Source: a phage. Taken from it: a DNA stretch of 64,000 nt. The DNA is taken from assembly GCA_024613925.1 (NCBI GenBank), contig GCA_024613925.1_4713.1. The stretch is one strand, 5' to 3'. The notes beneath the pieces were generated by a model. It was not told the DNA's origin and did no database searches. It saw only the letters and a list, made by a program, of their open reading frames with translations. How positions within the stretch are numbered: position 1 is the first letter of the stretch; each line of letters begins with the position of its first letter. Shown piece by piece: positions 1 to 64,000 of this stretch. Position numbers and translations under genes: made by a program.

Positions 1-1096
1 GAGCCGCGTTGCTGATTAAAGACTGTGCCCATGCCATGCCGCTGTTCAGCGTAGCGATGGTACCAATCAGACCCAGCACGAAGCTGTTCGGTGTGAACGC
101 ATCCAGCTCCAGCGGGTAAACGCTGGTCATCACGTAACGCGGCTGGTACTGTACAGTCGGCGGTACCGGATAGCCGTTAACCAGAACAGGGCCTTGGTTG
201 AAGGTCGGGTTCTGCGGGCTGTAGGTCAGGTCAATGTAACCGGTGGTGGCGACCAGACGCTGTTGACTATCGTAATCGCTCATCGCTTGACGGATGCGGT
301 TAGAGATAGTTACAGTGATGTCAGAACGCACAGGGTTACCAACAATATCGCTGTCCTGCATACCGCTGGTGTTGTACTGAACGCTGCTGATTGGCTGATC
401 GCTTGCCATCATGCCCAGGTTGAACTGCGGCAGACCCAGTTTATCACCGAGACGGATTTCGATCGCGGTTTGGATTGCGTTATCTGCAGCAGACAGCAGG
501 GTGGTTGCCAGATGCGCAGATTCAGCGGTGATTTCATTGGTCACCACAGCCAGACCAGCGATACGAACAGTACCGTTAGACTTACCGCCAATAGCTGAAT
601 ACATTGCCGCCATGACTTCGTTGATGAACGTACCGTTCAGGTTATCAACCCAGGTACGCGGTACCAGAATGTTACCATGCGGACCTTGTTCTTCACGACG
701 CGGCAGCGGAGCCAGACCAGCAACCAGCGGCAGGACGTAACCGAAGAAGTGGTTATGATCACCAACTTTTGCACCGCTCATAACAACCAGGGTCGGATAC
801 GGTACGCTGTACTGGTTCGGGTCAACCGCAACAAAGATGAAGTCGTCTTTGAACTGGGTATCTTCCAGATATTTCTCCATCAGACGACGGAGATTCAGTA
901 CCTGCTCGGAGCCGGTATTACGGCTGATACGACGGCTCAGTGTACGGTTGATCGTACGCATCGTATGAGTTACTTTAGGACGGTCGGCAAAATCTGCAGC
1001 GGTTTCCAGCGCCTCATCAGCACGTTGTGCGGTGCGGGTTTCAGCTGCACGAATTTCTACATTATCGTTACCGTTATTACGTACGTCTAAGCCCAT
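1..1096 (-). CDS. abundant early protein, 5' part only (gene runs past window start); candidate phage-nucleus shell protein (chimallin) or other major protein
   Basis: Minus-strand ATG at 1094-1096 with GAGGAA RBS; frame open to position 1; N-terminus MGLDVRNNGNDNVEIRAAET; strongly biased codons (CGT/CTG/GGT); early-promoter-like element 70 nt upstream; ten genes from phuZ. Confidence 0.5.
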   Translation of the reverse strand, partial: MGLDVRNNGNDNVEIRAAETRTAQRADEALETAADFADRPKVTHTMRTINRTLSRRISRNTGSEQVLNLRRLMEKYLEDTQFKDDFIFVAVDPNQYSVPYPTLVVMSGAKVGDHNHFFGYVLPLVAGLAPLPRREEQGPHGNILVPRTWVDNLNGTFINEVMAAMYSAIGGKSNGTVRIAGLAVVTNEITAESAHLATTLLSAADNAIQTAIEIRLGDKLGLPQFNLGMMASDQPISSVQYNTSGMQDSDIVGNPVRSDITVTISNRIRQAMSDYDSQQRLVATTGYIDLTYSPQNPTFNQGPVLVNGYPVPPTVQYQPRYVMTSVYPLELDAFTPNSFVLGLIGTIATLNSGMAWAQSLISNAA

Positions 1097-1165
1097 TTGG
1101 GATTCCTCTTTTCTTAAACTTTATTAAATGACGTCATTGAATCAGCTTCTACTCGCTCATTCACC

Positions 1166-1200
1166 TAGGTAATATAACCCTGAAATTTTTTTCAATATTG
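1166..1200 (-). promoter_or_regulatory. early-promoter-like element (sense: TATTGAAAAAAATTTCAGGGTTATATTACCTA), core TATATTAC
   Basis: 35-nt element conserved in three copies (also 30177-30212, 53366-53400), each 70-120 nt upstream of a minus-strand start; core matches the phiKZ early promoter consensus as I recall it. Confidence 0.45.
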
Positions 1201-1350
1201 GTGTAACCACATTGAACGATATAAACCCCTAGGCGAACGCTGCCGAGAAGCAACATTCTTTCTACATATAATCAGGATATGTCTGTAAACTTTTACTTCT
1301 CTTATTGAGAGTAATGTCATATCCGTTTATTACCTTCTTACGGAGTTCGT

Positions 1351-2445
1351 ATGTTTCGTGTTTTAAATAACCTCCCGCGAACATCATCGGGTGTGCAACC
1401 CGTCCCTCAGAAAGACTATCTAATACGCGAAGTTCAAAGAAACCTACAGACAATCCAGAACCACTATCAAGGTTTTACCTTCGCGGTTCAGAGCGATCAC
1501 ATCCTTGCGTTGCTGCTCGCACAGCTCCCTATGAGATACGACATCTCAGTACAAACTTACTACGACATGATTCTCGATCTTACCCCAGAATTGGGTAATC
1601 GTGTCAAGTTGACAACATCAAGATACGCGGGTAAGTTATTCGACGGTGCTTTCTATCCGGGATTGCACGAAGCTATTATCGCAACCGGTGAAAGTCGTCT
1701 TATTTCACGTGACATTCTTGACAACTGGCGTAATTGGTCGCCGGTTAGAATCGTGACGCACCCGTACGCAAATCTTCGTTACATTCCTCTTCACCGAAAG
1801 CCGGTTGAAGAAGGACGAGGTTTTGCGGTCATTATGGTTGATGTACCTTTATTAGCGCTACAGTATCGAATGTGGTCTTTGGTCATGGGTCATAACGTCG
1901 ACGGTAAATGGGTGGTTAAAGAACCGGTTACAAGCTTCCTTGCGAGTTTTCCGTTGGTTAACGCATTATACTCACACAACGATGTTGTTATACGCAATCG
2001 TTGTTTATGGGTATCTCCGGCTAAGAATCCACTCAAATCACCCATTTACGTTAACGACCTTGATAACGTATTCAGCCAAGTCGTTCTGTCCGTACAGCAT
2101 CATTTATTACGCAGAAGACGAAGCTACACCGACATGCTTAAACAGATACCGAGTTTATACGGGGATCAGTACCAAGCAACCCGAATGGGTTACACCGTCG
2201 ATCTTCGACAAACACGATGGGCAAGGGATCTGGGTTGTCTGTCATTATGGCAACAACTCGTCACATTGCAAAACGTATCTGAAAGCGTCGGGTTCAGCAG
2301 TCAAGTCGATAATGACCTGTACCGTGCTGCCGACCGGAGTCTAAAAGAAGGTAACTGGGAATCCTCTCCGTTACCTGGTGATTTAAGACGTGAAGTTATC
2401 GCACAGGTTGCCGACCTCTTAAAAATTCTTCCTGCTGGTGCATAA
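1351..2445 (+). CDS. hypothetical protein (364 aa)
   Basis: ORF with GGAG RBS 5 nt upstream of ATG; followed by hairpin terminator. Confidence 0.55.
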   Translation: MFRVLNNLPRTSSGVQPVPQKDYLIREVQRNLQTIQNHYQGFTFAVQSDHILALLLAQLPMRYDISVQTYYDMILDLTPELGNRVKLTTSRYAGKLFDGAFYPGLHEAIIATGESRLISRDILDNWRNWSPVRIVTHPYANLRYIPLHRKPVEEGRGFAVIMVDVPLLALQYRMWSLVMGHNVDGKWVVKEPVTSFLASFPLVNALYSHNDVVIRNRCLWVSPAKNPLKSPIYVNDLDNVFSQVVLSVQHHLLRRRRSYTDMLKQIPSLYGDQYQATRMGYTVDLRQTRWARDLGCLSLWQQLVTLQNVSESVGFSSQVDNDLYRAADRSLKEGNWESSPLPGDLRREVIAQVADLLKILPAGA

Positions 2446-2450
2446 TCACC

Positions 2451-2508
2451 TCCCTCTTCCCTCGCATCCTCCCAACCCGTAAGGGAAGGGAGGATGGGGT
2501 GGTGGATT
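2451..2508. terminator. GC-rich nested hairpin (core ATCCTCCC-AACCCGTAAGGGAA-GGGAGGAT), bidirectional terminator between convergent genes
   Basis: Perfect 8-bp stem plus inner CCC/GGG pairs and GTAA loop; 36-nt core identical to 63941-63976. Confidence 0.55.
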
Positions 2509-2511
2509 ATG

Positions 2512-4665
2512 TTACTCTGCGGTTTCTCGCTTCGGTAAATAACTTGCTGCGATGTCTTGGGCTAACAATGTATTGTTTTTATTCGAGATGAAAATACCGT
2601 AACTTTCCATTAACGCGTAATACGAACGAACGAGCGTAGAGATCAATCGACGAATATCCATACCTTGAATAAAGATATCAGGAAGCCCGGAGGCTTCGAT
2701 CACCGGTAATGGTATCGTTAAGTTGCTTATCGTTTTCTTATCGTTACGTACAATCCAATCACGGAAACGTTGTTGTAACCCTTTATCCTCCCAGGAATCA
2801 ATCCAATCGTTAAGAAGCGTTTTGTTCTTCGTCGCCAACGGCACACGAACCCCAACATAGGGTGGTTCCTGGCAATGGCCGTACGATTGAGCAAACACCT
2901 CTTCCCACATATCGTAAGACTGTTTCGTTACCGCAACATGTGGTTTCACTTTAACACGTGTTAAGAAATCAGGATCACCACGTTTCATGGACTCAACGAT
3001 TTCGTTTTCTAACGAGATAATATCGTCAAGAACCAATCGAATGCTGATCTTCTCATTACGTAACAGCTTATCCATGATACCGCACATCATGCGTTCAACA
3101 CGTTTGACGATCATTTTTGGTGCTGACGCATCACGCATAACCGGACCTTTCAATTCCAGCTTCGGTGGATTGATAGGAACCCCTTCACGCATGGTCATGT
3201 AACCGTAATAGTTTTTACCCATCGAGGTTAACGACAGAATCAAGAACATATATTCGTTCTTCATTTCCATCACGTACATATGCTCTTTCGCTACACCGAT
3301 ATTACCAGAACACATCGCCATCAGATGAACCGTAATCTGCGTAACCAGATAGATAAGCGTGTTTGCTAAGCGCGTCGAAACTGGATTGATCTCCATATTT
3401 CCAAATCGCCACTGAACCCACTCCTGGCAGGTAAACACCGTCGAGTCGGTATCAGACAACACGCCCACTTCACGGATTGCCGACGGAAAAGCATAAACGC
3501 CAGCCGGTTGGTTCTCGGTACGCCAGAACGCCATAATCAAGTCAGCATAACTTTGGATGCGTTGCAGCATTAATTTTGTTGTTGCTGCGGTAAGACGATA
3601 ACCAAGCTCATTTCCTTTTTCTAGCGCTACGTAAATCGCTTCCCCATTCAAGAACTCCGTGCATTGTGCTGTAATCCAAGCGACCGTGTTGTTATCCATG
3701 GAAGCAATAATGGCTTTAGCCTCTTCCATCGTTTCAACAGGTTCGGATGCCAGCTCACACAACGAGTCAAGAAAATCTCGAACAAATTCAGGATTAAGCT
3801 CACGTAACGAGTACAGGTTATTGCTGTACATGTAGCAGGCGCGTTCCAACGGCGTTAAACCGGTAATTAACTCCCGGATAGTCAGTTCTTTCTCTGGGTC
3901 GAAAGTATACCGATGTAAGCATTTCGATACGTTAGCCCAAACCTCTTCCGGCGTAGGGTAATGCAGTTTGTATTTTACCATTACCTGCTCAATGGCTTTA
4001 CGATCGCTGTTACGGACGATGCTTACGATGTTTTCAATTGCGATATCACAATCGTAATAATGGAAATTGCCCGCAAGGAAGCGTTCGTTGTTCGCATTGG
4101 CTGAACCTGAAGCACAGCGACATGTTGTCGTTAGACTCGGATGCGCAATCGGATTATAAAAAGGGTTGAACTTGGACGCCTGGGTTCCTGACAAACTGTT
4201 GTTGTCTAACTTGGTGTTGGTTTGTCGTTTATCGTGTAGCTCCGCTTCGTCTTTACGTCCGTGTGCTTGCGCTATCGACATTTGTTTCTTTTGTTTCTTA
4301 CGCAACTTACCGTTTTCAACCGCAAAGTCGCTTAGCACACTGGAACGTGTTTCACGTGGATAACAGTTAGCCCACACCGGCGTGATAATTAAATTATTTT
4401 CTTTAATATCGTTGAAGTATTGGCTGAACTTGATGACTTCTTTTTCTCGATTTCCTTCGGTACGCTGCGTTAGTACAAGGCAGTCGGGATCAACCATCCC
4501 GTATTTTCCACCAGGACGAACCGTTTCAAGAACAAACTGCAACGCTTCCTGCTGAGATATCCCACGCATGCGCATTAAGAACAGGGTATAATCCTGTACC
4601 GCTTCTTTGGTCATATCCAACGTACGACCATATCCGTTTTCATCGTAAAAGAACGGATTTTCCAT
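2512..4665 (-). CDS. hypothetical protein (717 aa) with DTDS motif; possible divergent polymerase/nucleotidyltransferase-like
   Basis: Long ORF, GGAGG RBS; motif GVLSDTDSTVF at about residue 405 and KNYYG about 80 aa later; no clear motif A aspartate. Confidence 0.55.
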   Translation of the reverse strand: MENPFFYDENGYGRTLDMTKEAVQDYTLFLMRMRGISQQEALQFVLETVRPGGKYGMVDPDCLVLTQRTEGNREKEVIKFSQYFNDIKENNLIITPVWANCYPRETRSSVLSDFAVENGKLRKKQKKQMSIAQAHGRKDEAELHDKRQTNTKLDNNSLSGTQASKFNPFYNPIAHPSLTTTCRCASGSANANNERFLAGNFHYYDCDIAIENIVSIVRNSDRKAIEQVMVKYKLHYPTPEEVWANVSKCLHRYTFDPEKELTIRELITGLTPLERACYMYSNNLYSLRELNPEFVRDFLDSLCELASEPVETMEEAKAIIASMDNNTVAWITAQCTEFLNGEAIYVALEKGNELGYRLTAATTKLMLQRIQSYADLIMAFWRTENQPAGVYAFPSAIREVGVLSDTDSTVFTCQEWVQWRFGNMEINPVSTRLANTLIYLVTQITVHLMAMCSGNIGVAKEHMYVMEMKNEYMFLILSLTSMGKNYYGYMTMREGVPINPPKLELKGPVMRDASAPKMIVKRVERMMCGIMDKLLRNEKISIRLVLDDIISLENEIVESMKRGDPDFLTRVKVKPHVAVTKQSYDMWEEVFAQSYGHCQEPPYVGVRVPLATKNKTLLNDWIDSWEDKGLQQRFRDWIVRNDKKTISNLTIPLPVIEASGLPDIFIQGMDIRRLISTLVRSYYALMESYGIFISNKNNTLLAQDIAASYLPKRETAE

Positions 4666-4726
4666 AAATCCTCCAAAAGTTATTTAGTCTGTCTACATCA
4701 TCTCGTATATCTGTTAAAAAAGAAGG

Positions 4727-4740
4727 ACGGCATAAAAAAG
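4727..4740 (-). promoter_or_regulatory. TATG-class promoter-like motif (sense CTTTTTTATGCCGT) immediately 3' of a terminator hairpin
   Basis: Motif T(T)TATGCCG recurs five times (4727, 8776, 25338, 31082, 52201), each 20-85 nt upstream of a minus-strand start. Confidence 0.4.
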
Positions 4741-4768
4741 AACCGATCCAGCCGAAGCCAGATCGGTT
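4741..4768 (-). terminator. hairpin (AACCGATC...GATCGGTT) followed by T-tract on minus strand
   Basis: 8-bp perfect stem, then CTTTTTT on the minus strand. Confidence 0.5.
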
Positions 4769-4965
4769 AAAAAAGGATAATAACTGACAGAAAGATATCG
4801 ATGATGTTCGTGAAACAAGATCTTCTCTCGTGCACAATGATGCTAGATCAGAGGGAGGTTGTAACACGAGAGGCGATTCGCCAAAGAAGGAATAAAAAAC
4901 ACGAATCTATCTTATTTCACTGATGGCACTAACCACTCAAAATATATAGTACTGTATGTAAAAGT

Positions 4966-5379
4966 TTACTGATTAATCAAGTCGTTAGCAACAATCTTGG
5001 TGTAACCTGCCTGATTAAGAATTTGATTAATTTTCGTCACGTCGGTCGCATCCTCAATAACGATGCTGGGTTTATAGATCAGCGTCTTGGTAACGACGAT
5101 TGTACTCTCCTTAATCCAAGGAATCCCTAGAATCACATACTCGCCATCAGCTGTGATGACCTCGACGTAATTGTATTTCGTCGGATCGTTCGGTACACTG
5201 GACGGGAGCCGGGAATAAATCTGTTGATGAATAGCGTCTACATCACGGCCGTTGCGCACAGCCGTACGATAGTTGTACACGGCACTAATTTCTACTCCGT
5301 TGAAGTTAACCCCAAGTTCTGGGGCGTACACATCAAAACTCACAACAGAGCCAATCTTTTCTAAATCAGAAGCTGGCAT
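4966..5379 (-). CDS. hypothetical protein (137 aa)
   Basis: ORF in co-directional minus-strand array. Confidence 0.5.
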   Translation of the reverse strand: MPASDLEKIGSVVSFDVYAPELGVNFNGVEISAVYNYRTAVRNGRDVDAIHQQIYSRLPSSVPNDPTKYNYVEVITADGEYVILGIPWIKESTIVVTKTLIYKPSIVIEDATDVTKINQILNQAGYTKIVANDLINQ

Positions 5380-5390
5380 AATAGCATCCT

Positions 5391-5912
5391 TTATTTAAAA
5401 ATGTATTCGTATCCGAAGGTCGTCGCCGACCAGACCCGGATAGATGATAGTGTTCCGCCACGATAAAACGTTTTTGTGAATTCCATATCCTGGGCAACAC
5501 GATAATAAACACGTCCGATAATACGCACGATAAGGTTTCGTGATAACGATCTCTCCTCGCAGTATTCATCGATAAAGTCATCGTCGATATCCGATAAGAC
5601 AACATCTGCAATTTCTTGCAGTAGATTCCTCATCAGCATCTGCCTTCCTTCGGTACCCCACCCAGACAAACAGTAATCGTCTTCTGCCTGACTATAGATG
5701 TCGTTAACCGTCTGTTCGAGCAGTTGCTCAAGATAGTAGTCATCGCGTTTTATAACGTGGCGACGGCGCTCAGTGGCGTATTTTTCCATCCTGTGTTTCT
5801 CTTGTTCGGCGTATGTATTAACGACGCCACAGTCTTTTCTGGATCGTCCCACAATGCACGACGAAAACTGGATACTACCATAACGGTAGGATAGATTTGT
5901 ACAACCTCCCAT
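5391..5912 (-). CDS. hypothetical protein; start uncertain (alternative ATG at 5789)
   Basis: ORF overlaps upstream gene 5750-6238 in another frame; true start is probably internal. Confidence 0.35.
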   Translation of the reverse strand: MGGCTNLSYRYGSIQFSSCIVGRSRKDCGVVNTYAEQEKHRMEKYATERRRHVIKRDDYYLEQLLEQTVNDIYSQAEDDYCLSGWGTEGRQMLMRNLLQEIADVVLSDIDDDFIDEYCEERSLSRNLIVRIIGRVYYRVAQDMEFTKTFYRGGTLSSIRVWSATTFGYEYIFK

Positions 5913-6238
5913 CCGTAACGATGTGCGTTAGTCGTACGTCCGACATTGAACAGACATAACTGATTTAAGAAACAGAGCTGCATCTTCGTAAACAACACCC
6001 TGTCTTCACGTTTAACGTATCCGAGGATATACGCATTCTCGAACGCCTCGCGTGACAAGACGGGTCGATTAAGATACCGTAACGCTAGTACCAACAACGT
6101 TGTTATACGCAACGGATCTTCTGGGTCATTCATGGTGCTCAGCTCTGCTTGTAACCAGTCAGGGATAGTAACCGTCAGGCGATAGGTATCTGTTCCACGA
6201 TCAACCACATTCAATGTTGAAAAAGGCAACATATCCAT
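5750..6238 (-). CDS. hypothetical protein (162 aa)
   Basis: ORF with AAGGA RBS 8 nt upstream of ATG at 6238. Confidence 0.5.
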   Translation of the reverse strand: MDMLPFSTLNVVDRGTDTYRLTVTIPDWLQAELSTMNDPEDPLRITTLLVLALRYLNRPVLSREAFENAYILGYVKREDRVLFTKMQLCFLNQLCLFNVGRTTNAHRYGWEVVQIYPTVMVVSSFRRALWDDPEKTVASLIHTPNKRNTGWKNTPLSAVATL

Positions 6239-6776
6239 GAATTCCTTCTAGCTCGAGGTTGTTCTCGCCGGTCTTCGGTAATAACCCACTGGCCGTTAAC
6301 ATCTGCGTCATCGAGTAGTCAAAGCACGGAAATATCAGGTTAACGGTTTCCTGGATCGCGTCAACATAACTATAAATGGCTTCATAATACTCACCGTCAT
6401 GATCTACGCTAACCAGTTCCTGACACAGTTCTTCGCTTATCATTTCATATACCGGCGGATACCACGATTGAAATGGTCGCTGCATACGTAACGACCAGTA
6501 CTCATACGTCGTATACTGAAGCACGTCATATGCCGATACGTTAATGCGGTCGAAGAAAGCATACTTGTCCATATGCTGATACAACATCGCCAGCACGGTT
6601 TCCAAGCACACCGATATCCGCACGCCGTCATCTTTCCCGTTAAGAAAATTAGGTTTCTGCCGATAACGCACAAATGCCGACGGCTTTGATTGCATTATTC
6701 CACCACCAACCATAACGTCATACTCGTATCTAACGTAAAATTGAAATGCCACCAATCTTCTACACGTGGAACCCAC
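6201..6776 (-). CDS. hypothetical protein; start may be ATG at 6695 (TAATG coupling with upstream stop)
   Basis: ORF; N-terminal 27 codons overlap the 3' end of ORF 6695-7378. Confidence 0.4.
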   Translation of the reverse strand: MGSTCRRLVAFQFYVRYEYDVMVGGGIMQSKPSAFVRYRQKPNFLNGKDDGVRISVCLETVLAMLYQHMDKYAFFDRINVSAYDVLQYTTYEYWSLRMQRPFQSWYPPVYEMISEELCQELVSVDHDGEYYEAIYSYVDAIQETVNLIFPCFDYSMTQMLTASGLLPKTGENNLELEGIHGYVAFFNIECG

Positions 6777-7378
6777 GTACGAAGGATTTGGTTAACTTCG
6801 CTTCGCATCACCGATAAACGACAACGAAAGTCGAACTTCTCATCATGGCCGTAGTCTTCATGCATGAAAACTTCATCCAGAACGAACTCAAGTTGCATGT
6901 CGACATCACGGCCAGAGATATTCCGTTTGTACAAATACAACTCAATCGTGTCGTAAAGCAACGTATGAATATCATAATTTCCGTTCGGTGAGAAATAAGG
7001 TAATCGCTCATCGAGCATCGAAAACAGATATTCACTGTAGTTTAATAACGGGATGATGTACCGACGCCCTGTCTGTGGTGTGCGAATATGTATCGAAACC
7101 TGACTTGGGCGCGGAATAACCGATGGCTTAGAATCGTCTCTCTGAAATTGCTCTAAAGATCGCAACAAAGGTGGCCGCATTGTAACTCTCCAACGCCCAA
7201 TTGTAAGGCCCTTCCAACATGTGTTCCCATACGTGAATAAACTCACTACCGAAGACAGGCTCCAGCGCCATGGTGAGATTCGTAAGTTCTGACGCGGCCG
7301 CATGGTAAGCATCAACATGTCTTTCCATTGACGGATCGTCTTCATTGAAAATACGTTCTGTATCGCCAGCCCGTTCAA
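6695..7378 (-). CDS. hypothetical protein; N-terminal part doubtful
   Basis: C-terminal 100 aa look protein-like; N-terminal half is W/R-rich and overlaps ORF 7128-7757. Confidence 0.35.
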   Translation of the reverse strand: MNGLAIQNVFSMKTIRQWKDMLMLTMRPRQNLRISPWRWSLSSVVSLFTYGNTCWKGLTIGRWRVTMRPPLLRSLEQFQRDDSKPSVIPRPSQVSIHIRTPQTGRRYIIPLLNYSEYLFSMLDERLPYFSPNGNYDIHTLLYDTIELYLYKRNISGRDVDMQLEFVLDEVFMHEDYGHDEKFDFRCRLSVMRSEVNQILRTWVPRVEDWWHFNFTLDTSMTLWLVVE

Positions 7379-7757
7379 TAAGTTCGGTAATGAGATCTGT
7401 CCATGTCTCGTGACACGTCATCATTTCCTGTTCTCGACTTAGTATGCCGATGTCTGCGTGGACGCTGGACTCGAACCGGTCTAAAAGGACCCGAAGAACG
7501 TGCACCTTGTCGATGTATTTCACCGTTATCCAAGAAAGCGGTTGCCACCGACTCAGCATCCATCCGGTACTCGGGAACCCCAAACTCATATAGTACGGGT
7601 TGCACCGGACCGAAGACGGAGCGGCGTTGTTTAAATCGCTCCTTAAGGGCAAGGCCTTGTTTAATATAAACGGGTTCATTGGCGAGTTGTTCCGCTTTTC
7701 GTTTTGCGTGAGCCAATCGAAGTTCTTCCAATTGCCCAAGCCATTCAAATTGTTCAT
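7128..7757 (-). CDS. hypothetical protein; alternative-frame ORF, start uncertain
   Basis: C-terminal 130 aa look protein-like; overlaps both neighbours in a different frame. Confidence 0.3.
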   Translation of the reverse strand: MNNLNGLGNWKNFDWLTQNEKRNNSPMNPFILNKALPLRSDLNNAAPSSVRCNPYYMSLGFPSTGWMLSRWQPLSWITVKYIDKVHVLRVLLDRFESSVHADIGILSREQEMMTCHETWTDLITELIERAGDTERIFNEDDPSMERHVDAYHAAASELTNLTMALEPVFGSEFIHVWEHMLEGPYNWALESYNAATFVAIFRAISERRF

Positions 7758-8352
7758 CTGTTAGCTCCTGGGGACGTTCAACAATCGCGCCAGACGGGCA
7801 GATATTGATCGTAATGTTAATTGACGGCATCGCCATCACTCGAGGATTACTATTACGTACGCGGACAACGTGTTCGGTTGCTGATTTACGATCGACGCAA
7901 TACTCTGTTTCTTGGAACTCAAATGCTTTTAACGGCGTTGGTTTTGTTTGACGTTTAGGAACGCGGCCAAGATCAACAATATAGGCATAATCGCACACAC
8001 GTTCTATTCCGTAAATACGGTTATCCGACCAGTTCTTACCAAACAGCTTATTGTGATGATAAGACAGATATTCGGTTACCATACCCTGGACAACATCGAA
8101 GTCTTCTCGAAATTCAGGTTGGTACCAAATCGGGCCGAGAATATCTGCGAACGATTCATGACGATATCGAGGATCATGTCGAGTCCAGGTCATTCTCTGA
8201 TTAAGATCGAAATCCACCAACAACTCGGTTAATTGCAATTTTTCCTTCGGAGAAAGCTGGCGTTGATGATGCAAACTCAGACAATCGATAAGCGGTAATG
8301 AAACCCACGATGCTAATGTGTACAAATCGATCCTGGCTAATCTCTTGGTCAT
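7375..8352 (-). CDS. hypothetical protein (325 aa) with Arg-rich C-terminal tail
   Basis: Long ORF; ATGA overlap with downstream ORF start at 7378. Confidence 0.5.
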   Translation of the reverse strand: MTKRLARIDLYTLASWVSLPLIDCLSLHHQRQLSPKEKLQLTELLVDFDLNQRMTWTRHDPRYRHESFADILGPIWYQPEFREDFDVVQGMVTEYLSYHHNKLFGKNWSDNRIYGIERVCDYAYIVDLGRVPKRQTKPTPLKAFEFQETEYCVDRKSATEHVVRVRNSNPRVMAMPSINITINICPSGAIVERPQELTDEQFEWLGQLEELRLAHAKRKAEQLANEPVYIKQGLALKERFKQRRSVFGPVQPVLYEFGVPEYRMDAESVATAFLDNGEIHRQGARSSGPFRPVRVQRPRRHRHTKSRTGNDDVSRDMDRSHYRTY

Positions 8353-8442
8353 ACTCTTTTCCTAAGTCCCCATTGTTTATACACACGATATCTGGGAATA
8401 GTTAAAATATACGGCGTAAACGAAGCAGGAGAGTTTCTGACG

Positions 8443-8763
8443 TCATTTTCTCCCTCTTCGAATACCACCGATACCTCTTTCGTCTAAGACGTCCCAAGCA
8501 CGCTTTATTTCATCCTCCGTTGCTCTGGTATCTGGAGGGACAACCATAACACAGTCGTGGAATGGCCAATGTGCGGGTCTGGGGCTCGCGAACAAATCAT
8601 CCCATTCAAATGTCCATTCTTTCTTTGAGCGATTGTAGTAGAGCGTAAGGTACGTGTTGGTATACGCTGGATAACCACGCATAACTTCAATATCCTTACG
8701 ATCCCGCCGTTCCTGATCCCAATCGTTAAACCGCTTTCTTATTTTCTCCCACCACTTTCCCAT
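8443..8763 (-). CDS. hypothetical protein (106 aa)
   Basis: ORF with AGGAG RBS; TATG-class motif 20 nt upstream. Confidence 0.5.
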   Translation of the reverse strand: MGKWWEKIRKRFNDWDQERRDRKDIEVMRGYPAYTNTYLTLYYNRSKKEWTFEWDDLFASPRPAHWPFHDCVMVVPPDTRATEDEIKRAWDVLDERGIGGIRRGRK

Positions 8764-8775
8764 GCTTTCTCCTAC

Positions 8776-8787
8776 GCGGCATAAAAG
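8776..8787 (-). promoter_or_regulatory. TATG-class promoter-like motif (sense CTTTTATGCCGC)
   Basis: Same motif family as 4727-4740; lies between hairpin 8787-8806 and the gene start at 8763. Confidence 0.4.
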
Positions 8788-8806
8788 CCTGCCCCGAAGG
8801 ACAGGC
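8787..8806 (-). terminator. hairpin (GCCTG..CAGGC)
   Basis: Imperfect stem-loop directly downstream of ORF 8817-9017. Confidence 0.35.
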
Positions 8807-8816
8807 TCGATAGAAC

Positions 8817-9017
8817 TTAACGACCATCCAATTTCAATGAAGGATGGTTGACGATATGTGCGTGTTTTGCTGGGTCATATAGCTGATATGGAAAATAGCC
8901 ATGCCATTGACGGCCTTGGCATTTCGTACACAGAAACTGACCAACACCTTGTCGATTCTCGTAAGCGAGTTCGGTACTATCAACATGTTCGCAACGTTCG
9001 CAGATAAACAGCGACAT
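8817..9017 (-). CDS. small zinc-ribbon-like protein (66 aa)
   Basis: Two CxxC pairs (CERC...CTKC). Confidence 0.45.
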   Translation of the reverse strand: MSLFICERCEHVDSTELAYENRQGVGQFLCTKCQGRQWHGYFPYQLYDPAKHAHIVNHPSLKLDGR

Positions 9018-9054
9018 AGCGCATCCCCATTCACTTGAACCTTTTGGTTCGGCA

Positions 9055-10035
9055 TTAGAAAAGCAAGAAACCGCTATTCTTCGCTTCTGCTACAGTTTCG
9101 TCACCGACTTTCGGTGCTTGTTGACGTGCGTTACGGTGTTCGATGTAACGTTTCGCTTCGTCCGCGATTTGTTTGATAATACCCCCTAAACGATCAGTAC
9201 TTAAAACAAACGACGTCGCTTCACGAATTGGGCTGCTTTCAGGCACAAAACCATCGCAGCTGTAAATAGCGCTAACGCCCATGACTTTTGTCGCGTCTTT
9301 CGGATAAAGCGTACAGAAAGCAATCGGGCTATCGTTCTCTTTCGTCCAATCGTATCCCATGAACGTATTCAGTTCGGTGATCGTTGGTTCCAAACCGGTA
9401 ACACGTGGATGGTTTAAGAAGTTTTCCAGGTCAGCGCTGTCAAGACGGCGGTTCTCGCCAGAAAACAGAACACAAAGCTGGCTGATAACAACCTGCACGT
9501 CCAGGTTGACATCCTGCTCCGATTTCCCATTTTCGCCATTCATGTGATAGCTAACAATCACTGGACGTTTCAACCCTTCTGCAGCTGCCATCAGTCCTTT
9601 GAAGGTGCGATCGGCGTTGATCGTTTGACGCTCATCATCGAACGAGGCAACGATGCAACACACCACACGTTCACCGCGTTCCAGCAGGTTAGCAACCAAC
9701 GCAGGACCGGCAACAGAACCTGAACCACCGCTCAAACTAAAGACCACGATATTAAATTTACCTGGCGTATGCTTATTGAGAATACCTGGGATTTGTGAAC
9801 AGATCAGTTCAGCGTTCTCGTCACGCTTCTTACCAGAACCGTCTAACTCACGACCGGCTGCATCTTTAAAGATGTAAATATGATCGTCGCCCAGTGTGCT
9901 ATCGCGTAGGTTAGCGCGGCTGGTATCGACATACGTCATGCTGTGTAATCCTTTCGCGACTTCGCCTTCAAATGCCGAGCCGATTTCGCCACCACAACCA
10001 CCGACAGCCCAAATATGTACTTGGTTCTCTTGCAT
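9055..10035 (-). CDS. phuZ: PhuZ-type phage tubulin/FtsZ-like GTPase (326 aa)
   Basis: N-terminal VGGCGGEIG (FtsZ/tubulin T1 loop, GGGGxN-like) and SLSGGSGSVAGP (tubulin signature GGGTGSG-like); size matches PhuZ; AGGAG RBS. Confidence 0.8.
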   Translation of the reverse strand: MQENQVHIWAVGGCGGEIGSAFEGEVAKGLHSMTYVDTSRANLRDSTLGDDHIYIFKDAAGRELDGSGKKRDENAELICSQIPGILNKHTPGKFNIVVFSLSGGSGSVAGPALVANLLERGERVVCCIVASFDDERQTINADRTFKGLMAAAEGLKRPVIVSYHMNGENGKSEQDVNLDVQVVISQLCVLFSGENRRLDSADLENFLNHPRVTGLEPTITELNTFMGYDWTKENDSPIAFCTLYPKDATKVMGVSAIYSCDGFVPESSPIREATSFVLSTDRLGGIIKQIADEAKRYIEHRNARQQAPKVGDETVAEAKNSGFLLF

Positions 10036-10045
10036 GTGAACTCCT

Positions 10046-10061
10046 AACTTAATATGTATTT
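10046..10061 (+). promoter_or_regulatory. promoter-like motif AACTTAATATGTATTT
   Basis: Near-identical motif (AACTTAATATGTTAAT) in sense orientation upstream of minus gene start 14005 (plus coords 14029-14044). Confidence 0.3.
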
Positions 10062-10099
10062 AACGCACAATGAATCTTTCTTTGCTAAAGGGGTGACCC

Positions 10100-10942
10100 A
10101 TGGGTGCTATTGACTACAGTGTAGATCGTATCTGTCGTACAATACCGGCAGATATCCTACAGTATTGCTATATCGATCGTTACGACTGGCGTAATCGCTA
10201 TCCTCGTTCCGTAGAAGACATCATTACCGATTGGGTAATCCGTAAACGGGTTATCGGCGACATCGATATCTACGGGGGACTACAAACCGTTATCCCCCTT
10301 GATGATGCAGGTGTCACTATCGAAGAAGTCACCATTAACTGTTATGTTTTCCACATTCCGTTGGAAGCCACGCAAGGACGTTACATCACGTCTGCATTAT
10401 CCATTATTTCAGGGAGCGTGAACAACTACGGAATAAACTATAACGGGCAATGGGGTGCTTTCAACCAAACCCAGTTTCAACGTCAGCTTTGTGGGTGGAA
10501 CCCCGCAAGCAACACGTTACAGCAAGGGATGAACGCATTCGGTCCCATGAACGTTCTTAGTACAGCCAACGTTGATATCATCGCCCCTAACACCATCATG
10601 GTGAACAACGTCACGCCTGTACAATTTCCCCTGAGTCTACGTTGTTTCCTTGCCCACGATCCGGAACTTACCAACCTCAGCATGGAGGTTTGGAACGACT
10701 TCTACAAACTCTGTTTATACGCCACACAAAGCGACATCTACAACAGAACCGTTATCCGTCTTGACAGAGGTGTTACAGCACAAGGACAAGAAGTCGGTGC
10801 ATTCAAGGAATACATCGATCGCTTTGCTGATGCTGAAAACACATATCAGGAATTCCTGAACGAAACGTGGGCTGGCGTTGCTGCCTGGAACGACCCACAA
10901 ACTAAACGTCGCGCCATTCGATTACAAACCGGTTACTTCTGA
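10100..10942 (+). CDS. hypothetical protein (280 aa)
   Basis: ORF divergent from phuZ; RBS present. Confidence 0.55.
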   Translation: MGAIDYSVDRICRTIPADILQYCYIDRYDWRNRYPRSVEDIITDWVIRKRVIGDIDIYGGLQTVIPLDDAGVTIEEVTINCYVFHIPLEATQGRYITSALSIISGSVNNYGINYNGQWGAFNQTQFQRQLCGWNPASNTLQQGMNAFGPMNVLSTANVDIIAPNTIMVNNVTPVQFPLSLRCFLAHDPELTNLSMEVWNDFYKLCLYATQSDIYNRTVIRLDRGVTAQGQEVGAFKEYIDRFADAENTYQEFLNETWAGVAAWNDPQTKRRAIRLQTGYF

Positions 10943-11466
10943 TTAACAACAGCTTCCTCCCTCGGTGTTTTCGAGGGAGGTATTTGCCGTTTGAACACTT
11001 TCAGCACGTTCGCAAAATCAGCAGCAATAATACAGGCCGAGGCTGATAGCTTATTGCTGAAAATGAGATCGTCCGGTAAACAATCGAACTGAATACCATA
11101 TTGCGTCTTTGTCTCATCAACGATCAGTGACGGTGTCGATCCTGTCTTCGCGATGTCGGTGATATACAAACGTAAAAATAATTCACCGTCTTCGCTATCC
11201 ATAAAACGATAGGCGTTACCAGAAAACGCAACACTTGGCGTAACGATAAATTGAACACGATCGTCGGTCGGATGGATATTTAACCAACGTTCGATATCAC
11301 TGCTACTCACATTCCGCATATTTACTACGGTAAAAGCAAATAGCGTATCGTGATGTTTGGAATAATGCAGCACATACGCCGCACCTTTCTTTTTGTGAAT
11401 CCCTTCAATGTATTCTATTGTCGTATAGCCGGATTTATATAGCTTTACTTGCGGTTTATCACTCAT
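10933..11466 (-). CDS. hypothetical protein; start set at ATG 11466 (TGATG coupling)
   Basis: Track ORF runs to 11550, but the internal ATG overlaps the stop of upstream gene by 1 nt. Confidence 0.45.
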   Translation of the reverse strand: MSDKPQVKLYKSGYTTIEYIEGIHKKKGAAYVLHYSKHHDTLFAFTVVNMRNVSSSDIERWLNIHPTDDRVQFIVTPSVAFSGNAYRFMDSEDGELFLRLYITDIAKTGSTPSLIVDETKTQYGIQFDCLPDDLIFSNKLSASACIIAADFANVLKVFKRQIPPSKTPREEAVVNQK

Positions 11467-11765
11467 CATAACAACCCTTCCCGTTTCATCGCAGCACGCA
11501 TACTTGCGTAAAGCGCATTCTTCATTGCACCTGGACGCAACGGATAACAAATCTCATATCGACGTCCTTGTTTTACAGCAATTTTCCTTCCGTTCAGAAA
11601 CAACGTACCATTATCCAGCAACAACTCACCTTGTAGTACCATGAGTCCTGCTTTAACATGACGTCCTTCTTCTTTCGTTAAGACCTTATAGCCGTGTTTA
11701 TCCAATAACCACAATTCGTAGATACCATGCGCAGCCTTCGGCATTACTTTCTTCTTCGTCGTCAT
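11466..11765 (-). CDS. hypothetical protein (99 aa)
   Basis: ORF in co-directional array. Confidence 0.45.
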   Translation of the reverse strand: MTTKKKVMPKAAHGIYELWLLDKHGYKVLTKEEGRHVKAGLMVLQGELLLDNGTLFLNGRKIAVKQGRRYEICYPLRPGAMKNALYASMRAAMKREGLL

Positions 11766-11777
11766 GGAAGATCCTCC

Positions 11778-12152
11778 TTAAACTCCTTGTCGGATCATCA
11801 CCAACCGGAGCATGTTGTATTCCAATGTAGCGCTTTCTAATTCGAATTCATATCGATACCAGAAATTCGGCTCTAATTGACCTACAACACATTTACGAAC
11901 ATCTGTCTGCACCTTCCTCGACAACACCTGTAACAGTTGTGTTATCTCCGGCTTGAAGTAATACGCCAAACCTAACTGATCAGAATAAAACAGGCCACAA
12001 TCAAAGATGGCCTGTAAAATAACATATTCAACCATCAGGTGACGCGCATCGGGGTCAGGGAATGGTGAACGTAAAGCGAGATCTAACACATCGACAATTG
12101 GGCCGACATAAATGGCGGCACGGTACTCACGAATAACACTGATGTTATCCAT
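11778..12152 (-). CDS. hypothetical protein (124 aa)
   Basis: ORF in co-directional array. Confidence 0.45.
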   Translation of the reverse strand: MDNISVIREYRAAIYVGPIVDVLDLALRSPFPDPDARHLMVEYVILQAIFDCGLFYSDQLGLAYYFKPEITQLLQVLSRKVQTDVRKCVVGQLEPNFWYRYEFELESATLEYNMLRLVMIRQGV

Positions 12153-12165
12153 GATAACCTATTCG

Positions 12166-12990
12166 TTAACTGTCGCTTTCTGATGTATCAACGTAGTTGA
12201 AAATACGATCCCGTAAACACTCATAACGAGGCAACGCACTAAGAATGATCATCTTCAACTGCATCGCGATCGATATGCGTTCTTCATCCGATGCATCATC
12301 TCCCCATTTACCCGGCTTAACCTGAATAGGTTCATGCGGATCCTGCGGGAATATAAAACTTAACAACAGATAATCCGTACGGAACTCCCACACTTCTCGA
12401 CCGTCGTTATCGGTTTCCTTACGCAACGTGAAGAGTTGACGTTCGGTGGTTGGATCCAGCATCAGCGGTCGACCACGAACAATCTCCAGTTTACGTGGGC
12501 TGACGAACGTTGTACGTTCCGGAAGGTATTTTTCAACATCATCCGTATCCAGCAAGAACAAAATGATGTCGTCGAAATACTTCGGTGCGTACGTGTGTAT
12601 CGGTTCACCATCGCTATACGAAGAGATCTCTTGGAGTATTGGTGTCTTACACGAAAAGTTCTGGCATGAACCACGGGTGATCGGTAAGGTGGCCCATTGG
12701 TGTTCTGTAGACAACTCAACTGGCACCAACGGATAATCATCGATGAAGACCACGCACGTTGTGCTAATGGGTATTCTTCCATCATTACCTGGTTCAAAAA
12801 CCAAACGTATCTTACCGGTAATCAGCGCCATCTCGTCCGGCATTAAATGGCTTGCTGAACGGGCAAGCCTGAAACCGGCCGCCTGTTTATAAGGTTCAGG
12901 TTTATAGCCACGGACAATAAGAGAGACATCCGCAAGTTCAACGCTCACGAATACATCTTTGGTGTCTTCATTGTTCGTCGTTAACGTCAT
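12166..12990 (-). CDS. hypothetical protein (274 aa)
   Basis: ORF in co-directional array. Confidence 0.5.
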   Translation of the reverse strand: MTLTTNNEDTKDVFVSVELADVSLIVRGYKPEPYKQAAGFRLARSASHLMPDEMALITGKIRLVFEPGNDGRIPISTTCVVFIDDYPLVPVELSTEHQWATLPITRGSCQNFSCKTPILQEISSYSDGEPIHTYAPKYFDDIILFLLDTDDVEKYLPERTTFVSPRKLEIVRGRPLMLDPTTERQLFTLRKETDNDGREVWEFRTDYLLLSFIFPQDPHEPIQVKPGKWGDDASDEERISIAMQLKMIILSALPRYECLRDRIFNYVDTSESDS

Positions 12991-14005
12991 TGTTCATTTT
13001 CTCCATTGCAACGAATCGTTCAAGCTCGCGTAATAAACGCTCTTTTAACGCAGGATCAACTTCCGGAGCATGTTTATCGCGATACCATTCGGTCCCGTTG
13101 TATTGCAGGCTAACATGCCATGTTCCTAACGGGCTTTCCTCTGCAGCGGCGATGAAATTCTTAACGCCGGTTTTGGTAGGATACTCCATGATAGGAACGG
13201 CCTGCTTCAGATCCATTACGGTAAGATCCTGGAAGTTATAATCCAGAAGCGTTAATGCGCGTTTGTCGCGTAGCAGTAGCCCGCAATCTAAGATGGTGAA
13301 ATCGATACCCCAGAAACGTAACTTGCCTCCAACCCCAACAGGGGTATGGCCACGATAAACCGCGAGATAAATCTCACCTTTATCGGTTTCTTTGTTGTAC
13401 CCAGCAATAAAAGCAGCTGTGATTAATGGTTGGTGTCCTTTCGCTAAGAAGGCAGGGTGGTTATGATACAACCAGTCACTACGAATCAGATCGGTAACCT
13501 GACCTAAACGTGCTGTTGGTACCATCACCGATCCCAGAGTTTCATCAACAGGAACCTGGTAATATTCAAACAGAACACCATCAATTTCTTCGGTAGCGTA
13601 AGGCGTACGTGTGGGATCGTTAAGGAGTTTACGGAGTTTTGTGTCGATTTCGTTAACACGGCTACCCTGTTCTTTCTCGCGGCTTCCGATAACAAAAGCA
13701 ACAAGATTGCGTACGCTAACAAAAACATCATCTTTCTCGGTGTCGCTAAGATCAGCTTCATCAGGCATTGTTGTCCAATGTAGTGGACCTTCAACAACCT
13801 TAAGCCATTTATCTTCGCGTTCAGGATAAACAAAAGGCTTATGCACAGGAACACTGGTGTGCTGAACACGTAATAACAGATTGCATAACGATGGTAATGT
13901 TTTCTCTAGAGGCGGCACTATACCACTCGTGACAGCGATGACGTGACGATTAAGAACAAGAGAAGCTGAATAGGTGATGTTATCTAATCCTGGTAATTGA
14001 TCCAT
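12968..14005 (-). CDS. hypothetical protein (345 aa)
   Basis: ORF; promoter-like motif AACTTAATATGT 25 nt upstream. Confidence 0.55.
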   Translation of the reverse strand: MDQLPGLDNITYSASLVLNRHVIAVTSGIVPPLEKTLPSLCNLLLRVQHTSVPVHKPFVYPEREDKWLKVVEGPLHWTTMPDEADLSDTEKDDVFVSVRNLVAFVIGSREKEQGSRVNEIDTKLRKLLNDPTRTPYATEEIDGVLFEYYQVPVDETLGSVMVPTARLGQVTDLIRSDWLYHNHPAFLAKGHQPLITAAFIAGYNKETDKGEIYLAVYRGHTPVGVGGKLRFWGIDFTILDCGLLLRDKRALTLLDYNFQDLTVMDLKQAVPIMEYPTKTGVKNFIAAAEESPLGTWHVSLQYNGTEWYRDKHAPEVDPALKERLLRELERFVAMEKMNNDVNDEQ

Positions 14006-14028
14006 GATAGAAATCCTTATTGGTTGCG

Positions 14029-14044
14029 ATTAACATATTAAGTT
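14029..14044 (-). promoter_or_regulatory. promoter-like motif (sense AACTTAATATGTTAAT)
   Basis: Second copy of the motif seen at 10046-10061. Confidence 0.3.
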
Positions 14045-14306
14045 TAAAAGAGGTTATGTTTTACGTCATATTCGATGTATGTATTAATGAATTAGAATAC
14101 TTGTATTTTTAAGTGAGTATAATAATAGTAATAAACCTAAATTAATCTCTATTGCTTATTGTTCTATCTAAAGATAGTAAACAGATATAATGCTCCCCAC
14201 CTCCCCATTCTCCCAAGTAATACTGGCCTACCGGCCCTCTCCTTTTTAAGGGAGAGAGTAAGCATTCAGTATTGCTCAAATGAATAAGCAAAACAGTATA
14301 AACTTA

Positions 14307-14330
14307 CCGTCTCGAGATAACTCGAGACGG
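14307..14330 (-). terminator. perfect hairpin CCGTCTCGAG-ATAA-CTCGAGACGG
   Basis: 10-bp perfect stem 30 nt downstream of the stop of gene 14360-14713; T-rich on minus strand afterwards. Confidence 0.5.
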
Positions 14331-14359
14331 CGTAGTAGTATCTGTTTATCTCTTTTATG

Positions 14360-14713
14360 CTAACAGCCTATTTCTGCATGAACCTTTAACGATTCGAATA
14401 CATCTTCCTTCTTTATCATCGTCTTGTATAAACGTGATTGAGCAATGATCTTTATCCATTGTTGCGGATCGCGTAAATTCACATTTTCAAAACGGGGTGG
14501 GGTATTAGCTCCGTCGAGTCGGATATACCCTAAGAGCAATCCTTCATGGTCTCCTCGACGGATTTCGATATGCGGTTTGAGGAAGACACGATTGTCTGGT
14601 GGATACCAGCTTACGGTGTAGTAATGGTTTCCTGAAACAACGAATTCGTGAACGGTTTTTGTCTCGTCATCAATGACCGCATTTACGCTGGGAATCATTA
14701 ATTTTTGAAGCAT
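14360..14713 (-). CDS. hypothetical protein (117 aa)
   Basis: ORF. Confidence 0.45.
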   Translation of the reverse strand: MLQKLMIPSVNAVIDDETKTVHEFVVSGNHYYTVSWYPPDNRVFLKPHIEIRRGDHEGLLLGYIRLDGANTPPRFENVNLRDPQQWIKIIAQSRLYKTMIKKEDVFESLKVHAEIGC

Positions 14714-15297
14714 GGGACATAAACCTCCATCAACATCGCATAAAGCGCACCAAGCCCATGCAGGACTTGGTTAGGTGCAAAGGTCGGAGTGTAACATACT
14801 TGTTCGGTCGGTGCTTGTTGACGTAAGTCTAACGGATCTCCGTTAATAAGCATCTGCAGGAGATCAGCATCATCTTGCAATGTGTCTTCATCGATATACG
14901 CATCAACACAAAGCAGTCGGTGTAACTGTTCTGGTTTAATTGAAATACCGACAACCATGCAGTTGTTGTAAGTGGCGTTGTCCAGAAAGAAGTGAATGAC
15001 GCCCGCTTGAGGATCGCCACCGTAGTGAAGCCAACGCGTAAAACCGGCCGACATCATCCATAGCGGGTTGTGTTGTAACGCGCTGACGACGCGGGTCTCG
15101 AAATCCAAACCAAACTTCTGGAAGATTGCACCCATCTGGAAACGATCTTCATCGAGACGGTAGCGGAATATACAGGCATCCGAACCGGTTGAATTATCAT
15201 ACACCGAAAGATACCCACGATGGATTTCCACGGTAACATTGTTGTCGTCAAGCGTAGCGCTCGCAACGCCGTTAGAAAAGGTTGGAACAAAGCTCAT
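14698..15297 (-). CDS. hypothetical protein (199 aa)
   Basis: ORF. Confidence 0.5.
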   Translation of the reverse strand: MSFVPTFSNGVASATLDDNNVTVEIHRGYLSVYDNSTGSDACIFRYRLDEDRFQMGAIFQKFGLDFETRVVSALQHNPLWMMSAGFTRWLHYGGDPQAGVIHFFLDNATYNNCMVVGISIKPEQLHRLLCVDAYIDEDTLQDDADLLQMLINGDPLDLRQQAPTEQVCYTPTFAPNQVLHGLGALYAMLMEVYVPCFKN

Positions 15298-15845
15298 CTT
15301 GTAATCCTTAATTTACCTGAATGAATTATCGTTGATGGGTCCACGACGCGACCGTATTTCGCGTTACGTAATACACGATGCCCAAAGAAGTCAGCGGTTT
15401 CCAAAACAACCGTATAACAACCCAGCTGGTGTTGGTGTCCCCAAAACCGTTCAATGGGGATCCAGCAGGGCGACATACCTTTGTGTCGCCAATCCGTAAC
15501 ACAGCCGAATTCAGCAAACTGTTCAGTAAACCACTCGTCAATGTCGGTATCCGTAAAGAGAAACACGTGGTTTTTAACCAGATAAGCGAACCCAGGATAA
15601 AAAAGCTGAGGGTCATCCGGGTCACGTAGATAAATACGAAGTTTGTCTAGCGTACCCTCGACAACGATTGTATCGGGTAATCCTGGCGGCGTGAACCGAA
15701 GTTGGAAGTTATCCTCGTTTGCCGAGGCGTTAACCAAATACCCCAGTTGAAGGGGTCGATGCAGTTCGAAAAGGTTAAACGTTAATGCATATTCGATATA
15801 CTCTAATCCTATATTCATGTCTGGCCTATGTGGTATGGTCGGCAC
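15294..15845 (-). CDS. hypothetical protein (183 aa), probable GTG start
   Basis: ORF; GGAAGG 9 nt upstream of GTG at 15845. Confidence 0.45.
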   Translation of the reverse strand: MPTIPHRPDMNIGLEYIEYALTFNLFELHRPLQLGYLVNASANEDNFQLRFTPPGLPDTIVVEGTLDKLRIYLRDPDDPQLFYPGFAYLVKNHVFLFTDTDIDEWFTEQFAEFGCVTDWRHKGMSPCWIPIERFWGHQHQLGCYTVVLETADFFGHRVLRNAKYGRVVDPSTIIHSGKLRITR

Positions 15846-15872
15846 TGCATTGCCTTCCGCGAGTGTAATCAG

Positions 15873-15898
15873 GAAGGTAATGTAGGTTTATTTTAATC
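15873..15898 (-). promoter_or_regulatory. variant of early-promoter-like element (shares GAAGGTAAT...TTATTTT with 53366-53400)
   Basis: Partial match to the 35-nt early-like element, 30 nt upstream of gene start 15845. Confidence 0.25.
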
Positions 15899-15956
15899 TC
15901 CATTTCGCGATGATATGACAGTCTTTATTACGTTTACCATCTGAGGGAGCATGCTC

Positions 15957-17195
15957 ATGTCTTCTATTTTACAGGTGTTTAATGCGCATGCGGAAGGCAT
16001 TGACATCGACGAGTATTTTGTTAATCAGGTTATCCGTTACGCGACGCGCTTCCGTACGCAAGACCAAGAACATATGCGTTTTTTCGGTGGGGTTCTGTTA
16101 GGTGTACAAAAAATCCGATTCACAACAAGACATAACGATATGTGGTTTTCCGACGTCTTGATGATGGATGAAGAAAGCTTACGGCGCGATTTGAGTAAAC
16201 TGCCCTTTTACAATACGCAGACCAACCGTGTCGCCTCAAACGCCTTTAACCTAAGTTGCTGTTGGTTGCTTTATGCGATCTTCCACAGCAAACAAATCAA
16301 AAAAGAAAAGGTTCGTGAAGCCGGGATGCTTGCAGCAATGCAAGTCCTCCATTATAAATTTATTTGTGGTCTGGTAGCACGACGTTATCCTTATAACGCC
16401 GATCCGGCTATCGCCATTAAGGCGTACGATGAGTTAACACTCAAATCAGGCATCAAGCGCATGAATAGCTGGAATGAGTACATCGACGAACGCTGTAATG
16501 CCATCATTGCGCGTAATAGTACACATTTCAGTCGTTGGTCAACCCTGGAACCTGATAGCGTCGCCGAACGTTTTGTACGTGATGTGAATACCGGAATCCG
16601 TAAGGTTATCAACCGTATCACCGATACGTACTATGCGATGTATGAAGAGGGTAAGAAGATAGGCACGTCCTCTCAAACTGTAGAGTTAGACGATGGTCTC
16701 GCTGTCCGCGATATTAAACGCAACGAAACCACTTATCGTCAATATCTGTTCGAAATCGCTTATGACCGAACAAGTTTCGTTAAACGTGAACTCATGGTCG
16801 TCATACTCGACGTGCATCATACGACCAATCTTTTATCCCTTGAGCGAGCGTTAAGCTATATCAGCGCTAACGTAGAACGACCGACAAGAGACGGAAAACA
16901 GGTCTCTCAGATGTTGCGGCTTGTAATGGAGCATGCTATCGAGTATATCATCTTGAATAAGGTCGATATGCGCGATCTTACGTTCTTATTCTACATGCGT
17001 AACGTGTACACGTCTAACCGTACCAGCAACCCGAAACTGTTGGAACTGCGTAAAATTGGCTCTGAAGTCATTAAGAAAGCAACCAACGCGAGAAACGACG
17101 CTGAAGCTGCGGCGACGCGCACCGGTGTCTTTCTGTATATCCTGCTTCGTGTGTTTAGCCGTAACTATTACGTTCGACGTGCGATGTCACGTTAA
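15957..17195 (+). CDS. hypothetical protein (about 412 aa)
   Basis: ORF; start chosen at ATG 15957 (GAGGGA RBS 8 nt upstream) rather than 15951. Confidence 0.55.
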   Translation: MSSILQVFNAHAEGIDIDEYFVNQVIRYATRFRTQDQEHMRFFGGVLLGVQKIRFTTRHNDMWFSDVLMMDEESLRRDLSKLPFYNTQTNRVASNAFNLSCCWLLYAIFHSKQIKKEKVREAGMLAAMQVLHYKFICGLVARRYPYNADPAIAIKAYDELTLKSGIKRMNSWNEYIDERCNAIIARNSTHFSRWSTLEPDSVAERFVRDVNTGIRKVINRITDTYYAMYEEGKKIGTSSQTVELDDGLAVRDIKRNETTYRQYLFEIAYDRTSFVKRELMVVILDVHHTTNLLSLERALSYISANVERPTRDGKQVSQMLRLVMEHAIEYIILNKVDMRDLTFLFYMRNVYTSNRTSNPKLLELRKIGSEVIKKATNARNDAEAAATRTGVFLYILLRVFSRNYYVRRAMSR

Positions 17196-17347
17196 CAATG
17201 TAACGGTAAAACTTTACTGACGTTGGTTATTATTTGAAGCATAGGGCTTCACCCAGGAGTACCATCCCTTTAAGTCGTTTGTCCTCTCCTGGTTAACTGT
17301 CGTTCTCTCACAGTGCTCGACAGACCAAAAATGCTCAGGCCTCATAG

Positions 17348-17376
17348 CCTCCTCTGGGAATGGAACCCAGAGGAGG
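17348..17376. terminator. hairpin CCTCCTCTGGG-AATGGAA-CCCAGAGGAGG
   Basis: 11-bp perfect stem between convergent genes 15957-17195 (+) and 17389-17709 (-). Confidence 0.5.
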
Positions 17377-17388
17377 ACTATGTTTGCC

Positions 17389-17709
17389 TTAAAATTCAAT
17401 GCGACCTTTTGTCGTAAACAATACACCTCTTTGCCAACAGAAAAGATCCTCCGATTGAGCGCAAACACGAATACCCGCATCGAATAGATGTTTTGTTCTA
17501 GCGCTTAAACAATCAGGATCTTCTACATACAACAGAAGACGTTGGCATTTATTTTGAATGCGTTCGACAAGGATATTCTTATCGCTTAAAATAAAGTGCG
17601 CGTTATCTGTTAAGTTATCGTCGGTTTCCAGCTGCTTGACGAGTTTGATTAAAATACGTAATTGCTCAAGTGTGTCATGATCAAGTGAATCACCCATGGC
17701 GTACCTCAA
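17389..17709 (-). CDS. hypothetical protein (about 106 aa)
   Basis: ORF downstream of terminase. Confidence 0.4.
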   Translation of the reverse strand: MRYAMGDSLDHDTLEQLRILIKLVKQLETDDNLTDNAHFILSDKNILVERIQNKCQRLLLYVEDPDCLSARTKHLFDAGIRVCAQSEDLFCWQRGVLFTTKGRIEF

Positions 17710-17782
17710 CGTTATACGTCGTTTGTATTATAATACGCTATCGTCTCCCCGCCTGTATTAACGGGGAGTCTGCAGACTACTC

Positions 17783-20014
17783 TTAGAAAAAACCGCCCGG
17801 ACGGTATTGACCCATCGTCATCCACGCATTACGAGAAATATTCCGTTCATTCGAAGAGCGGCTTATTTGACGATAAGTATTCGCTCGTTCCTCCCTTGCT
17901 TTCGTGATCATCGCATCAATAGAAACAGCCGCTGAATCCTCCCCACGTATTTTTCCTTTATACGTAAGAAGCTCTGCCTCCAATCGATCCAAGATAAGGC
18001 CGTTGGTTTCGGTCTTAAGCAACTCATAGATTTCAGCAACGCGTTGACGTAGCTTCGCTTGCTGTTGGTTAAGATACGCTTCATACGGATCGATTTCACC
18101 CGTCACAGATGCTGGTAAACGACTCATGACTTTAAGCGGATCGATACCGTAATGAATCTGTTTCTTAGCACGCTTGATGAACCACATCGCTAACATCCAT
18201 GCGAACGTCATGTCGTCGTGCATTCCATCCTGGTGGTCAACACGCCCATCTTTAATAACCAACCCAAGAATCTCTGAACACAACATCTTGTCGCGTAACT
18301 GCCCGCGGGTTTCTACAATACCTTCCATCAAGATGTCGGAATACAACTCCATACGTTTGCGTGCATCCGTTGTGAAGCCCAAATGCCGTTTACGTTGAGC
18401 GTACCAACTTTCATCACGCATGCTCAATGGCAGTTTCAGGTCTTCGAACATCGCTGGGTTATCAGCATGTCTGTCCACAATCGTGTTGTATACACGTTTG
18501 AACACGTCGATGCCCGCTTGTCTCAGGAACTCTTCGATCGCGTCTAACAACATGATCGCACTGCTTTTACGTTCAGGAATCAACGTAACGTTCTTAAAAC
18601 GCATCATGAAGTTGGCCATCCAACGAGCAAAAGAAAGCAGGCTCAGTTTATTAAAACGTCCTGTCGCGACAACTTCTGCTGTTTCCACATCCACCATCAC
18701 CAAACCGATAGCGTCACGACCTATTGCGTCGCTGGTGTCTAGACCAGCAACCACCTTATTGTTCTGCATGTATGTCTCGATTTTACCTCGGGGTATATAC
18801 CAGTTAATGCAGTAGCCTTCAGGTGAGATCTCGATATGGTCGATTTCACGTTGTCCTGCCATGATCATCTCAACCATCTCAGCGGTTAACGGGCTTTCTG
18901 CTGAACCGTTGGTCCAGATGTTCATGTAGTCACGGTCTTTCTGAAGTTTATCACCTTCCGTTTCGTTCATGGTTTTTGCTAACCATTCATCACTGAAGCC
19001 CAGCTGAGCATGGTTCCATTGTGCCCCGATCCTGACGGTCGCTTTGCTGAGCTCGCACGGTACGTTGTTCAATACCGTCTGATGCAGATGCTTTTCGTTA
19101 CGGCAGTCAAAGAAACTTTCAGAGAACGGCGCTGAACGCATGAAAACTTCATAAGCCCATTTGCCTTCGCGTTTATCCAATTCACCTGCTGTTGTCGTAT
19201 AGATGATACTTGTCAGGTCGCCGTTGCTTAATGCTTCATCGCGTGCCGCACCCATTGCACCGATACCAGCAGGAACAATGATTTCGATGTATTTCGTAAA
19301 CGCGGTTTCGTCGCTATGGAATAGCGGGGTTGTTAGACCACGACCGATGTTTGTTGCTTGTTTCTTATCCGAACGTGGAATCTTTACCGATAACTTGTTC
19401 TTAAACCGCGTGTAGGTCACGTTCTCTTTGTTCGATGAATCCCGGCTATCCAGCGTCCAGAGATACGCAGGCAACAGATCGCGTATACTACGCACGTCTT
19501 CTACCGTTTTCGTACGGGCGTCACCGTCTTTTGTTAATTGAATAACCTCGGTGTTTCGACTACGAACATAGGTTAGATAACAGAACAACCCTAACATGGT
19601 CATGGATTTACCCGTCTGACGTATCTGTATCTGATACCAGTTCGTTCGGGTAAATATCCCCCAGAGCATCGGAATGTTACCGCGGTTAGCACGGAATGAA
19701 ATTTTGTTATCACCCGCTTTAGCCGGAACACGCATCACTTCACGGAAGAAGTACCACGGATTAAGATAGCATTCCGCACTGATCATCTGAATCTGTTCTG
19801 ACGTCAAATTCGGTGCGTGGGGATCGACACCAATCAATCTTGGGTTTAATAACGCCATGAAAAACGCAGAGTTCCGGACACCGAATTCACGACGATACAA
19901 GATCGCTAAATCACGCCAACTTGTGTTTGTTGTTTCCCAATGTGGAACAGCCTGAGGAAAATAATCCCAATCTTCCTCAAACAGGATGATTTTCTTCGGA
20001 TCGACAATCGACAT
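17783..20014 (-). CDS. terL: terminase large subunit (743 aa)
   Basis: Walker A-like IRQTGKSM in N-terminal ATPase region; C-terminal nuclease-like DGRVDHQDGMHDDMTFAWMLAMW; GGAGGAG RBS. Confidence 0.75.
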   Translation of the reverse strand: MSIVDPKKIILFEEDWDYFPQAVPHWETTNTSWRDLAILYRREFGVRNSAFFMALLNPRLIGVDPHAPNLTSEQIQMISAECYLNPWYFFREVMRVPAKAGDNKISFRANRGNIPMLWGIFTRTNWYQIQIRQTGKSMTMLGLFCYLTYVRSRNTEVIQLTKDGDARTKTVEDVRSIRDLLPAYLWTLDSRDSSNKENVTYTRFKNKLSVKIPRSDKKQATNIGRGLTTPLFHSDETAFTKYIEIIVPAGIGAMGAARDEALSNGDLTSIIYTTTAGELDKREGKWAYEVFMRSAPFSESFFDCRNEKHLHQTVLNNVPCELSKATVRIGAQWNHAQLGFSDEWLAKTMNETEGDKLQKDRDYMNIWTNGSAESPLTAEMVEMIMAGQREIDHIEISPEGYCINWYIPRGKIETYMQNNKVVAGLDTSDAIGRDAIGLVMVDVETAEVVATGRFNKLSLLSFARWMANFMMRFKNVTLIPERKSSAIMLLDAIEEFLRQAGIDVFKRVYNTIVDRHADNPAMFEDLKLPLSMRDESWYAQRKRHLGFTTDARKRMELYSDILMEGIVETRGQLRDKMLCSEILGLVIKDGRVDHQDGMHDDMTFAWMLAMWFIKRAKKQIHYGIDPLKVMSRLPASVTGEIDPYEAYLNQQQAKLRQRVAEIYELLKTETNGLILDRLEAELLTYKGKIRGEDSAAVSIDAMITKAREERANTYRQISRSSNERNISRNAWMTMGQYRPGGFF

Positions 20015-20026
20015 ATAAACTCCTCC

Positions 20027-20053
20027 GATGGAGGGTGCTCGGCACCCTCCATC
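20027..20053 (-). terminator. hairpin GATGGAGGGTGC-TCG-GCACCCTCCATC
   Basis: 12-bp perfect stem between stop of 20065-21804 and terL start; abuts terL RBS. Confidence 0.45.
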
Positions 20054-20064
20054 GTTGTATTACC

Positions 20065-21804
20065 TTATGCGACTTTACTAATAACGACTGCTGTGATACC
20101 GAGATGTAGGTCGACGCCATTCTGTACTTTAACCCAGCGGATATACAGGTTAGCGTTATCCTGTCCCGTACCACCTGGGACGTTATTGTTCCTATTCCAC
20201 TGCGAGATTTCGAAACGTTTCTGCACGTTAGGACCAACCATGATTTCAAAGTGGGTCGGTTCTGGTGCTTTCGATTCCGTTTTCTCAAGATAGAGCGGAT
20301 GTATCGGGTAGTAAAGCTGCTTCAACCATTCACCCAGATCTGAGTGTTTGTTCGTCAAGTCAACATACGCGTTACCAGCAACATCGTAAGTAAACAACGC
20401 TTTCGTGTTACGACCGTACACATCCGTTGTCGTCGGCGTTGTTTGCGAGCTGAACGTTACTGTCCAGTAGTCACCGGATGTTGCCGAACCTGCTTGCAGT
20501 AGCGTCATTCGAATAGTCTGCGTATGACGTACGCGTTTGTAAACAGTAGGATCGACTTCATCTAACCAGATGTTGTACGCAAATTCCTGAGGTTGTCCGT
20601 ATTTCTTCGGATTAAACTCAGGGCTGTTCAGCGCTAATTGTACTTTATCGGTTACGTTGTAGTATCGTTCACGGTCAACGTTATACAACCAGAACACCAG
20701 CTCGTATCCCACTGCATCAGATACCCATTGTGGATAGCAGAACAGTTTAACACTGTAAGCCCCTTTCGCTTCTTTAGAAACGACGGTATAAGGTACGCTG
20801 ATGTGTTTCACTGCGCCAGGTAACGCGTAGGATGTGTCCTCATCATCATCCAGGTAGTAGTGTAACGCCAGCGGATGTTTGCTGTTGATGACCTGGGACG
20901 TGAAGACGTTAAGGCCGTCCAACACAACCTTGTTGCCAGTAACCGGCCAATGTTTAATGGAGCCGTCGCTGTAGGTGACTTCAGCCTGAAGGTCAACGGA
21001 ATCCAGGTTGACGTTAATCGGCAACTCAAGCAGTTTGGTATCGCTGCTGCTCAGCCACGTTGATTTCAGTCGTACCCCGTCTTCCAGAATATATTTAATA
21101 CCCTGATCTGGTGTGCGTACATAGTCGGTGATACGAACAATCATACGTTTCATGGATAGCGGCTGTGGACCATCGCCATAACCTACTACCATCACCTGCT
21201 CAAAATCTTCGACGGGCTTAATGCAGTAACCTTCACGGGGTGCCCAGATGGCTTTATTTGTTCCGTCTTTGTAAGCGATAAGCTGACACGGAATGAAATC
21301 GCTGATCTTATTCCCGCTGTTATCATACATCGCACTGATGATTTCGCCTTTAGCGCTGATGTCGGAACCGCGGAACACTGCGATACGTCGAATATCCGAG
21401 CCATGCAGATGGAAACGACGATCGATATTCATCGTAGCTGGGATCGTGTTCGTATTAATCAATACGCGCCACGTATCGTACGACCATGTCGGATCAATAC
21501 CTTCGAAGGTTGTCGTCCCATCGTCCTGACCATCGAACGGAGCAGAAAGCTGACCGATAAGTTTAAGGGTACTTAGTTTAGTGCGATCGTCTACGGCGAT
21601 AACACGGTATACTGCGTTGGTATCCCAGTCTTCAACTTTATCGTCCACGTTGGGGACGTAAAGTTTCCAGTCTTCTTCAACGCCATTATAGATCTCTTTA
21701 TACGCATAGGTGGTATAGCGTCTGTCGAGATCCTGAATAGCGAGTTTATCCGGATGCTGTTGTGCATAAAGCACCGGATTGGTAATCTCTCTTCCCATTA
21801 TCAC
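20065..21804 (-). CDS. putative virion structural protein (579 aa)
   Basis: Long ORF; S/T/N/G/Y-rich beta-type composition; adjacent to 864-aa ORF. Confidence 0.5.
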   Translation of the reverse strand: MIMGREITNPVLYAQQHPDKLAIQDLDRRYTTYAYKEIYNGVEEDWKLYVPNVDDKVEDWDTNAVYRVIAVDDRTKLSTLKLIGQLSAPFDGQDDGTTTFEGIDPTWSYDTWRVLINTNTIPATMNIDRRFHLHGSDIRRIAVFRGSDISAKGEIISAMYDNSGNKISDFIPCQLIAYKDGTNKAIWAPREGYCIKPVEDFEQVMVVGYGDGPQPLSMKRMIVRITDYVRTPDQGIKYILEDGVRLKSTWLSSSDTKLLELPINVNLDSVDLQAEVTYSDGSIKHWPVTGNKVVLDGLNVFTSQVINSKHPLALHYYLDDDEDTSYALPGAVKHISVPYTVVSKEAKGAYSVKLFCYPQWVSDAVGYELVFWLYNVDRERYYNVTDKVQLALNSPEFNPKKYGQPQEFAYNIWLDEVDPTVYKRVRHTQTIRMTLLQAGSATSGDYWTVTFSSQTTPTTTDVYGRNTKALFTYDVAGNAYVDLTNKHSDLGEWLKQLYYPIHPLYLEKTESKAPEPTHFEIMVGPNVQKRFEISQWNRNNNVPGGTGQDNANLYIRWVKVQNGVDLHLGITAVVISKVA

Positions 21805-24395
21805 TCACCTTTGATTGTGTAAAACTTCGTGAAGTCCACGCGATCTTTCAAGAACTCACGACTGACGCGTTCTAAGAACCGCAGTTGTTTAACCGTAACT
21901 TCAAGCGGCGTCCAACTGTCGTGTGGATGAATAGAGACCATCCGCCAATCGTAATTACGTAACGCAGGATCGTAGTCATAGAACCATTTATACGGCTCCA
22001 TGAAATCCATCAGTTTAACGTCCTGCATATCGGGATCGGGATCGATAACACCGTTGATAAGATCGTACGTTACCGCCATCAACGTTGGGCTGATAAGCTG
22101 GTATTTGTTTTCAATCGTTACCGGCGTATCATACTTCACACGAGGGAAATACAAGGACATATAGTCTTCAACGCGTTTATCGGTTTCAAGACTTTTGTCG
22201 CGTAGATAATACGTGTCTGTGTTCACGAGACCACGGATAGGGGCAATAACATGGTAAATCGCATAAGGCACCCCATCGTTGACTTTGATGTCGGCAGGGT
22301 ATTGCGTGTCCTCTGCGGTAACCACTTCGCTACGATCGTAAATACGTCCACCAACCACAATACGAACAACATGGTCATCACGAACATTGAACACGTCGTC
22401 GTAAGAAAGCTGATTATGCATCGTCCAACCGGTATCGTAAACGGTTTCGCCGGTTAAGTCCGTACGTGGAAAACCGGTGCATCTCACGGTAACCGTGTGT
22501 GTGTTCCCTTCACTGAAATACCGTTTCGCGTTGATTACGATCGTTGGCCATTTTACGATATAATCAATATCGCGTACCAAGCTGTAGCTTTTGGTTGCTC
22601 GCTCGTCACCTAACCATACTTCGATTTGACCGGGTTCGAAAGGCAGCGGATATTCAACATCAATACCCGTCGTAACATCCAACCATACGGTATGGTTACG
22701 ATGTTGTATTGTGGTCTTATACGCTAAGAAGTAGGTGTCGAACAATACTAAACCGGTTTGCTTTCTTCCATCCAACGACCATTTTATTACCCCGTTCTCT
22801 TCCGTTACCACAGAAGCATCGTCGGTAACATCCTTCCATGTGTTCGCAACAGGTTGTCCGTTACGAAGGTTTACGCTATAACAGCGGTAACTCGCCCATT
22901 CACGGATTGGGACGTCGGCAACACCCATCACGTAATCAAGCGTTCTTCCACCAACACCCGATCGACCCTCAACATAGGACGTGGTTTCATATTGCGGATA
23001 AAAATGCCGACCTGCCGGATGTTGCGTGATACCCAATAATAGACCATCACTGTCGTACTCGAAGAACGTCGCATTTGCACGCAAACCCCATGGTACTTCA
23101 GCGGTAGGTGTACCCATATCGTCAGTAACGCGTTGTGGACTATCTGCAACCAGTTTTGCCATCGCGTTATACCCGTAAGCGGAGGTCACCATGTCGATCG
23201 TGATATTGCTTTCCTTATTACGCATGATGCGCGTATAATCACTGGCTTCAAGGGTACGTGCAAAGAACTCAGGTATATTAGCGTTCTGTTCTAACATCGC
23301 ACCGACGATGACGTCGTCTGGAAGTTTATACAACTCGTGGATGCGGTTATGTTCAAAGGTTAACTGCGTTTTCAAACCGCTATCACGGACAACCACTTCC
23401 AGGGTTAAATCACGAAGCGATTCTGCCCCATCAACCCGTTCAACGAAGTAGCTGACATAATCAACAGGAATCCCGTAATCACGATGTGTGAGCATGCGGA
23501 TACTATTTTCCTGGTTGGTATGGTAATAACGTCCTTTTCCGTTAGGCCCTTTCACGTAGATATCAACGTCATCACGATACCGGATCTTGGTATCCACTTC
23601 ATCTTTCGGTGGATGAATAAGGTACTTGACTTTTTTGTCCAGATCGCTGTTGTACGTTTTAAGATCTTCTACACGGAAGCTGTACCGATGAACAACCGTA
23701 CCGTCATAGACGACCTGAATGCTATCGCCGATCTTAAAACTTGACGGTGGGATGTCTTCAACCGCCTCGCCGTTGATACTGCAGTGCGTCCAGCCGATAC
23801 CGGTTTCCTGGATCTTTTTACGCCAGGCGTATAGCTGACGCTGCCACTGTAGAACCTGCGTTGAACTGGTTACAATCCCCCCAAGGACATGCACTTCACG
23901 CCCCGTCGGTTTCGTGTATGATGGATAGCCTTCTGCGAAGTCAGCATTGAGATAAGTGCGCCAGTAATAATCACCAACGCCAAGGTCAGCGATATTCGGC
24001 TGGTCTAGCACACAGACCAGCATCGTTTCGTTTTCCAGATTACCCGTCCACGTTAATGTCAACGGGAATTCTTTACCGTCCTCGGTATAGATGTTGTAAT
24101 ACGATCCCTTCACCTCACAGAACTTGCTGAGTTCTCGCCACCACAACCGCCCAGCCCCGACATTAAAATCCTCTCCCATATGTCGTCCAATAACAAACAC
24201 ATGGAACGTATTCGTATCGTCAGGAAGATTGAATGTACGATGCCAAGCCGTAAAGTTTTTTACTGCGCCGGTCTTTCCGGTAATACGACGCATCTTGATA
24301 CGATGCTGGTTGTCCATTAATGGACGGCAGTTCACATTCAGCGCAGCATGATTTATCAAGTATTGCGCTGTAGGATTAGAAGCGTTCAACACCAC
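21801..24395 (-). CDS. putative virion structural protein (864 aa), possibly tail/baseplate
   Basis: Long ORF; ATGA overlap with downstream gene; composition as above. Confidence 0.5.
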   Translation of the reverse strand: MVLNASNPTAQYLINHAALNVNCRPLMDNQHRIKMRRITGKTGAVKNFTAWHRTFNLPDDTNTFHVFVIGRHMGEDFNVGAGRLWWRELSKFCEVKGSYYNIYTEDGKEFPLTLTWTGNLENETMLVCVLDQPNIADLGVGDYYWRTYLNADFAEGYPSYTKPTGREVHVLGGIVTSSTQVLQWQRQLYAWRKKIQETGIGWTHCSINGEAVEDIPPSSFKIGDSIQVVYDGTVVHRYSFRVEDLKTYNSDLDKKVKYLIHPPKDEVDTKIRYRDDVDIYVKGPNGKGRYYHTNQENSIRMLTHRDYGIPVDYVSYFVERVDGAESLRDLTLEVVVRDSGLKTQLTFEHNRIHELYKLPDDVIVGAMLEQNANIPEFFARTLEASDYTRIMRNKESNITIDMVTSAYGYNAMAKLVADSPQRVTDDMGTPTAEVPWGLRANATFFEYDSDGLLLGITQHPAGRHFYPQYETTSYVEGRSGVGGRTLDYVMGVADVPIREWASYRCYSVNLRNGQPVANTWKDVTDDASVVTEENGVIKWSLDGRKQTGLVLFDTYFLAYKTTIQHRNHTVWLDVTTGIDVEYPLPFEPGQIEVWLGDERATKSYSLVRDIDYIVKWPTIVINAKRYFSEGNTHTVTVRCTGFPRTDLTGETVYDTGWTMHNQLSYDDVFNVRDDHVVRIVVGGRIYDRSEVVTAEDTQYPADIKVNDGVPYAIYHVIAPIRGLVNTDTYYLRDKSLETDKRVEDYMSLYFPRVKYDTPVTIENKYQLISPTLMAVTYDLINGVIDPDPDMQDVKLMDFMEPYKWFYDYDPALRNYDWRMVSIHPHDSWTPLEVTVKQLRFLERVSREFLKDRVDFTKFYTIKGE

Positions 24396-25323
24396 GGCAT
24401 GCCTCCAGGAGGTATTTCATGTTGGCTTGGAAATCATTGACGTCACGCGCCATACGACGCTGATCCGCCATGAGACGAGCCAACACGGTATCACGGTAAC
24501 CACGATCGTGGTCGGCAGCAGAGCATAAAAGAATAAATGTTGGTGGATGCTCTAAAGCAATCCCAGCAACTTCTTTACTATAACCCCCAACCCAACTGTA
24601 AGCGGTGATTTCAAACAACAACGCCTGGGTTAACGTGTTCAAACGGGGACTAATATTACTTTCTTTTAATGCTGTTACGAAAGCTGCCATGTTAGGGATA
24701 TAACCCAGGTTTTCGGTTACGATACCGATGCTCGCAAAATCGTAACGAAGCGTTGTCTGGATGGTGCGCACCATAGTTAGTCTTTCATTATTTGTAAGGC
24801 TATCTTTAAACAAGCAAAGATAATACCATGCTGTTATGATGGCAACATCACGACGTTGTTGAAGGTCCAGCCCTAAACGTTGTGTGATTTGTCCGCTAAT
24901 CCAATCACAAAAGACACGCATCGGGATAGGGCCAAGACGTTCAAAAGGACGTGTGCCCAAGGATTCCCATCCTACCTGAAGATACGCACGTGATTGAAGA
25001 AAGTTATATTCACGTTCGTTAACAACGGTAGTACGCGATCCTGGGCGTGAAGTATCTGTTGGGGTGCGTGCGTAAGCGCGTTGGTCGATAACAACGCGCT
25101 GTCCGTCCATCACTGTTTTAATGACCAACGGATGGCCGAAAGAAGGGATATCGTCCAACGTATTTTTGTTGCCGATGACTTCGAGAACGGGAGTGTTTAC
25201 GCCACTTTCTTCACCGGGTGCACTTAACAATCCGCCGACGTAAGCAACTTCGATAGCGGTTCGGATACGGTCAATGCCTTTTAGTTTTGTTCCAACAGTT
25301 GTGTCGTAAGGAGAGATGAACAT
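24376..25323 (-). CDS. hypothetical protein (315 aa)
   Basis: ORF; TATG-class motif 22 nt upstream. Confidence 0.5.
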   Translation of the reverse strand: MFISPYDTTVGTKLKGIDRIRTAIEVAYVGGLLSAPGEESGVNTPVLEVIGNKNTLDDIPSFGHPLVIKTVMDGQRVVIDQRAYARTPTDTSRPGSRTTVVNEREYNFLQSRAYLQVGWESLGTRPFERLGPIPMRVFCDWISGQITQRLGLDLQQRRDVAIITAWYYLCLFKDSLTNNERLTMVRTIQTTLRYDFASIGIVTENLGYIPNMAAFVTALKESNISPRLNTLTQALLFEITAYSWVGGYSKEVAGIALEHPPTFILLCSAADHDRGYRDTVLARLMADQRRMARDVNDFQANMKYLLEACRGVERF

Positions 25324-25337
25324 ATGTAATTCCTTTA

Positions 25338-25351
25338 TTACGGCATATAAG
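25338..25351 (-). promoter_or_regulatory. TATG-class promoter-like motif (sense CTTATATGCCGTAA)
   Basis: Motif family member upstream of gene start 25323. Confidence 0.35.
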
Positions 25352-25466
25352 AAAACGGGTTAAGCACACAGATTTACGCATAATTGTAATATTTTACGTT
25401 ATGCCTATGACATTGTGTCACGTGTGCAATTATGTCATACAATTTCCTTAAATTAAGGAGAGTTCC

Positions 25467-27539
25467 ATGAGGCTTAAGAATAGCACGCCTCGCGCGATTT
25501 TTACGGGCTTTAAAGAGGGTCTTACCACGGATCCGGTTACAGCCCCAGAGATCACGCCCATTCACCTCCCGTATGTTTTCATTCAGGGTGGTCGTGGTAA
25601 AGAGGACACCTTGCTGTTAACAGGGGACGCCCTGTCTACAGTCTACGGTGAAGATATGCTGAACTACCGCAGTAAGTACGCTTCTCCAGCAACACTGATT
25701 GCTCGCCAGGCTGCTTCTACAGGTAGCGCGATCTTCACAAAACGTTTGGTTGCACCGGATGCAACGGCAGCACGCATCCGTATCGGTGTTGAAGTGGTCG
25801 CCGATAAACTGGTCGTTTACCAGCGTAACGCTGACGGGTCTTTCAAAAAGGACACCGGCGGCAACAAAATCCCTGACGGCGATAAAACCGTTGACGGGTT
25901 GAAAATGCGTTGGGTTGTTAACCACGACAAAGATGCCGAAACACCGAATGCTTTCGGTAAAGATGAAGTGGTTCTCGGACAACTGACTGCAACAGGTGGT
26001 GCCCAGAGCAACTACTATCCTATTCTGGATGGATTGGTGAGCTGGCGTGGTGCTGACGGGGACAACATCGGCTTACGTCTGGAAGCACCGACCGCGCTGA
26101 GCAGTAACCCTACCCGTACCGATATTATCGAACGCATCGGTGCTTTCCTGTACCGCATTCAGTTCGTGGAACGCAAGTCTTCACGAACTGCGCCGACGGT
26201 CATTCGTACGATCGGCGGTATGGAACAAGAAACCTTCGCGTTGCAGGAAGGTGTTATCCAGCCTGATGACGAAACCGATCTGTCCTTCGGTAAAGTGGTC
26301 GTTGATGCCTACGAGTATAATGAAACGGGTAACACCCCAATCTTTGCTCCAATGGATCAGATGCATCTTTATCAGAAGAACATCGATGACGTCGTCAAGA
26401 TGCTGTACGAATCTGAAAGCAAAGTTAACAACGATCTGTTAACCGACGTCGAATTCGTCGAAGGTCAGATGAACATCTTCACCGGTGTCGATTACAACGG
26501 CATTCCGTATCAAACCATCGAAGTTCTCGATGCGGATCAGGGCGGTGCTATCTTCGACGGTACCAGCACCTTCTACGCGATCGATGGTAGCGACGGCGAC
26601 GTCAGCTGGGATACCTTCGATGCGTTAGCGAAGCAGCAGTTCGAATCGTTCGGCAACATGGGCGAAGATCTGGAAGACATGGCTTTCTATCCGTTCTCTA
26701 TCGTGTATGACATTGGTTACAAAGTCGACACGAAGAAAGCGATGGCAAACGTCTTGTCTCTGCGTCCGGATGTCATGATCATTGCGTCAACCCATACCTG
26801 GAAGGGTGTGGAACTGAATGTCGATGAAGAAAGCTCCATGGGCGCAATGCTGCGTAACTACTATCGTCTGCATCCAGAAAGCGTGCTTTACAATACCCCA
26901 GCCTGTCGTGCTGCCGTATTCATGCAATACGGGGAGAGCATCGAAGCGCCAAGCCTGGGTAAAGTTCCGTTGACGCTGGAAGTTGCGAATAAACTGGCAA
27001 CTTACATGGGTGCTTCGGATGGTGTTATCCGTGGTACTCGCATCGATAACAACCCTGGTAACGTTGTCACAACGATGCGTAAAATCAACAAGACGTATCG
27101 TAACGCAACGGTCCGTGATCGTGATTGGGAAAACGGCTTGAACTATGTTCAGACCTACAACCGTAATTCCAACTTCTTCCCGGCTTGGGGCACGATCTAC
27201 AATAACGACCGTTCGGTATGGCGTTCGTTGATCAACGTGATCATCGGTTGCGATCTGACTCGTGTCTGCTATCGTCTCTGGGCAGAAACCACCGGTACCA
27301 CAGGAATGGATGAAGCGCTGTTCCTGAAACTGATGGGCGAACGTTTCCTGGAATACACCACGGGCCGTTACAACGACCACGTGACTGTTAAGGGGCGTTT
27401 CTACCTGGATAAAGAAGACGGCTATAACGGCTTCAGCTATCACGGCGATATCAGCCTGATCGGCGATCCAGGCATGACCGTGGGTACGTTTACCATCACC
27501 GGGCTGCGTCGTAACACCGAAGCAGCAGAAGCGGCGTAA
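25467..27539 (+). CDS. putative tail sheath protein (690 aa)
   Basis: AAGGAG RBS; strong codon bias; about 700 aa followed 15 nt later by a 296-aa ORF (sheath-tube arrangement); size close to phiKZ-type sheath. Confidence 0.45.
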   Translation: MRLKNSTPRAIFTGFKEGLTTDPVTAPEITPIHLPYVFIQGGRGKEDTLLLTGDALSTVYGEDMLNYRSKYASPATLIARQAASTGSAIFTKRLVAPDATAARIRIGVEVVADKLVVYQRNADGSFKKDTGGNKIPDGDKTVDGLKMRWVVNHDKDAETPNAFGKDEVVLGQLTATGGAQSNYYPILDGLVSWRGADGDNIGLRLEAPTALSSNPTRTDIIERIGAFLYRIQFVERKSSRTAPTVIRTIGGMEQETFALQEGVIQPDDETDLSFGKVVVDAYEYNETGNTPIFAPMDQMHLYQKNIDDVVKMLYESESKVNNDLLTDVEFVEGQMNIFTGVDYNGIPYQTIEVLDADQGGAIFDGTSTFYAIDGSDGDVSWDTFDALAKQQFESFGNMGEDLEDMAFYPFSIVYDIGYKVDTKKAMANVLSLRPDVMIIASTHTWKGVELNVDEESSMGAMLRNYYRLHPESVLYNTPACRAAVFMQYGESIEAPSLGKVPLTLEVANKLATYMGASDGVIRGTRIDNNPGNVVTTMRKINKTYRNATVRDRDWENGLNYVQTYNRNSNFFPAWGTIYNNDRSVWRSLINVIIGCDLTRVCYRLWAETTGTTGMDEALFLKLMGERFLEYTTGRYNDHVTVKGRFYLDKEDGYNGFSYHGDISLIGDPGMTVGTFTITGLRRNTEAAEAA

Positions 27540-27554
27540 TGAGAGGAGTCCATA

Positions 27555-28445
27555 ATGCGTCCTGATAATACCCTACTCGGTGAACAGGGTGTTGGTGCTC
27601 TTAGCAACGCGGCTATGGTCGATATTCGTGCGGGTGCCCAAAACGGGTACATCAGCAATATCGGTACGTACGTTGCTAACGCCAACTACATTCCGAACCA
27701 AATGTTCTGTCTCCTGCTGGAGGCACCACGTGGTTTCAACTATCTACCTAACCCGGATGTACAGATTGGTTATCTGAAGGCGCTGGTAGAAGAGGTTGCG
27801 CATTCGATTACCGGTCTGCAACGCGGACTGGAAGTTGAATTCGTTAGCGTCCCGGTTTCTGGTTCCGGTGAAATCCAGGAAGAAGTCTCTGACGTTAAAC
27901 GTCCTCGCTCTAACCCGACTTTCGGGATCTATGAGAAAGAAGGTCGTTCCGTTAGTTACTTCCTGGAACAATGGATCACGTATCTGTTGATGGATCCGGA
28001 TGCCAAATATCCGATGTTGTCGTCTATCGTATCCACCGGTGGTCCAACCGACCTGCTGGCGGATTATCGTAGCGCAACAATGCTGTTCGTTGAGCCAGAC
28101 CGTCAACACAAGAAAGTGGTTAACGCCTGGCTGTGCACGAACATGATGCCTCACGGTACCGGTGACTGGACATCACGTCGTAACAAGAACGATGCGCCAA
28201 ACGTGGTAGAATTGAGCATTCAGTTCACTGCGTTAACACAGACCAACTATGGCGTGCGTGCTTTTGCACAACGTCTGCTGGATAAGATGAACCTGCTTAA
28301 AGTGAACCCGGATTTCCGTCCGGCTTATCTGAGTGACATCGATCCGGCTGTGGCAGCGCAGAAGGTTGGCTATACCTTCGACTTTGATAACAACGATACC
28401 TTTGAGGTACCGAATACTTATCAAAACGTAACACCTCGCGTGTAA
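27555..28445 (+). CDS. putative tail tube protein (296 aa)
   Basis: Tightly coupled downstream of the sheath-like gene; GAGGAG RBS; terminator follows. Confidence 0.4.
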   Translation: MRPDNTLLGEQGVGALSNAAMVDIRAGAQNGYISNIGTYVANANYIPNQMFCLLLEAPRGFNYLPNPDVQIGYLKALVEEVAHSITGLQRGLEVEFVSVPVSGSGEIQEEVSDVKRPRSNPTFGIYEKEGRSVSYFLEQWITYLLMDPDAKYPMLSSIVSTGGPTDLLADYRSATMLFVEPDRQHKKVVNAWLCTNMMPHGTGDWTSRRNKNDAPNVVELSIQFTALTQTNYGVRAFAQRLLDKMNLLKVNPDFRPAYLSDIDPAVAAQKVGYTFDFDNNDTFEVPNTYQNVTPRV

Positions 28446-28468
28446 CGTAAAAAAAAAAAGCATATTAA

Positions 28469-28509
28469 CCTCCCTTCCTTCCCTAGCCGTCAAGGCCGGG
28501 GAAGGAAGG
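28469..28509. terminator. GC-rich nested hairpin CCTTCCTTCCC...GGGAAGGAAGG flanked by A-tract (plus) and T-tract (minus)
   Basis: 11-bp stem with inner GCC/GGC; between convergent genes. Confidence 0.55.
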
Positions 28510-28521
28510 TTTATGGTTTAT

Positions 28522-29061
28522 TTACTGTGTGTTCTTAGCTTCACGAATGAAAATGACATCAGGATATTCTTGGGATTCAATGAATTCAGGATTACGATAA
28601 CGACGAATATGACGCATCGTTGTACAAGCAAGTTTGTAAAGATGTTCCTCCTCACGTTGTGTTAATAACATCAGTTGCGCGTCTGGAATCACGAACGGGA
28701 GTCTTTCACGCACATATTCCTGAAGGTCATCGAGATCATCGTGATGAATGCCCTCTGAGAGCTTATATAACGCTTCCAGCAATTCTAATCCACCGAACTG
28801 GTAACTTCCTATTGTTGTCTTAAACAGTGCGCCAGAACGCGTGGTGGATGCTCTATCGGCGACATCGTATTGTTCTAACATATATCCGTAGACCATGCTA
28901 CGTCGATCCAGTGTATCCGTAACGAGATTACGCCACCGTTCCAATCTTTCGAGCGCTTTGTCGATAGAGTAAACGATCATGCCATGTTCATCCAACTCTT
29001 CCGCAATACCCAATAGTTCGTTGTTGTTAGGTTTTGCTGCACCGATAAGAAAAACACTCAT
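28522..29061 (-). CDS. hypothetical protein (179 aa)
   Basis: ORF; TAATG coupling with upstream gene. Confidence 0.5.
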   Translation of the reverse strand: MSVFLIGAAKPNNNELLGIAEELDEHGMIVYSIDKALERLERWRNLVTDTLDRRSMVYGYMLEQYDVADRASTTRSGALFKTTIGSYQFGGLELLEALYKLSEGIHHDDLDDLQEYVRERLPFVIPDAQLMLLTQREEEHLYKLACTTMRHIRRYRNPEFIESQEYPDVIFIREAKNTQ

Positions 29062-29474
29062 TACTCAAACTCCTTATTCCAAAACTCGATTAATGAATCG
29101 AGCTGTTCCTTACTGGTTATCTCACCTCCCCTAACAAAATGAAATCGTTCTTGAATGGCGATCTTTTCCAGGATATCGGTAAGCAAATGACGGTGACAGA
29201 AATTTCCTGCAGGACAATAACACCCTAACACCACAACCGGATGGGAGAATAAAGCCAGCCACTCCGATGTATGATCAACAAAGCTTTTGCGCATAAGCGT
29301 GTAATAGCCTGAGGTATATTCATCCTCGGTTAACGTTTTTGATTTGATTCCTGTAACAAGTTCCCACGATGGTGCGAAGAGTGGGTTACCTGTTTTCACC
29401 GTCGTGTCCAGTAGGAACGCTCGTGTGTCTGAAAGCCAACGATATTTGGCTAATTGAAGGGTGTATAAAAACAC
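29061..29474 (-). CDS. hypothetical protein (137 aa) with Cys/His motif GCYCPAGNFCHRH
   Basis: ORF; C-x-C-x5-C-H-x-H cluster. Confidence 0.5.
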   Translation of the reverse strand: MFLYTLQLAKYRWLSDTRAFLLDTTVKTGNPLFAPSWELVTGIKSKTLTEDEYTSGYYTLMRKSFVDHTSEWLALFSHPVVVLGCYCPAGNFCHRHLLTDILEKIAIQERFHFVRGGEITSKEQLDSLIEFWNKEFE

Positions 29475-29577
29475 AGCGCTAACCCCAAAGGATAAAAATA
29501 AAACCTTGACATAACCACCACCGCAACCCCATACAGGGCTACGGTGGGGTCATACAGAGAGACGTGTTAGGTTACAA

Positions 29578-30057
29578 TCAGTCTTTCAGCAGCTCAGCCG
29601 CATACGCACTGATGTTGTCGCGAATATGCTTAACCTGAGTTGTCGGGAAAGATTTCTTATACGCGGTGGTCAGGCGTCCGTAAACCTGTTTCTTCTCGTT
29701 AGAGCCGAAACCAACTTCAGCGCTACGTTGAACCGTTGCGGACACAACGTCTTTGCCCAGCGGCAGGGTTACAGAAACAACGTCAACCTGTTTGTTATCC
29801 GCCATGAACTGCGCGCCAACGCGGCCAACCGCCAGACCGTGAGCCAGACCGATATCGGTGGTCAGTTTCTGTGCTTTTTCCAGGATTTCTTTTTCTTCCG
29901 GCGTTACCAGAGTACCCAGGAAATCACTACCTAACTTCTGGCTACCAGATTCGTCCAGTTTAATACCAGCGGCGATTTTATCAGAAAGAGCCTGAACTTC
30001 CGGACGTACGTTAGAAGTGGTTTCAGTCGCTACGGTGGTTTCTACAGCTTCAGACAT
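29578..30057 (-). CDS. small abundant early protein (159 aa), function unknown
   Basis: GGAG RBS; strong codon bias; early-promoter-like element 120 nt upstream. Confidence 0.55.
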   Translation of the reverse strand: MSEAVETTVATETTSNVRPEVQALSDKIAAGIKLDESGSQKLGSDFLGTLVTPEEKEILEKAQKLTTDIGLAHGLAVGRVGAQFMADNKQVDVVSVTLPLGKDVVSATVQRSAEVGFGSNEKKQVYGRLTTAYKKSFPTTQVKHIRDNISAYAAELLKD

Positions 30058-30176
30058 GTTAATACTCCAATTAGTTTTTTCGATCGATCAAAAGGATAAA
30101 ATCAGAAGATTCTTTCTTCATAGGGAAAACACAAGTCGGTTAAGGTTTACTTCTTAAACTCCTTGCGTTCTATCAG

Positions 30177-30212
30177 TTAGGTAATATAGACCTCAACTTT
30201 TTTCCAATAATG
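30177..30212 (-). promoter_or_regulatory. early-promoter-like element (sense CATTATTGGAAAAAAGTTGAGGTCTATATTACCTAA)
   Basis: Second copy of the 35-nt element; overlaps the last codons of gene 30193-30993. Confidence 0.45.
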
Positions 30213-30993
30213 CCGCAACGTTCCGCGCGAAACGAATTACCTTGTAATTGCGGGTCTGTTTGATATCTTCTTCCCCATCACTGTCACCTTCTGACGGATC
30301 TTCCCACATGAAGTCTTGTTCGTCCGCTTTCTGTAAGTAGCGGTATAACTGCACCATGCTGCGTGCGGTCGGAGAGATAGCGCGAAGCTCATCCAATTCT
30401 TCATCCGTCAACAGAACGTGCGATGAACGCAGCGGCTCCATTGTCGTATTACACAACAGACGAATCAGCAGATCGACGCACGGAATAACAGAACCTGGCG
30501 ATGCGATTTCTGGATGTAACGTATAACCCCAATATACGGTGTTAAAATACGTCAAAACAGCAGGTAGTGACGGATGTTCCATCGCACGGCCAATTTGTTG
30601 TCTTACGATAGATGCACGATCGTTCAACACATCGAAAGTAATCTGCTGCGGTTCCATAACCGCAAGTGAAATACCGTACGCGTCAGCCACGCCCAGGATT
30701 TCATGAAGGGTCGAACGTTCTTCTTCGGCGGATATTGTCCCGATTGCTTTACGCCCTGCAAGGTCAATCAGCATCGGTGAAACAGCTTCTTTAACCGCAT
30801 TAAAAGAAGCCTGGTAAGCGTGTTTGTGAATATACAGTGTCCACGCTAATGCGCGCTCAGCCGCATGAAGCAGATCGACATAAGACAGTTCTTGATGGCA
30901 TGGGCCATACACACTCACAGCAAGCTTGGTGGCTTTCTCAGAGGCTTGCATAATAACATCTGGTGATTTAGGCATATCGCGTTCTTCTTGCAT
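30193..30993 (-). CDS. hypothetical protein (266 aa)
   Basis: ORF; TATG-class motif 85 nt upstream. Confidence 0.5.
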   Translation of the reverse strand: MQEERDMPKSPDVIMQASEKATKLAVSVYGPCHQELSYVDLLHAAERALAWTLYIHKHAYQASFNAVKEAVSPMLIDLAGRKAIGTISAEEERSTLHEILGVADAYGISLAVMEPQQITFDVLNDRASIVRQQIGRAMEHPSLPAVLTYFNTVYWGYTLHPEIASPGSVIPCVDLLIRLLCNTTMEPLRSSHVLLTDEELDELRAISPTARSMVQLYRYLQKADEQDFMWEDPSEGDSDGEEDIKQTRNYKVIRFARNVAALLEKS

Positions 30994-31081
30994 CTTTTTA
31001 AATTCCTACTTAACAATAAAGTTCATATACGGCGTATGTATCCGTAGAATAATGGGTTCTGGTAAGATCTTACATCAAAAT

Positions 31082-31095
31082 GACGGCATAAAAAG
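31082..31095 (-). promoter_or_regulatory. TATG-class promoter-like motif (sense CTTTTTATGCCGTC)
   Basis: Motif family member immediately 3' of hairpin 31098-31123. Confidence 0.4.
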
Positions 31096-31097
31096 TA

Positions 31098-31123
31098 CCT
31101 CCTTACCCACATGGGTAAGGAGG
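31098..31123 (-). terminator. hairpin CCTCCTTACCC-ACAT-GGGTAAGGAGG
   Basis: 11-bp perfect stem followed by T-tract on minus strand. Confidence 0.5.
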
Positions 31124-31275
31124 TTCGTCCATCACGACGAAAGGACGTTATGTGACGCGGTGTCCATAACGGCCCTGGTAGCAGGCATTAAAGATAACAA
31201 AAAGGATGTAAGTTGAGCTAAACCACCTAAATACGGTAACGATTACTTCCGTACACAATATAACGCAACATCTTT

Positions 31276-32085
31276 TTACCAATGATTAAAGCTGCCCGCT
31301 TTAACGACGTCGCAACGCAGATGGTTACGTAACTGATCCAGGAAGACAACCGGACTGTCGCCAGACAACATAGCCAGCGCGTGTTGACCGCCTGAACGAA
31401 CAACAAGCTCATCAACCATTGGTGCTGTAATCGGGAGATCATACGCATCCATGATTGCTTTAGCTTGTTGTTCTACGTCTTTCTGGAACCCTTCCATCGT
31501 CGGAGAGTCATATTTGGTTGCAAACTCGATCCCTGGCAAGTTAACGTAATCATAAGTCATGACGCGGGTCATAACACGACGGCGCTCACGTTGCCAGATC
31601 TGAGGATCGGTTAACGCGCGAACCGAAAAACACACGTTCACCAGCGGCGTTTCAAAATCTTTACGTAATGGATCGCCGTACGGCCCGCAAGGAATAACAT
31701 CCCCCATCACCATCACGACAGGACGCCCACGACGATCACGTCCAGCTTCTTCTAACCAAATCTTAGAAAAACAGTGGCTCACCTTCGTTTCTTCGATTCG
31801 TAATGCTCGCTGCAAAAAGCTGGTTGCATCCTGACCGATCTCTGGTTTAGGGTGACCGTATTCCCCTTTCAACGAACGATTGCGTGCGTTTGTTTGCAAT
31901 AAGCTGTTTTCCAGGAACAACGGTTTCGAACGCTCAAGTTCGTAATACTCTTCGGTATTGTTAAAACAGTTAAATCCGCCTATAACACAGGTGTAGGCAC
32001 CGTCAGCATTAGGACGGATAATACCTTTCTTATTCACACCAAGATAACTGGTGCAAACAAGATTACTAATTGGTGGTTGCATCAT
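31276..32085 (-). CDS. hypothetical protein (269 aa)
   Basis: ORF. Confidence 0.5.
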   Translation of the reverse strand: MMQPPISNLVCTSYLGVNKKGIIRPNADGAYTCVIGGFNCFNNTEEYYELERSKPLFLENSLLQTNARNRSLKGEYGHPKPEIGQDATSFLQRALRIEETKVSHCFSKIWLEEAGRDRRGRPVVMVMGDVIPCGPYGDPLRKDFETPLVNVCFSVRALTDPQIWQRERRRVMTRVMTYDYVNLPGIEFATKYDSPTMEGFQKDVEQQAKAIMDAYDLPITAPMVDELVVRSGGQHALAMLSGDSPVVFLDQLRNHLRCDVVKAGSFNHW

Positions 32086-32164
32086 AACCCCTTTATAAGC
32101 AACTGAGTGAAAAAAGCGTTACATTCCCGCTTTTACGTCAAGAAGGTGACGCGTAAGCGTTATA

Positions 32165-32896
32165 TCACCATTCATACGATCCGGCGCACTGATGCCCCAA
32201 TAGTACCAACGCGTCGTCTTTGGCCGCCAGATATTTTTCTAACGTTATCCGTGAAACAGACACATTAGAGAAATCCATCACCCCTAAGCGATGATCGTAA
32301 TGGTTAATTTGCATCCGGTAATAACCTTTCTTTACCACCAGAAACTCACCTTGACGCAACCATAGCGGAACGTTATCAACCTCCGCATGGATATAAAACA
32401 CCGGACATTCTGTCGTAACGGAGTTTTCCTTCCCATCGCTATCTGTAATCTTCCCTTTGGGAACAGCCGCGATAAAACATTCTCCGATACGCTCGGTTTG
32501 GTACCCGTTTGGATAGCGCGGATCGTGAAATAACCAATGTTCGTCGCTAATATCAACATCGGATAATAACGTACGATGCGGACGTAGGGCGATATCAAAC
32601 GGAACACGATAGATAACGTACCCACCTAACCAATGGGCTAAATGACCACCAGAATAGTACTGCTTGATTGCGGTACTGTATCCGTATATACAACCCATCA
32701 AACTGCTAGATACACAGATCCTTGGAAACGACCCGTCTTCCATACGCAAGGTACGTTGTGGGATACGCGGCATCATCGTTTTCAGTTCGGTATCGGTGCT
32801 AATATGCAATAAACCGAAAGGAAGCGTTTTACTCGGCACCCACGCGCAACGTTCCATAATCGCTCTTGGGACAATAGTCTCGATAGACGATAACAT
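32165..32896 (-). CDS. hypothetical protein (243 aa)
   Basis: ORF. Confidence 0.5.
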   Translation of the reverse strand: MLSSIETIVPRAIMERCAWVPSKTLPFGLLHISTDTELKTMMPRIPQRTLRMEDGSFPRICVSSSLMGCIYGYSTAIKQYYSGGHLAHWLGGYVIYRVPFDIALRPHRTLLSDVDISDEHWLFHDPRYPNGYQTERIGECFIAAVPKGKITDSDGKENSVTTECPVFYIHAEVDNVPLWLRQGEFLVVKKGYYRMQINHYDHRLGVMDFSNVSVSRITLEKYLAAKDDALVLLGHQCAGSYEW

Positions 32897-32897
32897 A

Positions 32898-33608
32898 TCA
32901 CCCCCTCAGAATCGCTTCTGTTTCGCTGATCGTATCCGCAGGATAAACCAAACTACTATCGATTGCGTTATTCACGTAACCACCCATTAAGTTGGTGATG
33001 GTGTTTGTACCACTATCGATAATGTTTCGTAATCCGATATCGATGGCTTTTAAGGTGCTGCGTTCCTCATCCGAAAGCAGACGCCACGCTCGACGACGAT
33101 CGTTGGGGTCACGTGTGGTGATAGACGCCAGAACAGAATAGATGCTGCTGTCTGCGTTCAATTTAACGCCCGCCAATTTCGCTGACGTATAGAGCAGCTG
33201 ATATTTTTCTTTTTCGGTGTACCACCATGGCACCTTACCGAGCGTATAGATCTCGTTATACATCAGCCATGGGAAAGAGTTTCGCATCACGACATCGGTT
33301 GACACCAACACCGTGTCGCCGGGAAGAAACACAAATTCATAAAACGGCTGACCATCCATGGTAATCTCACGGATGTCAGACGGGTCGATATGGAGCTGGG
33401 TCAATGCGTGGCTGACACCATACTGACCATCGGGAAGAATAATCGGGCAGCACGCACAAACCCGGTTCTCACTCCCGATGATAGATAAACCCAATCCCTC
33501 GTAACGGACGGGTGTCAGAATCGAACACCCGCCACGAGTAACAACAGATTTATCTTCTTGTATGTCCCAGTCCGCAAGCACCGCAGCACCGTTGCGGACA
33601 AGCGCCAT
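32898..33608 (-). CDS. hypothetical protein (236 aa)
   Basis: ORF. Confidence 0.5.
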   Translation of the reverse strand: MALVRNGAAVLADWDIQEDKSVVTRGGCSILTPVRYEGLGLSIIGSENRVCACCPIILPDGQYGVSHALTQLHIDPSDIREITMDGQPFYEFVFLPGDTVLVSTDVVMRNSFPWLMYNEIYTLGKVPWWYTEKEKYQLLYTSAKLAGVKLNADSSIYSVLASITTRDPNDRRRAWRLLSDEERSTLKAIDIGLRNIIDSGTNTITNLMGGYVNNAIDSSLVYPADTISETEAILRG

Positions 33609-35132
33609 TTACACCTCGCTAACCTGGATAACGTAAAGCTGTTGGGCCACGTAATCGGTGGTCAGATGCATTGTTGCGATGGTCGCAGCTTCGAATACCG
33701 TGAGTTCAGGACGTTCACGCATAATCAAATCGATCTCGTCGATGAGACGGTTAACGCCTTGAGCGTCTTCGTGATGCATGGTTTTCACGTACAGCGTACG
33801 GAAATACTGCTGGAAGTTAGCTACGTCGGTATCGGTAAGGGTAGCAACTTCACCACGTACGATTTCCATAACCTTCTTACGGGTATCTTCATCGAGGTCC
33901 ACTGTAATCAGGTCAGCAAATACGCCCTGCAATGCCAACGCGTATGCACGTAAACGGTTTGCAGCTTGCTGGCTGGCTTTCATGTTGATGTAGTTACGGT
34001 AATGTTGCATGAAACCAGCACCGTTAGCCAACAGTTCGTCTTTACTGATGAGTTCGCGTTCTAACAGGACAGCTGCGGTCAGTGCTTCCGGCGAACCACC
34101 TTCTTGCAGATAACCCATGTAGACATCTGCGTTAACGAAAATCGTCATCGCTGACGCGTCTTCAGCACGTTGAATCTGAGAAGCTGACGGTGCAGAAAGA
34201 ATCAGTTCACCACGCTCCATACGCAGGATACGATCACGACCGACGCGGGCCATCCCGTTGATCGCCGCAGCACGAGCTTGTTGCATTTTAGCGCGGTAGT
34301 TTTCAAGCATCATGTCGTTGCCGTCCTGGATATCTTCCAGCAGGTTAACGGCCCACATATAGCAGAGGAATGCAGGAGTTGCCGCAGCGCGGGAACCGTG
34401 GAATGCAACATTATCGCTATCCGGATATGTAATCAGATAAGCGGTGTTGTTTGAAGAAGGAGCAGAACCACGGAAGAAATAGTTGTAGATGTCTTCCAGT
34501 GCCTGATCGCTCATCCCTTCCGTCGCTTGCTGCACAAAACGATCCAGGTTTTCATTACCGGTATACAGCAACGTACGCAGCTTATCACCGGTGATAAACG
34601 CAAGCTTTCCGGTTGGGGTGAAATCGTTATTAATCGAAATCAAGCCGTTGAGGTCGTAATCGCTAACTAAGGTCTGGTACTCTTCGGAGTTATAAAACTC
34701 AGGATAGTAACTCAGACTTACTGTCGGGATCAGTTTCGGTGCCAGGATGATCGAATCGATACGTTTTTCCAGTTCCGGGTACAGCGCACGGCATTTCGGC
34801 AGGATGGTATTACGCGCCAACTCTTTGGCATACACCACTTTTTCCACCACGTCTTGAACTGCGGTCTGTAAAACTTCATCGTGGATATAAACCTCGCGTT
34901 CGCTGGCAGGTGCTACAGCGCCATCTTCGGTTTCATCAAGTGTTTCAGCAACAACCATACGTTCAGCACTAAGCTGCACCAACGCATCCGCGTCTTCCGG
35001 TGGCTGGTTCCAATGCATGGTTTCACAAACCGCGGCTAACGGCGTACCTGGAATGGCTGCGACGATTTGGTTACGTTTGATAAACCCTTCGACAATGGGT
35101 TCAACGGCATAAACGGTTTTATTGGTGATCAT
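33609..35132 (-). CDS. hypothetical protein (507 aa)
   Basis: ORF; ATGA coupling with upstream 77-aa ORF. Confidence 0.5.
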   Translation of the reverse strand: MITNKTVYAVEPIVEGFIKRNQIVAAIPGTPLAAVCETMHWNQPPEDADALVQLSAERMVVAETLDETEDGAVAPASEREVYIHDEVLQTAVQDVVEKVVYAKELARNTILPKCRALYPELEKRIDSIILAPKLIPTVSLSYYPEFYNSEEYQTLVSDYDLNGLISINNDFTPTGKLAFITGDKLRTLLYTGNENLDRFVQQATEGMSDQALEDIYNYFFRGSAPSSNNTAYLITYPDSDNVAFHGSRAAATPAFLCYMWAVNLLEDIQDGNDMMLENYRAKMQQARAAAINGMARVGRDRILRMERGELILSAPSASQIQRAEDASAMTIFVNADVYMGYLQEGGSPEALTAAVLLERELISKDELLANGAGFMQHYRNYINMKASQQAANRLRAYALALQGVFADLITVDLDEDTRKKVMEIVRGEVATLTDTDVANFQQYFRTLYVKTMHHEDAQGVNRLIDEIDLIMRERPELTVFEAATIATMHLTTDYVAQQLYVIQVSEV

Positions 35133-35365
35133 TACTGCGCTCCCTCCAACGCATTACTACCTACGGGTTCTTTGGTTTCCAGACGGCTGTTTAAGCGCGC
35201 AGCAACCGCATCTTCCAATCCCAACGGCATAACCTTTTTGTTCACGTCAGGATCGGCGGCATCATTACCAACGGTTTGACGTACGACCTCAGCAACCAAC
35301 GTTACCGCGTTCGTCAGCGCAACAAAGCTCGCTGCCCGAGCTGTGTTAAGTTGTTCTTGGTTCAT
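35132..35365 (-). CDS. hypothetical small protein (77 aa)
   Basis: ORF with AAGGAAAA RBS. Confidence 0.4.
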   Translation of the reverse strand: MNQEQLNTARAASFVALTNAVTLVAEVVRQTVGNDAADPDVNKKVMPLGLEDAVAARLNSRLETKEPVGSNALEGAQ

Positions 35366-35466
35366 TCACTTTTCCTTTTAATGTCAGAGCATCGCATTCT
35401 TGACGTACGTCAAGAAGGTATTGCGTTCAGCGAAATAAACGAGCAGGGGCATGAAGCCCCTTGCTC

Positions 35467-36597
35467 TTATTTAGCGTCGTTAAAGTAAATATCAACAGCT
35501 CGTTCCGTTGCGTAGAGGAGACCAAGATTCACAGTCCCAACCACTTCCGGTGAACCGATGATACGGTTAGCGATACTGGTGCCACTGAAGATAGCATCAA
35601 GGGTGTGCCCGTCTTCGGTTTTGTTCACACCATGACCCACGGAAGAGACAACGGATTTCGCTTGTGCTGCGAAGGTACCTTTATCACCCATCCCCGCACC
35701 AAGGTCGTAACGCATGAAAATACGGATAGCGATCTGGTTCTCGCCTAACGGATTGCCGTCTATTCTCACGTTACTATTGTTGATACGCCCTGTTGCTGCC
35801 TCGTTGAGTTTCAGTTCCTTAACGCGTTTAGCTCGCGCTTTATCCGCTTCACCGACGAGCGCCGCCATGGTTTCACTCATATCCTCAATCTGAGCACGGT
35901 ACAGTACATCGATCTGTACAACTTCACCATGAACGTCAGCACGTGGGTTATACTGACTCATACGACGTAATGCTTCAACGGCTTCCTGACTCTCATCACT
36001 CAGATCGGTTGCAATCGGTTCTTCCAGTGTTGCAAGAATCGTTCGTGGTTCAACGTGATCACCGATTTTCACAAGACCACGAATATTGAGATGGGCGTCA
36101 ACGATGAGCGTACGGCTCTTAATCGATGGTGTTACGAGACGATCGGCAAGATTGTCGAAGATATACGAACTGTCCTCGTGCGTCTCTGGAATATCCAGAA
36201 TACCGACAAGAGACAGCACACCTGCGCGCCAAACAACCTGGCCTGGGTTCCACCAATCGCGTTTGAAATAAAGACGATGGAAAACCACCACATCCTGATC
36301 CTTAACGCGATCCCCGACTTTATAATCGGTAATGAGATCGTGAGGATAATACTTACCTGGCCCTTTCCCGATTATCGTACCGAGCTGGAAAACCTCTTCC
36401 CCTAACTCTGGATCGTCGTATTGTATCGTAAGCGCAGTTTTGGTGACCTTCTTAACAACACCATCGCCTTGGGCGGCGGCCGCGAAGAGTTTACCAACAC
36501 GATGCGCGATAACAGTCTCACCGCCGGTGCGCCACGGTTGTACATCGTAACCCTCAGCGGCAATCATGCGGTTGTGCTGTATACCTATAAATACCAA
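35467..36597 (-). CDS. RNA polymerase beta-like subunit, downstream exon (catalytic double-psi barrel region); true exon probably begins near 36545
   Basis: GMGDKGTFAAQAKSVVSSV (beta GDKxxxRHGNKG region) and DGHTLDAIFSGTSIANRIIG (beta [21 protein letters not shown]-like); N-terminal TGGETVIAHRVGK...GDGVVKKV resembles beta [14 protein letters not shown]...GGVVQYV; no RBS before the apparent TTG/ATG start. Confidence 0.6.
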   Translation of the reverse strand: MVFIGIQHNRMIAAEGYDVQPWRTGGETVIAHRVGKLFAAAAQGDGVVKKVTKTALTIQYDDPELGEEVFQLGTIIGKGPGKYYPHDLITDYKVGDRVKDQDVVVFHRLYFKRDWWNPGQVVWRAGVLSLVGILDIPETHEDSSYIFDNLADRLVTPSIKSRTLIVDAHLNIRGLVKIGDHVEPRTILATLEEPIATDLSDESQEAVEALRRMSQYNPRADVHGEVVQIDVLYRAQIEDMSETMAALVGEADKARAKRVKELKLNEAATGRINNSNVRIDGNPLGENQIAIRIFMRYDLGAGMGDKGTFAAQAKSVVSSVGHGVNKTEDGHTLDAIFSGTSIANRIIGSPEVVGTVNLGLLYATERAVDIYFNDAK

Positions 36598-37090
36598 TCT
36601 CTTGGGCGAATTTAGTTCTTATTCAACATAATCGTACTATTACCAGAATAAGACTGAGATTAGATTGTTCAGATAAGGTCGTTAATCTTATCCCGGAGGC
36701 GACGATAGGCACATCACCTCCCGCTTGCGCTCTCACGCAAGAGCAGACTATATCACATCTCGTTTCAAACGGTGCTTCTTCAGCACCTCAACGAGAGTTC
36801 ACTTCTTCCCAGCGCATCCAGCGCCATTCTCTTATCCAAGGAGAATGCCTCACTCGAGGGGTACAGGGGGATGAATCCCTTAGTCGTTGAACCTTTACCT
36901 TAGAACGCTTCACAGCGATCCTTAGGTACTTGGCTGCGGATTGTCCTTAAGCTATTATCTGTTTTTATAACCATACCGTCTTTCTTTTCAGAATCCGTTT
37001 TGGTCGATAACAGCGATGGATGTCTTCGCAATTCAGTGAATCTCATCTACATGTCGCCACATAGACGGACCCTGCTATTAAAAGCGTTAA
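36545..37090 (-). ncRNA. group I self-splicing intron (no intron ORF); boundaries approximate
   Basis: On minus strand in order: P-like AATTGCGAAG (37024-37033), Q AATCCGCAGCC (36932-36942), R GTTCAACGACTA (36881-36892), S GATATAGTCTG (36744-36754); flanking ORFs together give a contiguous RNAP beta sequence. Confidence 0.6.
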
Positions 37091-40000
37091 TCATCTCTAT
37101 CAGCAGCAGGTACTGCAAGCGCCGACGTACTCATTATTGACGAGCTACCATCCGTTTTCTCGTCGTAAGGTTTCGTTTCACCGTATACAGACACAATGTT
37201 TGCGTTAGGTGCGAGGTAAGCAGAAATACCTACGTCCCCACTATCCTTCGTACCTTCGGATACAACACCAATGTCCGACTTGTCGTATTCACGATCGCGT
37301 GCGCGTCGAAGCGATGTCTTTGAACGACCCCCGATACCGGTCATCGTCGCTTCTTCACCCTGCTTGATATCCAGCATCGGGTTGGTTTCATCGATTACGA
37401 TGGAAGCGCTGTCGTCGAGAATCTGGTTCCAGACGCTTACCGGACTGATTGAGATTTTCTGGCGGTTTCCTTGACTGCTGTTCTCATTCTGACGAATAGC
37501 GCCAACCAGATCCTTATACACCAACTCAGCGAACTTATCGTACGTTTTAAAACGTTGGTAGTTCACATCGTTCGTGTTAGGTGCCCAATCATCCAGAAGC
37601 AGTTCGACGGCACGCAGTAACAACATGGCGAAATCGGTAGGTTCTCCCATGTTCTGCAGCAACGTACGGCTTACCGGATCAACGAAAAGACGCTCCATGA
37701 GTTCAAGTTCGCGTAAATGGCGAACCTTAAGTCCAGCCCCATCGACAACGTTAAAATAGATATCTCGATTGTCAAAAGCGCCGCGAGCGTAACCAATGTA
37801 GTTACGGTATTCGTTAAACCCACCCAGCAACAACGTCGTCATGCGATCGTCTTTACTGAAGATCAGACTTTCGTCGTCAAAGCTCACCGCGAATTCATCG
37901 GGTGCTAACCCCATACGAGAGCCGCGAGGTACCGTACGATAGTTCGCTTTAAGATGTTCTAATAACGGGGTAAGCCCACCCAGATAACTTAGAACAACAC
38001 CGACCGGAATACGTACACCCATGAATTCAAGATCGGCGGCTTCGATCGGCATCTTAGCCGCATTGATACCGAAGAAATCAGGGAACGTCCCTACAGGTGT
38101 TGGTGTTTGTCCTGACTGACAGATATAGAGCTGATTGCGTTTATCGATTGCTAAGAATTCACCCAGCGTGTTACGCGCAAACGTCAGGAGTCCTTCGGCT
38201 AACTGTTCGTTGAACCGATCTTCCCCAATGAACTCCGGCAATGTCTTTGTATCGAGACGTATATCCCAATCAGCAAATTGGATTTGGGTATAGTTGCGTG
38301 CAAGCACAGCGAAGTAATACGGAACTTTGACAGCTGGATCAAAGACGTTACCACGTTTCAACGTGGTTAAGGGTGAGGACTTATCGTAATACATCGCCGT
38401 AAGTTGACGTGTTAGCCAACGACCCGCATTATTAACGACACGCTCTGAACGTTTAACAAACACCTTACCGTAGGCGGTACTCAACGCAACTTCAGATGAC
38501 GATACCTTTCTAATAGGTTTATCAACACGTTGTTTACGCATCCGGTATTTGATGCCGTTAACGACATAAATGCCGTCCTTACGAACCTTCGGCAACATCA
38601 CCGGGAACGTGGTCGGGACACCGCCTACAGGAGCCAGTTTAATCGTGATGACTTGATAATCCCCCATCACGTCAACAACATCTTCAACTTTATATCCCGT
38701 GACAGGGTAACCTGCCTGCTGTACCGCAACGACGGCAGCTGCGATGTCCTTTTGCATTACGTGTTCAACGTAATGTTTATCCCACACCGCAAGCGTCGAT
38801 TTACACAGGCTCTTATCGACGATAACATCCGCTTCCGGCATAACCTTTGCAGGCGCTAATTTTGCGGCTTTTGGTTTAACTTCAACATACTCAGCAAGTG
38901 TTAATCCAGAACCGTCGGGTGCTTCGATTTCATGGATGGCGTCAGCATTACGCATCGCTGCTTTATATTGGACACCGCTTAACTGACCCGCATCCGCCAG
39001 ATCGCTCGCGCGTACCAACACCGCATCCGATAACGACTGAATATATTCGCCATGCGTTTTCGGTAACGTTGCCGCGTCAAAGACATCAACCTTTTCTTCT
39101 TCGGTATCGTCGGTAACGACTTCGAAGAGATCGTCGGTAATGTCCTGATCTTCATCGGGCTGGAAATCTGGTTGTACTTCTACCCCGGGTACTTCACGGA
39201 CATCTTCGAACGAGCGTTCTACAATGGCGTTCCACGCATCGGCATCATCGTCTTCATCCGACCCACCGACCAACTCCGCTTCTAACTCGTCGGGATCAAG
39301 AACGGTAGCGAGATCCTCACCGTTAGGAAGCACGACGTCGCGATCATCATACTCCGCATCCGGGCTGTCCGCAAGAATATCTCGCTCTTGACGAAGAACC
39401 TGTTCCTCTTCTTGTTTCTGTTCTTCTTCATTCGCGCTCTGCGACCACAGACGTGTTACCGCCATCATCCAACGACGTTGGAAGGTTTCAAGTGTCGTTT
39501 TATCGAGTTCTTCCCCTTCCTTCACAAGTCCGGTACGCCATTCTTCCAGCAGGCCGAGATTCAGCGTAAAGAAGTACACACCGTCTGTAAATACGATGTT
39601 AAGCTTATCCAGCGTGGCTCTGTCTAACGAAGCCATCGTGCTGTTCTCACGATCGGTTCCCAACCAGCGGAAGAAGTCAAAGAACGACAGCTCCTCCGGT
39701 GTGGCGAAATTCATGAGGTTATTACGGGTCGGTGCCTGTTGCGTGGTACGCATCAACGAAATCTTCGGCAATGTTGACGGTATACGGAACAACAAAAAGT
39801 GTTGGCGATCGCTTTGCTGTGCGATTTCGTTGGCTTTCGACCAAATTGTTTTACGTACGTTGAACCATTCATCATACCAACGGGTGAGCGTTGGACGATA
39901 AATGTACATGTGGTTAAGATGCGCGTAGTTAGCAACGATCTGAGCGTTGATGTTTTTCTCCACCGTGCTTAGATCGGTAACCAAACGAAAACGACGATGT

Positions 40001-40296
40001 GATGCACGATAATCCAATTTCGCTCGTGGGAGTTGGAATCGTTGATCACGTCGAGGTGCACCCTGTTTGGTTGCGAGATCATCAGCAAACGAAATCCATA
40101 GTTGAGCACTTTCTTTACTCAGCATGTATTCGTTTTCTGGAGGACCTATCAATGAAGGATCCGTTGCGGTGTAATGATAGACAGCATAACGCGGCAGCTG
40201 CAATAGCTGCACTAAACGTAATCTTGGTGATAGTAACTCTTGGTAGCGTCTGACACCAAACTGTCGGTAGTAATCAAGGTATTTAAGTTTTGCCAT
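37087..40296 (-). CDS. RNA polymerase beta-like subunit, upstream exon (N-terminal and middle regions, with acidic N-terminal extension)
   Basis: KDGIYVVNGIKYR (beta DNGTFIINGTERV-like), CQSGQTPTPVG (CPIETPEG-like), PLLEHLKANY (PFLEHDDANR-like), terminal ALAVPAADRDD (RQAVPTLRAD-like); GGAG RBS; start 3 nt after the beta-prime stop. Confidence 0.6.
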   Translation of the reverse strand: MAKLKYLDYYRQFGVRRYQELLSPRLRLVQLLQLPRYAVYHYTATDPSLIGPPENEYMLSKESAQLWISFADDLATKQGAPRRDQRFQLPRAKLDYRASHRRFRLVTDLSTVEKNINAQIVANYAHLNHMYIYRPTLTRWYDEWFNVRKTIWSKANEIAQQSDRQHFLLFRIPSTLPKISLMRTTQQAPTRNNLMNFATPEELSFFDFFRWLGTDRENSTMASLDRATLDKLNIVFTDGVYFFTLNLGLLEEWRTGLVKEGEELDKTTLETFQRRWMMAVTRLWSQSANEEEQKQEEEQVLRQERDILADSPDAEYDDRDVVLPNGEDLATVLDPDELEAELVGGSDEDDDADAWNAIVERSFEDVREVPGVEVQPDFQPDEDQDITDDLFEVVTDDTEEEKVDVFDAATLPKTHGEYIQSLSDAVLVRASDLADAGQLSGVQYKAAMRNADAIHEIEAPDGSGLTLAEYVEVKPKAAKLAPAKVMPEADVIVDKSLCKSTLAVWDKHYVEHVMQKDIAAAVVAVQQAGYPVTGYKVEDVVDVMGDYQVITIKLAPVGGVPTTFPVMLPKVRKDGIYVVNGIKYRMRKQRVDKPIRKVSSSEVALSTAYGKVFVKRSERVVNNAGRWLTRQLTAMYYDKSSPLTTLKRGNVFDPAVKVPYYFAVLARNYTQIQFADWDIRLDTKTLPEFIGEDRFNEQLAEGLLTFARNTLGEFLAIDKRNQLYICQSGQTPTPVGTFPDFFGINAAKMPIEAADLEFMGVRIPVGVVLSYLGGLTPLLEHLKANYRTVPRGSRMGLAPDEFAVSFDDESLIFSKDDRMTTLLLGGFNEYRNYIGYARGAFDNRDIYFNVVDGAGLKVRHLRELELMERLFVDPVSRTLLQNMGEPTDFAMLLLRAVELLLDDWAPNTNDVNYQRFKTYDKFAELVYKDLVGAIRQNENSSQGNRQKISISPVSVWNQILDDSASIVIDETNPMLDIKQGEEATMTGIGGRSKTSLRRARDREYDKSDIGVVSEGTKDSGDVGISAYLAPNANIVSVYGETKPYDEKTDGSSSIMSTSALAVPAADRDD

Positions 40297-40299
40297 GGG

Positions 40300-41946
40300 T
40301 TAGGCTCCACGAGGTCCCGTTAAGTTGCGTAATAGGAACGCAACCGTATCGTAACCAATATCAATGTTGAATTTATTTTTACCACTTACCCAGAAAGCTC
40401 GCTTCTTGTGCGAGTTGGTAATTTCGTCAATAGCTTCCATGGAATAAAGAACGTTAACCGAGACCGTATCACCGTCGAAGTCCGCCCCGAGGCCAGCTAG
40501 AAACACCTGGCCGACTTGGGTCGTTTCTACAAATGACGCTTTCAATGACCAATCTGGGTATTCCCATGCCATATACCGATCGCCTTCTAACGGTTGCCAA
40601 TCGACACCGAGTTCTCTTCTTGGCTTCGTGTTAACTGTCGTCCGCACATAGCAGGTTAACGGTATAACTGATTGCATTCCCGATACTGGATAACGTGTCA
40701 CCATCGCACCGAGTTTATTCCAAAGATGATAACCGCTCAGATAAACCAATTCGCAGTATGTAACCGGATGAACATTAGCGCCAGGTTTGTTCAGCATCTC
40801 TGGGGGTATTTCACTCATGCCACGGAATAACCGAAACGAATCGTTGTTCACATAGACGAGGCAAAGATAACGCCCATTAACCATGATAGGTTCGTTACGC
40901 ACACCAGGATCGCTTAGCGTGTTCAGTAAACGTTCGATACCGTCCCACGTTGTAAAGTCATCGATGGTATCTGGGTCTAACGTGACGCGTTCACGTTCCA
41001 TCGTTTCGGTATCGATAAGCTCAGCTTCAGTAACATCACGAACAAATATTTCCTGCAAAATCCCCGTACGTAATGCGTGCTGTGTGATAGGAAGAGCAGC
41101 CTTGCTCATCTGATATAGACCAAGTTGTACTGATGTACACGAAGTCTGGTTCGGTGAGCCGAGAACCTCTGTAGTTGGGATGACAGCCGAAATAACGTTA
41201 CGGGTTGAGTTCCAAACGCGACGTGAACCGAACTTCCCTTGGAAGATCCCTTTCTTACCTTGGAACATATCCAACAACAAAGCGTAGATATCGTTGAATG
41301 TTCTCTGTAAGCTCCAGCGCTGGCCGTCGTAAACGGGATCGGAATAATCTTTTAATCCATCAGGGACGGTGTTAGAAATTGCAAGGAAACGACGATACAA
41401 CTCCGTGATTTCTTGCTCGCTTTCATACCCGCCTTCTTTTACTTCTATTTCACGTAAGCCTGCAGGTAATACCAGTAAGTGACGGGTCATCGCTTTGAAC
41501 ATGTTCTCTTCGACAACTTTAATTCGTAGCTCTCGTTGAGCTGAACCCGTTGAAACGAACTTGATATCCGCGACGTGTTGTGCAAAGAACCCGTATCCTG
41601 TTTGTCCTGTTAACGCATCAGACGCAACGAAGTCGCGTTGTTCAGGATCCCAACGAGCATACGCCTTTCCCGACATGATATCACCATAGAGGTGTTTTAG
41701 TCGAATGAGGCGGTCGTAAATGACAGGGTGCAGGATTTCAACCTTGCATTCAATCACCGCAAATCGACGGTCTCGATCTTCACTACCTGCACTACCAAAG
41801 ATGGTGTAAGAATAGAAACCATCATCGTGGAAATTACCGGTGCTTGGGTCACGAATGCTCATGCTCGTGATCTTGGGGAGAAAACGTAACTGCTGTTTAT
41901 CGAGGTGTAAAATACTAATGTTAAACGGCTCTCTGACTTTAGCCAT
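40300..41946 (-). CDS. RNA polymerase beta-prime-like subunit, N-terminal catalytic part (548 aa from ATG 41946)
   Basis: GADFDGDTVSVNVLYSMEA matches the universal beta-prime NADFDGDQMAVHVPLTLEA; GKFGSRRVWNSTRNVIS resembles GKRVDYSGRSVIT; AGAGGAG RBS before ATG 41946. Confidence 0.7.
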   Translation of the reverse strand: MAKVREPFNISILHLDKQQLRFLPKITSMSIRDPSTGNFHDDGFYSYTIFGSAGSEDRDRRFAVIECKVEILHPVIYDRLIRLKHLYGDIMSGKAYARWDPEQRDFVASDALTGQTGYGFFAQHVADIKFVSTGSAQRELRIKVVEENMFKAMTRHLLVLPAGLREIEVKEGGYESEQEITELYRRFLAISNTVPDGLKDYSDPVYDGQRWSLQRTFNDIYALLLDMFQGKKGIFQGKFGSRRVWNSTRNVISAVIPTTEVLGSPNQTSCTSVQLGLYQMSKAALPITQHALRTGILQEIFVRDVTEAELIDTETMERERVTLDPDTIDDFTTWDGIERLLNTLSDPGVRNEPIMVNGRYLCLVYVNNDSFRLFRGMSEIPPEMLNKPGANVHPVTYCELVYLSGYHLWNKLGAMVTRYPVSGMQSVIPLTCYVRTTVNTKPRRELGVDWQPLEGDRYMAWEYPDWSLKASFVETTQVGQVFLAGLGADFDGDTVSVNVLYSMEAIDEITNSHKKRAFWVSGKNKFNIDIGYDTVAFLLRNLTGPRGA

Positions 41947-42068
41947 GGAGACACTCCTCTTTACCACCACCGGCTGCGGCGGTATCATCTGAACACACGA
42001 GAGACGTAATGGGTGATGGCGTCACCCATCGCTTCCTTGCCTGATGCCAGGAAGTTATTAGGTTACGT

Positions 42069-42093
42069 GCCTGCTTGATAAAATCAAGCAGGC
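42069..42093. promoter_or_regulatory. perfect palindrome GCCTGCTTGA-TAAAA-TCAAGCAGGC in divergent intergenic region
   Basis: 10-bp perfect inverted repeat between divergently transcribed RNAP and giant virion protein genes; a second palindrome ATGGGTGA/TCACCCAT lies at 42009-42029. Confidence 0.3.
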
Positions 42094-42191
42094 GATGTGT
42101 GAAGTTACGCTTCAACATTATCAATGCCGAAGGTAAGCTTCGTGCATCACGTTCCAACGTAACATGGGAACGTATCGAACTGGAGGTATAC

Positions 42192-45100
42192 ATGGTAGAT
42201 AAAACCCGTGTTGAGGGTGATGATAATTGGGATAACTGGGATGATGACTTCTCCCTGGATCTCGATTTTGATGAGCCTAAAGACGATCGTAAGCCAATAA
42301 CACGCTTTGCGGTAGGGGCGGTTAAAGGTGCTGCTGAGGATCTTACTTCCTACGAAAGAATGAAGGAGATCGCCAGAAACGCATTGCCTAAGGGCTACAG
42401 CGACGGTATGGATCTTATTGATTCCGCCGTCGGATCCACGAAGGAACTATACAATGAAGCCGTTCGTGACGTTCTTCCTAAGGTCCAAAGCTCAAAACGG
42501 TTAGCAGCACAACTAACCAAGAAATACCGTGCGAGCATGCCCGATTTCTCGAAGAAAATTCTCGAGCAATGGGAGCGAGAAGCCAAGGAAGAAGACGAAC
42601 GTAAACAGGCTGAAGCAGAACTCAAGCAACGCATGGCGAGCGCGGGAGATAATGAAATCGCCCGTAAGGTTGCCGAAGCGTTAGGCGAATCAGCAAACCA
42701 AAGCGCGGATCAGTTTGCCGAACAGCAAGCAAAAGAAAGTATCCGTGACGATATCGCTGACAAACGGTACGCTGTAACCAACAAACAAATGAGTGCGATG
42801 CAAGAAGGCGTCGCCAAGATGGTTGGTTTCAACAATGAATTCGCTGCGCGCTACATGCGTAAAAGCCTGGAACTGAAATATCGTTCCTTAGCGATTCAAC
42901 GTGCAAGTTTTGATCAGCATAAAAAGTTAGCCGAAGTCTATATCGGTTTATTACAAAACATCCAGAAGAACACGGCTTTACCTGATGCGGCTAAAGCGAA
43001 AATGTCGGAAGAATTCCGTCGTAGTGCATACCAACGTTTCTTTGGTAATACGTTAGATGCGATGAGTTCTTTCGAGAACCGTTTCTTTGCCGATGTTAAG
43101 AAAAACCTATCCAGGAACATCGTCGGAGCTTTATCGGGATTCGCTGAAAGCAGTCGAGACGCACTGTCTGGCCTCGCCGAAGTGAAAGACGGTATGTCCA
43201 TGATGGATGGAATTGGTTCGGAAGGCGATATAAAGGAGATGAAGGGGAGAATGCTGGGCCAGCTTATCGGCACGGCAGTAACCCCATGGCTTGCCGAGAA
43301 AGGATCGACAGCACTACGTGATTTTGCAAAACGCCATCCTAACTCAAAAATCGCATCCGCAATAAAAACCATTGATGCTGGTGGCGATGCGGCCGCATTT
43401 ACCAGTCGTAACATCGGTAAAATTCTTCAAGAGGACATTCGGAAAAACCAGTTTAATCTCAGCGATCCGTGGTATAAACGTTTCTTACGGGATACCGGAA
43501 GCATGATGTTCAACATGGACACCGGACGTAACTTCCGTGTGATGAACGACACCGCTGAAACACTGGCGGAGCAAACGTCTTTCGACGGTTTAACTTACCG
43601 CAGCATCAATGAAGTTATTCCTGGTTTTCTTGCACGCATTCTGAAAAGCAGTGAAGGCATCCGTACGGGAAACAGCGATCCTGACTACGAGGTCTATGAC
43701 AGCATCAGCGGGCAATTCGTGGCTCAGCGCACGCGTGAACAAAGCGTCAATGACACGCTGTTTAACAAACGTACATTTGGTTATTACGCCAGCCGTTTCA
43801 ACGAGGTTATCTCGGTCATCGATCCCGATAAGAAATTATCGGATAACGCAAGAAAAGGATTAGCAAAACAGCTAGCTCGTGACAGCGACGCAAACATTGC
43901 ATTCGACCCGGCTCGTTTTACGGATGAAAGCAACTTCGATCGTAGTATCGACCGTGACGCTATTAAGGAACTTTCTAATTACTTCCGTAACCGTTACGGT
44001 ATCGACTACGTACCCGATGAAAAAGGACAACGCCATCAGGTCATTGGAAACCGCGGGCAATATTACACGGAACGTAACCGAGCTGACCTTCGCTACGGTA
44101 ATTTGAAATCGTTACAACCGGATATCCAGCGTAACCTTAACCTACTGAAACGTACTGGTGACGTCCAATATCTGGAACGGATTGGGATTGTAACGAGAAA
44201 TAGCGACGGAAGCTACTCGGTTAATCACGATCGGTATTTCTCTGAAATCGATCGATACATCGACCGACCGGAGTACGCTGAACGCAGTGATGTTAATACG
44301 CGATTAACCGCTCAGGAAACAAGAGCGCTGGCGCTGGGTTATCGTGACGCAAAACCATCAGTTGATGACGTGCAAAATGCGGGTCGGCCACACATCGATC
44401 GTAAGGCTGTTGGAACAGTAACCGTTGATGAAAACATCGGTTACGATAAATGGTGGAACGACACAGGTGTTATCACCACATCGCTTGAAGAACAGAATCG
44501 AGCGTGGCAAGAGCTTTATCTCGAAGCGTTATCTGAAGCATCCGAACAACGTACTGAAATGCTTGCGTTGCTGAAAGCCATTTCTGAGAAAGACTGGTCT
44601 AATAACGTTTCGTTGGATGGCGAAGATGTACCTGAAGGTGCGGCACCCATTTCATTTATCGATCGCGCCAAACAAAAACTCGGTGCACGCAACCTCTTTA
44701 AAGGCGGTCGTAATCTCCTCTGGAAAGGAATTAAAAATACCGCACGTCTGGGTGTTAAAGGCGCACGCTGGGGTGCAGAACGCACGTTGGGCAGTTTGGT
44801 AAATTCTGGCCGACGCATTATCAATTTCAACCGTTTTGTGTTCGGTGCATTATCCAAGGTTGATCAGGTTCCGTTTGACATTTACGTTAAAGGGGAATCC
44901 CAGCCACGCATATTGGCTGCCAAACTTCGTCAGGGGTTATACTTCGACGAAGCGACAGGAAAAGCTGTAAAACGGATGAAGGATATCAAAGGTCCACTCG
45001 TTGATGCGGATGGAAATATCGTAATCAGTAACGAGGATATCGAGAAAGGGTTGGTCACTCGCGCTGGTCGTGCCTTTGAGAATTCAGGACTTAAGGCGTG

Positions 45101-48100
45101 GGCACGTGAAGGTCTTAATGGAATCACAACGGTATTAAGTCTGCCACGGATGTTAAAACGCGGTGCGGTCGAGATCTACAAACAGCTTGACAAAACACCC
45201 GACGTTTACGTCAAGGGAGAATCAACGCCTCGTCTGTTGTCCACGGTGTTAGCAGCGGGTGGGTATTTCCGTCGGTCGGATGGACAAGTCATCAAAAATC
45301 TTGAAGACATCGATGGTGATGTTGTTGATGCACAAGGTAACGTCGTACTTACGCTTGCCGATATGCAGAAAGGACTTGTCGATAAATACGGTAAAGCGGT
45401 TCGTCGCTTAAAAGAAAAGCTCATCAACTTCGGTGTAAAAGCTTTTACGTTACCGTTAACGCTGCTGCGTAAGACGAAGGACATCCTTAAAGCCCTTCCA
45501 GGTAAAACCGTTAACGGTCTACGACGGATGGGATTAAATTTCCAATCACCTGACGCATTACTGGTGGGAACAACGTCGAGCATGGTAGATCGTCTCGATG
45601 CGATTTATAAGCTCCTCGACCAGCGTATGCCGGGAGGCGATAAGGATTACCGCGATTGGAATGGCGATGGTGTTCGAGAAGGATCGTTGGAAGACCTGAA
45701 ACGTAAGCGCGCGGCCAAGGAAAACGGTAAGGATGACACCGGCAAAGATTCCGGTAAAGGAGAAGAAAAGGAGAAGAAACGAGGATTACTCGGAAGCCTT
45801 TTCGATATGCTTGGCGATACCGCATTAGGTAAACGACTCATGGCGAGTCCGCTTGGAAAAATTCTAGGTGGTCTTGGGGCGGTGTTAAGCGGCGGAGCAT
45901 CGTTAACCGGATTGTTGGGTAAGGGTCTCATTAGTGGAACCGGCGCGCTAGTCAAGGGAGGACTAAGTGTGGCAGGATGGTTAGGACGTGGTGCGTTAAT
46001 GGCGGGCGGGGCCGCATTGAACGCCGTTGGTGGGTTATCGGGATTAGGTGCATTCCTCATCTCACCTGTTGGGCTTGCTATTGCAGGTGGTGCATTGGCT
46101 GCTTATGCTGGATGGAAGATCTATCAGCATTTCGCCGAGAAGCCTGACCCGATGCAGAAGCTCCGTCTTATTGCATACGGTGCAAAAGGGGACGATAAAG
46201 ACTTCAATAAGAAGCTGCTTGCGACAGAAACATACCTCACCGACCATGTGGTTATGACCGGGGATACCATCGGATTCGATCCGAAAGCCGATTCTGAAAA
46301 GATTCTCGAAATCTGGGAATTGTCCCTGGAAGATTCCGACCGAATGAACGAATGGAAACGCTGGTATCTGCATCGTTTTATTCCTGTTTTCGCTCGCGCG
46401 TACAAACTCTGGAAAGAGCATATGCCGGACGAGAAGAAATACATGGAAATGGATAAATATCCAAACGGTGAGAACAAAGTGAAATGGTCGGAAGCGTTTA
46501 TCTGGCCTTCCGATAGTCCTGACGGTCCGTATTACGTCGAAGCTAACCCGTTGGGTTCTTCTGGTGCGACGCGTTATATTGCTGGTCAAGACGTCAAAAC
46601 CTTGATGCTGAAACAACTCGAAGCCATCAAGAAAGAGTACCAGAATCAGATCAAACAATACACTCATGATGAGGCTATTGCTGATTGGTCACGGATGTCT
46701 GACACACAACGTAAATCCGTTGCGCCTAACGCATTACGCGGTCAGAAAGCGTCGTTACGTTTTAACGATAAGCGTTACAACAGCGCTGGCGCTAAAGGAC
46801 GACAGAAGCTTGACGCAACCGCCGTTATTGAAAGCGTAGACCGCCGTGGTAGGAAATGGGTTGCTGGTGGATACATCGATGAACTCACCAGTCTCCGTGT
46901 TCGCGCGTACGGTATCAAGGTTCCGTTGTTAAGTCAGATAAAAGTGCTGATGGAACTTGAAGACGCCGTAGAACCCGGCGTTGTCGCTGAAGGTAAAGGT
47001 GTTAAATACGGTGGCGATCTTGTTGCGCTCTACAAGAAATTCGCGACGAAGTTCGGAAGAGACGTTAACAGCAAGCGGGATCAGGATATCTGGTTTGCTT
47101 GGATGAATAACCGTTTCCTACCCGTCTTTTTAACCTACTACCAACAAGTTAGCGAAATGGGCGGTCAAGGTCTTCTGTCCGACGTGGTACAGAACCTGAA
47201 AGACAGCCAACGTTGGGAAATCGGTGAAGCACTTGTCGCAACGCAATACCGTGATGAGAAAGGTACACTGCAGCCTGTATGGTCCTGGAATAGTTGTGGT
47301 TTCTCCGGTACTGAAGCTAACACCATCAGCAGTTCAACAAAGAGCCAACTCGATCTGTTAAAAGAATATGCGGATAAAGAGAAGGTTCGTGAGAAGAACG
47401 CGGAAGCATCGCAAGAGGATACCGATAAATTATCGAAGATCCAAGAGCTGATGATGAAGCAGGCTGGGTACGAGAAGAAAGACGGTGTCTGGCAGAAGAA
47501 ATCTCGCATTACCGGCGGGATGAGTAACTCCGAAGCGAATTACAACCCCAGTGGGAATAGGGTGGGTGAAAGCAGCTTTACGGCTTCGGCTACCTCCAAT
47601 GCGGGATTAGGGTCAACCGGCGATGTTACTGGATTGCCTAACATGGGCTTACAGAAACCTGCAACGGGACCAGGTCCTGAAGCTGGACGTCGTGCGCTTG
47701 TTAAATCCGCTGTAAAACGCGGCATTACCGATCCAATGGAAATGGCGATGTTCCTTGCGAATATCGAACATGAATCGGGGAACTACACTCACGTACGTGA
47801 GGGGAACTATAAGACACCAGAGCGTCTTAAACAGGTCTTCCCTTACAAATTCCGTGATGTGCAGGATGCCGCACAGACGATCAGCATGGGGCCGGAAGCG
47901 GTATTCGAACGTGTGTACGGTAATCGTAAAGATCTCGGAAACACACAGAAAGGGGACGGGGCGAAGTATTTAGGGCGTGGCTTCATTCAGGTTACCGGTA
48001 AAGCTAACTACGCTCGTTTGTCTAAGACCTTGAATAAGGATCTTGTCAGCGATCCGACCTACCTGGAAACGCCGGAAGGTGCAGCGGAAGGTAGTGTTGC

Positions 48101-48857
48101 ATGGTGGCTCAACCGAGGTAACGTATTACGCGATCCCGCAAAACGGGGTGACGTACGCCAAGTTCGTTATCTGGTTAACGGCGGCTATAACGGATTACGT
48201 GATGTTGAACAACGTTCTGCTTATTGGATTCAGGCGGCTAAGAACGGCACCCTGAAGAAAATGATGGACGAGTTATCAGGGTCAACATCGGACGATCAAG
48301 CTGAAGGACCGACCACTGCCGAACAGGTGAAGAACGAAGCAGCACAAGAGGCAAACGGAACACCTGCTGTAAGCAACGATCCGCAAGCTCCAGCGCCTTC
48401 TACCACCCCTGAAGCTAAACCGTCTGCGGCTGCCGGGACGGCTCCAGCGCCAGGAGAAGCATCGCCGACACCTGGAAGTTTCGAAACAGCAAAAGCCGCG
48501 GCAGGACAACCGACATCAACTCCAGCACCTAGCGATTTGCCGTCAAACCCGGGCGCAAATCGAGGGATATCGGTTCCGAATACGCCTGCACAGGTTGCGC
48601 AGTCTGCGACACAAACATCGGTTGCAAGTGAGAACTTCTACGGCAGCGCAGGTGAAATTCTCCGACAGCAGCTGACCACACAGCAGAACATCGAGAAGAA
48701 CACCGGTAGAACCAATGAACTTATTTCGGAATTAATCCAAGCCGTTAAAGGTTCTTCTATCGGTAAGGGTTCTGCAGGTCCTTCTCAACAACAGACGATG
48801 TCGCTACCTAATCGTCCGCAAGGAATCTCTCCAACACGGACAAGGTACGCACAGTAG
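42192..48857 (+). CDS. giant virion protein (2221 aa) with GH19-type lysozyme domain; phiKZ gp181-like tail/ejection lysin
   Basis: GGAGG RBS before ATG 42192; lysozyme domain at about 47721-48250 (ANIEHESGNY...YLGRGFIQVTGKANY); Gly-rich hydrophobic segment at about 45780-46120; low-complexity A/P/T/S C-terminus. Confidence 0.7.
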   Translation: MVDKTRVEGDDNWDNWDDDFSLDLDFDEPKDDRKPITRFAVGAVKGAAEDLTSYERMKEIARNALPKGYSDGMDLIDSAVGSTKELYNEAVRDVLPKVQSSKRLAAQLTKKYRASMPDFSKKILEQWEREAKEEDERKQAEAELKQRMASAGDNEIARKVAEALGESANQSADQFAEQQAKESIRDDIADKRYAVTNKQMSAMQEGVAKMVGFNNEFAARYMRKSLELKYRSLAIQRASFDQHKKLAEVYIGLLQNIQKNTALPDAAKAKMSEEFRRSAYQRFFGNTLDAMSSFENRFFADVKKNLSRNIVGALSGFAESSRDALSGLAEVKDGMSMMDGIGSEGDIKEMKGRMLGQLIGTAVTPWLAEKGSTALRDFAKRHPNSKIASAIKTIDAGGDAAAFTSRNIGKILQEDIRKNQFNLSDPWYKRFLRDTGSMMFNMDTGRNFRVMNDTAETLAEQTSFDGLTYRSINEVIPGFLARILKSSEGIRTGNSDPDYEVYDSISGQFVAQRTREQSVNDTLFNKRTFGYYASRFNEVISVIDPDKKLSDNARKGLAKQLARDSDANIAFDPARFTDESNFDRSIDRDAIKELSNYFRNRYGIDYVPDEKGQRHQVIGNRGQYYTERNRADLRYGNLKSLQPDIQRNLNLLKRTGDVQYLERIGIVTRNSDGSYSVNHDRYFSEIDRYIDRPEYAERSDVNTRLTAQETRALALGYRDAKPSVDDVQNAGRPHIDRKAVGTVTVDENIGYDKWWNDTGVITTSLEEQNRAWQELYLEALSEASEQRTEMLALLKAISEKDWSNNVSLDGEDVPEGAAPISFIDRAKQKLGARNLFKGGRNLLWKGIKNTARLGVKGARWGAERTLGSLVNSGRRIINFNRFVFGALSKVDQVPFDIYVKGESQPRILAAKLRQGLYFDEATGKAVKRMKDIKGPLVDADGNIVISNEDIEKGLVTRAGRAFENSGLKAWAREGLNGITTVLSLPRMLKRGAVEIYKQLDKTPDVYVKGESTPRLLSTVLAAGGYFRRSDGQVIKNLEDIDGDVVDAQGNVVLTLADMQKGLVDKYGKAVRRLKEKLINFGVKAFTLPLTLLRKTKDILKALPGKTVNGLRRMGLNFQSPDALLVGTTSSMVDRLDAIYKLLDQRMPGGDKDYRDWNGDGVREGSLEDLKRKRAAKENGKDDTGKDSGKGEEKEKKRGLLGSLFDMLGDTALGKRLMASPLGKILGGLGAVLSGGASLTGLLGKGLISGTGALVKGGLSVAGWLGRGALMAGGAALNAVGGLSGLGAFLISPVGLAIAGGALAAYAGWKIYQHFAEKPDPMQKLRLIAYGAKGDDKDFNKKLLATETYLTDHVVMTGDTIGFDPKADSEKILEIWELSLEDSDRMNEWKRWYLHRFIPVFARAYKLWKEHMPDEKKYMEMDKYPNGENKVKWSEAFIWPSDSPDGPYYVEANPLGSSGATRYIAGQDVKTLMLKQLEAIKKEYQNQIKQYTHDEAIADWSRMSDTQRKSVAPNALRGQKASLRFNDKRYNSAGAKGRQKLDATAVIESVDRRGRKWVAGGYIDELTSLRVRAYGIKVPLLSQIKVLMELEDAVEPGVVAEGKGVKYGGDLVALYKKFATKFGRDVNSKRDQDIWFAWMNNRFLPVFLTYYQQVSEMGGQGLLSDVVQNLKDSQRWEIGEALVATQYRDEKGTLQPVWSWNSCGFSGTEANTISSSTKSQLDLLKEYADKEKVREKNAEASQEDTDKLSKIQELMMKQAGYEKKDGVWQKKSRITGGMSNSEANYNPSGNRVGESSFTASATSNAGLGSTGDVTGLPNMGLQKPATGPGPEAGRRALVKSAVKRGITDPMEMAMFLANIEHESGNYTHVREGNYKTPERLKQVFPYKFRDVQDAAQTISMGPEAVFERVYGNRKDLGNTQKGDGAKYLGRGFIQVTGKANYARLSKTLNKDLVSDPTYLETPEGAAEGSVAWWLNRGNVLRDPAKRGDVRQVRYLVNGGYNGLRDVEQRSAYWIQAAKNGTLKKMMDELSGSTSDDQAEGPTTAEQVKNEAAQEANGTPAVSNDPQAPAPSTTPEAKPSAAAGTAPAPGEASPTPGSFETAKAAAGQPTSTPAPSDLPSNPGANRGISVPNTPAQVAQSATQTSVASENFYGSAGEILRQQLTTQQNIEKNTGRTNELISELIQAVKGSSIGKGSAGPSQQQTMSLPNRPQGISPTRTRYAQ

Positions 48858-48868
48858 TCATTAGTTAA

Positions 48869-48887
48869 GGGCGGGAGATTCCCGCCC
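48869..48887 (+). terminator. hairpin GGGCGGGA-GAT-TCCCGCCC followed by T-rich tract
   Basis: 8-bp GC stem directly after the stop of the 2221-aa gene. Confidence 0.5.
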
Positions 48888-48906
48888 TCTTCTTGAGGAA
48901 TGTTAC

Positions 48907-51048
48907 ATGGGTATTCTTGTTCAAAACGCCCTAATAACCAAACAAGCGTTTTTATTACCTGGCGATAGCAGCACGCTTAGTGCTGACATGATTAAAGCGA
49001 GACATACACCGTATTCCTACGATAACGTCGATGATACCACCTTAGGTGGGAACTGGGTGCTTAACCCGCCACCGCAATACACCAAATTTGCCGACATCAA
49101 AGAACGCCGACGTGCGGTTATGCCGGGATCAACAGGCATGGGTCGAGGCTACAGTGAAAGCATTAACAGCTTTAAAGAAGTCGTTACGTTACGATTCGGT
49201 AAACCTCGCTTTACAGGCGCAAGTATCTTCTTTACTGATTTCTACGATGCGGATGTTGCCGTAACGGTTAAAACCGGTCGCGATCCCGGTATTCTTTATT
49301 ACGCAGCCAAAGCGTATACCACCGTTCTTTCTTACCTCACGCCTCTACCTTACCTGTATATGGTTGGACGTATTGGTCGATATTTCCTGGGTAAACCTAC
49401 CAGTCAATATTACTATCAAGTACCAACCATGCACGTGTATTGGGCGTCTTTCCAGACGCTGGTAAACCAAACAGCGATAAACATGGGTCTTATCGCCGGT
49501 GCCGGTAAAGATAAAGGCTATGTGGAAGAAGGGGGTACCGTACTCCACCAATATTCAATCGGTGGTCAGAACGTTGAAGAATTCATCAACTACGCCTCTA
49601 AGACACTACCGGGGATTTATAAGAAAGGTGGTGGGATCGATATCTATCAGATCGCAACACGCCGTCAGCGTATACAGAACGCATGGGTACGCCGTATTCA
49701 ATCCATGATGGAAAACGATTACTCGTCTTACGAGGAGTTCTGGAACGATCTTGATAAACGACTTGATAGCGGGGCATTTCCATCGGATGTGACAGGTCGT
49801 ACGTTAACGCAGTATCTCGCCGACACACAGAAGTCTGCTGTTTACAGTGCGACAGCTGGTGATAATAAACAAACGATGGACGACCTTTTATTCGGAAGGG
49901 CCACATACACCAACAAGGATGCTGATGCCAACTTCAATGTCTCGGCGGCTACCTCCGACGGCGGTACGTCAACACAGAGTCAGGGCACAACAGCCAATGT
50001 CGGTAATTCAACATCGGGGACAACGCAGGCTTCAACAGCAGCATCCACGGCTGGAGGCGCGAACGTACAGAGCAAAGGAATCGGACAAACGAATGCAGCC
50101 GAAGAAGCTACGTTTCTTGATCTGATGGATGCTGAACTGGCTGACGGTGCTCAGTTCATCAGTTTTCGAGTCGACTCTGTCACCAGTGTAACCGAAACGT
50201 TTTCAAACAGCGCATCAGAAAGTTCAATCGCGCAGACGATGAACAGTCGTGCGCAAGCGAACATCGAACGTCGTTTCACCCTTTCCGGTGGTAATACAGG
50301 TTGGGCTATATTGGACGAAGCAATCAAAGCCGGTTCCGATCTCGTTAATGGCGCTATTTCCGGGATGGGCCTGGATGGTATTTTTGGTGCTTTCATGGGT
50401 TCCGGCTTCGCAGACATTCCGAAATTCTATTCTGGGTCGTCAGTAAGTCTACCGCGTGCCGATCTGACGATGGAATTGCGTTCCTGGAGCGGGGATCGTT
50501 GGTCGATCTTTACGAACCTCATGGTACCTCTTTTAGCCATTCTTGCAGGTGGTTTACCTCAGGCTACCGGTAAATCGTCCTACGGGATGCCGTTCATGTG
50601 TGAGTGTTATATTCCCGGTAAAGTCCAGATTAAAATGGGTCTTATCGATAACATCACTGTGACTCGCCATGTTGGAAACGTACCATCAACACGCGAGCGA
50701 TTACCGTTGGGTATCGATGTCAGCTTCAGTGTTTATGACCTGTCGTCCATCGTCGCCATGCCGATCACAACGACAGCCGCATCGATCGCAAAATTGGATC
50801 CTCGTGGCTTCTTAAGCGATCTTCTTGCTGACGATACGCCACTCAACAACTATCTTGCTGTATTATCGGCATTGACGCTTACGGAACAAGTTTACATGAT
50901 TCCGGATTTAAGTCGTCGTATGCATAAAACCATGGCTGATATCGATAGTTTCTGGAGCAAAGGTAATTTTGCTAGCTGGTTGTCTGACACCATGCCTGGC
51001 AGGATAGCATCAGGGCTGTTATGGAAACGCACAGAACGACCGTTCTGA
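48907..51048 (+). CDS. putative virion structural protein (713 aa)
   Basis: GAGGA RBS; directly downstream of the giant virion protein; S/T/G/A-rich central segment. Confidence 0.5.
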   Translation: MGILVQNALITKQAFLLPGDSSTLSADMIKARHTPYSYDNVDDTTLGGNWVLNPPPQYTKFADIKERRRAVMPGSTGMGRGYSESINSFKEVVTLRFGKPRFTGASIFFTDFYDADVAVTVKTGRDPGILYYAAKAYTTVLSYLTPLPYLYMVGRIGRYFLGKPTSQYYYQVPTMHVYWASFQTLVNQTAINMGLIAGAGKDKGYVEEGGTVLHQYSIGGQNVEEFINYASKTLPGIYKKGGGIDIYQIATRRQRIQNAWVRRIQSMMENDYSSYEEFWNDLDKRLDSGAFPSDVTGRTLTQYLADTQKSAVYSATAGDNKQTMDDLLFGRATYTNKDADANFNVSAATSDGGTSTQSQGTTANVGNSTSGTTQASTAASTAGGANVQSKGIGQTNAAEEATFLDLMDAELADGAQFISFRVDSVTSVTETFSNSASESSIAQTMNSRAQANIERRFTLSGGNTGWAILDEAIKAGSDLVNGAISGMGLDGIFGAFMGSGFADIPKFYSGSSVSLPRADLTMELRSWSGDRWSIFTNLMVPLLAILAGGLPQATGKSSYGMPFMCECYIPGKVQIKMGLIDNITVTRHVGNVPSTRERLPLGIDVSFSVYDLSSIVAMPITTTAASIAKLDPRGFLSDLLADDTPLNNYLAVLSALTLTEQVYMIPDLSRRMHKTMADIDSFWSKGNFASWLSDTMPGRIASGLLWKRTERPF

Positions 51049-51063
51049 TATTCACTGCATAAA

Positions 51064-51097
51064 CCCCCTCTCCCTTCCCTGATGGGTTGGGAGAGGG
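51064..51097. terminator. GC-rich nested hairpin CCCTCTCCC...GGGAGAGGG
   Basis: 9-bp stem with inner CCC/GGG; between convergent genes. Confidence 0.5.
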
Positions 51098-51103
51098 ATT
51101 ATG

Positions 51104-52171
51104 TTAACCTAATGTCACCGTAGGTAAATCAGGATAAAGTTTCTTCAAGCCTGCCATCGTGGTGGTAGTTGTATAATTCTTACCCATCACAGCAAGAGAT
51201 GCGTATTTCCTACTGCGGGAGAAAAGGGAATAGAACCCACTGGATGTTTCCATCCACATCGTGAGGAGTTCTGCATCATTACCGTGATAGTTCGTTTTAC
51301 CCCATCCGGGTTTAAACGCATCGGCAAAATCAATTAAACGCGAGGCTTCAGCGTCGTATTCTTTAAGGGTAAGGTACGATGGGATACGGTAGTTACGGAA
51401 CAGTAACGTAATGAGTTCAGGGACAACGCTACGGGCACGTTCAGCCGTAATGAGTTCGGTGATAACAGCAGCTGTACGGAAATCGCCGTTAAGACCAACG
51501 CTGCTTAACGATTCCGCTAAAGTGGTTGCCATCGCCACTTTATCCTCCGCTGACCCAGAGTCATACAGACTACGTACATCGATATAGTTGCCTGCTAATG
51601 CGGCTTGACGAATCAACGACGTGACAACCGTCCGGTTCGTCTTATAGTCGTTGTAGCTGAATTCGGTTCGCGTTTTCCCTTGATCCTCGAGATACCGATC
51701 AACAATCGTCGACAGTTTATAATACTCATCGCCAGACATCAGACTATCGAGAAGCTTAACATTTCCATCTTTATCGATAAGCTTCCCTAACGCACCATTG
51801 GATTGCTGGTTAATGGTGCTGTAAATCTGGTCTTTTACTTGCGATAGGATGTTATCGGTTGACGATATATTCAGGCCAGTAACATCTTTGATCTTATTCA
51901 TCAACGCGTTTTCATTCAGGGAGATTTTGCCTCCGCCGATATCGATGAAAGAATTAAGATCGCTTATGGAAATCAGGTTTCCTGTTAACGCCGATAATGT
52001 ACTATTGATACTGTTCGTAATACTGCTACGAAAACTGGTTAACGCATCCGCCGCCGAAACAGCGGTACCGCTAACCGCTTTAAGGAGCGTATCACGCCCT
52101 GTCGAAAAATCGCTGGTGATGGTTTTGATCTTGGACGTATCTATACTCGGCAGTTTGTCGTAAAGACTCAT
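51104..52171 (-). CDS. putative structural protein (355 aa from ATG 52171)
   Basis: AGGAGG RBS 6 nt before ATG 52171 (track start 52222 overlaps hairpin and is rejected); S/T/N-rich. Confidence 0.5.
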   Translation of the reverse strand: MSLYDKLPSIDTSKIKTITSDFSTGRDTLLKAVSGTAVSAADALTSFRSSITNSINSTLSALTGNLISISDLNSFIDIGGGKISLNENALMNKIKDVTGLNISSTDNILSQVKDQIYSTINQQSNGALGKLIDKDGNVKLLDSLMSGDEYYKLSTIVDRYLEDQGKTRTEFSYNDYKTNRTVVTSLIRQAALAGNYIDVRSLYDSGSAEDKVAMATTLAESLSSVGLNGDFRTAAVITELITAERARSVVPELITLLFRNYRIPSYLTLKEYDAEASRLIDFADAFKPGWGKTNYHGNDAELLTMWMETSSGFYSLFSRSRKYASLAVMGKNYTTTTTMAGLKKLYPDLPTVTLG

Positions 52172-52200
52172 CACGTCCTCCTGAAAAAGAAAAAAGAAAT

Positions 52201-52211
52201 ACGGCATAAAG
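52201..52211 (-). promoter_or_regulatory. TATG-class promoter-like motif (sense CTTTATGCCGT)
   Basis: Motif family member between hairpin 52211-52236 and gene start 52171. Confidence 0.4.
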
Positions 52212-52236
52212 CCTACCCACACAATGGTGGGTAGGC
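52211..52236 (-). terminator. hairpin GCCTACCCAC-ACAATG-GTGGGTAGGC
   Basis: 10-bp perfect stem downstream of gene 52254-52766. Confidence 0.5.
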
Positions 52237-52253
52237 TAAGATCAACATCGATG

Positions 52254-52766
52254 TTAAACTTCTTCGTTTTCTGAACCTAATGATTCAGCATCTGGATCGT
52301 CAACAGGAATAGTTGCGTCAAAATACCGTTTCGTATGCGTGGTTGTATAACCTACGCTATCTGTGATGGAAATCGTAAACGTGACTTCTCTTGCACGGAT
52401 TAAGCGTAGTTTATTCATGAAGTTACGGAACGGCATCGATCCCCGATTCAACTCCTTAATGACGTTTCCCCGAATACTGGAAATGTCTTTATTCGTTTTA
52501 TCAGGATGTCGTTTCTTCACATCACGCATATGTCGGGTAATATACGAATTGAGCTGATTTGCGCCGATCCCTCTCTCCGTATAAATCTGCAACAGGAACT
52601 CCGTAAGGAAATCCTGTCTACCCGTAGGCGTCCAGAAATTGTTACCGTGATGGTAGTTAGTCGCTCGTCCTCGATTGCTTTGAGGATTTTCATCATCGCT
52701 TTCGTCACGACGCTTAAGCGGATTAATGCGCGCGCGAAAAGAGACTTCATTATATTTATTTGTCAT
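52254..52766 (-). CDS. hypothetical protein (170 aa from ATG 52766)
   Basis: ATGA overlap with stop of upstream gene 52763-53278. Confidence 0.45.
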   Translation of the reverse strand: MTNKYNEVSFRARINPLKRRDESDDENPQSNRGRATNYHHGNNFWTPTGRQDFLTEFLLQIYTERGIGANQLNSYITRHMRDVKKRHPDKTNKDISSIRGNVIKELNRGSMPFRNFMNKLRLIRAREVTFTISITDSVGYTTTHTKRYFDATIPVDDPDAESLGSENEEV

Positions 52767-53278
52767 AATACACCAGTGTACTGACTGAGTGCGAAGGTTA
52801 GGAGTTCGCAACAGTCTCTCGCTAGTTTCCTTGTTTTGCGTAATCCATAAGCCGCATCCAAATCGTCACGTTCCGCCAGCGCGTCTAACCACGTCGCAAG
52901 TATGCGTCCATACTCGATAACGTCACGCATGAGAACGTCGAACTGGATAACACGACCATCGGCATCAGCAAGCCAACGATTGAATGTGATTTGTGGTGCT
53001 AGTATTGCATATGTTCTCTCCTCTAATGCTATTATGTTTATGTTGCCTTCGTTATCGAACGCTTGATGCCAACGGCGAAGGTCAAGCATCAACGACTCAG
53101 CGTCCATATACCACAACGGTAAATACGTTTTACGTGCAACGCGTATATCGTAGATGTTGTGAACCCAGGACGTTGTTTTGTAAAGCAACAAGAGTTCGTT
53201 TAACCGTTGCCTATCATCTTGAAACGTCTTCCTTTTATAACGTTGGAATGCACGTCTCAAGAAAAAGCGATGTAACAT
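52763..53278 (-). CDS. hypothetical early protein (171 aa)
   Basis: ORF; early-promoter-like element 88 nt upstream. Confidence 0.5.
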   Translation of the reverse strand: MLHRFFLRRAFQRYKRKTFQDDRQRLNELLLLYKTTSWVHNIYDIRVARKTYLPLWYMDAESLMLDLRRWHQAFDNEGNINIIALEERTYAILAPQITFNRWLADADGRVIQFDVLMRDVIEYGRILATWLDALAERDDLDAAYGLRKTRKLARDCCELLTFALSQYTGVL

Positions 53279-53365
53279 GGCATCACCTATGTATCATTCT
53301 TGCAGGCATCAATGAAGCCATCACAAGAAGGTAACGTTATACGTCGCCTTCATGACAGTCATCAT

Positions 53366-53400
53366 GAAGGTAATATAGTCCTGTTATTTTTTTCAATACG
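53366..53400 (-). promoter_or_regulatory. early-promoter-like element (sense CGTATTGAAAAAAATAACAGGACTATATTACCTTC)
   Basis: Third copy of the 35-nt element with TATATTACC core. Confidence 0.45.
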
Positions 53401-53411
53401 GAGAATGTAAA

Positions 53412-54041
53412 ATGAGCGAATATGGTGTTGCCCCCGTAGATGATGAACCGCAAGAAGCACCTGATAAATTCGAGGTCCGTCTTGACGAAACCCGTAATAT
53501 CCGCCAACGATTTATTCAACGCCTTGAAATGCTGTTAGATAGCGAATTCAAAGAATTTGAGCATAACCCCGGTGCTGATAATAAAGCCATCGTTGACGTC
53601 GAAAACGTCGACCGCATAGGTAAGCTGTTATTGAAATCGTTGGGTGATAACGACAAAGTCGACTTAACGTTGAAACGTATCAGCGCCGACCAGGCCATGA
53701 ACGACAGCGCATTGAAAACAGCACAGGCCCTAACCGAAACCATGCTGCGCCGCTTAGGTCAGATGGATCAACATCCTCTCGCAGCAGGGGCTGTTTATGA
53801 AGGCGAAGTCGTGAAGCCAGTCACGCCTGAAGAACGTGATCGTCGACTTGGTTTTGCGTCATTGGAAGAGTTCGACAGCAAGGAGTTTTCACCAGGCGTT
53901 CTCATCCAGGGACGTGTCGAAGAAACAAGTGATGCTTTCTATGCTAGAATGGCTCAACTGACGGCGTCGGTTCGTGAGGAGGTATCTCAGAAGATGGCTG
54001 CAGATCATCAATCTTCGGAGGCGTCACACGAGGAGGAATAA
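53412..54041 (+). CDS. hypothetical acidic protein (209 aa)
   Basis: ORF with GGAG RBS; 3' end overlaps the convergent gene 53944-54732 by 98 nt. Confidence 0.5.
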   Translation: MSEYGVAPVDDEPQEAPDKFEVRLDETRNIRQRFIQRLEMLLDSEFKEFEHNPGADNKAIVDVENVDRIGKLLLKSLGDNDKVDLTLKRISADQAMNDSALKTAQALTETMLRRLGQMDQHPLAAGAVYEGEVVKPVTPEERDRRLGFASLEEFDSKEFSPGVLIQGRVEETSDAFYARMAQLTASVREEVSQKMAADHQSSEASHEEE

Positions 54042-54732
54042 AATAACTGAACCATTTTATTCCAAAGAACCGCATGAACATCACAGGTGCGTTAGAAAGT
54101 TCGATTGCTTCGTAAAGTTTGTCGTAAGCCAGATCGGAATCAGGGATGGTTTCGCTGATTCGTCTGGCTACCACCAATACGTTACAAATCGGATTGTCTT
54201 CTAACAGCATCTGATTGGGGAGGTGCCAGCGTTTGAAATCGTAAAAGAACATCGCGTTATACGTCTTACGGATTTCTGACGGATGCAGTGTGGCCGGATG
54301 ACGGTAAATAATCTCAACGCTATCTTGCGCGCCGAGATATTGCTGGATGCCTTCTTTTAACGCCGTCGCTGCATCTCCCACAAATTCAAACGGGTACGTA
54401 TTCACATGAACCGAAAAATCCGGTGCAGCAATCCCTGTCAAGCGGTCTTTCATGTAGTCCGCAACCACGTAACATAATCGCCACATCAACTCCGTCGGAA
54501 TGCATTTATCGAGAATGGTTTCATCGATATTTGCCAACGCACCCTTAAACTCTTCGTAAGTGTAAGTAACACCCGCCTGCTTCTCCGGCTCCAGGTTATA
54601 GGGTCGGTAGTGCCATTTCTTCCCCCACTTTCTGATAGCCTCCGGATCCAACGTTGTTGCTACCGCCATTTCGATATCAAGCAGCGCCTCGAGTTCTACG
54701 TACACCGTCACTAACGCCGCATTTCCAGTCAT
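53944..54732 (-). CDS. hypothetical protein (262 aa)
   Basis: ORF; ATGA-type overlap with downstream gene. Confidence 0.45.
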   Translation of the reverse strand: MTGNAALVTVYVELEALLDIEMAVATTLDPEAIRKWGKKWHYRPYNLEPEKQAGVTYTYEEFKGALANIDETILDKCIPTELMWRLCYVVADYMKDRLTGIAAPDFSVHVNTYPFEFVGDAATALKEGIQQYLGAQDSVEIIYRHPATLHPSEIRKTYNAMFFYDFKRWHLPNQMLLEDNPICNVLVVARRISETIPDSDLAYDKLYEAIELSNAPVMFMRFFGIKWFSYFIPPRVTPPKIDDLQPSSEIPPHEPTPSVEPF

Positions 54733-55436
54733 CGTTGCTCTCCAGCTTCACCGGTTAACATCTGCATATCGGGAGACGTTTTAATTTTCTTCTCGTACTC
54801 TTTTGTTTGTTTGAATACCAATTCACCGATTTCTTCCAATTCTTCAACGGTGACGGTATGCAAATAGAGCAACGGAATAAACCAGGTATTCGCACGAAGC
54901 ATATCCCGAATATCATCAACAGTGGGTAATTCCGTAAAGAACTGTTCGTCTACCGCGAATAAATCCCGGGCGATACCATCCACCAGTTTATGGTTGCTTT
55001 CATGGATCCATGCAAAACTTCCAGCAAGATGATCGATAAGCATATCGATGTCATCGTCCGTTGAGAACACTGTACGGCGAACATGCGTTGTGAGGTCCAT
55101 CGTAAAACCCATTAACGAAGGGGTTTCCTCAGAACGGAGTTCACGCCAAAGACGGATCATGTTTTCAGGGATAAACAAATCATGGATGAACGTCACACTG
55201 AATTTCGTAACCCAGTCACGAATTGTCGCACCTTTGGAATATTGTTGCGGTGGGGAATACAAATACACCCAACGTTTTGTGTACGCGATAACTTCCTTTC
55301 GCATCGCTGCATCTAAAACAAGCACGTAACGATCGGAAGCAAGCTCTTCTAATAAAAGCTCGAACGCATCATCACTCTCTGGAGAGAACGATCGTTTTAT
55401 TTCTGCGATACGTCGTGATAACCGACCACGTAACAT
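54729..55436 (-). CDS. hypothetical protein (235 aa)
   Basis: ORF. Confidence 0.5.
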   Translation of the reverse strand: MLRGRLSRRIAEIKRSFSPESDDAFELLLEELASDRYVLVLDAAMRKEVIAYTKRWVYLYSPPQQYSKGATIRDWVTKFSVTFIHDLFIPENMIRLWRELRSEETPSLMGFTMDLTTHVRRTVFSTDDDIDMLIDHLAGSFAWIHESNHKLVDGIARDLFAVDEQFFTELPTVDDIRDMLRANTWFIPLLYLHTVTVEELEEIGELVFKQTKEYEKKIKTSPDMQMLTGEAGEQR

Positions 55437-55438
55437 AA

Positions 55439-56113
55439 TTAGCCCTCATCAAGGTTATTCTGGAGATGCATCGCGGTGAGAATAACACCAACCGCCGAAA
55501 CCGATTTTGCCTTGCTGTCTTCAGGAAGCTGCTCCAAGCTTACGGTGCCTGTTTCTAACAGCATGCGGTTCATCGCGTTGAACTTCTTATCATCACCACC
55601 GCGAGCCTGCATCAGCTCGCGGTTCACGTTCGGCATCGACCGTCCTAACGTCGCCTGCATTTCCGGCTGGCTCCAAGTGGAACCTTTACTATCACCCGTC
55701 GGCTGATTGGTGAGCTGGTCCTTGGTGTTGTTGTTTTTCGGAATCGAAATTTTAGCACTCAACGTTTCGGCTTGTCGGCGGTTTGGAATCAGGTACAATC
55801 TGGTTGGGCGGTCACGAAGCACCAATTGCCCTGTTTTCTGGTCGGTGAGATAAATACGCTGGAAGAAGGGGAAACCGTATTTCTTACCGACTTCCAACGC
55901 CCGTTTTATCGTCACCTCGTTTTTGTTCATATTGGGTACCCAGATGGGTAGAATCTCTTTCTTATCCCGACATAAACGCATGTAGGCATCAAACGTCTCA
56001 TCATCGATTTCGGCAAAACGTTTTTTGTAAATAGCGTAAGTCGGGCTCGATTCACCCACCAGGTCTTTGATATACCCAAGAATGAATTTTTCTGCTGCAG
56101 CGCGGTTGGACAT
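55439..56113 (-). CDS. hypothetical protein (224 aa)
   Basis: ORF. Confidence 0.5.
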   Translation of the reverse strand: MSNRAAAEKFILGYIKDLVGESSPTYAIYKKRFAEIDDETFDAYMRLCRDKKEILPIWVPNMNKNEVTIKRALEVGKKYGFPFFQRIYLTDQKTGQLVLRDRPTRLYLIPNRRQAETLSAKISIPKNNNTKDQLTNQPTGDSKGSTWSQPEMQATLGRSMPNVNRELMQARGGDDKKFNAMNRMLLETGTVSLEQLPEDSKAKSVSAVGVILTAMHLQNNLDEG

Positions 56114-56122
56114 AAACGTCTC

Positions 56123-56464
56123 CTATTGTCGTGTCTGTTGCGGAAATACCCGAAACACCTGGACAATGATGTTCTTGTCCTCGCGGTTGGCGATGTCGAT
56201 CATGTGTTTTGTTCCAGGACTTTTGAAATCCCAGAACGCAATTAGATGCGTAATGACATCGCCCATCCACTCATTGCGTCTGAATCCAGCACCTTTACGA
56301 TAAGGACCATCCCAATCGGCAGGAAACGTGGTGTATTTAAACCCGTAATCCTTCGCGTAGCGGCGCACATGCAAATCAGCGCCTGAATGCGCACCGCCAG
56401 CAATGAGATGAACTTTGTCGTGAGGAAGGTTGTGTAACATCTGGTTCATACGCTTTTCGAACAA
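56123..56464 (-). CDS. SLOG/DUF2493-like Rossmann-fold protein (113 aa)
   Basis: Motifs GGAHSGADLHVRRYA, FPADWDGPYRKGAGFRRN, LIAFWDFKSPGTKHMI match the DUF2493 pattern (ADW...G.AG.RN...FWDG.S.GT.H) as I recall it. Confidence 0.5.
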   Translation of the reverse strand: MFEKRMNQMLHNLPHDKVHLIAGGAHSGADLHVRRYAKDYGFKYTTFPADWDGPYRKGAGFRRNEWMGDVITHLIAFWDFKSPGTKHMIDIANREDKNIIVQVFRVFPQQTRQ

Positions 56465-56517
56465 GGGATAATCATCCCAGTAGCGTGATCCTGATACCCC
56501 TACACGATAGGGTTCGC

Positions 56518-56838
56518 TTATCTTCCACCGCGCAATGACTTTACGTTGCGTGCAATAAAGGGCGCAACGTAATCACGGAAATTATGGATCCATCCTTTAA
56601 TGGGTTGGTTGTCGAGTAAGCACTCACGTACCGAAAACGTACTTACTTCTAATACACCAAACTGTAGTCGCCAATAGCGATTGATTTCAGCTTGGGTATG
56701 TTCTAATGTCATGTACTCAGGAACACGAGCCAATAGGTCGTGTTTAAATTGCTCAGCAATCGCTGGCTGATGTGACGCAATTGTCTGCGTGATAACATCA
56801 ATCAGTTCATGTGCATGCTTGATAGCAGGTGCGGTCAT
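56518..56838 (-). CDS. hypothetical protein (106 aa)
   Basis: ORF. Confidence 0.45.
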   Translation of the reverse strand: MTAPAIKHAHELIDVITQTIASHQPAIAEQFKHDLLARVPEYMTLEHTQAEINRYWRLQFGVLEVSTFSVRECLLDNQPIKGWIHNFRDYVAPFIARNVKSLRGGR

Positions 56839-56850
56839 TTATTTAGCCTT

Positions 56851-58341
56851 TTATTTTTTACTCGGACGATTTAATGCGGGTACCGGGTTCTTTGGTTGTT
56901 TTGTCTTTTCATCCATCCAGTACGGAAAGTACTCACCAGTACGCATACGCAATAAGTCCATTGTAGACAGGAACGGCAGTGGGTTAGGATCGTCCAAATA
57001 CGTCCAGTAACCACGCGTGTTTAACAATACATCCCAATCGAAACCTTTTGCTTTAAGATCGTCGTACAGTTCCTGTGGGGTGCAATACAGTTGTGGGTTT
57101 TCGTAAACCTCTTGACGCCAGAGATTATGCATCTGACACAGCTCCGACGTAATTTCCAGAGCACGCTGTAAATACTCATCCTCTTCGCAGAGTGAACGAA
57201 TGGTCGTACGCTGCAACGCAACATCCGGATAAATATCCAAATACACGGTTGAAGCACCATCCGCTGACTTACCACCTGACGCATGCATACCCCAACCACG
57301 CATCCAATCTTTATCACGCAGGTAGTGGTATTCCGTTAATGATGGTTTAACCCCTTCGCTCTGACTAACCACAATCGGGAACGGTAAACCGGTAGGTCCG
57401 TTTTTAGCGCGCATGTTGAAGACTTGAATCAACTGCAGATCGGTATCCCCGATAAGGTTGTCACCAGGCCCACGCGGATAAAGGACGCGTTTATCGGCGT
57501 TCTGAAGAATCGTCAGTTTATCGATTTTCCAGAGGTTATTCGTATAAAACGTGAAGCGTTCCGGGACGTTCTTAAACTTCTCATCGCCCTTAAACCCTTT
57601 CAGTTTTCGTACCGGCTGCTGTCCCGGCATACCACCAACGTTTACACCGTCACCAAGGTGGGCGGTCATGGTAATGTAGATACCCGCCGACGCTGTGAGT
57701 ACTGGCATCTGTGATAGAATCTGGCTTTTCGCTGCTGCTGAACGCATCGCTTCGGCATTCAGTTTTGCACCACCTGCGGTTTCTTTATCGAACAGTGCAT
57801 CAACGGCATCGATTGGTAACCCAGAGAAACTGTCGATGAGTACGACGGTCGGCAACCACCAGGTATAGTTCTCACCATGTTTATTAATAAACGGAACGGC
57901 TTTGCGTTGAGATTTATCTTTGACCTTGTCGTCACGGAATTTCTTAATCGCATCAAACCAAATGTTACCGCTCATCTGAACAGCATCGGTGATAAACACG
58001 CGTTCTTCTTCGAAAAGATCAACACCTGCGATATTAGACATGTTCATCGCAAGCGTTAAGATACGCGTTGTTGTTAACGACATTTCTGTGTCGTAAACGC
58101 TACTATTGCTGTTTGCGTAACGATCGATAACGCGTAACAAGCGAAACATTATGAACGTGGTTTTGTTCATGTTGCCGCGAGCGCCTGCGCCCTCAACAAG
58201 CATCATGCCGCCGTTACAAATGCTTTCACCGTGTTTACCGACATAGTACCGACCACCAGATGTGGGAATATCCATTAAGCAGCCAATGTTGAGATTAAAA
58301 CGCATCTCTTCACCGGGAGAAAGGTACTTATTAAGATTCAT
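56851..58341 (-). CDS. hypothetical protein (496 aa); weak RecA-fold-like features, unconfirmed
   Basis: Long ORF next to RNase H and SLOG genes; LMDIPTSGG and VVLIDSFSGL loosely recall RecA segments but no canonical Walker A. Confidence 0.5.
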   Translation of the reverse strand: MNLNKYLSPGEEMRFNLNIGCLMDIPTSGGRYYVGKHGESICNGGMMLVEGAGARGNMNKTTFIMFRLLRVIDRYANSNSSVYDTEMSLTTTRILTLAMNMSNIAGVDLFEEERVFITDAVQMSGNIWFDAIKKFRDDKVKDKSQRKAVPFINKHGENYTWWLPTVVLIDSFSGLPIDAVDALFDKETAGGAKLNAEAMRSAAAKSQILSQMPVLTASAGIYITMTAHLGDGVNVGGMPGQQPVRKLKGFKGDEKFKNVPERFTFYTNNLWKIDKLTILQNADKRVLYPRGPGDNLIGDTDLQLIQVFNMRAKNGPTGLPFPIVVSQSEGVKPSLTEYHYLRDKDWMRGWGMHASGGKSADGASTVYLDIYPDVALQRTTIRSLCEEDEYLQRALEITSELCQMHNLWRQEVYENPQLYCTPQELYDDLKAKGFDWDVLLNTRGYWTYLDDPNPLPFLSTMDLLRMRTGEYFPYWMDEKTKQPKNPVPALNRPSKK

Positions 58342-58439
58342 TGGGTAAAGACTCCTTCGATTCTTCGACTAATTCTTAGTGTTCAGAGAATAACTATTTT
58401 TAGTTAAGACTGACAACCGCTATTTCCACGAGGACAATC

Positions 58440-59282
58440 ATGCATAAATTTACCATTCCTGAAGACCCGATTACACTGCAGACCCTTTGGGATTCACATC
58501 GTGCTTTATCAATGGAAGGCTTTGCGCAAGACTTCGCTTCACTTACCGCAGTAACGAACCTTCGTAGTATGTTTACTAACGGTAAGAAGTTTGTTACCGA
58601 CTGGCTTAAGAAACGTGATGAGACGGTTTATCCTAAAGTCTTCGATGACCTCGATACCATCTTTAGCAACAACGCTTACAGCGATCTCATTGGGTATCGC
58701 GCTTTTATTCCGAATGGTTTAAATGCGCCGATGTCAGATTATGTTGTTGCTTTAACCCAGAGTCTGGATAGCGTAATTGGCACCATCCTACCTGATTTGG
58801 ATAAGTTGACCGTAACGTGCGCTAAAGCCGTCAATGACGTCAACTTCCGTCGTAGTAGTGGTATGGCTCAAACGCTACCTAAAAACGACCCAGAGAACGT
58901 TCTAGAGACGTTACGTGCGATGTTCAAACAAGGGACGGTAACACAGACCACTGTAGGCCGTGCATATAAGAACGAAGACGATATTCGTCAGATCGGAAAA
59001 GATCTGGATGCTTCCCGTATCCGTGCGCTTGACGTTAATCCTAAAGACGTGAAGAAGGCAATCGAACGTTTCATGGAGGTGGCTGACCGTTTAACCGAAA
59101 TCCTGGTTCAAGACTACAACGAAGGTGCAGTGAGCAACGCGATGATTCGCGATATTAGCGACGCTATCTACCAAACAGCCAAGCAGGCCGAACTGTATGC
59201 GTTTCTCGTGAACGCGTTGGCTGAGGCGATCATCGCATATAACGATACCTGGGACGCCGTTAAAAAGAACGCGAAAAAATAA
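58440..59282 (+). CDS. hypothetical protein (280 aa)
   Basis: ORF with GAGGA RBS; terminator hairpin follows. Confidence 0.55.
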   Translation: MHKFTIPEDPITLQTLWDSHRALSMEGFAQDFASLTAVTNLRSMFTNGKKFVTDWLKKRDETVYPKVFDDLDTIFSNNAYSDLIGYRAFIPNGLNAPMSDYVVALTQSLDSVIGTILPDLDKLTVTCAKAVNDVNFRRSSGMAQTLPKNDPENVLETLRAMFKQGTVTQTTVGRAYKNEDDIRQIGKDLDASRIRALDVNPKDVKKAIERFMEVADRLTEILVQDYNEGAVSNAMIRDISDAIYQTAKQAELYAFLVNALAEAIIAYNDTWDAVKKNAKK

Positions 59283-59290
59283 CATAATAA

Positions 59291-59327
59291 CCCACCCTAC
59301 TACCCCGTTAAGGGCGGTAGGGTGGGA
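59291..59327. terminator. GC-rich hairpin CCCACCCTAC...GTAGGGTGGG
   Basis: 10-bp stem between convergent genes. Confidence 0.5.
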
Positions 59328-59333
59328 TAAGGT

Positions 59334-59765
59334 TTATTTGCCGTATAGATGTACCACTCGTTGTGTCGTAGGAACGCAGACTCTTACCAGGAGTTTCTTA
59401 ATCTCCTGACGAATCGTTGCTTTATCGTCATAATAAAGCCATGGTGGAACGCGCTGCATTATGCACTGCACAGCGTCATCGTAGTTTGTCGTCCCATTAA
59501 GTAACGTCTCACTATCCAGATCTTTCCATGCAGTAATACCAAGTCGCGCAGCAAACATCAACGCTGAAACCGACTCAGCTATCTCCAATCGCTCATTCAT
59601 ATCCGCAAGACCTTTTAGCATGATGTAATTATCATCATGCTGATGTAAGGTGCCATACAAACTTCCGAAGAGAAGTATGCGTTTAGCTTTTGCGGTTAAG
59701 AGGAACGATAGGAGAGCGTGTTTCAACGGTTGTTTCTCACGTTCTACCTGTTCGACCATCACCAT
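59334..59765 (-). CDS. hypothetical protein (143 aa)
   Basis: ORF. Confidence 0.45.
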   Translation of the reverse strand: MVMVEQVEREKQPLKHALLSFLLTAKAKRILLFGSLYGTLHQHDDNYIMLKGLADMNERLEIAESVSALMFAARLGITAWKDLDSETLLNGTTNYDDAVQCIMQRVPPWLYYDDKATIRQEIKKLLVRVCVPTTQRVVHLYGK

Positions 59766-59768
59766 TGA

Positions 59769-61295
59769 TTACTCCAACACATAACGTGGGTTACTGTATA
59801 TGTTAGCCCATATACCAACGTCGTCCCCCGACTCAATAATCACAGCGAAACGAAACGCAACATCAGACTCGCGATAAGTTACCGCGTACGCTTTCGTTTC
59901 TGGAGATGCTAAATAGCTCAAGTTCAGACGTTGAGGCAGGTCTAACCCCAAGGACATGGTACAAGACGTAACACCCTGCTTATCAGGGTTCAGTCTGTAA
60001 TTCACGTCCACCTTCAGGCTTTTCGTAACCTGCGTAATCGCACTATGCACTTTGGTAACCGTTTTGCCTTTCTTATCCTTTTCTGTTTCGAAAAGAACGT
60101 CGGTAATTTCGGTTACGACCAGACGCGGTGTGGATTCGCGGTTAGCGTCAAGCCATTCATCCAGTAACGTCTTTAAGAAGTTCAAGGAATCAATCGCACG
60201 CCAAGCAAGGTTAGGCGGGTTGCACGCTTCCATTAAAATGGCTGTGTTCGATCCACCTAGCGGAAGATGCACGCTCTTACCGAGGCCTGTCGGACGCATC
60301 GTAAGATCGCACTCACCCTCAAGAATATCGCGATGATATTGACGATGATGAAGGTTATCCGTGTATGCGATATACACTGACTCCGTTGTCCCATGCTCTA
60401 ATACCCGAGATGCATGCGTACGCATAATCTCAACAGCATCATCCGGCTTGCTTAAATAGATAACACTGTACGCACTATCGCTAATCCTTTTCCCTAACTC
60501 AAGACGTCCCTTGTTGTCTTTATCGGTGTTACCACCGAAATAGATGTAGCGGCCATCTTTCGCACGCTCTTGCTGCTGGTTGGTGGTAAAGTAGCAGCGT
60601 GAGAACGTAAAGAACGGGCTTATTTCCGGTTCGGGGCTCCAATACCCCTTAGCCGGAAGTTCGCGACGTATTTGGGTTCTTACAGCCCAATCCTGGTTTT
60701 GTGACAGATATGTTCCACGCGTTGCCAGCATATCCGCACGTTCGTTACCAACATTGCCCTCATGTCCAGGAACGTAGCGCAGCGAAATATCGATAGCGTC
60801 GCGCTTCGCATCCCTTATCGCGCTATCGAGTTTCCGCCACCGTTCCGCATTCATTAACGGTTTATTGTCGGATTTAACCCAGTTGTTCTCTCGCCAGTTA
60901 GCAAGATGGTTGGTGGCACCAACAACAACATATTGGCTGTCCGACAACAGCTGGATCCGTTTTGCCCCCTTTGCTTTTCCAAGTTCAATCGCACGTATTG
61001 CGGCATCCAACTCAGCCTGATTGTTCGTTACGTTGAAACCCAAAGCCTCTAACTCATCCACATATTCCTTGGGTTCGACCAGCACAGCGTCTTTAGGAAA
61101 GTCGAGTTTAGGGTCAACATAACCGTATTGCGTTGGTTTGGGCTTCCCACTTTTTGAGGGTTCCAAGGTGCCTTTTATTTCTTTCACCATATCGTAGGTG
61201 TAGCCGTGCACGCCGTAACCACCATACCCACTCGATGTTGGACGGGATCCTCCATCGCAGTAGAAAACGGCACCCAGCTCAGTATTTCCTGCCAT
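59769..61295 (-). CDS. ribonuclease H domain protein with about 320-aa C-terminal extension
   Basis: FYCDGGSRP..GYGGYGV, TNNQAELDAAIRAIE, LLSDSQYVV, GHEGNVGNERADMLA match RNase HI catalytic motifs; GAGG RBS before ATG 61295. Confidence 0.75.
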   Translation of the reverse strand: MAGNTELGAVFYCDGGSRPTSSGYGGYGVHGYTYDMVKEIKGTLEPSKSGKPKPTQYGYVDPKLDFPKDAVLVEPKEYVDELEALGFNVTNNQAELDAAIRAIELGKAKGAKRIQLLSDSQYVVVGATNHLANWRENNWVKSDNKPLMNAERWRKLDSAIRDAKRDAIDISLRYVPGHEGNVGNERADMLATRGTYLSQNQDWAVRTQIRRELPAKGYWSPEPEISPFFTFSRCYFTTNQQQERAKDGRYIYFGGNTDKDNKGRLELGKRISDSAYSVIYLSKPDDAVEIMRTHASRVLEHGTTESVYIAYTDNLHHRQYHRDILEGECDLTMRPTGLGKSVHLPLGGSNTAILMEACNPPNLAWRAIDSLNFLKTLLDEWLDANRESTPRLVVTEITDVLFETEKDKKGKTVTKVHSAITQVTKSLKVDVNYRLNPDKQGVTSCTMSLGLDLPQRLNLSYLASPETKAYAVTYRESDVAFRFAVIIESGDDVGIWANIYSNPRYVLE

Positions 61296-61345
61296 TGTAA
61301 ACCTCATTAATCATTGTCCGTATGATAGCCCAAAGTTGTACGGTA

Positions 61346-61897
61346 TTACCGATTACCGTCGGTTGACGTCGGTTGATCGCGATTGACTTTCATTGACTGC
61401 AGTTTTCCACCGTTAATTACGCATTGATCGCGTTGTTTGGCGGAGGTCAGACTATTACAGACGTAATAGGTATCGATAAAACGTTCAACGCGTTCTTGAA
61501 ACTCCCTCTCGTCAACTTTCTCTTTTTCAAAAGTTCGTAACGCTCGATCAACCTCACCCTGGAGAATCCGGTTCTGTTCAACCATACTGTCGATTAAACG
61601 GCCTCGTACTTCGTTCGATGTGTAGAGTTGACGAATCAGTTCTCGGTTGGTGTCTCGCGCATAACGCAATGTTGCATTTTCCTGACGTAAACTCGTCACG
61701 TCAGCCATCAAGGTAATGATTTTTTCGCCAGCGAATAACGTCACGATACCCAATACGATGAAAAAGCCCGTAATCAAGAATATCGAGGACTGTCGAGCTC
61801 CATCTCGACGAAAACGTGTGGGCGGTCGCTTACTTCGCCGAAACAACTCGCGAAGAAAAGGGAAAAGCCAGGGCAACGCCTTGAGTGTAGTAAACAT
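61346..61897 (-). CDS. putative membrane protein (183 aa from ATG 61897)
   Basis: AAGGA RBS; hydrophobic segment SIFLITGFFIVLGIVTLFAG then coiled-coil-like region. Confidence 0.4.
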   Translation of the reverse strand: MFTTLKALPWLFPFLRELFRRSKRPPTRFRRDGARQSSIFLITGFFIVLGIVTLFAGEKIITLMADVTSLRQENATLRYARDTNRELIRQLYTSNEVRGRLIDSMVEQNRILQGEVDRALRTFEKEKVDEREFQERVERFIDTYYVCNSLTSAKQRDQCVINGGKLQSMKVNRDQPTSTDGNR

Positions 61898-61951
61898 GCG
61901 TGTGTCCTTGATAGTATGAAATTTCCAATACAACTTAACCGAGGACGTCGA

Positions 61952-63292
61952 ATGATTAGTATTTTTGGTTTTTATACGTACAAAGGGTACGCTAATAACC
62001 ACCCAAAAACCACGGCGAAATTCGGTGAGTTCAGTCAGCACAGTGCTACGTTCAGTCGCGAAATCGGCATCTATACCAACACGGCGTACGCACGTACGAC
62101 CTTATTAGTGTTGAATGCCGAAAACGAAGCTGGTGAAGCACAAACGCTGAATGACGACACCGCAGGCCGCATTCTTCAGGTTGGTCAATGGTTGCTGGAA
62201 AAAGCCGCATCGGGCGAAATCCAGGAAGACCGAGACCAAGTTATCAGTTACCTAAAAGACGACTTCACAACGTATCTGGATTCTATCGACATCCCAACAC
62301 CCACCACCGATGGTACCGTCTATCTACCGGCGTGGATCAGTTTCAAGATAACCGCCACCGGCGATGTTGTCAAGATTTGGTTGTCTGATAGCGTATTCCA
62401 AAGTCAATATCCAAAATACGAATATGAAGTCGTTCCCCCTGTTCCTAAGGATCAGTTAGATACCTTCTTCGAAGATCTGGCAACATTGAAGAAACTGGTT
62501 GACAGTCGAAGCAGCGAGAAACTGACCGAAGAAATCAACGAGGTGCGCGACCAATTCCCAGACACACAATTGTGGACGAAAACCTATAAAGCGTACGATT
62601 ACACCGACGATTCGAAATACATTAATACCGATTGGACGGTGATTATCTACGGTGCGGCAGGTAACAACATTGATAATATCAAGGAGTTCCTGCAAAACTG
62701 GATTCTTAGCAATAGCACACACGGACGTCCAGACTGGGAAATCGTTCTGCCGGATCTTTTTATCCCGACAGAACACATCTTCATCCCGATCTGGAACCGC
62801 CACAGTGCGCCAGAGATGACCAATCAGGCACGTATCTATAGTCCTATCTTCGATGATTCGTTGATGGATACCTACCTGAAAAACTTTGCTGACGGTTACG
62901 GTGAAACCGCCGAAGTCCGTAAGTCGCTTCAAGCGGTGCCGACGTTGTGGCGTTCGATCGGTTTCTTAAGTGTTGGTAACTCACGTAACCGTGACGGTAA
63001 ACTTAAGTTCTACGATCGTTGGCCACAATACGCGCTCATCAGCACAACCAGCATCGACATTAACCGTATCGATGATGCGACACGTGAATTCATCACGTTC
63101 ACTTACGAAATGCTGAAACTGGCAGAATCGCTCACCGAAGACGACCCGGTACCGTTGGGTTATAGTCGTGTTACGCGTGGTAGCAATAGCTTCTTAGCGA
63201 AAAGCCACAACGATGTTCAGTATCTCTTCTTAACAAAAGAAGCGTTCCTGAAGAAAATGCCGGATGAAGCCGACACGCCTGTTGGAGGTTGA
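61952..63292 (+). CDS. hypothetical protein (446 aa)
   Basis: GAGGA RBS before ATG 61952 (track start 61916 rejected). Confidence 0.5.
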   Translation: MISIFGFYTYKGYANNHPKTTAKFGEFSQHSATFSREIGIYTNTAYARTTLLVLNAENEAGEAQTLNDDTAGRILQVGQWLLEKAASGEIQEDRDQVISYLKDDFTTYLDSIDIPTPTTDGTVYLPAWISFKITATGDVVKIWLSDSVFQSQYPKYEYEVVPPVPKDQLDTFFEDLATLKKLVDSRSSEKLTEEINEVRDQFPDTQLWTKTYKAYDYTDDSKYINTDWTVIIYGAAGNNIDNIKEFLQNWILSNSTHGRPDWEIVLPDLFIPTEHIFIPIWNRHSAPEMTNQARIYSPIFDDSLMDTYLKNFADGYGETAEVRKSLQAVPTLWRSIGFLSVGNSRNRDGKLKFYDRWPQYALISTTSIDINRIDDATREFITFTYEMLKLAESLTEDDPVPLGYSRVTRGSNSFLAKSHNDVQYLFLTKEAFLKKMPDEADTPVGG

Positions 63293-63294
63293 TT

Positions 63295-63921
63295 ATGGCT
63301 GTAACACGCATGACGCCAAGTCCCGGTGCGGTCGGGGTTTTCACAGTATCAGCGCCGTTTACCGTTGGTGCGTCAACGCTATATACCGTTACAGCGTTGC
63401 GAAGATTCAGCGAAGTCATCGGTAGTGGAATCGATCTATTTACGGAACTGTACGAACCGTTATCAATAGACAAATCCACGTTCGAAGCGCATCTCGAAGC
63501 GAATGCTTATCTCGTCACGTTGCAACCGGATTACGGTGCGCCCGTACTGGTACCTGATACGTATATCACGTCGTACCCAAAGAACGATTCATTGCGGTAT
63601 CGTCGCATTATTCTGGGTATCGATTTCGGGCCTCTTCCTCCCGGTCTTGACCTTTCGTATCTAACAACGATATTGAAAGGTAAGGCCAGTGATATTCTTG
63701 GTGTCGAACCTGAAGTTAAAACGATGGAAATCACTCTCGATGATACCGTTACTCAGGAACAACATCAGATAAACGAAGCCCGTCGTCAGGCTGCGATAAA
63801 AGAGCGAGATACCATATACGCACGTTGTGAAACGCAAGAGAAGCAGATAACGGCTTTACTTGCAACCCAAAAGCAACTTATCAAATTGCTTCAAGACGCC
63901 GGTATCAACCCTACACCTTAA
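63295..63921 (+). CDS. hypothetical protein (208 aa)
   Basis: GGAGG RBS 8 nt before ATG 63295; followed by hairpin. Confidence 0.5.
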   Translation: MAVTRMTPSPGAVGVFTVSAPFTVGASTLYTVTALRRFSEVIGSGIDLFTELYEPLSIDKSTFEAHLEANAYLVTLQPDYGAPVLVPDTYITSYPKNDSLRYRRIILGIDFGPLPPGLDLSYLTTILKGKASDILGVEPEVKTMEITLDDTVTQEQHQINEARRQAAIKERDTIYARCETQEKQITALLATQKQLIKLLQDAGINPTP

Positions 63922-63927
63922 CATATT

Positions 63928-63986
63928 CCCTCCTCCTTCCCTTGCATCCTCCCAACCCGTAAGGGAAGGGAGGATGGGGAGGAGGG
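63928..63986. terminator. long GC-rich nested hairpin; second copy of the 36-nt palindromic core
   Basis: GCATCCTCCCAACCCGTAAGGGAAGGGAGGATGGGG identical to 2464-2499; outer arms CCCTCCTCC/GGAGGAGGG extend the stem. Confidence 0.55.
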
Positions 63987-64000
63987 TTATGCCGTCAAGC

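Follow-up and report, generated by a model that had tools for sequence, protein, structure and literature searches.

It is highly probable that the window (the whole 64,000-nt stretch of phage DNA analyzed here) began with the 5′ part of chmA, the chimallin gene of a Goslar-like jumbo phage, and that this gene is transcribed early by the virion RNA polymerase (RNAP), with codons selected for high translation. Chimallin self-assembles into the square lattice that forms the phage nucleus. Transcription of chmA would begin soon after injection, by phage RNAP packaged in the virion, at a putative promoter composed of an A-tract and a TATATTAC core; the predicted start at G 1162 would give a 66-nt leader with a strong Shine-Dalgarno sequence. 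The E. coli-optimal codon usage would reflect selection for very high translation, because the whole shell must be built fast from one protein. The features of the window are collected in the table.

Features at the chmA locus and related features of the window (positions in the window; strand left empty where not applicable)
Feature	Position	Strand	Remarks
chmA (chimallin, major phage-nucleus shell protein)	1–1096	minus	codons read 1096–2; translation and homology
Predicted 66-nt chmA 5′ leader	1097–1162	minus	predicted +1 G at 1162, begins GAAT
Invariant stretch upstream of chmA	1097–1314		218 nt, 100% identical in five Goslar-like genomes
Perfect 12-nt palindrome AATGACGTCATT in chmA leader	1127–1138		−42 to −31 from ATG; +25 to +36 from predicted TSS
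Early (virion RNAP type) promoter-like element of chmA	1163–1196	minus	core TATATTAC at 1176–1169
Parts of the chmA promoter-like element: upstream part ATTGAAAAAAATTTCAGGGT; spacer CTAGGT	1196–1177; 1168–1163	minus	before predicted +1
phuZ (phage tubulin)	9055–10035	minus	PDB 9PM9, E 4e-220; Goslar annotation 'tubulin PhuZ'
Weaker promoter-family member (TACATTAC CTTCCT G)	15877–15884	minus	intergenic; 31 bits in Goslar
Second copy of chmA promoter sub-type (ATTGGAAAAAAGTTGAGGTCTATATTAC)	30181–30208	minus	123 nt upstream of 160-aa ORF 29578–30057
Third copy of chmA promoter sub-type (ATTGAAAAAAATAACAGGACTATATTAC)	53370–53397	minus	91 nt upstream of 171-aa ORF starting 53278

The chmA ORF was read from an ATG at 1096–1094 and left the window at its start, so that only the N-terminal 58% of the protein (365 of 631 codons) lay inside: the N-terminal tail plus NTS, the N-terminal alpha/beta domain, and the first portion of the GNAT-like C-terminal domain (domain borders taken from PMC9365700). 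The first-pass annotation had described a cut-off gene here within the interval 1–1203, which indeed took in the chmA fragment together with its leader and the promoter motif, whose upper edge was at about 1196. It had also proposed recovering the full ORF beyond the window start; the public contig L003, 100% identical to window 1–2493, supplied this complete 631-aa ORF, and the C-terminal assembly segments were known here solely from this identical external contig.

The 365-aa fragment matched (i) the experimentally studied, shell-forming Goslar chimallin 7SQT (E 4e-238; 358 of 365 residues identical, 98%), (ii) Pfam PF25677 Chimallin_Phikzvirus (39.4 bits; cut-off 27), and (iii) PHROG 4795 'nuclear shell protein' (E 6e-19). 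The full-length ORF scored 1400 bits against 7SQT (residues 1–631 aligned to 7SQT 4–634) and 98.3 bits against PF25677; it was identical to Goslar ChmA (7SQT/7SQU/7SQV) at 615 of 631 residues, with seven substitutions in the window part (window to Goslar: D38G, R39Q, Q81R, S167A, V177A, V326A, and S338T). The orthologous Goslar gene (HOV27_gp246) was annotated 'nuclear shell protein' in RefSeq. Chimallin had been guessed in the first-pass annotation from context alone, with a lack of similarity to nucleus shell proteins named as the outcome that would speak against it; the guess was borne out by 7SQT, PF25677, PHROG 4795, and the Goslar annotation. chmA can thus be taken as an already known gene, a near-identical allele of a gene that is annotated in RefSeq and whose protein structure is solved.

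The Goslar chimallin protomer has two domains, one N-terminal (alpha/beta) and one C-terminal (GNAT-like), and carries one N-terminal and two C-terminal segments (PMC9365700). These segments dock on adjacent protomers, so that tetramers form and then a flexible shell, one layer thick, round replicating phage DNA (PMC9365700). Goslar ChmA forms a lattice in situ and cubic assemblies in vitro (PMC9365700); in infected cells it surrounds the phage DNA, and virions lack it (PMC9365700, PMC11077065). The full ORF on L003 fitted the chimallin architecture (~600–700 aa; N-segment, N-domain, GNAT-like C-domain, and two C-terminal docking segments). Phage phiKZ gp54 (PHIKZ054), PhiPA3 gp53, and 201phi2-1 gp105 belonged to the same PF25677 family as window chmA, but these chimallins came from phages of other host genera and had just 19–24% amino acid identity to it; the PDB entries 8FNE, 7SQQ, and 8IGG were matched at E 1e-8 to 3e-5 by the fragment and at 2e-22 to 2e-11 by the full-length protein. 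Chimallin homologues were present in 111 phage records, and a single-protein chimallin scan returned only three Goslar-like viral contigs.

The window comes from a Goslar-like jumbo phage of E. coli that belongs to the nucleus-forming Chimalliviridae. The window and phage Goslar shared about 96–98% DNA identity (97.6% over window 1–6000), and different RNAP genes carried a group I intron in the two genomes. The nucleus-forming core set and the chmA–RNAP neighbourhood were present: PhuZ, a divergent family B DNA polymerase (divDNApol PF20286, 682 bits), and RNAP beta-type subunits annotated in the Goslar region collinear with the window. The phuZ product was further matched to phiKZ gp039 PhuZ (3ZBP; E 8e-29) and 201phi2-1 PhuZ (E 7e-15), and its Pfam Tubulin score (29.9 bits) was slightly below the cut-off of 33. 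The first-pass annotation had rightly placed phuZ nearby but had miscounted the distance as ten genes: 11 genes separated phuZ from chmA according to the Goslar RefSeq annotation, making phuZ the 12th gene away. In Goslar, as in the window, chmA was flanked by a divergent 364-aa gene on one side and an RNAP beta-type subunit gene on the other. The order divergent ~360-aa gene, chmA, and RNAP beta-type subunit gene was kept in most loci examined (the distant ones picked individually from the phage collection); the window's order also occurred in RAY, Eowyn, RTH11, and two SNUABM phages, and likewise in Noxifer and RSL2, which had a small extra ORF.

The extreme codon bias reported at first pass was confirmed: the chmA fragment had a codon adaptation index (CAI; weights from the Sharp & Li E. 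coli table) of 0.617, compared with a mean of 0.292 (sd 0.092) for the window, the second highest CAI among the 55 window ORFs, with an Nc of 34.5 and preferred codons CTG (27 of 31 Leu), CGT (20 of 22 Arg), and CCG (17 of 21 Pro). The most codon-biased ORF in the window was the 160-aa ORF behind the second promoter copy, and Pfam and PDB searches with it gave no match. In Goslar, chmA ranked fifth in CAI among 229 genes; the four genes above it were (i) three virion or putative virion genes, namely those of major head protein gp041 (CAI 0.74), gp058, and gp023, and (ii) gp214, a 159-aa early-promoter gene with no known function. Because virion genes dominate above chmA in this ranking, strong codon bias by itself cannot tell a shell protein from a capsid protein. 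HK97-fold major capsid proteins are likewise very abundant and strongly codon-optimised. ChmA is reported to be highly abundant in PhiPA3 infections (PMC11077065).

The codon bias could accordingly be read as that of a late major capsid protein gene, or of a gene for another abundant virion protein, as the ranking of gp041, gp058, and gp023 might suggest. This reading is next to impossible, however, for a fragment that passed the chimallin Pfam model and was 98% identical to a chimallin whose solved structure is non-HK97; PDB, Pfam, and PHROG searches with the fragment returned chimallins only and no capsid-protein match, HK97-fold major capsid proteins had no sequence relationship to chmA, and the Goslar major head protein gp041 was encoded by a separate gene elsewhere in the genome (Goslar 43439–45661), outside the window. 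The first-pass preference for a shell protein over the major capsid protein was therefore upheld. The early-type motif nearest the Goslar capsid gene (Goslar 43259) lay downstream of that gene and preceded gp040.

A recent host acquisition, or a compositional island, was also considered as the origin of the E. coli-like codons, given that G+C was 53% in the first kilobase and about 46% across most of the window. It is extremely improbable: chmA belonged to the core genes of the phage family, its homologues occurring in the 111 phage records and its gene order being conserved, the shift consisted of synonymous codon choice toward the E. coli optimal set, and gp041, gp058, and gp023 showed the same kind of codon shift. 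Selection for high translation remains the preferred reading of the bias. Context reasoning of the kind used at first pass, which combined an early-type promoter with extreme codon bias in the phuZ neighbourhood, can identify a shell gene without homology tools.

The early-like element that the first-pass annotation had placed 70 nt upstream of the gene was present, but its bare 8-mer TATATTAC ended 72 nt from the chmA ATG and was not above chance in the window (4 matches against 2.1 expected; 17 of 100 shuffles reached 4). Significance lay in the extended motif, ATTGRAAAAA-N(5-12)-TATATTAC, found three times in the window against 0 expected. In Goslar, a ~40-nt motif with TATATTAC as its core occurred 13 times, always on the minus strand and 31–211 nt upstream of minus-strand ATGs; 12 of these sites lay between RefSeq genes and one inside an annotated 62-aa ORF (gp047). 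These sites scored 31–52 bits with a position weight matrix trained on the very sites scored, against a maximum of 16.7 bits in shuffles. Four of the Goslar sites fell within the window, the weaker one tabulated being upstream of a minus-strand ORF homologous to Goslar gp225. Two upstream sub-types were distinguished: TTTCACGRC at most sites, and ATTGAAAAAAA-N4-AGG at chmA, gp214, and gp200. The seventh base past the core, the predicted start, was G at all 13 sites, and 10 of 11 phages had a TATATTAC-like core followed by G in front of chmA.

The same arrangement was found in the phiKZ group. The phiKZ PHIKZ054 element, TGAAAAAAATTTGAGATTTATATTAC-TAAATT-G, was nearly identical to TGAAAAAAATTTCAGGGTTATATTAC-CTAGGT-G of the window; both lay 66 nt before the ATG and opened a leader with GAAT, and for PHIKZ054 a primary TSS with the early-promoter motif is reported (PMC8244752). 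The upstream elements of phiKZ, PhiPA3, and 201phi2-1 shared the architecture of the window's element (A-tract, TATATTAC, 6 nt, and G). Virion-RNAP early promoters of phiKZ-like phages have a conserved ~10-nt AT-rich element near −10 and blocks near −20/−30 (PMC7598289, PMC5312081, PMC11512511, PMC8244752), the phiKZ consensus used here being compiled from secondary accounts and the phiKZ sequence; the putative Goslar-type promoters shared these elements, as well as many copies per genome and strong strand bias, with a G start predicted 6 nt past the core. Of the two Goslar-type sub-types, ATTGAAAAAAA-N4-AGG resembled phiKZ.

A chance AT-rich match, or a −10-like box for the host sigma-70 polymerase, with chmA transcribed in some other way, would agree with the lack of enrichment of the bare 8-mer in the window and with the location of one of its four matches inside a gene. 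Such an origin is very improbable in view of the three extended motifs, the one-strand placement of the 13 Goslar sites upstream of genes with scores well apart from the shuffles, and the mapped early start at the near-identical element of the phiKZ chimallin gene. No sigma-70-like −35/−10 pair was found upstream of chmA, and phiKZ-type phages transcribe without the host polymerase according to reviews (PMC13282480, PMC7598289). From the upstream promoter-like family together with the phiKZ match we infer early transcription of chmA, and the 'early' label given at first pass gained support from both. A full-text literature search with TATATTAC returned unrelated papers only. Between E. coli and Pseudomonas phages with chimallins of only ~20% identity, the putative chimallin promoter is conserved at nearly every base, and the Goslar-type set of promoter-like sites predicts an early regulon.

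The start at 1162, which corresponds to Goslar 172964, was predicted because phiKZ-type and AR9 early promoters follow a core-(6N)-G rule (PMC5312081). The Shine-Dalgarno sequence AAGAGGAA lay at 1110–1103, its GAGG 8 nt before the ATG. The five Goslar-like genomes differed from the window by 1.0–3.6% over 1–2596, yet the 218 nt directly upstream of chmA were invariant; this stretch consisted of the leader, the promoter-like element, and ~118 nt further upstream, and in Goslar itself it was identical to the window in all parts, the leader palindrome included.

The palindrome AATGACGTCATT in the chmA leader had P = 0.010 in shuffles of the window leader, and a perfect leader palindrome (combined p 3e-10) was present in 8 of the 11 chimalliviruses compared, whose chimallins were only ~20% identical; the survey covered 11 chmA loci and the capsid gene of one genome. 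These palindromes were 12–16 nt long, that of the window lying about 30–45 nt before the start codon; their sequence varied while the two-fold symmetry was kept. That of phiKZ was at about the same place as the window's, and the core was TTGATCAA in the phiKZ/PhiPA3/201phi2-1 group versus TGACGTCA in the window. Goslar also had similar palindromes, equally far from the ATG, in front of gp058 and the major head gene gp041.

Two simple roles were rejected for AATGACGTCATT: (i) a simple RNA hairpin, since the RNA would form merely a 4-bp hairpin of weak base pairs and the centres were always self-complementary, which hairpin selection alone does not demand, and (ii) a sequence-specific operator. 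A second copy of AATGACGTCATT was present in Goslar at 142859–142870, but the 88 palindromes of at least 12 nt in that genome gave an expectation of ~1 identical pair by chance; this chance level, and the finding that three top-expressed genes were each preceded by a different palindrome, make a single sequence-specific binder unlikely.

By analogy with what is reported for phiKZ, a second, non-virion polymerase would likely contribute to chmA transcription later. A stronger version, in which the TATATTAC promoter supplies only an initial burst and the bulk of the chimallin mRNA derives from a middle start of the non-virion polymerase in the leader, possibly at or near 1127–1138, is a genuine possibility that falls short of an expectation. 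It is consistent with a secondary TSS with a middle-promoter motif at PHIKZ054 (PMC8244752), with transcription of PHIKZ054 in many transcription units (PMC10914365), and with typical phiKZ leaders of 31–40 nt (PMC8244752), which would put a second start near the palindrome; the equally spaced palindromes before gp041 and gp058 and the invariance of the 118 nt upstream of the promoter-like element point the same way. On the other hand, the phiKZ TACT motif was absent from the chmA leader, and Goslar-type phages have no known middle-promoter consensus. Such dual control complements early transcription by the virion RNAP and does not exclude it.

The presence of a leader palindrome in the chmA genes of divergent nucleus-forming phages may be a new observation. 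It is tentatively proposed, though rather unlikely, that the palindrome is a structure-dependent element, not described before, for expression of the most highly expressed genes; as candidate roles, it may be (i) part of the start site of the non-virion polymerase, (ii) a 5′ hairpin stabilising a shorter transcript, or (iii) a signal that governs how mRNA is handled at the nuclear shell. If functional, the palindrome would offer a handle on the very high expression of shell and capsid proteins.

The gene at the start of the window encoded an already known allele of chimallin (ChmA, the phage-nucleus shell protein), which makes the finding itself ordinary. As the first-pass annotation had noted, this gene was cut off: its minus-strand frame comprised 365 open codons and ran to the window edge, so the interval proposed there as chimallin (1-1203) held the N-terminal 58% of chmA plus its leader and the upstream element. 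The 365-aa fragment (i) matched Goslar chimallin (PDB 7SQT/7SQU/7SQV; E 4e-238, 358/365 positions identical) and, more weakly, the chimallins of PhiPA3, 201phi2-1, and one third entry; (ii) passed the Pfam Chimallin_Phikzvirus cut-off (39.4 bits against 27); and (iii) matched PHROG 4795, 'nuclear shell protein'. These matches supported the earlier interpretation, the underlying observation being confirmed. The ortholog in the close relative Escherichia phage vB_EcoM_Goslar (Goslar) was gp246, labelled nuclear shell protein in RefSeq and named ChmA (PMC11077065).

Positions of the features in and around chmA and in the remainder of the window
Feature	Position	Strand	Remark
chmA start codon	1096..1094	minus	window begins inside gene
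perfect palindrome AATGACGTCATT	1127-1138		inside chmA leader
early promoter-like element TATATTAC	1169-1176	minus	72 nt upstream of chmA ATG
divergent family B DNA polymerase of nucleus-forming phages	2512..4665	minus	
phuZ	9055..10035	minus	PDB and phage PhuZ matches
group I intron	36724-37091	minus	Rfam, 56 bits; inside large RNA polymerase beta-type gene

An exact-sequence search with the neighbouring 364-aa protein yielded two long public contigs. Logan contig SRR13871261_89, an assembly of a public sequencing run, was 100% identical to window 1-2493 and carried a complete 631-aa chmA ORF, which aligned with 7SQT over its whole length (1400 bits) and scored 98 bits on the Pfam chimallin model. 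Similar but non-identical copies of the window start were present in SRR14535146 and two IMG/VR contigs; identical and related copies together thus put at least five Goslar-like genomes in public data, and chmA was found in five of them (Goslar, two contigs from viral metagenomes, and two assemblies from read archives). Goslar was the only Goslar-like genome in the phage collection searched, and the closest cultured relatives outside the Goslar-like group showed <31% identity.

Window 1-6000 and Goslar shared 97.6% DNA identity, and the whole window was collinear with Goslar 171805-237260 (~95-97% identity) except for two intron-sized differences, the two phages being unlike in group I intron content: (i) the window intron, dividing the RNA polymerase beta-type gene into ORFs 37087..40296 and 35467..36597, was absent from the corresponding Goslar site and (ii) a ~2.1-kb Goslar segment (211754-213837; another group I intron plus gp206) was missing from the window at 40480-40519. 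The order divergent ~360-aa gene, chmA, and RNA polymerase beta-type subunit gene recurred in RAY, Eowyn, RTH11, and two SNUABM phages, and was kept with one small additional ORF in Noxifer and RSL2. The reported proximity of phuZ (tubulin/FtsZ-family chain 9PM9, E 4e-220; phiKZ PhuZ, 8e-29; 201phi2-1 PhuZ, 7e-15) held; eleven annotated genes separated it from chimallin, and the stated distance of ten genes was close, not exact.

The extreme codon bias first noticed was borne out: the codon adaptation index (CAI, with Sharp & Li E. coli weights) of the fragment was 0.617 (Nc 34.5), where the window averaged 0.292 (sd 0.092), and ranked 2/55 among window ORFs. Across Goslar, chimallin ranked 5/229; the four genes ahead of it were gp041 (major head protein), gp058, gp023 (a 'virion structural protein' by annotation), and the 159-aa gp214. 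Such bias by itself would not show whether a protein forms a shell or a capsid; the separating argument, raised in the first-pass annotation, is the early-type promoter, and only chimallin and gp214 had an early-type element among these five Goslar genes.

Only two parts, the family of promoter-like sites and the palindrome in the leader, might reward further work. The early-like element placed ~70 nt upstream of the gene was indeed present there. The bare 8-mer TATATTAC was not enriched in the window (4 observed versus 2.1 expected); three of the four matches shared the longer motif ATTGRAAAAA-N-TATATTAC, of which none was expected by chance, and a fourth, weaker site of the family carried TACATTAC. 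Goslar contained 13 sites (consensus tAaT.cAaaa.aTTTCAcG.C-TAtATTAC-cTa.gTGA), all on the minus strand with minus-strand start codons 31-211 nt downstream and all with G as the seventh base past the core; 12 lay between RefSeq genes and one within the 62-aa annotated ORF gp047. A weight matrix from these sites gave 31-52 bits at the sites and at most 16.7 in 20 shuffled genomes, a margin inflated by training on the same sites as were scored, although these were originally located by a degenerate 8-mer, not by the matrix. Published early promoters for the virion polymerase of such phages share an AT-rich, highly conserved stretch around -10 and additional conserved blocks around -20 and -30; transcription starts 6 nt past the core, and the promoters are numerous and biased to one strand (PMC7598289; PMC5312081; PMC11512511). 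Judged by sequence, the Goslar-type motif fits this signature.

For chmA itself, the early-promoter assignment is well supported at the sequence level: (i) likeness to the phiKZ chimallin gene PHIKZ054, whose upstream region reads TGAAAAAAATTTGAGATT-TATATTAC-TAAATT-G against TGAAAAAAATTTCAGGGT-TATATTAC-CTAGGT-G in the window, both with 66 nt from G to ATG and a leader starting GAAT; (ii) a TATATTAC-like core with G at the seventh base, 51-144 nt before chmA, in 10 of 11 divergent nucleus-forming phages examined; (iii) invariance of window 1097-1314 (218 nt upstream of the ATG) across the five Goslar-like genomes, which diverged from the window by 1.0-3.6% over 1-2596; and (iv) no sigma-70-type promoter detected upstream of chmA. 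The ~118 nt farther upstream than the motif may contain an additional control region or a promoter serving the divergent gene (1351). Two starts of PHIKZ054 have been mapped, a primary one carrying the early-promoter motif and a secondary one carrying the middle motif (PMC8244752). The injected virion polymerase would initiate at ~1162, giving a leader of 66 nt whose strong ribosome-binding site (AAGAGGAA, 8 nt before the start codon) would, together with host-optimal codons, permit fast, massive chimallin synthesis; a later, phiKZ-like start by the non-virion polymerase is possible by analogy. In the 98%-identical Goslar protein, the protomer is built of two domains, N-terminal alpha/beta and C-terminal GNAT-like, with one segment at the N-terminal and two at the C-terminal end; the segments dock onto neighbours, producing tetramers and a flexible square lattice around phage DNA (PMC9365700).

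In PhiPA3 (NC_028999.1), an in-frame ATG preceded the annotated start of chmA by 75 nt with no stop between. Its ribosome-binding context (TCGTAAAGGAAAAAGACATG) was phiKZ-like, and initiation there would give a ~69-nt leader from a TATATCAC-N6-G element, as in phiKZ and the window; the RefSeq start of PhiPA3 chmA may thus be set too far downstream.

The palindrome comparison covered window 1127-1138 and the regions upstream of chmA at phage loci L010-L013 and L017-L022. A perfect 12-16 nt palindrome lay at -55 to -15 from the chmA start codon in 8/11 phages, with varying cores (TTGATCAA, TTAGCTAA, TCGCGA, CTCGAG, and TTGCAA) and retained symmetry (combined shuffle tests, p 3e-10); such a palindrome occurred in 2.8% of 70-nt windows of chmA coding sequences (binomial p 6e-11), and in the eight control regions preceding the divergent neighbour gene none exceeded 6 nt. 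Similar Goslar palindromes also lay at -35 of the major head gene (45685-45696) and -41 of gp058 (65117-65132), so that with chimallin 3/5 of the most codon-biased Goslar genes carried one versus 10/219 others (p 0.014); the remaining Goslar early leaders had none. Simple selection for a hairpin does not predict a constantly self-complementary centre, and as RNA the window palindrome formed four weak pairs only. No mention of a leader palindrome was found in the phiKZ dRNA-seq paper, and a prior description elsewhere in the literature is possible. A second exact AATGACGTCATT lay intergenically at Goslar 142859-142870, ~60 nt upstream of another early promoter-like site; one identical pair among the 88 long Goslar palindromes is roughly the chance expectation.

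A 160-aa ORF (29578-30057, minus strand) homologous to gp214, which ranked fourth in Goslar, had a CAI of 0.658, above every other ORF in the window. The ORF had no Pfam or PDB match, its sole match being PHROG 9746 ('unknown function'). At 30181-30208 (minus strand) it was preceded by an early promoter-like motif of the A-tract sub-type also present at chimallin, and this gp214 homologue may be an early protein made in very large amounts.

Follow-up and report, generated by a model that had tools for sequence, protein, structure and literature searches.

Three nearly identical elements precede three minus-strand genes in a 64,000-nucleotide stretch of phage DNA (NCBI GenBank assembly GCA_024613925.1; hereafter the window), and they raise the question of whether they act as promoters and, if so, by which RNA polymerase (RNAP) they are read. 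[quoted passage not shown] The same interpretation had been given in the preliminary description of the sequence, and it is supported by the match to the published consensus, by the pattern across the genome and by equivalent sites in related phages. Signals of this type have been described for phiKZ and related phages, and no earlier report was found of these copies in Goslar. Neither a description nor a map of Goslar promoters was found in the searchable literature, and the Goslar GenBank record has terminators annotated and no promoters.

Source of the DNA and identity of the downstream genes

The first 6 kb of the window matched Escherichia phage vB_EcoM_Goslar with 97.6% identity, and the whole window aligned to positions 171805-237260 of the Goslar genome with ~95-97% identity, two indels aside. 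The source of the window is a Goslar-like chimallivirus (genus Goslarvirus, family Chimalliviridae), a nucleus-forming jumbo phage of E. coli, with a G+C content here of 46.5%. The window and Goslar differ in their introns: a group I intron is present at 36724-37091 in the vRNAP gene gp207 of the window and absent from Goslar, and the intron and HNH endonuclease located between gp207 and gp205 in Goslar are absent from the window.

The gene at the window start encodes the nuclear shell protein chimallin (chmA), and the other two genes downstream of the elements are homologues of Goslar gp214 and gp200, the latter paired with the small gene gp201 (Table 1). These are the three genes that the preliminary description had placed downstream. 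The gp200 and gp201 products had no Pfam match, and the only PHROGs that they matched were of unknown function.

The three elements in the window

The minus strand carries three copies of the 31-base element TATTGRAAAAAANNNNAGGNNTATATTACCT (1167-1197, 30179-30209 and 53368-53398). A search with the pattern TATTGAAAAAAANNNNAGGNNTATATTACCT allowing up to three mismatches returned exactly three matches in the window (with 0, 1 and 0 mismatches, respectively), and none of 100 dinucleotide-preserving shuffles yielded a match. The distance from the 3' end of the element to the ATG was 70 nt for chmA, 120 nt for gp214 and 88 nt for gp200. The preliminary description of three near-identical minus-strand elements located 70-120 nt upstream of genes was thus accurate; its count of three holds within the window, and the genome as a whole has at least 12 sites.

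All three elements contain the exact core TATATTAC. A spacer of 2 nt separates the core from the heptamer TTTCAGG, GTTGAGG or TAACAGG, which is itself preceded by TATTGRAAAAAA, and the core is followed by CCT-N3-TGA. The 9-mer core string TATATTACC was found in four copies in the window, all on the minus strand, versus 0.46 expected. Its fourth copy (52536-52544) was ruled out as a promoter; it lies inside the gp201 coding sequence without the upstream motif and is probably a chance occurrence.

The three sites differ in their surroundings. The upstream half of the predicted gp214 promoter overlaps the 3' end and the TGA stop codon of the preceding gene (30193-30993), and the predicted gp200-gp201 promoter sits in a divergent intergenic region where the inverted repeat CCTTCATGA-N6-TCATGAAGG spans the predicted start. 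For the +1 positions in Table 1 we infer a core at -14 to -7, because the core of such promoters is centred at -10 (PMC7598289) and the 201phi2-1 motif ends at the transcription start site (TSS; PMC11512511). The predicted 5' leaders fold no better than shuffled sequences (z = -1.3, -1.4, -1.9 and 0.0), and Rfam gave no match there.

Table 1. Features of the window discussed in the text, with coordinates on the 64,000-nt stretch.
Feature	Position	Strand	Remarks
chmA (chimallin, nuclear shell protein), 5' part	1..1096	-	RefSeq HOV27_gp246; ATG at 1096, extends past window start
Perfect palindrome AATGACGTCATT	1127..1138		chmA leader, predicted +25 to +36; starts 42 nt before ATG
chmA early promoter (predicted)	1160..1200	-	Goslar matrix score 48.9; 31.9 with non-window matrix
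Parts of the predicted chmA promoter	1197-1186; 1185-1179; 1176-1169; 1164-1161	-	box TATTGAAAAAAA; TTTCAGG; core TATATTAC; conserved GTGA
Weak variant	15868..15908	-	cores TACATTACC / TACATTAC (15884-15877); predicted +1 ~G15870; upstream of ORF 15294-15818 (Goslar gp225)
Terminator-like hairpin followed by GGTTATG	29510..29554	-	-32.4 kcal/mol, z = -4.8, 0/200 shuffles fold as well; closes gp214 unit
Gene for 159-aa protein, Goslar gp214 homologue	29578..30057	-	HOV27_gp214, annotated hypothetical; single-gene unit
gp214 early promoter (predicted)	30172..30212	-	core TATATTAC 30188-30181; score 43.6; 24.2 with non-window matrix
Hairpin AGCCTACCCAC..GTGGGTAGGCT followed by TTTATGCCGT	52201..52237	-	z = -3.4; likely terminator of gp200-gp201 unit
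gp201 homologue	52254-52766	-	small gene, pairs with gp200
gp200 homologue	52763-53278	-	HOV27_gp200, 171 aa, hypothetical
gp200-gp201 early promoter (predicted)	53361..53401	-	core TATATTAC 53377-53370; score 43.8; 24.8 with non-window matrix
Predicted +1 of the three promoters (approximate)	G1162, G30174, G53363	-	about Goslar 172964, 201930, 226681

Distribution of the motif across the Goslar genome

The genome-wide motif search suggested in the preliminary description was run on the complete Goslar genome, and it returned 12 strong sites as well as a de novo recovery of the motif. The exact core TATATTAC occurs 10 times on the minus strand and not once on the plus strand. With a position matrix built for Goslar, 12 sites scored 43-56, and the maximum reached in shuffled genomes was 20. 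According to the gene tables all 12 strong sites are minus-strand sites that lie between genes and ahead of a gene of the same orientation; one of them lies under an annotated ORF of 62 aa. The annotation-free recovery came from a k-mer test of Goslar upstream regions, where TATATTA, CTATATT and ATATTAC were the most enriched words after those resembling Shine-Dalgarno sequences.

The consensus of the Goslar sites was c..tAat.cAaaa..TTTCAcG.cTAtATTACcTa.gTGAt, with two upstream flavours. Five sites, all outside the window, read TTAATCCAACATTTTTCACGGC-TATATTAC-TTANGTGA and carry the upstream box TTAATCCAA; in the three sites of the window the sequence is TATTGAAAAAAA-NNNN-AGG-NN-TATATTAC-CTNNNTGA; and in another four the core is TACATTACC. 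A matrix constructed from the nine non-window Goslar sites still recognised the window sites, with the scores given in Table 1 against a mean maximum of 3.4 in 64-kb shuffles. One strong Goslar site lies upstream of a minus-strand run of genes leading to the RNAP gene gp171, and a weak variant lies upstream of gp165; together with the site ahead of chmA, this choice of genes agrees with that in phiKZ. When the matrix sites were compared with the gene tables, no Goslar site directly preceded a vRNAP gene.

A weaker variant had been noticed in the preliminary description at 15873-15898. A candidate promoter was indeed located there. It scored 15.0 with the matrix from the 12 Goslar sites, and only 0.7% of 64-kb Markov shuffles scored as high. 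The string TGGAGAT-N-ACCTACATWACCT is common to this variant and the site upstream of the Goslar RNAP gene gp165. Since the variant is intergenic and has the same orientation as gp225, whose start is 52 nt further on, it is plausible as a fourth site, possibly as an early promoter of low strength or as one of a different promoter class.

Agreement with published early promoters

The published early-promoter consensus of phiKZ is TATATTAC, identical to the core in the window and in agreement with the consensus that the preliminary description had given. The corresponding strings are TTAWTAVAA_HYWTTTRARR_BTATATTACDWHDGTG for 201phi2-1 and ...TTTCARRYAKATATTATYWAAGTGWA for OBP/N1M2 (all PMC7058600, Table 2). 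The sequence TTTCAGG-GTT-ATATTAC-CTAG-GTGA of the window fits the OBP/N1M2 string at every position and with equal spacing. In jumbo phages the early motif lies ~10 nt before the TSS, and further upstream, beyond -19, there is a T-rich part; such motifs can be detected bioinformatically before early operons in every RNAP-encoding jumbo phage, and wherever transcripts were profiled the motif was the early-promoter consensus, with the injected virion RNAP as its presumed reader (PMC7598289, PMC8244752, PMC11512511).

The likeness to phiKZ includes the same 8-nt core, a T-rich or A/T-rich sequence beyond -19 and the placement of sites between genes before early operons. Host and genome composition differ, however, and CCT-N3-TGA follows the cores of the window; Goslar also has fewer sites, 12-14 as compared to the 28-32 given for phiKZ (Ceyssens 2014 as cited in PMC8244752 and PMC10914365). 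The promoters of 201phi2-1, OBP, N1M2 and EL have a similar layout of TTAWTAVAA, TTTRARR/TTTCARR, TATATTAC or ATATTAT, N4 and GTG (PMC7058600, Table 2; PMC11512511), whereas the upstream box of the window elements is TATTGAAAAAAA instead of TTAATCCAA. Phages of the AR9/PBS2 type follow a comparable strategy in which an injected virion RNAP reads an AT-rich motif near -10 (PMC7598289, PMC5312081), but they belong to another phage family and have another motif, the late AR9 motif AACA-N6-TA being read on the template strand of uracil-containing DNA.

The components of such a system are present in Goslar. Mass spectrometry of Goslar virions identified the five vRNAP subunits gp78, gp196, gp205, gp207 and gp210 (bioRxiv 10.64898/2026.04.21.720040), four of which are encoded within the window, and several genes for fragments of RNAP beta/beta' are annotated in Goslar. 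No sigma homologue is known for vRNAP (PMC13282480). The RNA of chmA is detected in Goslar at 5 min post infection, arises from the EPI vesicle and is also found when formation of the nucleus is blocked (PMC10541120).

Equivalent sites in other chimalliviruses

The chmA loci of phiKZ, RAY, Proteus phage 10, Eowyn, RSL2 and PhiPA3, whose ChmA proteins are ~20-25% identical to that of Goslar, were compared with the window. An element of the same type was found upstream of chmA in all six. In phiKZ the element is aatGAAAAAAATTTGAGATTTATATTACtaaattga, and its core is located 80 nt before the ATG of chmA (gene 54), as in the window; for this phiKZ gene dRNA-seq has mapped a primary TSS associated with the early promoter (PMC8244752). 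The distance is 77 nt in RAY, 70 nt in Proteus phage 10, 111 nt in RSL2 and 137 nt in Eowyn, and the PhiPA3 element has the variant core TATATCAC. The top scores of the Goslar matrix upstream of chmA were 25.6 (phiKZ), 24.7 (Proteus phage 10), 20.3 (RAY), 13.5 (Eowyn), 12.9 (RSL2) and 6.6 (PhiPA3), and all other positions in these six loci scored below 0.

The phiKZ and window copies share 22 specified bases. The resulting pattern GAAAAAAATTTNAGNNTTATATTAC matches phiKZ and Goslar exactly, their ChmA proteins being ~25% identical, and in IMG/VR it matched only Goslar-like and phiKZ-like contigs. Close relatives were rejected as a footprint: over ~280 nt upstream of chmA the window does not differ at all from the three Goslar-like IMG/VR contigs, which are therefore uninformative on which bases are constrained.

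The comparison extends to a second gene, the gp214 orthologue of Eowyn, which is preceded by AAAAAAGTT-N-TATATTAC-TAACTG, with AAAAAAGTTAAACACGTATATTACTAACTG 109 nt before the ATG. Because equivalent sites precede both chmA and this orthologue, the pairing of promoter and gene is itself old.

Downstream units, codon usage and gp214

The predicted promoters head short units. The gp214 unit is closed by a hairpin followed by a TTATG-type sequence and the gp200-gp201 unit by a likely terminator of the same kind (Table 1), and gp200 and gp201 are presumably transcribed together from the third promoter. With at most one mismatch TTTATGCCGT occurs 14 times in the window versus 4.8 expected, 12 of the 14 being on the minus strand. 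These hairpin-TTATG terminators resemble the conserved terminator motif of phiKZ, a hairpin followed by TTAT (PMC10914365). Beyond the window, a hairpin lies between chmA and the nvRNAP beta' gene that comes next in Goslar, and an RNA polymerase gene is named next after chmA in four of the six other annotated loci.

Codon usage was measured as the fraction of E. coli optimal codons, with the codon set taken from the work of Ikemura and of Sharp and Li. The gp214 homologue (0.79) and chmA (0.775) ranked first and second among 60 window genes, for which the median was 0.487, and the tail sheath gene came next (0.656). Hence two of the three downstream genes are strongly codon-optimised, as had been noted from the sequence at the outset. 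The third, gp200, is average (0.457), an observation that speaks against the early-promoter reading. In the complete Goslar genome gp214 and chmA ranked 4 and 5 of 241, below the major capsid protein, the inner-body protein gp58 and gp23, the last of these an annotated virion structural protein that is virion-associated in high copy.

The gp214 product represents a conserved, uncharacterised chimallivirus family with a confident structure model (pLDDT 92). It had no Pfam match, a word-based search found only its own cluster, the model had no match in the PDB (best E = 0.09), and the matches in BFVD were all uncharacterised jumbo-phage proteins. Judged by promoter and codon usage, gp214 looks like ChmA, i.e., a protein made early and in very large amounts. 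It is among the most abundant proteins of virion preparations (>200 copies), which suggests that it may be needed late as well; the same preparations also held ChmA and PhuZ as contaminating assemblies.

Proposed mode of action and alternative readings

In the proposed mechanism the multisubunit vRNAP packaged in the virion would enter the early-infection vesicle together with the injected DNA and recognise a tripartite signal on the minus strand, composed of the A/T-rich box TATTGAAAAAAA (~-35 to -24), TTTCAGG (~-23 to -17) and the invariant core TATATTAC (~-14 to -7). Transcription would start at the conserved (G)TGA, 5-8 nt downstream of the core, and would require neither a host sigma factor nor new protein synthesis. 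Three short units would be driven in this way, i.e., chmA (together with the nvRNAP beta' gene in Goslar), gp214 alone, and gp200-gp201, the latter two ending at their terminators. We infer the identity of the polymerase, the exact +1 and the early timing of the gp214 and gp200 units. If the early-promoter reading is true, a change in the core such as TATATTAC to TCTCTTAC would alter transcription.

Two published observations may count against this mechanism. In PMC10541120, the legend of Extended Data Fig. 4 gives a point 91 nt before the ATG as the beginning of the chmA "TSS sequence" on display. A literal reading would put the start at -91 within the element and 11 nt before TATATTAC instead of after it. 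Because a neighbouring gene with an intergenic region of 92 nt is given the same number, we take the figure to be the limit of a display window and not a start site, a reading of the legend that must be checked. The other observation is that 175 of 249 Goslar genes were detected at 5 min (PMC10541120). Only 12-14 sites for 175 genes would imply either long early transcripts or the use by vRNAP of promoters beyond this motif.

Among the alternatives, the elements could be promoters for the non-virion RNAP in the middle or late phase of infection, or could be used both early and late. The abundance of gp214 in virion preparations would fit such a role, and there are precedents in phiKZ gene 54, where dRNA-seq placed the primary TSS at the early promoter and a secondary TSS at a middle-promoter motif (PMC8244752), and in the continuously expressed genes of AR9 and PhiR1-37 (PMC7598289). 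However, the middle (TACT, ~-22) and late (TATG at +1) motifs of phiKZ are unlike the window element (PMC7598289, PMC8244752), which agrees with the early consensus over ~30 positions; chmA is transcribed early in Goslar (PMC10541120); and when the Goslar gene tables were read against the matrix sites, no copy was found ahead of the classic late genes for capsid, sheath and terminase. We therefore consider a middle, late or dual use improbable.

It is more improbable still that the elements are not promoters at all. Short conserved intergenic repeats can serve other roles, and the elements might be a repeated site for a regulator, a replication factor or a packaging factor, or the remnants of duplications. 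The flanks of the window copies are unrelated beyond the ~40-nt element, which excludes a duplication, and the elements keep a strict orientation with the downstream gene and a fixed distance class to its ATG, head units that end in terminators and are identical to experimentally mapped promoters of phiKZ and 201phi2-1 (PMC8244752, PMC11512511).

Finally, the elements are scarcely credible as host sigma70 promoters for the E. coli RNA polymerase (TTGAAA as -35, TATATT or TATTAC as -10). Sigma70 promoters are likewise AT-rich and made of two parts, one of them TATA-like and near -10, and both hexamers deviate from the consensus by only one or two mismatches. This reading is rejected because the spacer is 13 bp (15 bp with TATTAC) instead of 16-18 bp and because a consensus scan of the minus strand called no site at the three elements; the preliminary description had likewise found their spacing unlike that of sigma70 promoters. 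Moreover, TTTCAGG, ACCT and TGA are conserved outside the sigma70 elements, chimallivirus transcription is rifampicin-resistant and independent of the host polymerase (PMC4666361, PMC13282480), and a vesicle encloses the injected DNA (PMC10541120).

A palindrome in the chmA leader

The predicted chmA leader of the window contains the perfect palindrome AATGACGTCATT (Table 1). For comparison 14 chmA loci were gathered individually. A perfect palindrome of 12-18 nt, beginning 38-54 nt ahead of the ATG, was present in 11 of 15 chimallivirus chmA leaders, the background in those loci being 0.031 per 100 nt (P = 3.6e-14); counted by lineage the figure was 7 of 11 (P = 9e-9). Where the core was recognisable, the palindrome started 24-34 nt after TATATTAC. 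Across the leaders of the Chimalliviridae its position is conserved and its sequence is lineage-specific: it is AATGACGTCATT in Goslar, ..CTTGATCAAG.. in the phiKZ group, ACATTAGCTAATGT in RAY and Proteus phage 10, ACACACTCGAGTGTGT in FLC9 and TGTTCGCGCGAACA in LucasX. Within the phiKZ group the palindromes differ by symmetric compensatory pairs (TTCTTGATCAAGAA, TACTTGATCAAGTA, TTAACTTGATCAAGTTAA, TCTTGATCAAGA).

No such palindrome was found in the other 13 early leaders of Goslar. The 12-mer AATGACGTCATT recurs once in the Goslar genome, in an intergenic region with an early-promoter site upstream of gp159. In Goslar the capsid gene also has a leader palindrome (ACTTATATAAGT), as does gp58, where CACATTAGCTAATGTG contains the chmA palindrome of RAY and Proteus phage 10. 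When the list of palindromes was read against the gene tables, their enrichment in Goslar leaders was only about two-fold genome-wide, so that the palindrome signal rests on the comparison of chmA among phages and not on Goslar alone. A literature search found no report of a palindrome in the chmA leader.

We put forward, as a tentative proposal that may well prove wrong, that the early promoter of chmA is coupled to a regulatory element formed by the leader palindrome, and that the window promoters of the TATTGAAAAAAA type constitute a distinct high-output subclass of vRNAP promoters. The palindrome could bind a dimeric phage factor or act as an RNA duplex or hairpin signal, and would in this way control the output of chmA, the most critical early gene.

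Implications

Among nucleus-forming phages, Goslar serves as the E. coli model. The early-promoter matrix provides predicted starts for chmA and for the very highly expressed unknown gene gp214, and marks short early units bounded by terminators. It also offers portable vRNAP promoters for the engineering of Goslar; in phiKZ the consensus early promoter has already been used for engineering (PMC12676376). The accepted picture of chimallivirus transcription is unchanged by these results. Because the chmA promoter is nearly identical in phiKZ and Goslar despite ~25% identity of the ChmA proteins, the comparison suggests that the promoter specificity of vRNAP is among the most conserved traits of the family.

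Palindrome in the chmA Leader

The 5' leader of chmA, the gene for the nuclear shell protein, was found to carry a perfect palindrome of 12-18 nt in 11 of 15 chimalliviruses (the loci compared including the window, L010-L015 and L023-L029), which is an enrichment over the background of the same loci (P = 3.6e-14). In the 11 chimalliviruses having one, the palindrome starts 38-54 nt upstream of the ATG. Its sequence differs by lineage, and within the phiKZ group the changes are symmetric and compensatory. The palindrome was not found described in our search of the literature.

Palindromes were also identified in the leaders of the top two codon-optimised genes of Goslar, the major capsid gene and gp58, and the 14-mer that RAY and Proteus phage 10 have in their chmA leaders is part of the gp58 palindrome. 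Apart from that of chmA, the Goslar early leaders, 13 in number, were without such a palindrome. The chmA 12-mer itself has exactly one further copy in Goslar, located in an intergenic region which also contains the early-promoter site upstream of gp159. In the window, an inverted repeat lies across the position where transcription of the gp200 unit is predicted to start, and it includes ATGAC-T-GTCAT, the half-sites of which are those of the chmA leader palindrome.

Coordinates and sequences of the features identified in the window and in related phages
Feature	Genome	Position	Strand	Sequence or remark
chmA-leader palindrome	Window	1127-1138		AATGACGTCATT
chmA-leader palindrome	phiKZ			TTCTTGATCAAGAA
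chmA-leader palindrome	RAY, Proteus phage 10			ACATTAGCTAATGT
chmA-leader palindrome	FLC9			ACACACTCGAGTGTGT
chmA-leader palindrome	LucasX			TGTTCGCGCGAACA
Major capsid gene leader palindrome	Goslar	45685-45696		ACTTATATAAGT; 24-35 nt upstream of ATG
gp58 leader palindrome	Goslar	65117-65132		CACATTAGCTAATGTG; 26-41 nt upstream of ATG
chmA 12-mer, further copy	Goslar	142859-142870		AATGACGTCATT
Inverted repeat, gp200 unit	Window	53340-53363	minus	CCTTCATGA-TGACTG-TCATGAAGG
Weak promoter-like site	Window	15868-15908		Ahead of gp225
Weak promoter-like site	Goslar	151618-151658		Ahead of RNAP gene gp165
Hairpin tail, examples	Window	4727-4736; 31083-31092; 35104-35113; 52201-52210	minus	TTTATGCCGT
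Hairpin	Window	29510-29554	minus	
gp214 homologue	Window	29578-30057	minus	159 aa
Insertion in gp207 homologue	Window	36597-37103		~507 bp
Group I intron, within this insertion	Window	36724-37091	minus	Rfam RF00028, 56 bits
Segment at the gp206 position	Window	40479-40633		153 bp

Weak Promoter-Like Sites and Terminator-Like Hairpins

The two weak promoter-like sites have the pattern TGGAGAT-N(11-13)-CCTACATWACCT in common, which differs from that of the strong sites (the putative virion-RNAP early promoters), and they may constitute a weaker class of promoter in their own right. The window also has repeated GC-rich hairpins with TTTATGCCGT as their tail. Allowing at most one mismatch, this tail has 14 matches where 4.8 would be expected, and 12 of the 14 are on the minus strand. 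The arrangement resembles the conserved terminator motif of phiKZ, ...GGGRRGGBYTTATKYYGT (PMC10914365). The tail contains TATG, the late-promoter consensus of phiKZ at +1 (PMC7598289).

Comparison With Goslar and Related Contigs

The intron content of the window and of Goslar differs in both directions, each having an intron that the other lacks. The insertion in the homologue of gp207, a virion-RNAP subunit gene, is missing from Goslar, whereas the 153-bp segment of the window stands where Goslar has an annotated intron with the HNH/NUMOD endonuclease gene gp206 (~2.2 kb). Compared over its whole length, the window was identical to none of the three Goslar-like IMG/VR contigs found (including L008 and L009). 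Its sequence tracks contig L009 within chmA and Goslar upstream of chmA, which suggests a mosaic of Goslar-like lineages.

The gp214 Homologue

The family of gp214 is uncharacterised and conserved in chimalliviruses, with 56 distant relatives. The predicted model of the homologue, although of high confidence (pLDDT 92), had no match in the PDB, and the BFVD structure collection returned matches from Eowyn, PhiEaH1, KTN4, Phabio, and RSF1. Its optimal-codon fraction of 0.79 is the highest in the window, and the gene ranks 4 of 241 in Goslar. More than 200 copies of gp214 have been reported for Goslar virion preparations, a figure that applies at the level of the preparation. Since the gene has a predicted early promoter of the chmA type, gp214 may be an abundant early protein.

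Follow-up and report, generated by a model that had tools for sequence, protein, structure and literature searches.

A repeated 36-nt palindrome in a Goslar-like jumbo phage is probably the core of two-way terminators whose hairpins exchange sequence

Results

The repeated palindrome and its convergent setting

The window, by which we mean the whole 64,000-nt stretch of DNA analysed here, is 97.5% identical to Escherichia phage vB_EcoM_Goslar (MK327938.1) and spans roughly 171.8-237.3 kb of that genome. Goslar is a 237-kb nucleus-forming jumbo phage of the Chimalliviridae, and Goslar-like phages are a main E. coli model of the phage nucleus. The RNA polymerase beta/beta'-like genes annotated in the Goslar region matching the window indicate that this phage, as a chimallivirus, has its own multisubunit RNA polymerases. 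The part of the window where, according to the same annotation, the RNA polymerase beta-like genes are located also contains a group I intron (36724-37091, minus strand; Rfam RF00028, 56 bits); it was the sole Rfam match in the window at gathering score, and the hairpins described below gave no match.

The 36-mer GCATCCTCCCAACCCGTAAGGGAAGGGAGGATGGGG has two exact matches in the whole window, at 2464-2499 and 63944-63979, both on the plus strand; allowing up to three mismatches gave no third match in the window, and 100 dinucleotide shuffles gave none at all. The first-pass annotation of this sequence had already reported the identical pair, with the second copy placed 3 nt too low (63941-63976). 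It had also described each copy as part of a longer imperfect palindrome, and this proved right: the likeness between the two loci spans 63 nt (2449-2511 vs 63929-63991, 90% identity), the 36-mer being the inner hairpin of a larger one. Hairpins of the same design, likewise proposed before, were confirmed at 28473-28509 and 51066-51097; the second of these has a core (51070-51093) with 92% complementarity to 2469-2492, which makes it a near reverse complement of the 36-mer core. The four sites, A to D, all lie between convergent genes, as judged by the stop codons on either side, and their stems are 6-27 nt from these codons on both sides. The features are as follows, the term terminator being used in the predicted sense.

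2441..2514, both strands: site A, composite two-way terminator between genes 1351-2445 (+) and 2512-4665 (-); stop codons 2443-2445 (+) and 2512-2514 (-)
2464..2499, plus strand: copy 1 of the 36-mer, with the core unit at 2465-2496
28461..28515, both strands: site B, two-way terminator between the phiKZ gp030 homologue 27555-28445 (+) and gene 28522-29061 (-); stop codons 28443-28445 (+) and 28522-28524 (-)
51058..51106, both strands: site C, two-way terminator between genes 48907-51048 (+) and 51104-52222 (-); stop codons 51046-51048 (+) and 51104-51106 (-)
63922..63991, both strands: site D, nested two-way terminator after gene 63289-63921 (+), stop codon 63919-63921 (+); the next gene, Goslar_00001, is on the minus strand past the window end
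63944..63979, plus strand: copy 2 of the 36-mer, exact match, within site D

Site A separates a conserved, virion-like gene (1351-2445) from a DNA polymerase gene (2512-4665; phrog match). Its inner 32-nt hairpin is enclosed by a weak outer stem (CACC-T-CCC / GGG-GTGG), with TTCCCTCG left unpaired as a bulge. The inner hairpin, the core unit at 2465-2496, reads CATCCTCCC-AA-CCC-GTAA-GGG-AA-GGGAGGATG; in it a 9-bp stem is separated by a 2x2 A.A internal loop from a 3-bp stem, which is capped by a GNRA-type loop. The 32-nt unit (CATCCTCCCAACCCGTAAGGGAAGGGAGGATG) is also found free-standing at Goslar 4149-4180. The site B hairpin (28473-28509) is CCTTCCTTCCC-TAGCC-gtcaa-GGCCG-GGGAAGGAAGG, a sub-type with two more copies in Goslar, at 11186 and 84366 (inverted). 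The site C hairpin (51066-51097), CCCTCTCCC-TT-CCC-tgat-GGG-TT-GGGAGAGGG, has its core in the opposite orientation, the Goslar core at this place being of the AA type. At site D the outer stem, in which CCCTCCTCC (63928-63936) pairs with GGAGGAGGG (63978-63986), encloses TTCCCTTG, the 32-nt unit and GGG. RNA folding, which had been suggested as a check, predicts structures at all four sites on both strands, with dG values of -27.6 to -44.6 kcal/mol and z scores of -3.3 to -6.5: -33.4/-33.1 at site A (z -3.3/-3.4), -31.3 on both strands at site B (z -5.1/-6.5), -30.8/-27.6 at site C and -44.6 on both strands at site D (z -5.0 to -5.3).

TATG follows the stems on the gene-downstream side

On all eight strand-sides of the four sites TATG is found 1-6 nt past the outermost stem, the CATA(A) on the other side being the TATG of the minus strand. 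Its positions are 2508-2511 (plus) and the complement of 2441-2444 (minus) at site A, 28512-28515 and the complement of 28461-28464 at site B, 51100-51103 and the complement of 51058-51061 at site C, and 63988-63991 and the complement of 63922-63925 at site D. Throughout Goslar, TATG starts at most 13 nt past the stem on 40 of 73 gene-downstream hairpin sides vs 8 of 45 other sides (Fisher 9e-5); against a background of 3.5%, the 40/73 corresponds to a binomial probability of 1e-38. The same tendency was observed in the window (13/21 gene-downstream sides vs 1/13 other sides). One-way sites behind minus-strand genes (31097, 52210 and 29518) have TATG on the minus side only, which implies that the symmetry of the convergent sites is no automatic by-product of the palindrome.

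The tail also has a longer form, TATGCYGT. TATGYYGT occurs at 58 sites in Goslar vs about 30 in shuffles, and approximately 26 of the 58 have a strong hairpin directly before them, hairpins of unrelated sequence included. The YYGT that follows TTATK is present on the plus side of site D (TATGCCGT) and at many other Goslar sites, and is absent or imperfect on the plus side of site A (TATGTTAC), the minus side of site C (TATGCAGT) and the plus side of site B (TATGGTTT). Among the 4-mers of Goslar coding regions, only CTAG is more strongly under-represented than TATG and CATA, on both strands (O/E 0.58-0.68, second-order Markov), which fits TATG as a signal word.

The idea that the ATG within TATG serves as the start codon of the next gene was rejected as a general rule, since it is true for only two tiny annotated ORFs, Goslar_00047 (49584-49772) and Goslar_00167 (152177-152272), which start at the ATG of a terminator TATG. 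Both are likely gene-caller artefacts in which the G-rich 3' arm (GGAGG) was taken as a pseudo Shine-Dalgarno sequence.

In phiKZ, TATG is the necessary core of late promoters, with +1 at the G, and the beta-like subunit GP123 of the non-virion RNA polymerase (nvRNAP) has, under the beta-lobe, a pocket in which non-template TATG is bound. Some of our sites could thus also start transcripts, and the hairpin with TATG might be mainly an nvRNAP late promoter or a terminator-promoter cassette giving antisense RNAs at convergent junctions; phiKZ makes antisense RNAs according to the literature, and the depletion of TATG/CATA in Goslar genes speaks for the word being a signal. We nevertheless regard this reading as quite improbable. 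TATG by itself is insufficient for initiation, and next to hairpins it is tied to the downstream, not the upstream, side of genes. Moreover, both TATGs at the four convergent sites point towards the 3' end of the opposing gene, a place at which a promoter would serve no gene, the one-way sites have TATG only on the transcribed side, and the hairpin-TTAT motif of phiKZ came from mapped 3' ends.

A separate 38-nt repeat has three copies in the window (1160-1197, 30172-30209 and 53361-53398) and contains AGGTAATATA followed by a T-run; on the minus strand it presents an A-rich stretch followed by TATATTACCT. This minus-strand reading resembles TATATTAC, the AT-rich early (virion RNA polymerase) promoter motif of phiKZ, and these repeats may be early promoters.

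Relation to the terminators of phiKZ and 201phi2-1

The first-pass annotation had considered the hairpins probable bidirectional intrinsic terminators. A two-way terminator agrees with the arm composition, the 3' TTATG and the position at gene ends, but the canonical intrinsic type does not hold, the U-tract being missing. As in a canonical Rho-independent bidirectional terminator, a stable GC-rich hairpin lies between convergent genes and folds on both strands; unlike it, the Goslar-type site has no U run, and its tail is (A/U)UAUG with only 2-3 U. At least five T within the 8 nt after the hairpin were not found at the sites, whose tails are ATTATGTT, TTTATGGT, ATTATGTT and TTATGCCG. A scan for hairpin plus T-run terminators and sigma-70 promoters did not list site A, and sites A, B, C and D are unmarked in the Goslar annotation; the absence of a U-tract explains why the standard scan and the annotation missed them.

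For phiKZ, 133 termination regions have been mapped by ONT-cappable-seq (Putzeys et al. 2024, PMC10914365). The majority of its predicted intrinsic terminators have a stem-loop and then TTAT, summarised by the consensus BCCYCCCCHWWDGGGRRGGBYTTATKYYGT that was obtained from mapped 3' ends, and six bidirectional terminators lie between convergent genes (PMC10914365). The same motif (motif A / A+B) was found in 201phi2-1 (n = 59, with 15 bidirectional sites), where eight terminators worked when placed in a reporter assay, the stronger ones being those with elongated composite stems (PMC11512511). The greater predicted stability of nested site D (dG -44.6) vs the single hairpin of site C (about -27 to -31) parallels the stronger composites of 201phi2-1.

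The Goslar-type sites share with this motif a GC-rich stem-loop in which TTAT(G/T), 1-4 nt past the stem and followed by YYGT on some sides only, takes the place of the U-tract; a position directly behind genes, bidirectional at convergent pairs; many copies per genome; and the occurrence of elongated stems. They differ in having stems of at least 12 bp vs 7 bp, a conserved 2x2 A.A/U.U internal loop, often a GNRA loop and, at some sites, a hairpin within a hairpin; furthermore, 3' ends have been mapped in phiKZ, whereas the Goslar type is known from sequence. The C/T-rich 5' arm and G/A-rich 3' arm (CCYCCC...GGGRGG) were found at all four sites, the 5' arms being 79-100% pyrimidine. The full 30-nt phiKZ consensus had no match in the window at up to three mismatches. 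It had no full match in phiKZ 1-50 kb either, which implies that the strict consensus is a logo summary and no rule of membership. Its 3' half is at chance level at three mismatches in the window, yet it picks up the minus side of site C, the plus side of site D, and the sites at 52201 and 31083.

The same scan applied to phiKZ 1-50 kb revealed CATAA-GCCCTCCC-loop-GGGAGGGC-ATTATG at the convergent pairs at 25214, 34917 and 43768, together with many one-way hairpin-TTATG sites. The likeness extends to individual genes: the DNA polymerase next to site A is orthologous to phiKZ gp050 (33% identity), behind which a CCTCCC/GGGAGG hairpin is also found, and the gp030 homologue next to site B (35% identity) has a terminator-type hairpin behind it in both phages. 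On this comparison, sites A to D would be Goslar-type members of a known chimallivirus terminator motif and, as such, ordinary for this phage family.

The wider hairpin family

A simple hairpin scan detected 17-22 strong hairpins in the window vs 1-4 in shuffles, and 88 in Goslar vs about 18 in shuffles. Approximately 16 Goslar sites have the form CCYTCYYCC-AA-CCC-GTAA/GTGA-GGG-AA-GGRRGARGG, and their outer arms covary: CCCTCCTCC/GGAGGAGGG, CCCTCTCCC/GGGAGAGGG, CCTTCCTCC/GGAGGAAGG and CATCCTCCC/GGGAGGATG. Among 25 distinct family members, whose choice favoured paired arms, 96% of the cells are paired, with double changes in 7 of 12 pairs and only 2 G-U cells; the near-absence of G-U pairs is the pattern expected if both strands must fold. 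This covariation could in part come from correction of palindromes at the DNA level, and not from selection on the RNA. Other members in the window are the following.

17343..17382, both strands: family member between convergent genes, CCTCCTCTGGG-aatggaa-CCCAGAGGAGG, with TATG 1-2 nt past the stem on both strands
59283..59340, both strands: family member between convergent genes, CCCACCCTACTACCC-cgttaa-GGGCGGTAGGGTGGG, with TTATG on the minus strand and TTTATTTGCCGT on the plus strand; marked as a terminator in the Goslar record
31083..31124, minus strand: one-way member behind a minus-strand gene, ACCTCCTTACCC-acat-GGGTAAGGAGGT followed by CTTTTTATGCCGT on the minus strand; plus side without TATG
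52201..52237, minus strand: one-way member behind a minus-strand gene, a hairpin followed by TTTATGCCGT on the minus strand only

A hairpin of opposite polarity was observed at 48868-48888, between co-directional plus-strand genes. It has a G-rich 5' arm (AGGGCGGGA) and a C-rich 3' arm, a CTTCTT tail without TATG, and a 3-nt loop that flips between strains; it may belong to a different signal class, e.g. an attenuator or a processing site.

Probable exchange of hairpin sequence among sites and strains

The window was aligned with Goslar and with two Goslar-like genomes from IMG/VR, IMGVR_UViG_3300045988_173921 (u45) and IMGVR_UViG_3300011560_000001 (u11); metagenome loci were then added, further Goslar-like genomes being OGZS01000006.1, ERZ1643250.25, ERZ1026852.3, ERZ1026903.5 and JACXXQ010000003.1. 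In this comparison with related phages, which the first-pass annotation had named as a check, family hairpins were found at the corresponding sites of Goslar-like strains. Site A is nested in every strain compared, and site D is variable among the six Goslar-like genomes from which its state was determined: it is plain in Goslar, u45 and u11 (CCCTCCTCC-TT-CCC-loop-GGG-TT-GGAGGAGGG), nested (TTCCCTTG, the 32-nt unit and GGG) in the window and in OGZS01000006.1, and nested with a flipped core in ERZ1026903.5. These states do not agree with the divergence of the flanks, as Goslar, 1.9% from the window, is plain and ERZ1026903.5, at 5.2%, is nested. The notion that the nesting of site D is a derived insertion was withdrawn, since the most divergent strain is also nested.

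The nested module also lies within other outer hairpins: MAVE01000145.1 and QZLZ01001428.1 have it at the Goslar-97.9 kb site, and ERZ1026852.3 has it at the 134.5 kb site. In all, this 43-nt module, TTCCCTTGCATCCTCCCAACCCGTAAGGGAAGGGAGGATGGGG, was found inside the loop regions of different terminator hairpins, at no fewer than four loci in different Goslar-like metagenome genomes, so that one hairpin lies within another. The loci, named by our own handles, are the following.

L044, 3353-3423: 43-nt module
L059, 2171-2239: 43-nt module
L063, near 11921: 43-nt module
L066, 1970-1989: 43-nt module
L068, 3412-3470: 43-nt module

The module junctions are identical across loci (TTCCCT|TGCATCC...GGATG|GGG) and fall in words common to all family members (CTTCCCT and GATGGG). 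Judged from the sequences, this pattern is a signature of ectopic conversion or template switching among low-complexity palindromes. The hairpins of the family would exchange sequence through their low-complexity arms by one of these two processes, and the 43-nt module would in this way have entered the loop regions of further hairpins of the family, as at site D. The exact conservation of the 36-mer had been read in the first-pass annotation as a hint of an added protein-binding or RNA-processing role. Such a role is not needed: copying of terminator hairpins from one another, of which the three plain and three nested states of site D are an example, would account for the identity, and the cores and loops themselves flip, as described below.

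The presence of one module with the same junctions in different outer hairpins, at four or more loci across strains, and its patchy presence and absence at site D, would also be expected of a small REP/RAYT-like or MITE-like mobile element of 32-43 nt that enters single-stranded hairpin loops, with the terminator position being secondary. Palindromes of the REP/BIME type in enterobacteria are alike in several respects: they are about 35 nt long, lie between convergent genes in numerous copies, fold with imperfect stems, occur in both orientations, and stabilise or terminate mRNA. They are, however, chromosomal and mobilised by RAYT transposase, whereas the Goslar core is absent from E. coli and the Goslar record, as far as annotation goes, lists neither a transposase nor a gene of the RAYT type. 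A search of 5,426 E. coli genomes gave no match to the core, and in 596 Gb of bacterial sequence (185,579 species genomes) its 20-mer had 4 matches with ~2 expected, which is chance level. In addition, the junctions fall in microhomology common to the family, as conversion or template switching predicts, and the stand-alone unit and the plain hairpins have the same functional flanks (TTATG). A mobile element is accordingly rather unlikely. An origin in the host, or identity with a REP sequence, was rejected on the absence of any E. coli match and the chance level of matches in bacterial genomes.

Flipping of cores and loops

Between strains that are 2-5% apart, asymmetric cores and loops were found as exact reverse complements of each other, with the arms unchanged. 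The flipped segments are the following.

Window, 2474-2487: flipped segment
Window, 28480-28494: flipped segment
Window, 29530-29535: flipped segment
Window, 31109-31112: flipped segment
Window, 48877-48879: flipped segment
Window, 51075-51088: flipped segment
Goslar, 76-81: flipped segment

At site A, AACCCGTAAGGGAA becomes TTCCCTTACGGGTT in u45; site B is flipped in u11, and site C in Goslar vs the other three. Flipped loops were also found at 29518, 31097, 48868, Goslar 68-89 and Goslar 132985. The pattern is incongruent between sites, which implies that flipping is recurrent, and one-way sites flip too. The imperfect arm at 29518 appears 'corrected' to a perfect palindrome in Goslar (CAACCC to TAGCCC). 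The flips and this arm correction resemble the hairpin microinversions of plastids and template switching at quasipalindromes. In plastids, too, the loop or centre of intergenic hairpins flips repeatedly and homoplastically with the arms unchanged (PMC5492656, PMC6444266); the replicon and the time scale differ, the phage genomes compared here being only 2-5% apart.

As a result of flipping, the transcript presents either the A.A/GUAA or the U.U/UUAC form, which argues against recognition specific to the loop or core. This bears on the reading that the core (CCC-AA-CCC-GNRA-GGG-AA-GGG) is, besides termination, a binding or processing site of a phage protein, e.g. for nuclear mRNA export or an RNase. 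The core is common to about 16 Goslar sites, its A.A internal loop is kept and not corrected to a perfect stem, and it recurs with different outer arms and a TTATGCTG tail in L019, a distant Goslar relative with 30-42% amino-acid identity and shared gene order. Single core matches in unrelated viral and metagenome contigs are at about chance level, some being ordinary U-tract terminators, and with the exception of L019 were left out. Even so, the core flips to U.U mismatches and a UUAC loop between strains at convergent and one-way sites alike, the loops vary (GTAA, GTGA, AACA, AGCA, ATCA, GTCA), the TATG tail also follows unrelated hairpins at many terminators, and sharing within the genome is explained by copying. 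According to the literature, eCLIP of ChmC in PhiPA3 revealed no motif, hairpin and terminator motifs included, and binding was near start codons. We thus consider a protein site unlikely; an extra role, such as protection of the 3' end of exported mRNA, may exist.

The Goslar record starts and ends within the site D hairpin, with a 55-nt overlap (1-55 = 237253-237307), which hints at a DNA-level site for packaging, replication or recombination, and the frequent loop inversions show that these palindromes form intrastrand DNA structures. On the other hand, an overlap of 55 nt between the ends is usual where a circularly closed assembly has been opened at an arbitrary place, about 60 similar intergenic hairpins lie at gene ends around the genome, and the TATG tail is strand-specific relative to transcription, so that a DNA-level site appears scarcely probable at all. 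Beside site D, just beyond window position 64000, a poly-A tract varies in length by strain (about A13 to A17), and it is followed by a second hairpin whose loop is flipped in u45.

Discussion

The 36-mer is most likely the core of a two-way Goslar-type terminator, and the identity of its two copies probably comes from ectopic exchange among the hairpins of one family. Such exchange has a counterpart in the PeSL cassettes of T4-type phages (PMC2839356, PMC4122927), which are likewise short, conserved regulatory stem-loops repeated in intergenic places and act as recombination substrates between distant loci of a large lytic genome. PeSL cassettes, however, combine a sigma-70 early promoter with the stem-loop, and their recombination leads to the gain or loss of whole genes, whereas in the Goslar type only hairpin sequence is seen to be exchanged and the polymerase is phage-encoded.

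The stop signal of chimalliviruses would consist of a GC-rich hairpin and, 1-6 nt beyond it, (T)TATG, at many sites extended to TATGCYGT, without a long U-tract. At convergent genes a palindrome flanked by CATAA and TTATG would let the transcript of each strand end in a hairpin and UUAUG. In the mechanism that we infer, the hairpin would fold in the nascent RNA at a time when the polymerase has slowed down on the weak rU/rA-rich hybrid at TATG; release of the transcript would follow, and its 3' end would be protected by the hairpin. The slowing may come from the beta-like subunit holding non-template TATG, as in promoter complexes. We tentatively propose that the elongating nvRNAP re-binds TATG and pauses while the hairpin releases the transcript, one word thus being the core of both promoter and terminator and the hairpins being a self-homogenising family; this proposal is possible, though it could well prove wrong. 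If true, the dual use of TATG would account both for termination in the absence of a U-tract and for the avoidance of this word throughout the genome, with a self-homogenising hairpin family, the copying of hairpin into hairpin and recurrent flipping as its corollary.

For annotation, a rule of the form "hairpin + TATG(CYGT)" would mark the ends of transcription units in Goslar-like phages. The GGAGG arm with ATG mimics a ribosome-binding site and seems to be the source of spurious mini-ORFs in the Goslar record. The natural plain, nested and flipped variants represent material with which the needs of the polymerase can be tested. Furthermore, phiKZ and Goslar have a stop-signal grammar in common even though their orthologues are only about 33-35% identical, and its retention across this distance suggests that the phage polymerase itself reads the signal.

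Follow-up and report, generated by a model that had tools for sequence, protein, structure and literature searches.

Terminators with a conserved sequence beyond the hairpin have been described in phiKZ, in which ONT-cappable-seq yielded 61 terminators with the consensus 5'-BCCYCCCCHWWDGGGRRGGBYTTATKYYGT-3' (Putzeys et al. 2024, PMC10914365). Motif A of 201phi2-1 (n = 59) is closely similar to it, and eight 201phi2-1 terminators were functional in a terminator trap (PMC11512511). The 3' part of this consensus can be read as TATG, the tetranucleotide that also forms the core of the phiKZ late promoter, where its G is the +1 position (Yakunina et al. 2015, PMC4666361). In that role, the non-template bases T-3 A-2 T-1 G+1 are bound by a pocket of GP123 (PMC12809450). 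The design of a hairpin followed by a box is already known from phiKZ and 201phi2-1; what is new here is a member from the genus Goslarvirus.

The DNA analysed is a 64,000-nucleotide stretch of a phage contig (hereafter, the window). Over 8 kb (positions 4000-12000), it was 98.1% identical to Escherichia phage vB_EcoM_Goslar, and the window corresponded approximately to 171.8-237.3 kb of that genome. Judged by this similarity, its source is a Goslar-like, nucleus-forming jumbo phage of the Chimalliviridae. According to its annotation, Goslar encodes chimallin, PhuZ, and the split RNA polymerase (RNAP) subunits of the phiKZ type, both virion and non-virion multisubunit, and its gp039 aligns with phiKZ gp123. 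Boxes of the YTTATKYYGT type stood directly 3' of stems in the window and in Goslar. The identity to Goslar together with this fit to the phiKZ consensus places Goslarvirus among the phages with the known kind of terminator. We conclude that the loci are most likely phiKZ-type intrinsic terminators, in which the box belongs to the stop signal and is not the promoter of the next gene; for Goslar, terminator function would follow from the homology of the signal to that of phiKZ.

Five minus-strand copies of the motif had been listed in the earlier note: CTTTTTTATGCCGT (4727-4740, with TATG of the box at 4734-4731), CTTTTATGCCGC (8776-8787), CTTATATGCCGTAA (25338-25351), CTTTTTATGCCGTC (31082-31095), and CTTTATGCCGT (52201-52211). 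All five sequences were found at these coordinates and on this strand. The 9-mer TTATGCCGT, an exact fit to TTATKYYGT of the phiKZ consensus, occurred six times in the window, compared with a mean of 0.58 and a maximum of three in 100 dinucleotide-preserving shuffles. When one mismatch was allowed, the window contained 22 copies versus 16.4, which was not significant, as 14 of the 100 shuffles reached 22. This loose search was rejected as being at chance level, and only the exact 9-mer and its hairpin-linked form were regarded as significant. The list of five was real but incomplete, as a plus-strand copy, two coding copies, and TATG boxes without CCGT had been missed. The placement of the copies upstream of start codons was borne out, although over a slightly wider range (~12-89 nt) than the 20-85 nt given before.

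At four of the five loci, a stable hairpin preceded the motif as claimed (-18.3, -18.0, -22.8, and -20.7 kcal/mol; z -3.4 to -5.2), CTTT(T)TATGCCGY followed it directly, and the T-run of the hairpin indeed merged into the motif. The hairpin AACCGATCTGGCTTCGGCTGGATCGGTT at 4741..4768 (minus strand; -18.3 kcal/mol, z -5.2), a putative terminator in the Goslar annotation, lies between ORF 4966-5379 and the DNA polymerase gene (2512-4665) that follows it. Hairpin GAGCCTGTCCTTCGGGGCAGGCTT at 8785..8808 (minus strand; -18.0 kcal/mol, z -3.4), also present in the Goslar annotation, is followed by the box TATGCCGC at 8776..8783 on the same strand, with CTTT before it. Hairpin ACCTCCTTACCCATGTGGGTAAGGAGGT at 31097..31124 (minus strand; -22.8 kcal/mol, z -4.1) is retained, with an inverted loop, by both Goslar and a 91%-identical relative, and carries the box ACTTTTTATGCCGT at 31083..31096 (minus strand). 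The fourth, AGCCTACCCACCATTGTGTGGGTAGGCT at 52210..52237 (minus strand; -20.7 kcal/mol, z -5.0), is followed by TATGCCGT at 52201..52208 (minus strand). T-runs of T3-T6 followed the hairpins at these four loci, so the U-tract feature of host-type terminators was present there, and all four are annotated as generic or putative terminators in Goslar. The AUG of the box was also considered as a start codon, and this was rejected: at 8776 it is out of frame, and in Goslar it coincides with an annotated start once (49772).

Two further exact copies of TTATGCCGT, at 35104-35112 and 35224-35232 (both minus strand), lie 120 nt apart and lack hairpins. They fall in coding sequence, within ORF 33609-35132 and in the region upstream of that ORF. 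These two copies are probably due to chance or driven by coding.

Beyond the listed loci, the window contained more sites of the same kind, which brought its total to 10 hairpins with 14 hairpin-plus-TATG boxes; Goslar contained about 50. The stems in the window were GC-rich, with folding energies of -18 to -40 kcal/mol and z of -3.4 to -5.5. On the plus strand, a compound CCTCC/GGAGG hairpin at 63931-63986 (-40.2 kcal/mol, z -4.1) was followed by the box TTATGCCGT at 63987-63995; in the Goslar counterpart of this site, the next gene, across the record ends, is convergent. A bidirectional compound terminator at 2437..2515 lies between the convergent ORFs 1351-2445 (+) and 2512-4665 (-), folds at -38.6 and -37.6 kcal/mol, and carries the boxes TATGTTAC (2508-2515, +) and TATGCACC (2444-2437, -). 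The three other bidirectional terminators occupy 17339..17386 (hairpin 17348-17376; TATGTTTG at 17379-17386 on the plus strand and TATGAGGC at 17346-17339 on the minus strand), 28457..28519 (hairpin 28473-28509; TATGGTTT at 28512-28519, plus, and TATGCTTT at 28464-28457, minus), and 51054..51107 (hairpin 51066-51097; TATGTTAA at 51100-51107, plus, and TATGCAGT at 51061-51054, minus). The stem at 28473-28509 was retained in the 91%-identical relative despite an inverted apical part. At 59279..59326, in a convergent context, the hairpin 59291-59326 carries a box on the minus strand only (TATGTTAT, 59286-59279). The boxes of these five sites (2440-2512, 17348-17376, 28473-28509, 51066-51097, and 59291-59326) contain TATG without CCGT. 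Two variant terminators were found on the minus strand, one at 35425..35466 (hairpin 35441-35466, then GTTTATTTCGC), in which T replaces the G of the box (TTATT), and one at 14290..14330 (hairpin 14307-14330, then TAAGTTTATACTGT), in which A replaces it (TTATA).

At 2440-2445, as at other convergent terminators, the gene on the opposite strand takes its TAA stop codon from CATAA, the box in reverse complement. Because CATAA doubles as a stop codon, the stop, the hairpin, and the box are packed into ~70 nt between convergent genes.

For a whole-genome census, we used Goslar (237,307 bp, 247 CDS). A finder of GC-trimmed core stems was used, because folding entire 3' UTRs drew the flanking CATA...TATG into the stem and masked the box. 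This finder missed a few hairpins (e.g. 31097-31124), and the Goslar counts are therefore lower bounds. Among the 4-mers in the first 10 nt past strong intergenic hairpins, TATG was the most enriched (8.7-fold). The words most enriched in intergenic DNA were of the CCCTCC/GGGAGG type (25- to 120-fold), T-runs, and TTTATGCC. Where a strong hairpin-strand marked the 3' end of a co-directional gene, TATG was located 0-9 nt past it in 47 of 83 cases (57%), compared with 4/33 in the antisense orientation (12%) and 7/137 inside genes (5%). The last G:C pair and the box were separated by 1-3 nt in 35 of the 47 cases, and the positions after TATG were preferentially C (30), Y (39), G (27), and T (25) in this set of 47. 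The possibility that TATG is a mere extension of the stem was rejected, since tandem terminators lack CATA on the 5' side, as the antisense rate of 12% reflects.

The genomic context of the boxes was informative. Convergent or absent next genes gave a rate of 22/35 (63%), and tandem genes 25/48 (52%). This equal or higher rate in the convergent context means that the box belongs to the 3' ends of transcripts, not to the 5' ends of genes. In convergent pairs, a single palindromic hairpin flanked by CATA...TATG provides a box for the transcript of each strand, and the stem often consists of the repeated unit CCCTCYTCC-TTCCC-TTAC-GGG-TTGG-RGGAGGG. Most copies in convergent contexts had zero to two T residues before TATG, and a U-tract of 4-8 nt was absent from them.

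These context data bear directly on the arrangement proposed in the earlier note, in which a terminator is fused to a TATG late promoter and the polymerase, after terminating, re-initiates at the G of the box for the next gene. The statement that TATG is the core of the phiKZ late promoter was correct, and each of the five listed boxes precedes a co-directional start codon by 12-89 nt, as such a promoter would. The CYGT segment was also somewhat better kept in tandem contexts: the G at position 6, three past the G of the box, was present in 19 of 25 tandem and 8 of 22 convergent copies. This bias could reflect an extra function toward the downstream gene or a coding constraint from the opposing gene. 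However, the 22 convergent hairpin-strands with a box have no co-directional gene downstream that a late promoter could drive; in the window, this holds for the boxes of 2437-2515, 17339-17386, 28457-28519, 51054-51107, and 59279-59326. In addition, TATG alone is insufficient for initiation by the non-virion RNAP (nvRNAP; PMC4666361), the model late promoter p119L (...TTGCTATGtagacag) lacks both a hairpin and CCGT, and the genes downstream of the listed loci, which encode DNA polymerase and small hypothetical proteins, do not belong specifically to the late structural class.

Mapped RNA ends of phiKZ served as a proxy for the Goslar-type loci. We used the tables of transcription start sites (TSSs) and termination sites (TTSs) from the bioRxiv supplement for phiKZ 1-150 kb; the entries covered were the TTSs up to T076 and the TSSs other than P127-149, and all phiKZ counts below refer to this part of the tables. 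A same-strand TTS lay no more than 3 nt from the box G in 17 of the 55 phiKZ hairpin-plus-TATG boxes, and no more than 8 nt from it in 19. By contrast, every published TSS was more than 3 nt away from the G of each of the 55 boxes. In phiKZ, the boxes thus coincide with mapped RNA 3' ends, and mapped 5' ends are absent from them. The nearest TSSs lay at +6 (at a second TATG, 94330) and then at +25 to +58, and the promoters that follow phiKZ terminators are separate early, middle, or late elements 6-58 nt downstream. TATG was found within 8 nt of 27/66 TTSs (41%) as well as 34/79 TSSs (43%), versus 6.3% of random positions, a symmetry that by itself suits re-initiation. The offsets from the G were -1 (8 sites), +1 (7), and +2 (6) for TTSs, and 0 (16) and +1 (13) for TSSs. 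The G was not obligatory, as TTS-supported phiKZ terminators with TTATA or TTATT exist; the K of the consensus stands for G or T.

Taken with the convergent copies, the phiKZ start sites contradict the box as a site of re-initiation, a reading that we regard as unlikely. A looser form of the terminator-promoter module does occur in phiKZ, where a distinct promoter stands ~20-60 nt past the terminator; the fused form did not hold up. The identification of the hairpins as terminators was supported.

The locus at 25338..25351 (minus strand) differs from the other four. Its CTTATATGCCGTAA, which contains TATGCCGT, has no hairpin (z +0.7). It precedes ORF 24376-25323 by 20 nt, in the divergent promoter region between this ORF and the tail-sheath gene; this single locus is what one would expect if the box could serve as a promoter. 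The syntenic region of phiKZ contains the late promoters P009 and P010. Locus 25338 is not a terminator; it is a candidate late promoter. In divergent regions of Goslar, candidate promoter TATG was present upstream of 12 of 20 genes, and the sequence after it was unconserved and without CCGT.

A second intergenic motif, approximately TTTCACGGCTATATTACYTAnGTGA, was found 39-131 nt upstream of co-directional genes, including that for chimallin. It occurred three times in the window, at 1167-1176, 30179-30188, and 53368-53377 (all minus strand), versus 0.16 expected, and on the Goslar minus strand at 2567, 113797, 142800, 160791, 166069, 172978, 201944, and 226695. Its core TATATTAC matches the early (virion RNAP) promoter of phiKZ, and on the basis of this match the copies are probably early promoters of Goslar. 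A group I intron (Rfam, 56.2 bits, E 1.4e-11) at 36724-37091 (minus strand) splits the virion-RNAP beta-like gene of the window into ORFs 35467-36597 and 37087-40296. The Goslar gene is uninterrupted, and an intron and an HNH gene lie at a neighbouring site. Since the placement differs from Goslar, intron content varies between phages that are 98% identical.

The repeated unit of the convergent stems belongs to a dispersed repeat family, a near-identical 32-nt hairpin used as a terminator stem in ~20 copies in Goslar. Copies include those at 27746-27777, 48107-48138, 49776-49807, 61009-61040, 63715-63746, 71990-72021, 93445-93476, 224384-224415, and 237246-237277 of Goslar, among others, and those at 51066-97 and 63945-76 of the window. 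Close relatives (91-98% identity) were too alike for covariation analysis, and only loop inversions were visible among them. Loops and apical stems differed by exact inversion: window 31108-31113 differs from Goslar as ATGT from ACAT, and at 28488-28500 the window has CTAGCCGTCAAGGCCGG where L011, the 91%-identical relative, has its reverse complement. Comparison of these sequences suggests that such differences arise from flipping of the palindrome centre and not from point mutation.

The ~20 near-identical copies raise the question of whether the loci are host-type rho-independent terminators whose flank is functionless and was merely carried along when a repeated hairpin module was copied. 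The T-runs and generic terminator annotation of the four listed loci would suit this explanation, and 201phi2-1 terminators work with host RNAP in the trap assay (PMC11512511). Nevertheless, the box is found after numerous stems of unrelated sequence, a T-run is lacking in many copies (e.g. GGAGGAGGG-t-TATG), and the antisense rate of 12% shows it to be strand-specific. The box is also kept between genera whose proteins are only ~29% identical, and E. coli hairpins lack it: in a 50-kb K-12 control analysed by the same pipeline, TATG followed 3 of 83 hairpins and was not enriched. We therefore consider a purely host-type origin very improbable.

We compared chimalliviruses by applying an annotation-free test of 4-mers after hairpins to GenBank records. 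TATG was the top 4-mer after strong hairpins in phiKZ (7.4-fold) and, together with ATGC and TGCC, in an Ea35-70-like phage (6.4-fold). In KpLz_1_41, TATG tied with TTAT, both at about 5-fold, and in an Elvirus it ranked below TTAT (3.2-fold versus 4.1-fold). The terminator box of phiKZ is thus conserved in Pseudomonas, Escherichia, and Ea35-70-like phages, and less sharply in an Elvirus. This conservation across chimallivirus lineages argues that phage RNAPs, and not the host enzyme, read the box.

TATG/CATA was under-represented in the genomes as a whole. On the sense strand of Goslar coding sequences, 730 copies were counted versus 1057±25 after synonymous-codon shuffling. With a Markov ratio of 0.70, TATG was the lowest non-palindromic 4-mer in the window and in 4 of 5 chimallivirus genomes; in phiKZ, its depletion ranked ninth of all 4-mers. 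The ratio in E. coli was 0.81 versus 0.70, so only part of the depletion is phage-specific and the support it gives is weak.

A third explanation places the function of the box in the RNA, as a cleavage or 3'-maturation site, or as a protein-binding tag for stability or export from the nucleus beside a protective hairpin. ONT 3' ends do not separate termination from processing or 3' trimming, and primary 5' ends were absent at the box in the phiKZ tables, as they would be for cleavage products. Chimalliviruses must also export mRNA and encode RNA-binding proteins. On the other hand, CYGT would be outside the mature RNA, given that phiKZ transcripts end between -1 and +2 relative to the G; moreover, no ChmC binding motif was found, and a hairpin with a U-rich segment is the geometry of intrinsic termination. 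We think it quite unlikely that the box acts at the RNA level. With the mapped 3' ends at UAU|G, the RNA stops before or at CYGT, and this suggests a role at the level of the DNA or the polymerase.

Returning to phiKZ-type intrinsic termination, each terminator pairs a GC-rich hairpin, which may have an ordinary stem or the repeated CCCTCYCC...GGRGAGGG, with the box (T)TATG-C-Y-G-T 1-3 nt further on. The transcript of the upstream gene most likely ends in or next to TATG, whichever strand is transcribed; in convergent pairs, one palindromic hairpin has a box on each side, and the promoter of the next gene, where needed, is a separate element further downstream. In the mechanism that we infer, UUAU may provide a weak hybrid, and Y-1/G+1 with the downstream CYGT may act as a pause or release element on the phage RNAP, so that G would occupy the i+1 site of a halted polymerase while the hairpin forms over the UUAU hybrid. 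This hold may use the same non-template TATG pocket of the beta-like GP123 that sets +1 at late promoters.

A dual use of TATG by the nvRNAP, in which the promoter pocket of the beta lobe also captures TATG during elongation, once a hairpin has formed behind the enzyme, and sets the release point by holding the late-promoter register with G at i+1, is a tentative idea that we consider possible but doubtful. In Goslar gp039, 7 of the 14 pocket residues are identical, 2 are conservative, and 5 differ, against an overall identity of 29%. The replacement of the box G by T or A, in TTS-supported phiKZ terminators of the tables covered and in variants of the window, weakens a strict TATG-pocket model. 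If dual use were true, termination would be partly sequence-specific and read by a promoter-recognition module, which would account for TATG at ~40% of both phiKZ starts and ends and for the avoidance of TATG. In the literature searched, we found no paper linking the terminator box to the promoter TATG and no mechanistic account of termination by these sigma-less polymerases.

Short sequences that halt an enzyme at a fixed register are known elsewhere. The class II signal of T7 RNAP (ATCTGTT) is a sequence-specific pause and termination signal read by the polymerase, sigma70-dependent pausing occurs at -10-like elements, and the elemental pause consensus of multisubunit RNAPs is Y-1 G+1. The likeness of these three signals to the box is one of analogy only. 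In one of these cases, the signal is read by a promoter-recognition module, and T-1/G+1 of the box fits Y-1 G+1. Unlike those signals, the chimallivirus box is always accompanied by a hairpin, and pausing at TATG is proposed here by analogy.

The hairpin with its box provides a terminator signature for Goslar-type E. coli jumbo phages, with ~50 sites genome-wide. It is more specific than generic hairpin-plus-T predictors and helps to define operons in a model phage for the phage nucleus. The match in register between starts (at the G) and ends (-1 to +2) also leads to a testable hypothesis on how sigma-less polymerases terminate.

Compared with a canonical rho-independent terminator, the sites share the GC-rich hairpin, the U-rich segment, and 3' ends a few nucleotides past the stem, and the four listed hairpin loci would pass as such terminators. 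They differ in that many copies have a short U-tract or none, in an invariant A, and in the G and CYGT beyond the release point. With the phiKZ late promoter (PMC4666361, PMC12809450), they share the tetranucleotide, with phiKZ transcripts starting at the G and ending at -1 to +2 of it in the tables covered. However, the TATG of phiKZ-type promoters has no upstream hairpin and no conserved CYGT, whereas terminator boxes have no mapped TSS in those tables and also occur where no gene follows. The closest systems are the terminators of phiKZ and 201phi2-1. From these, the present sites differ in their E. coli host and genus (Goslarvirus), in a sharper box that prefers G and C (TATGCYGT), in the longer repeated unit that forms many Goslar stems, and in that the signal is known here from sequence. 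In common with them, the sites have a GC-rich stem, often CCYCCC...GGGRGG, followed by YTTATKYYGT, lie at gene 3' ends, are bidirectional at convergent pairs, and belong to phages with multisubunit RNAPs of their own.
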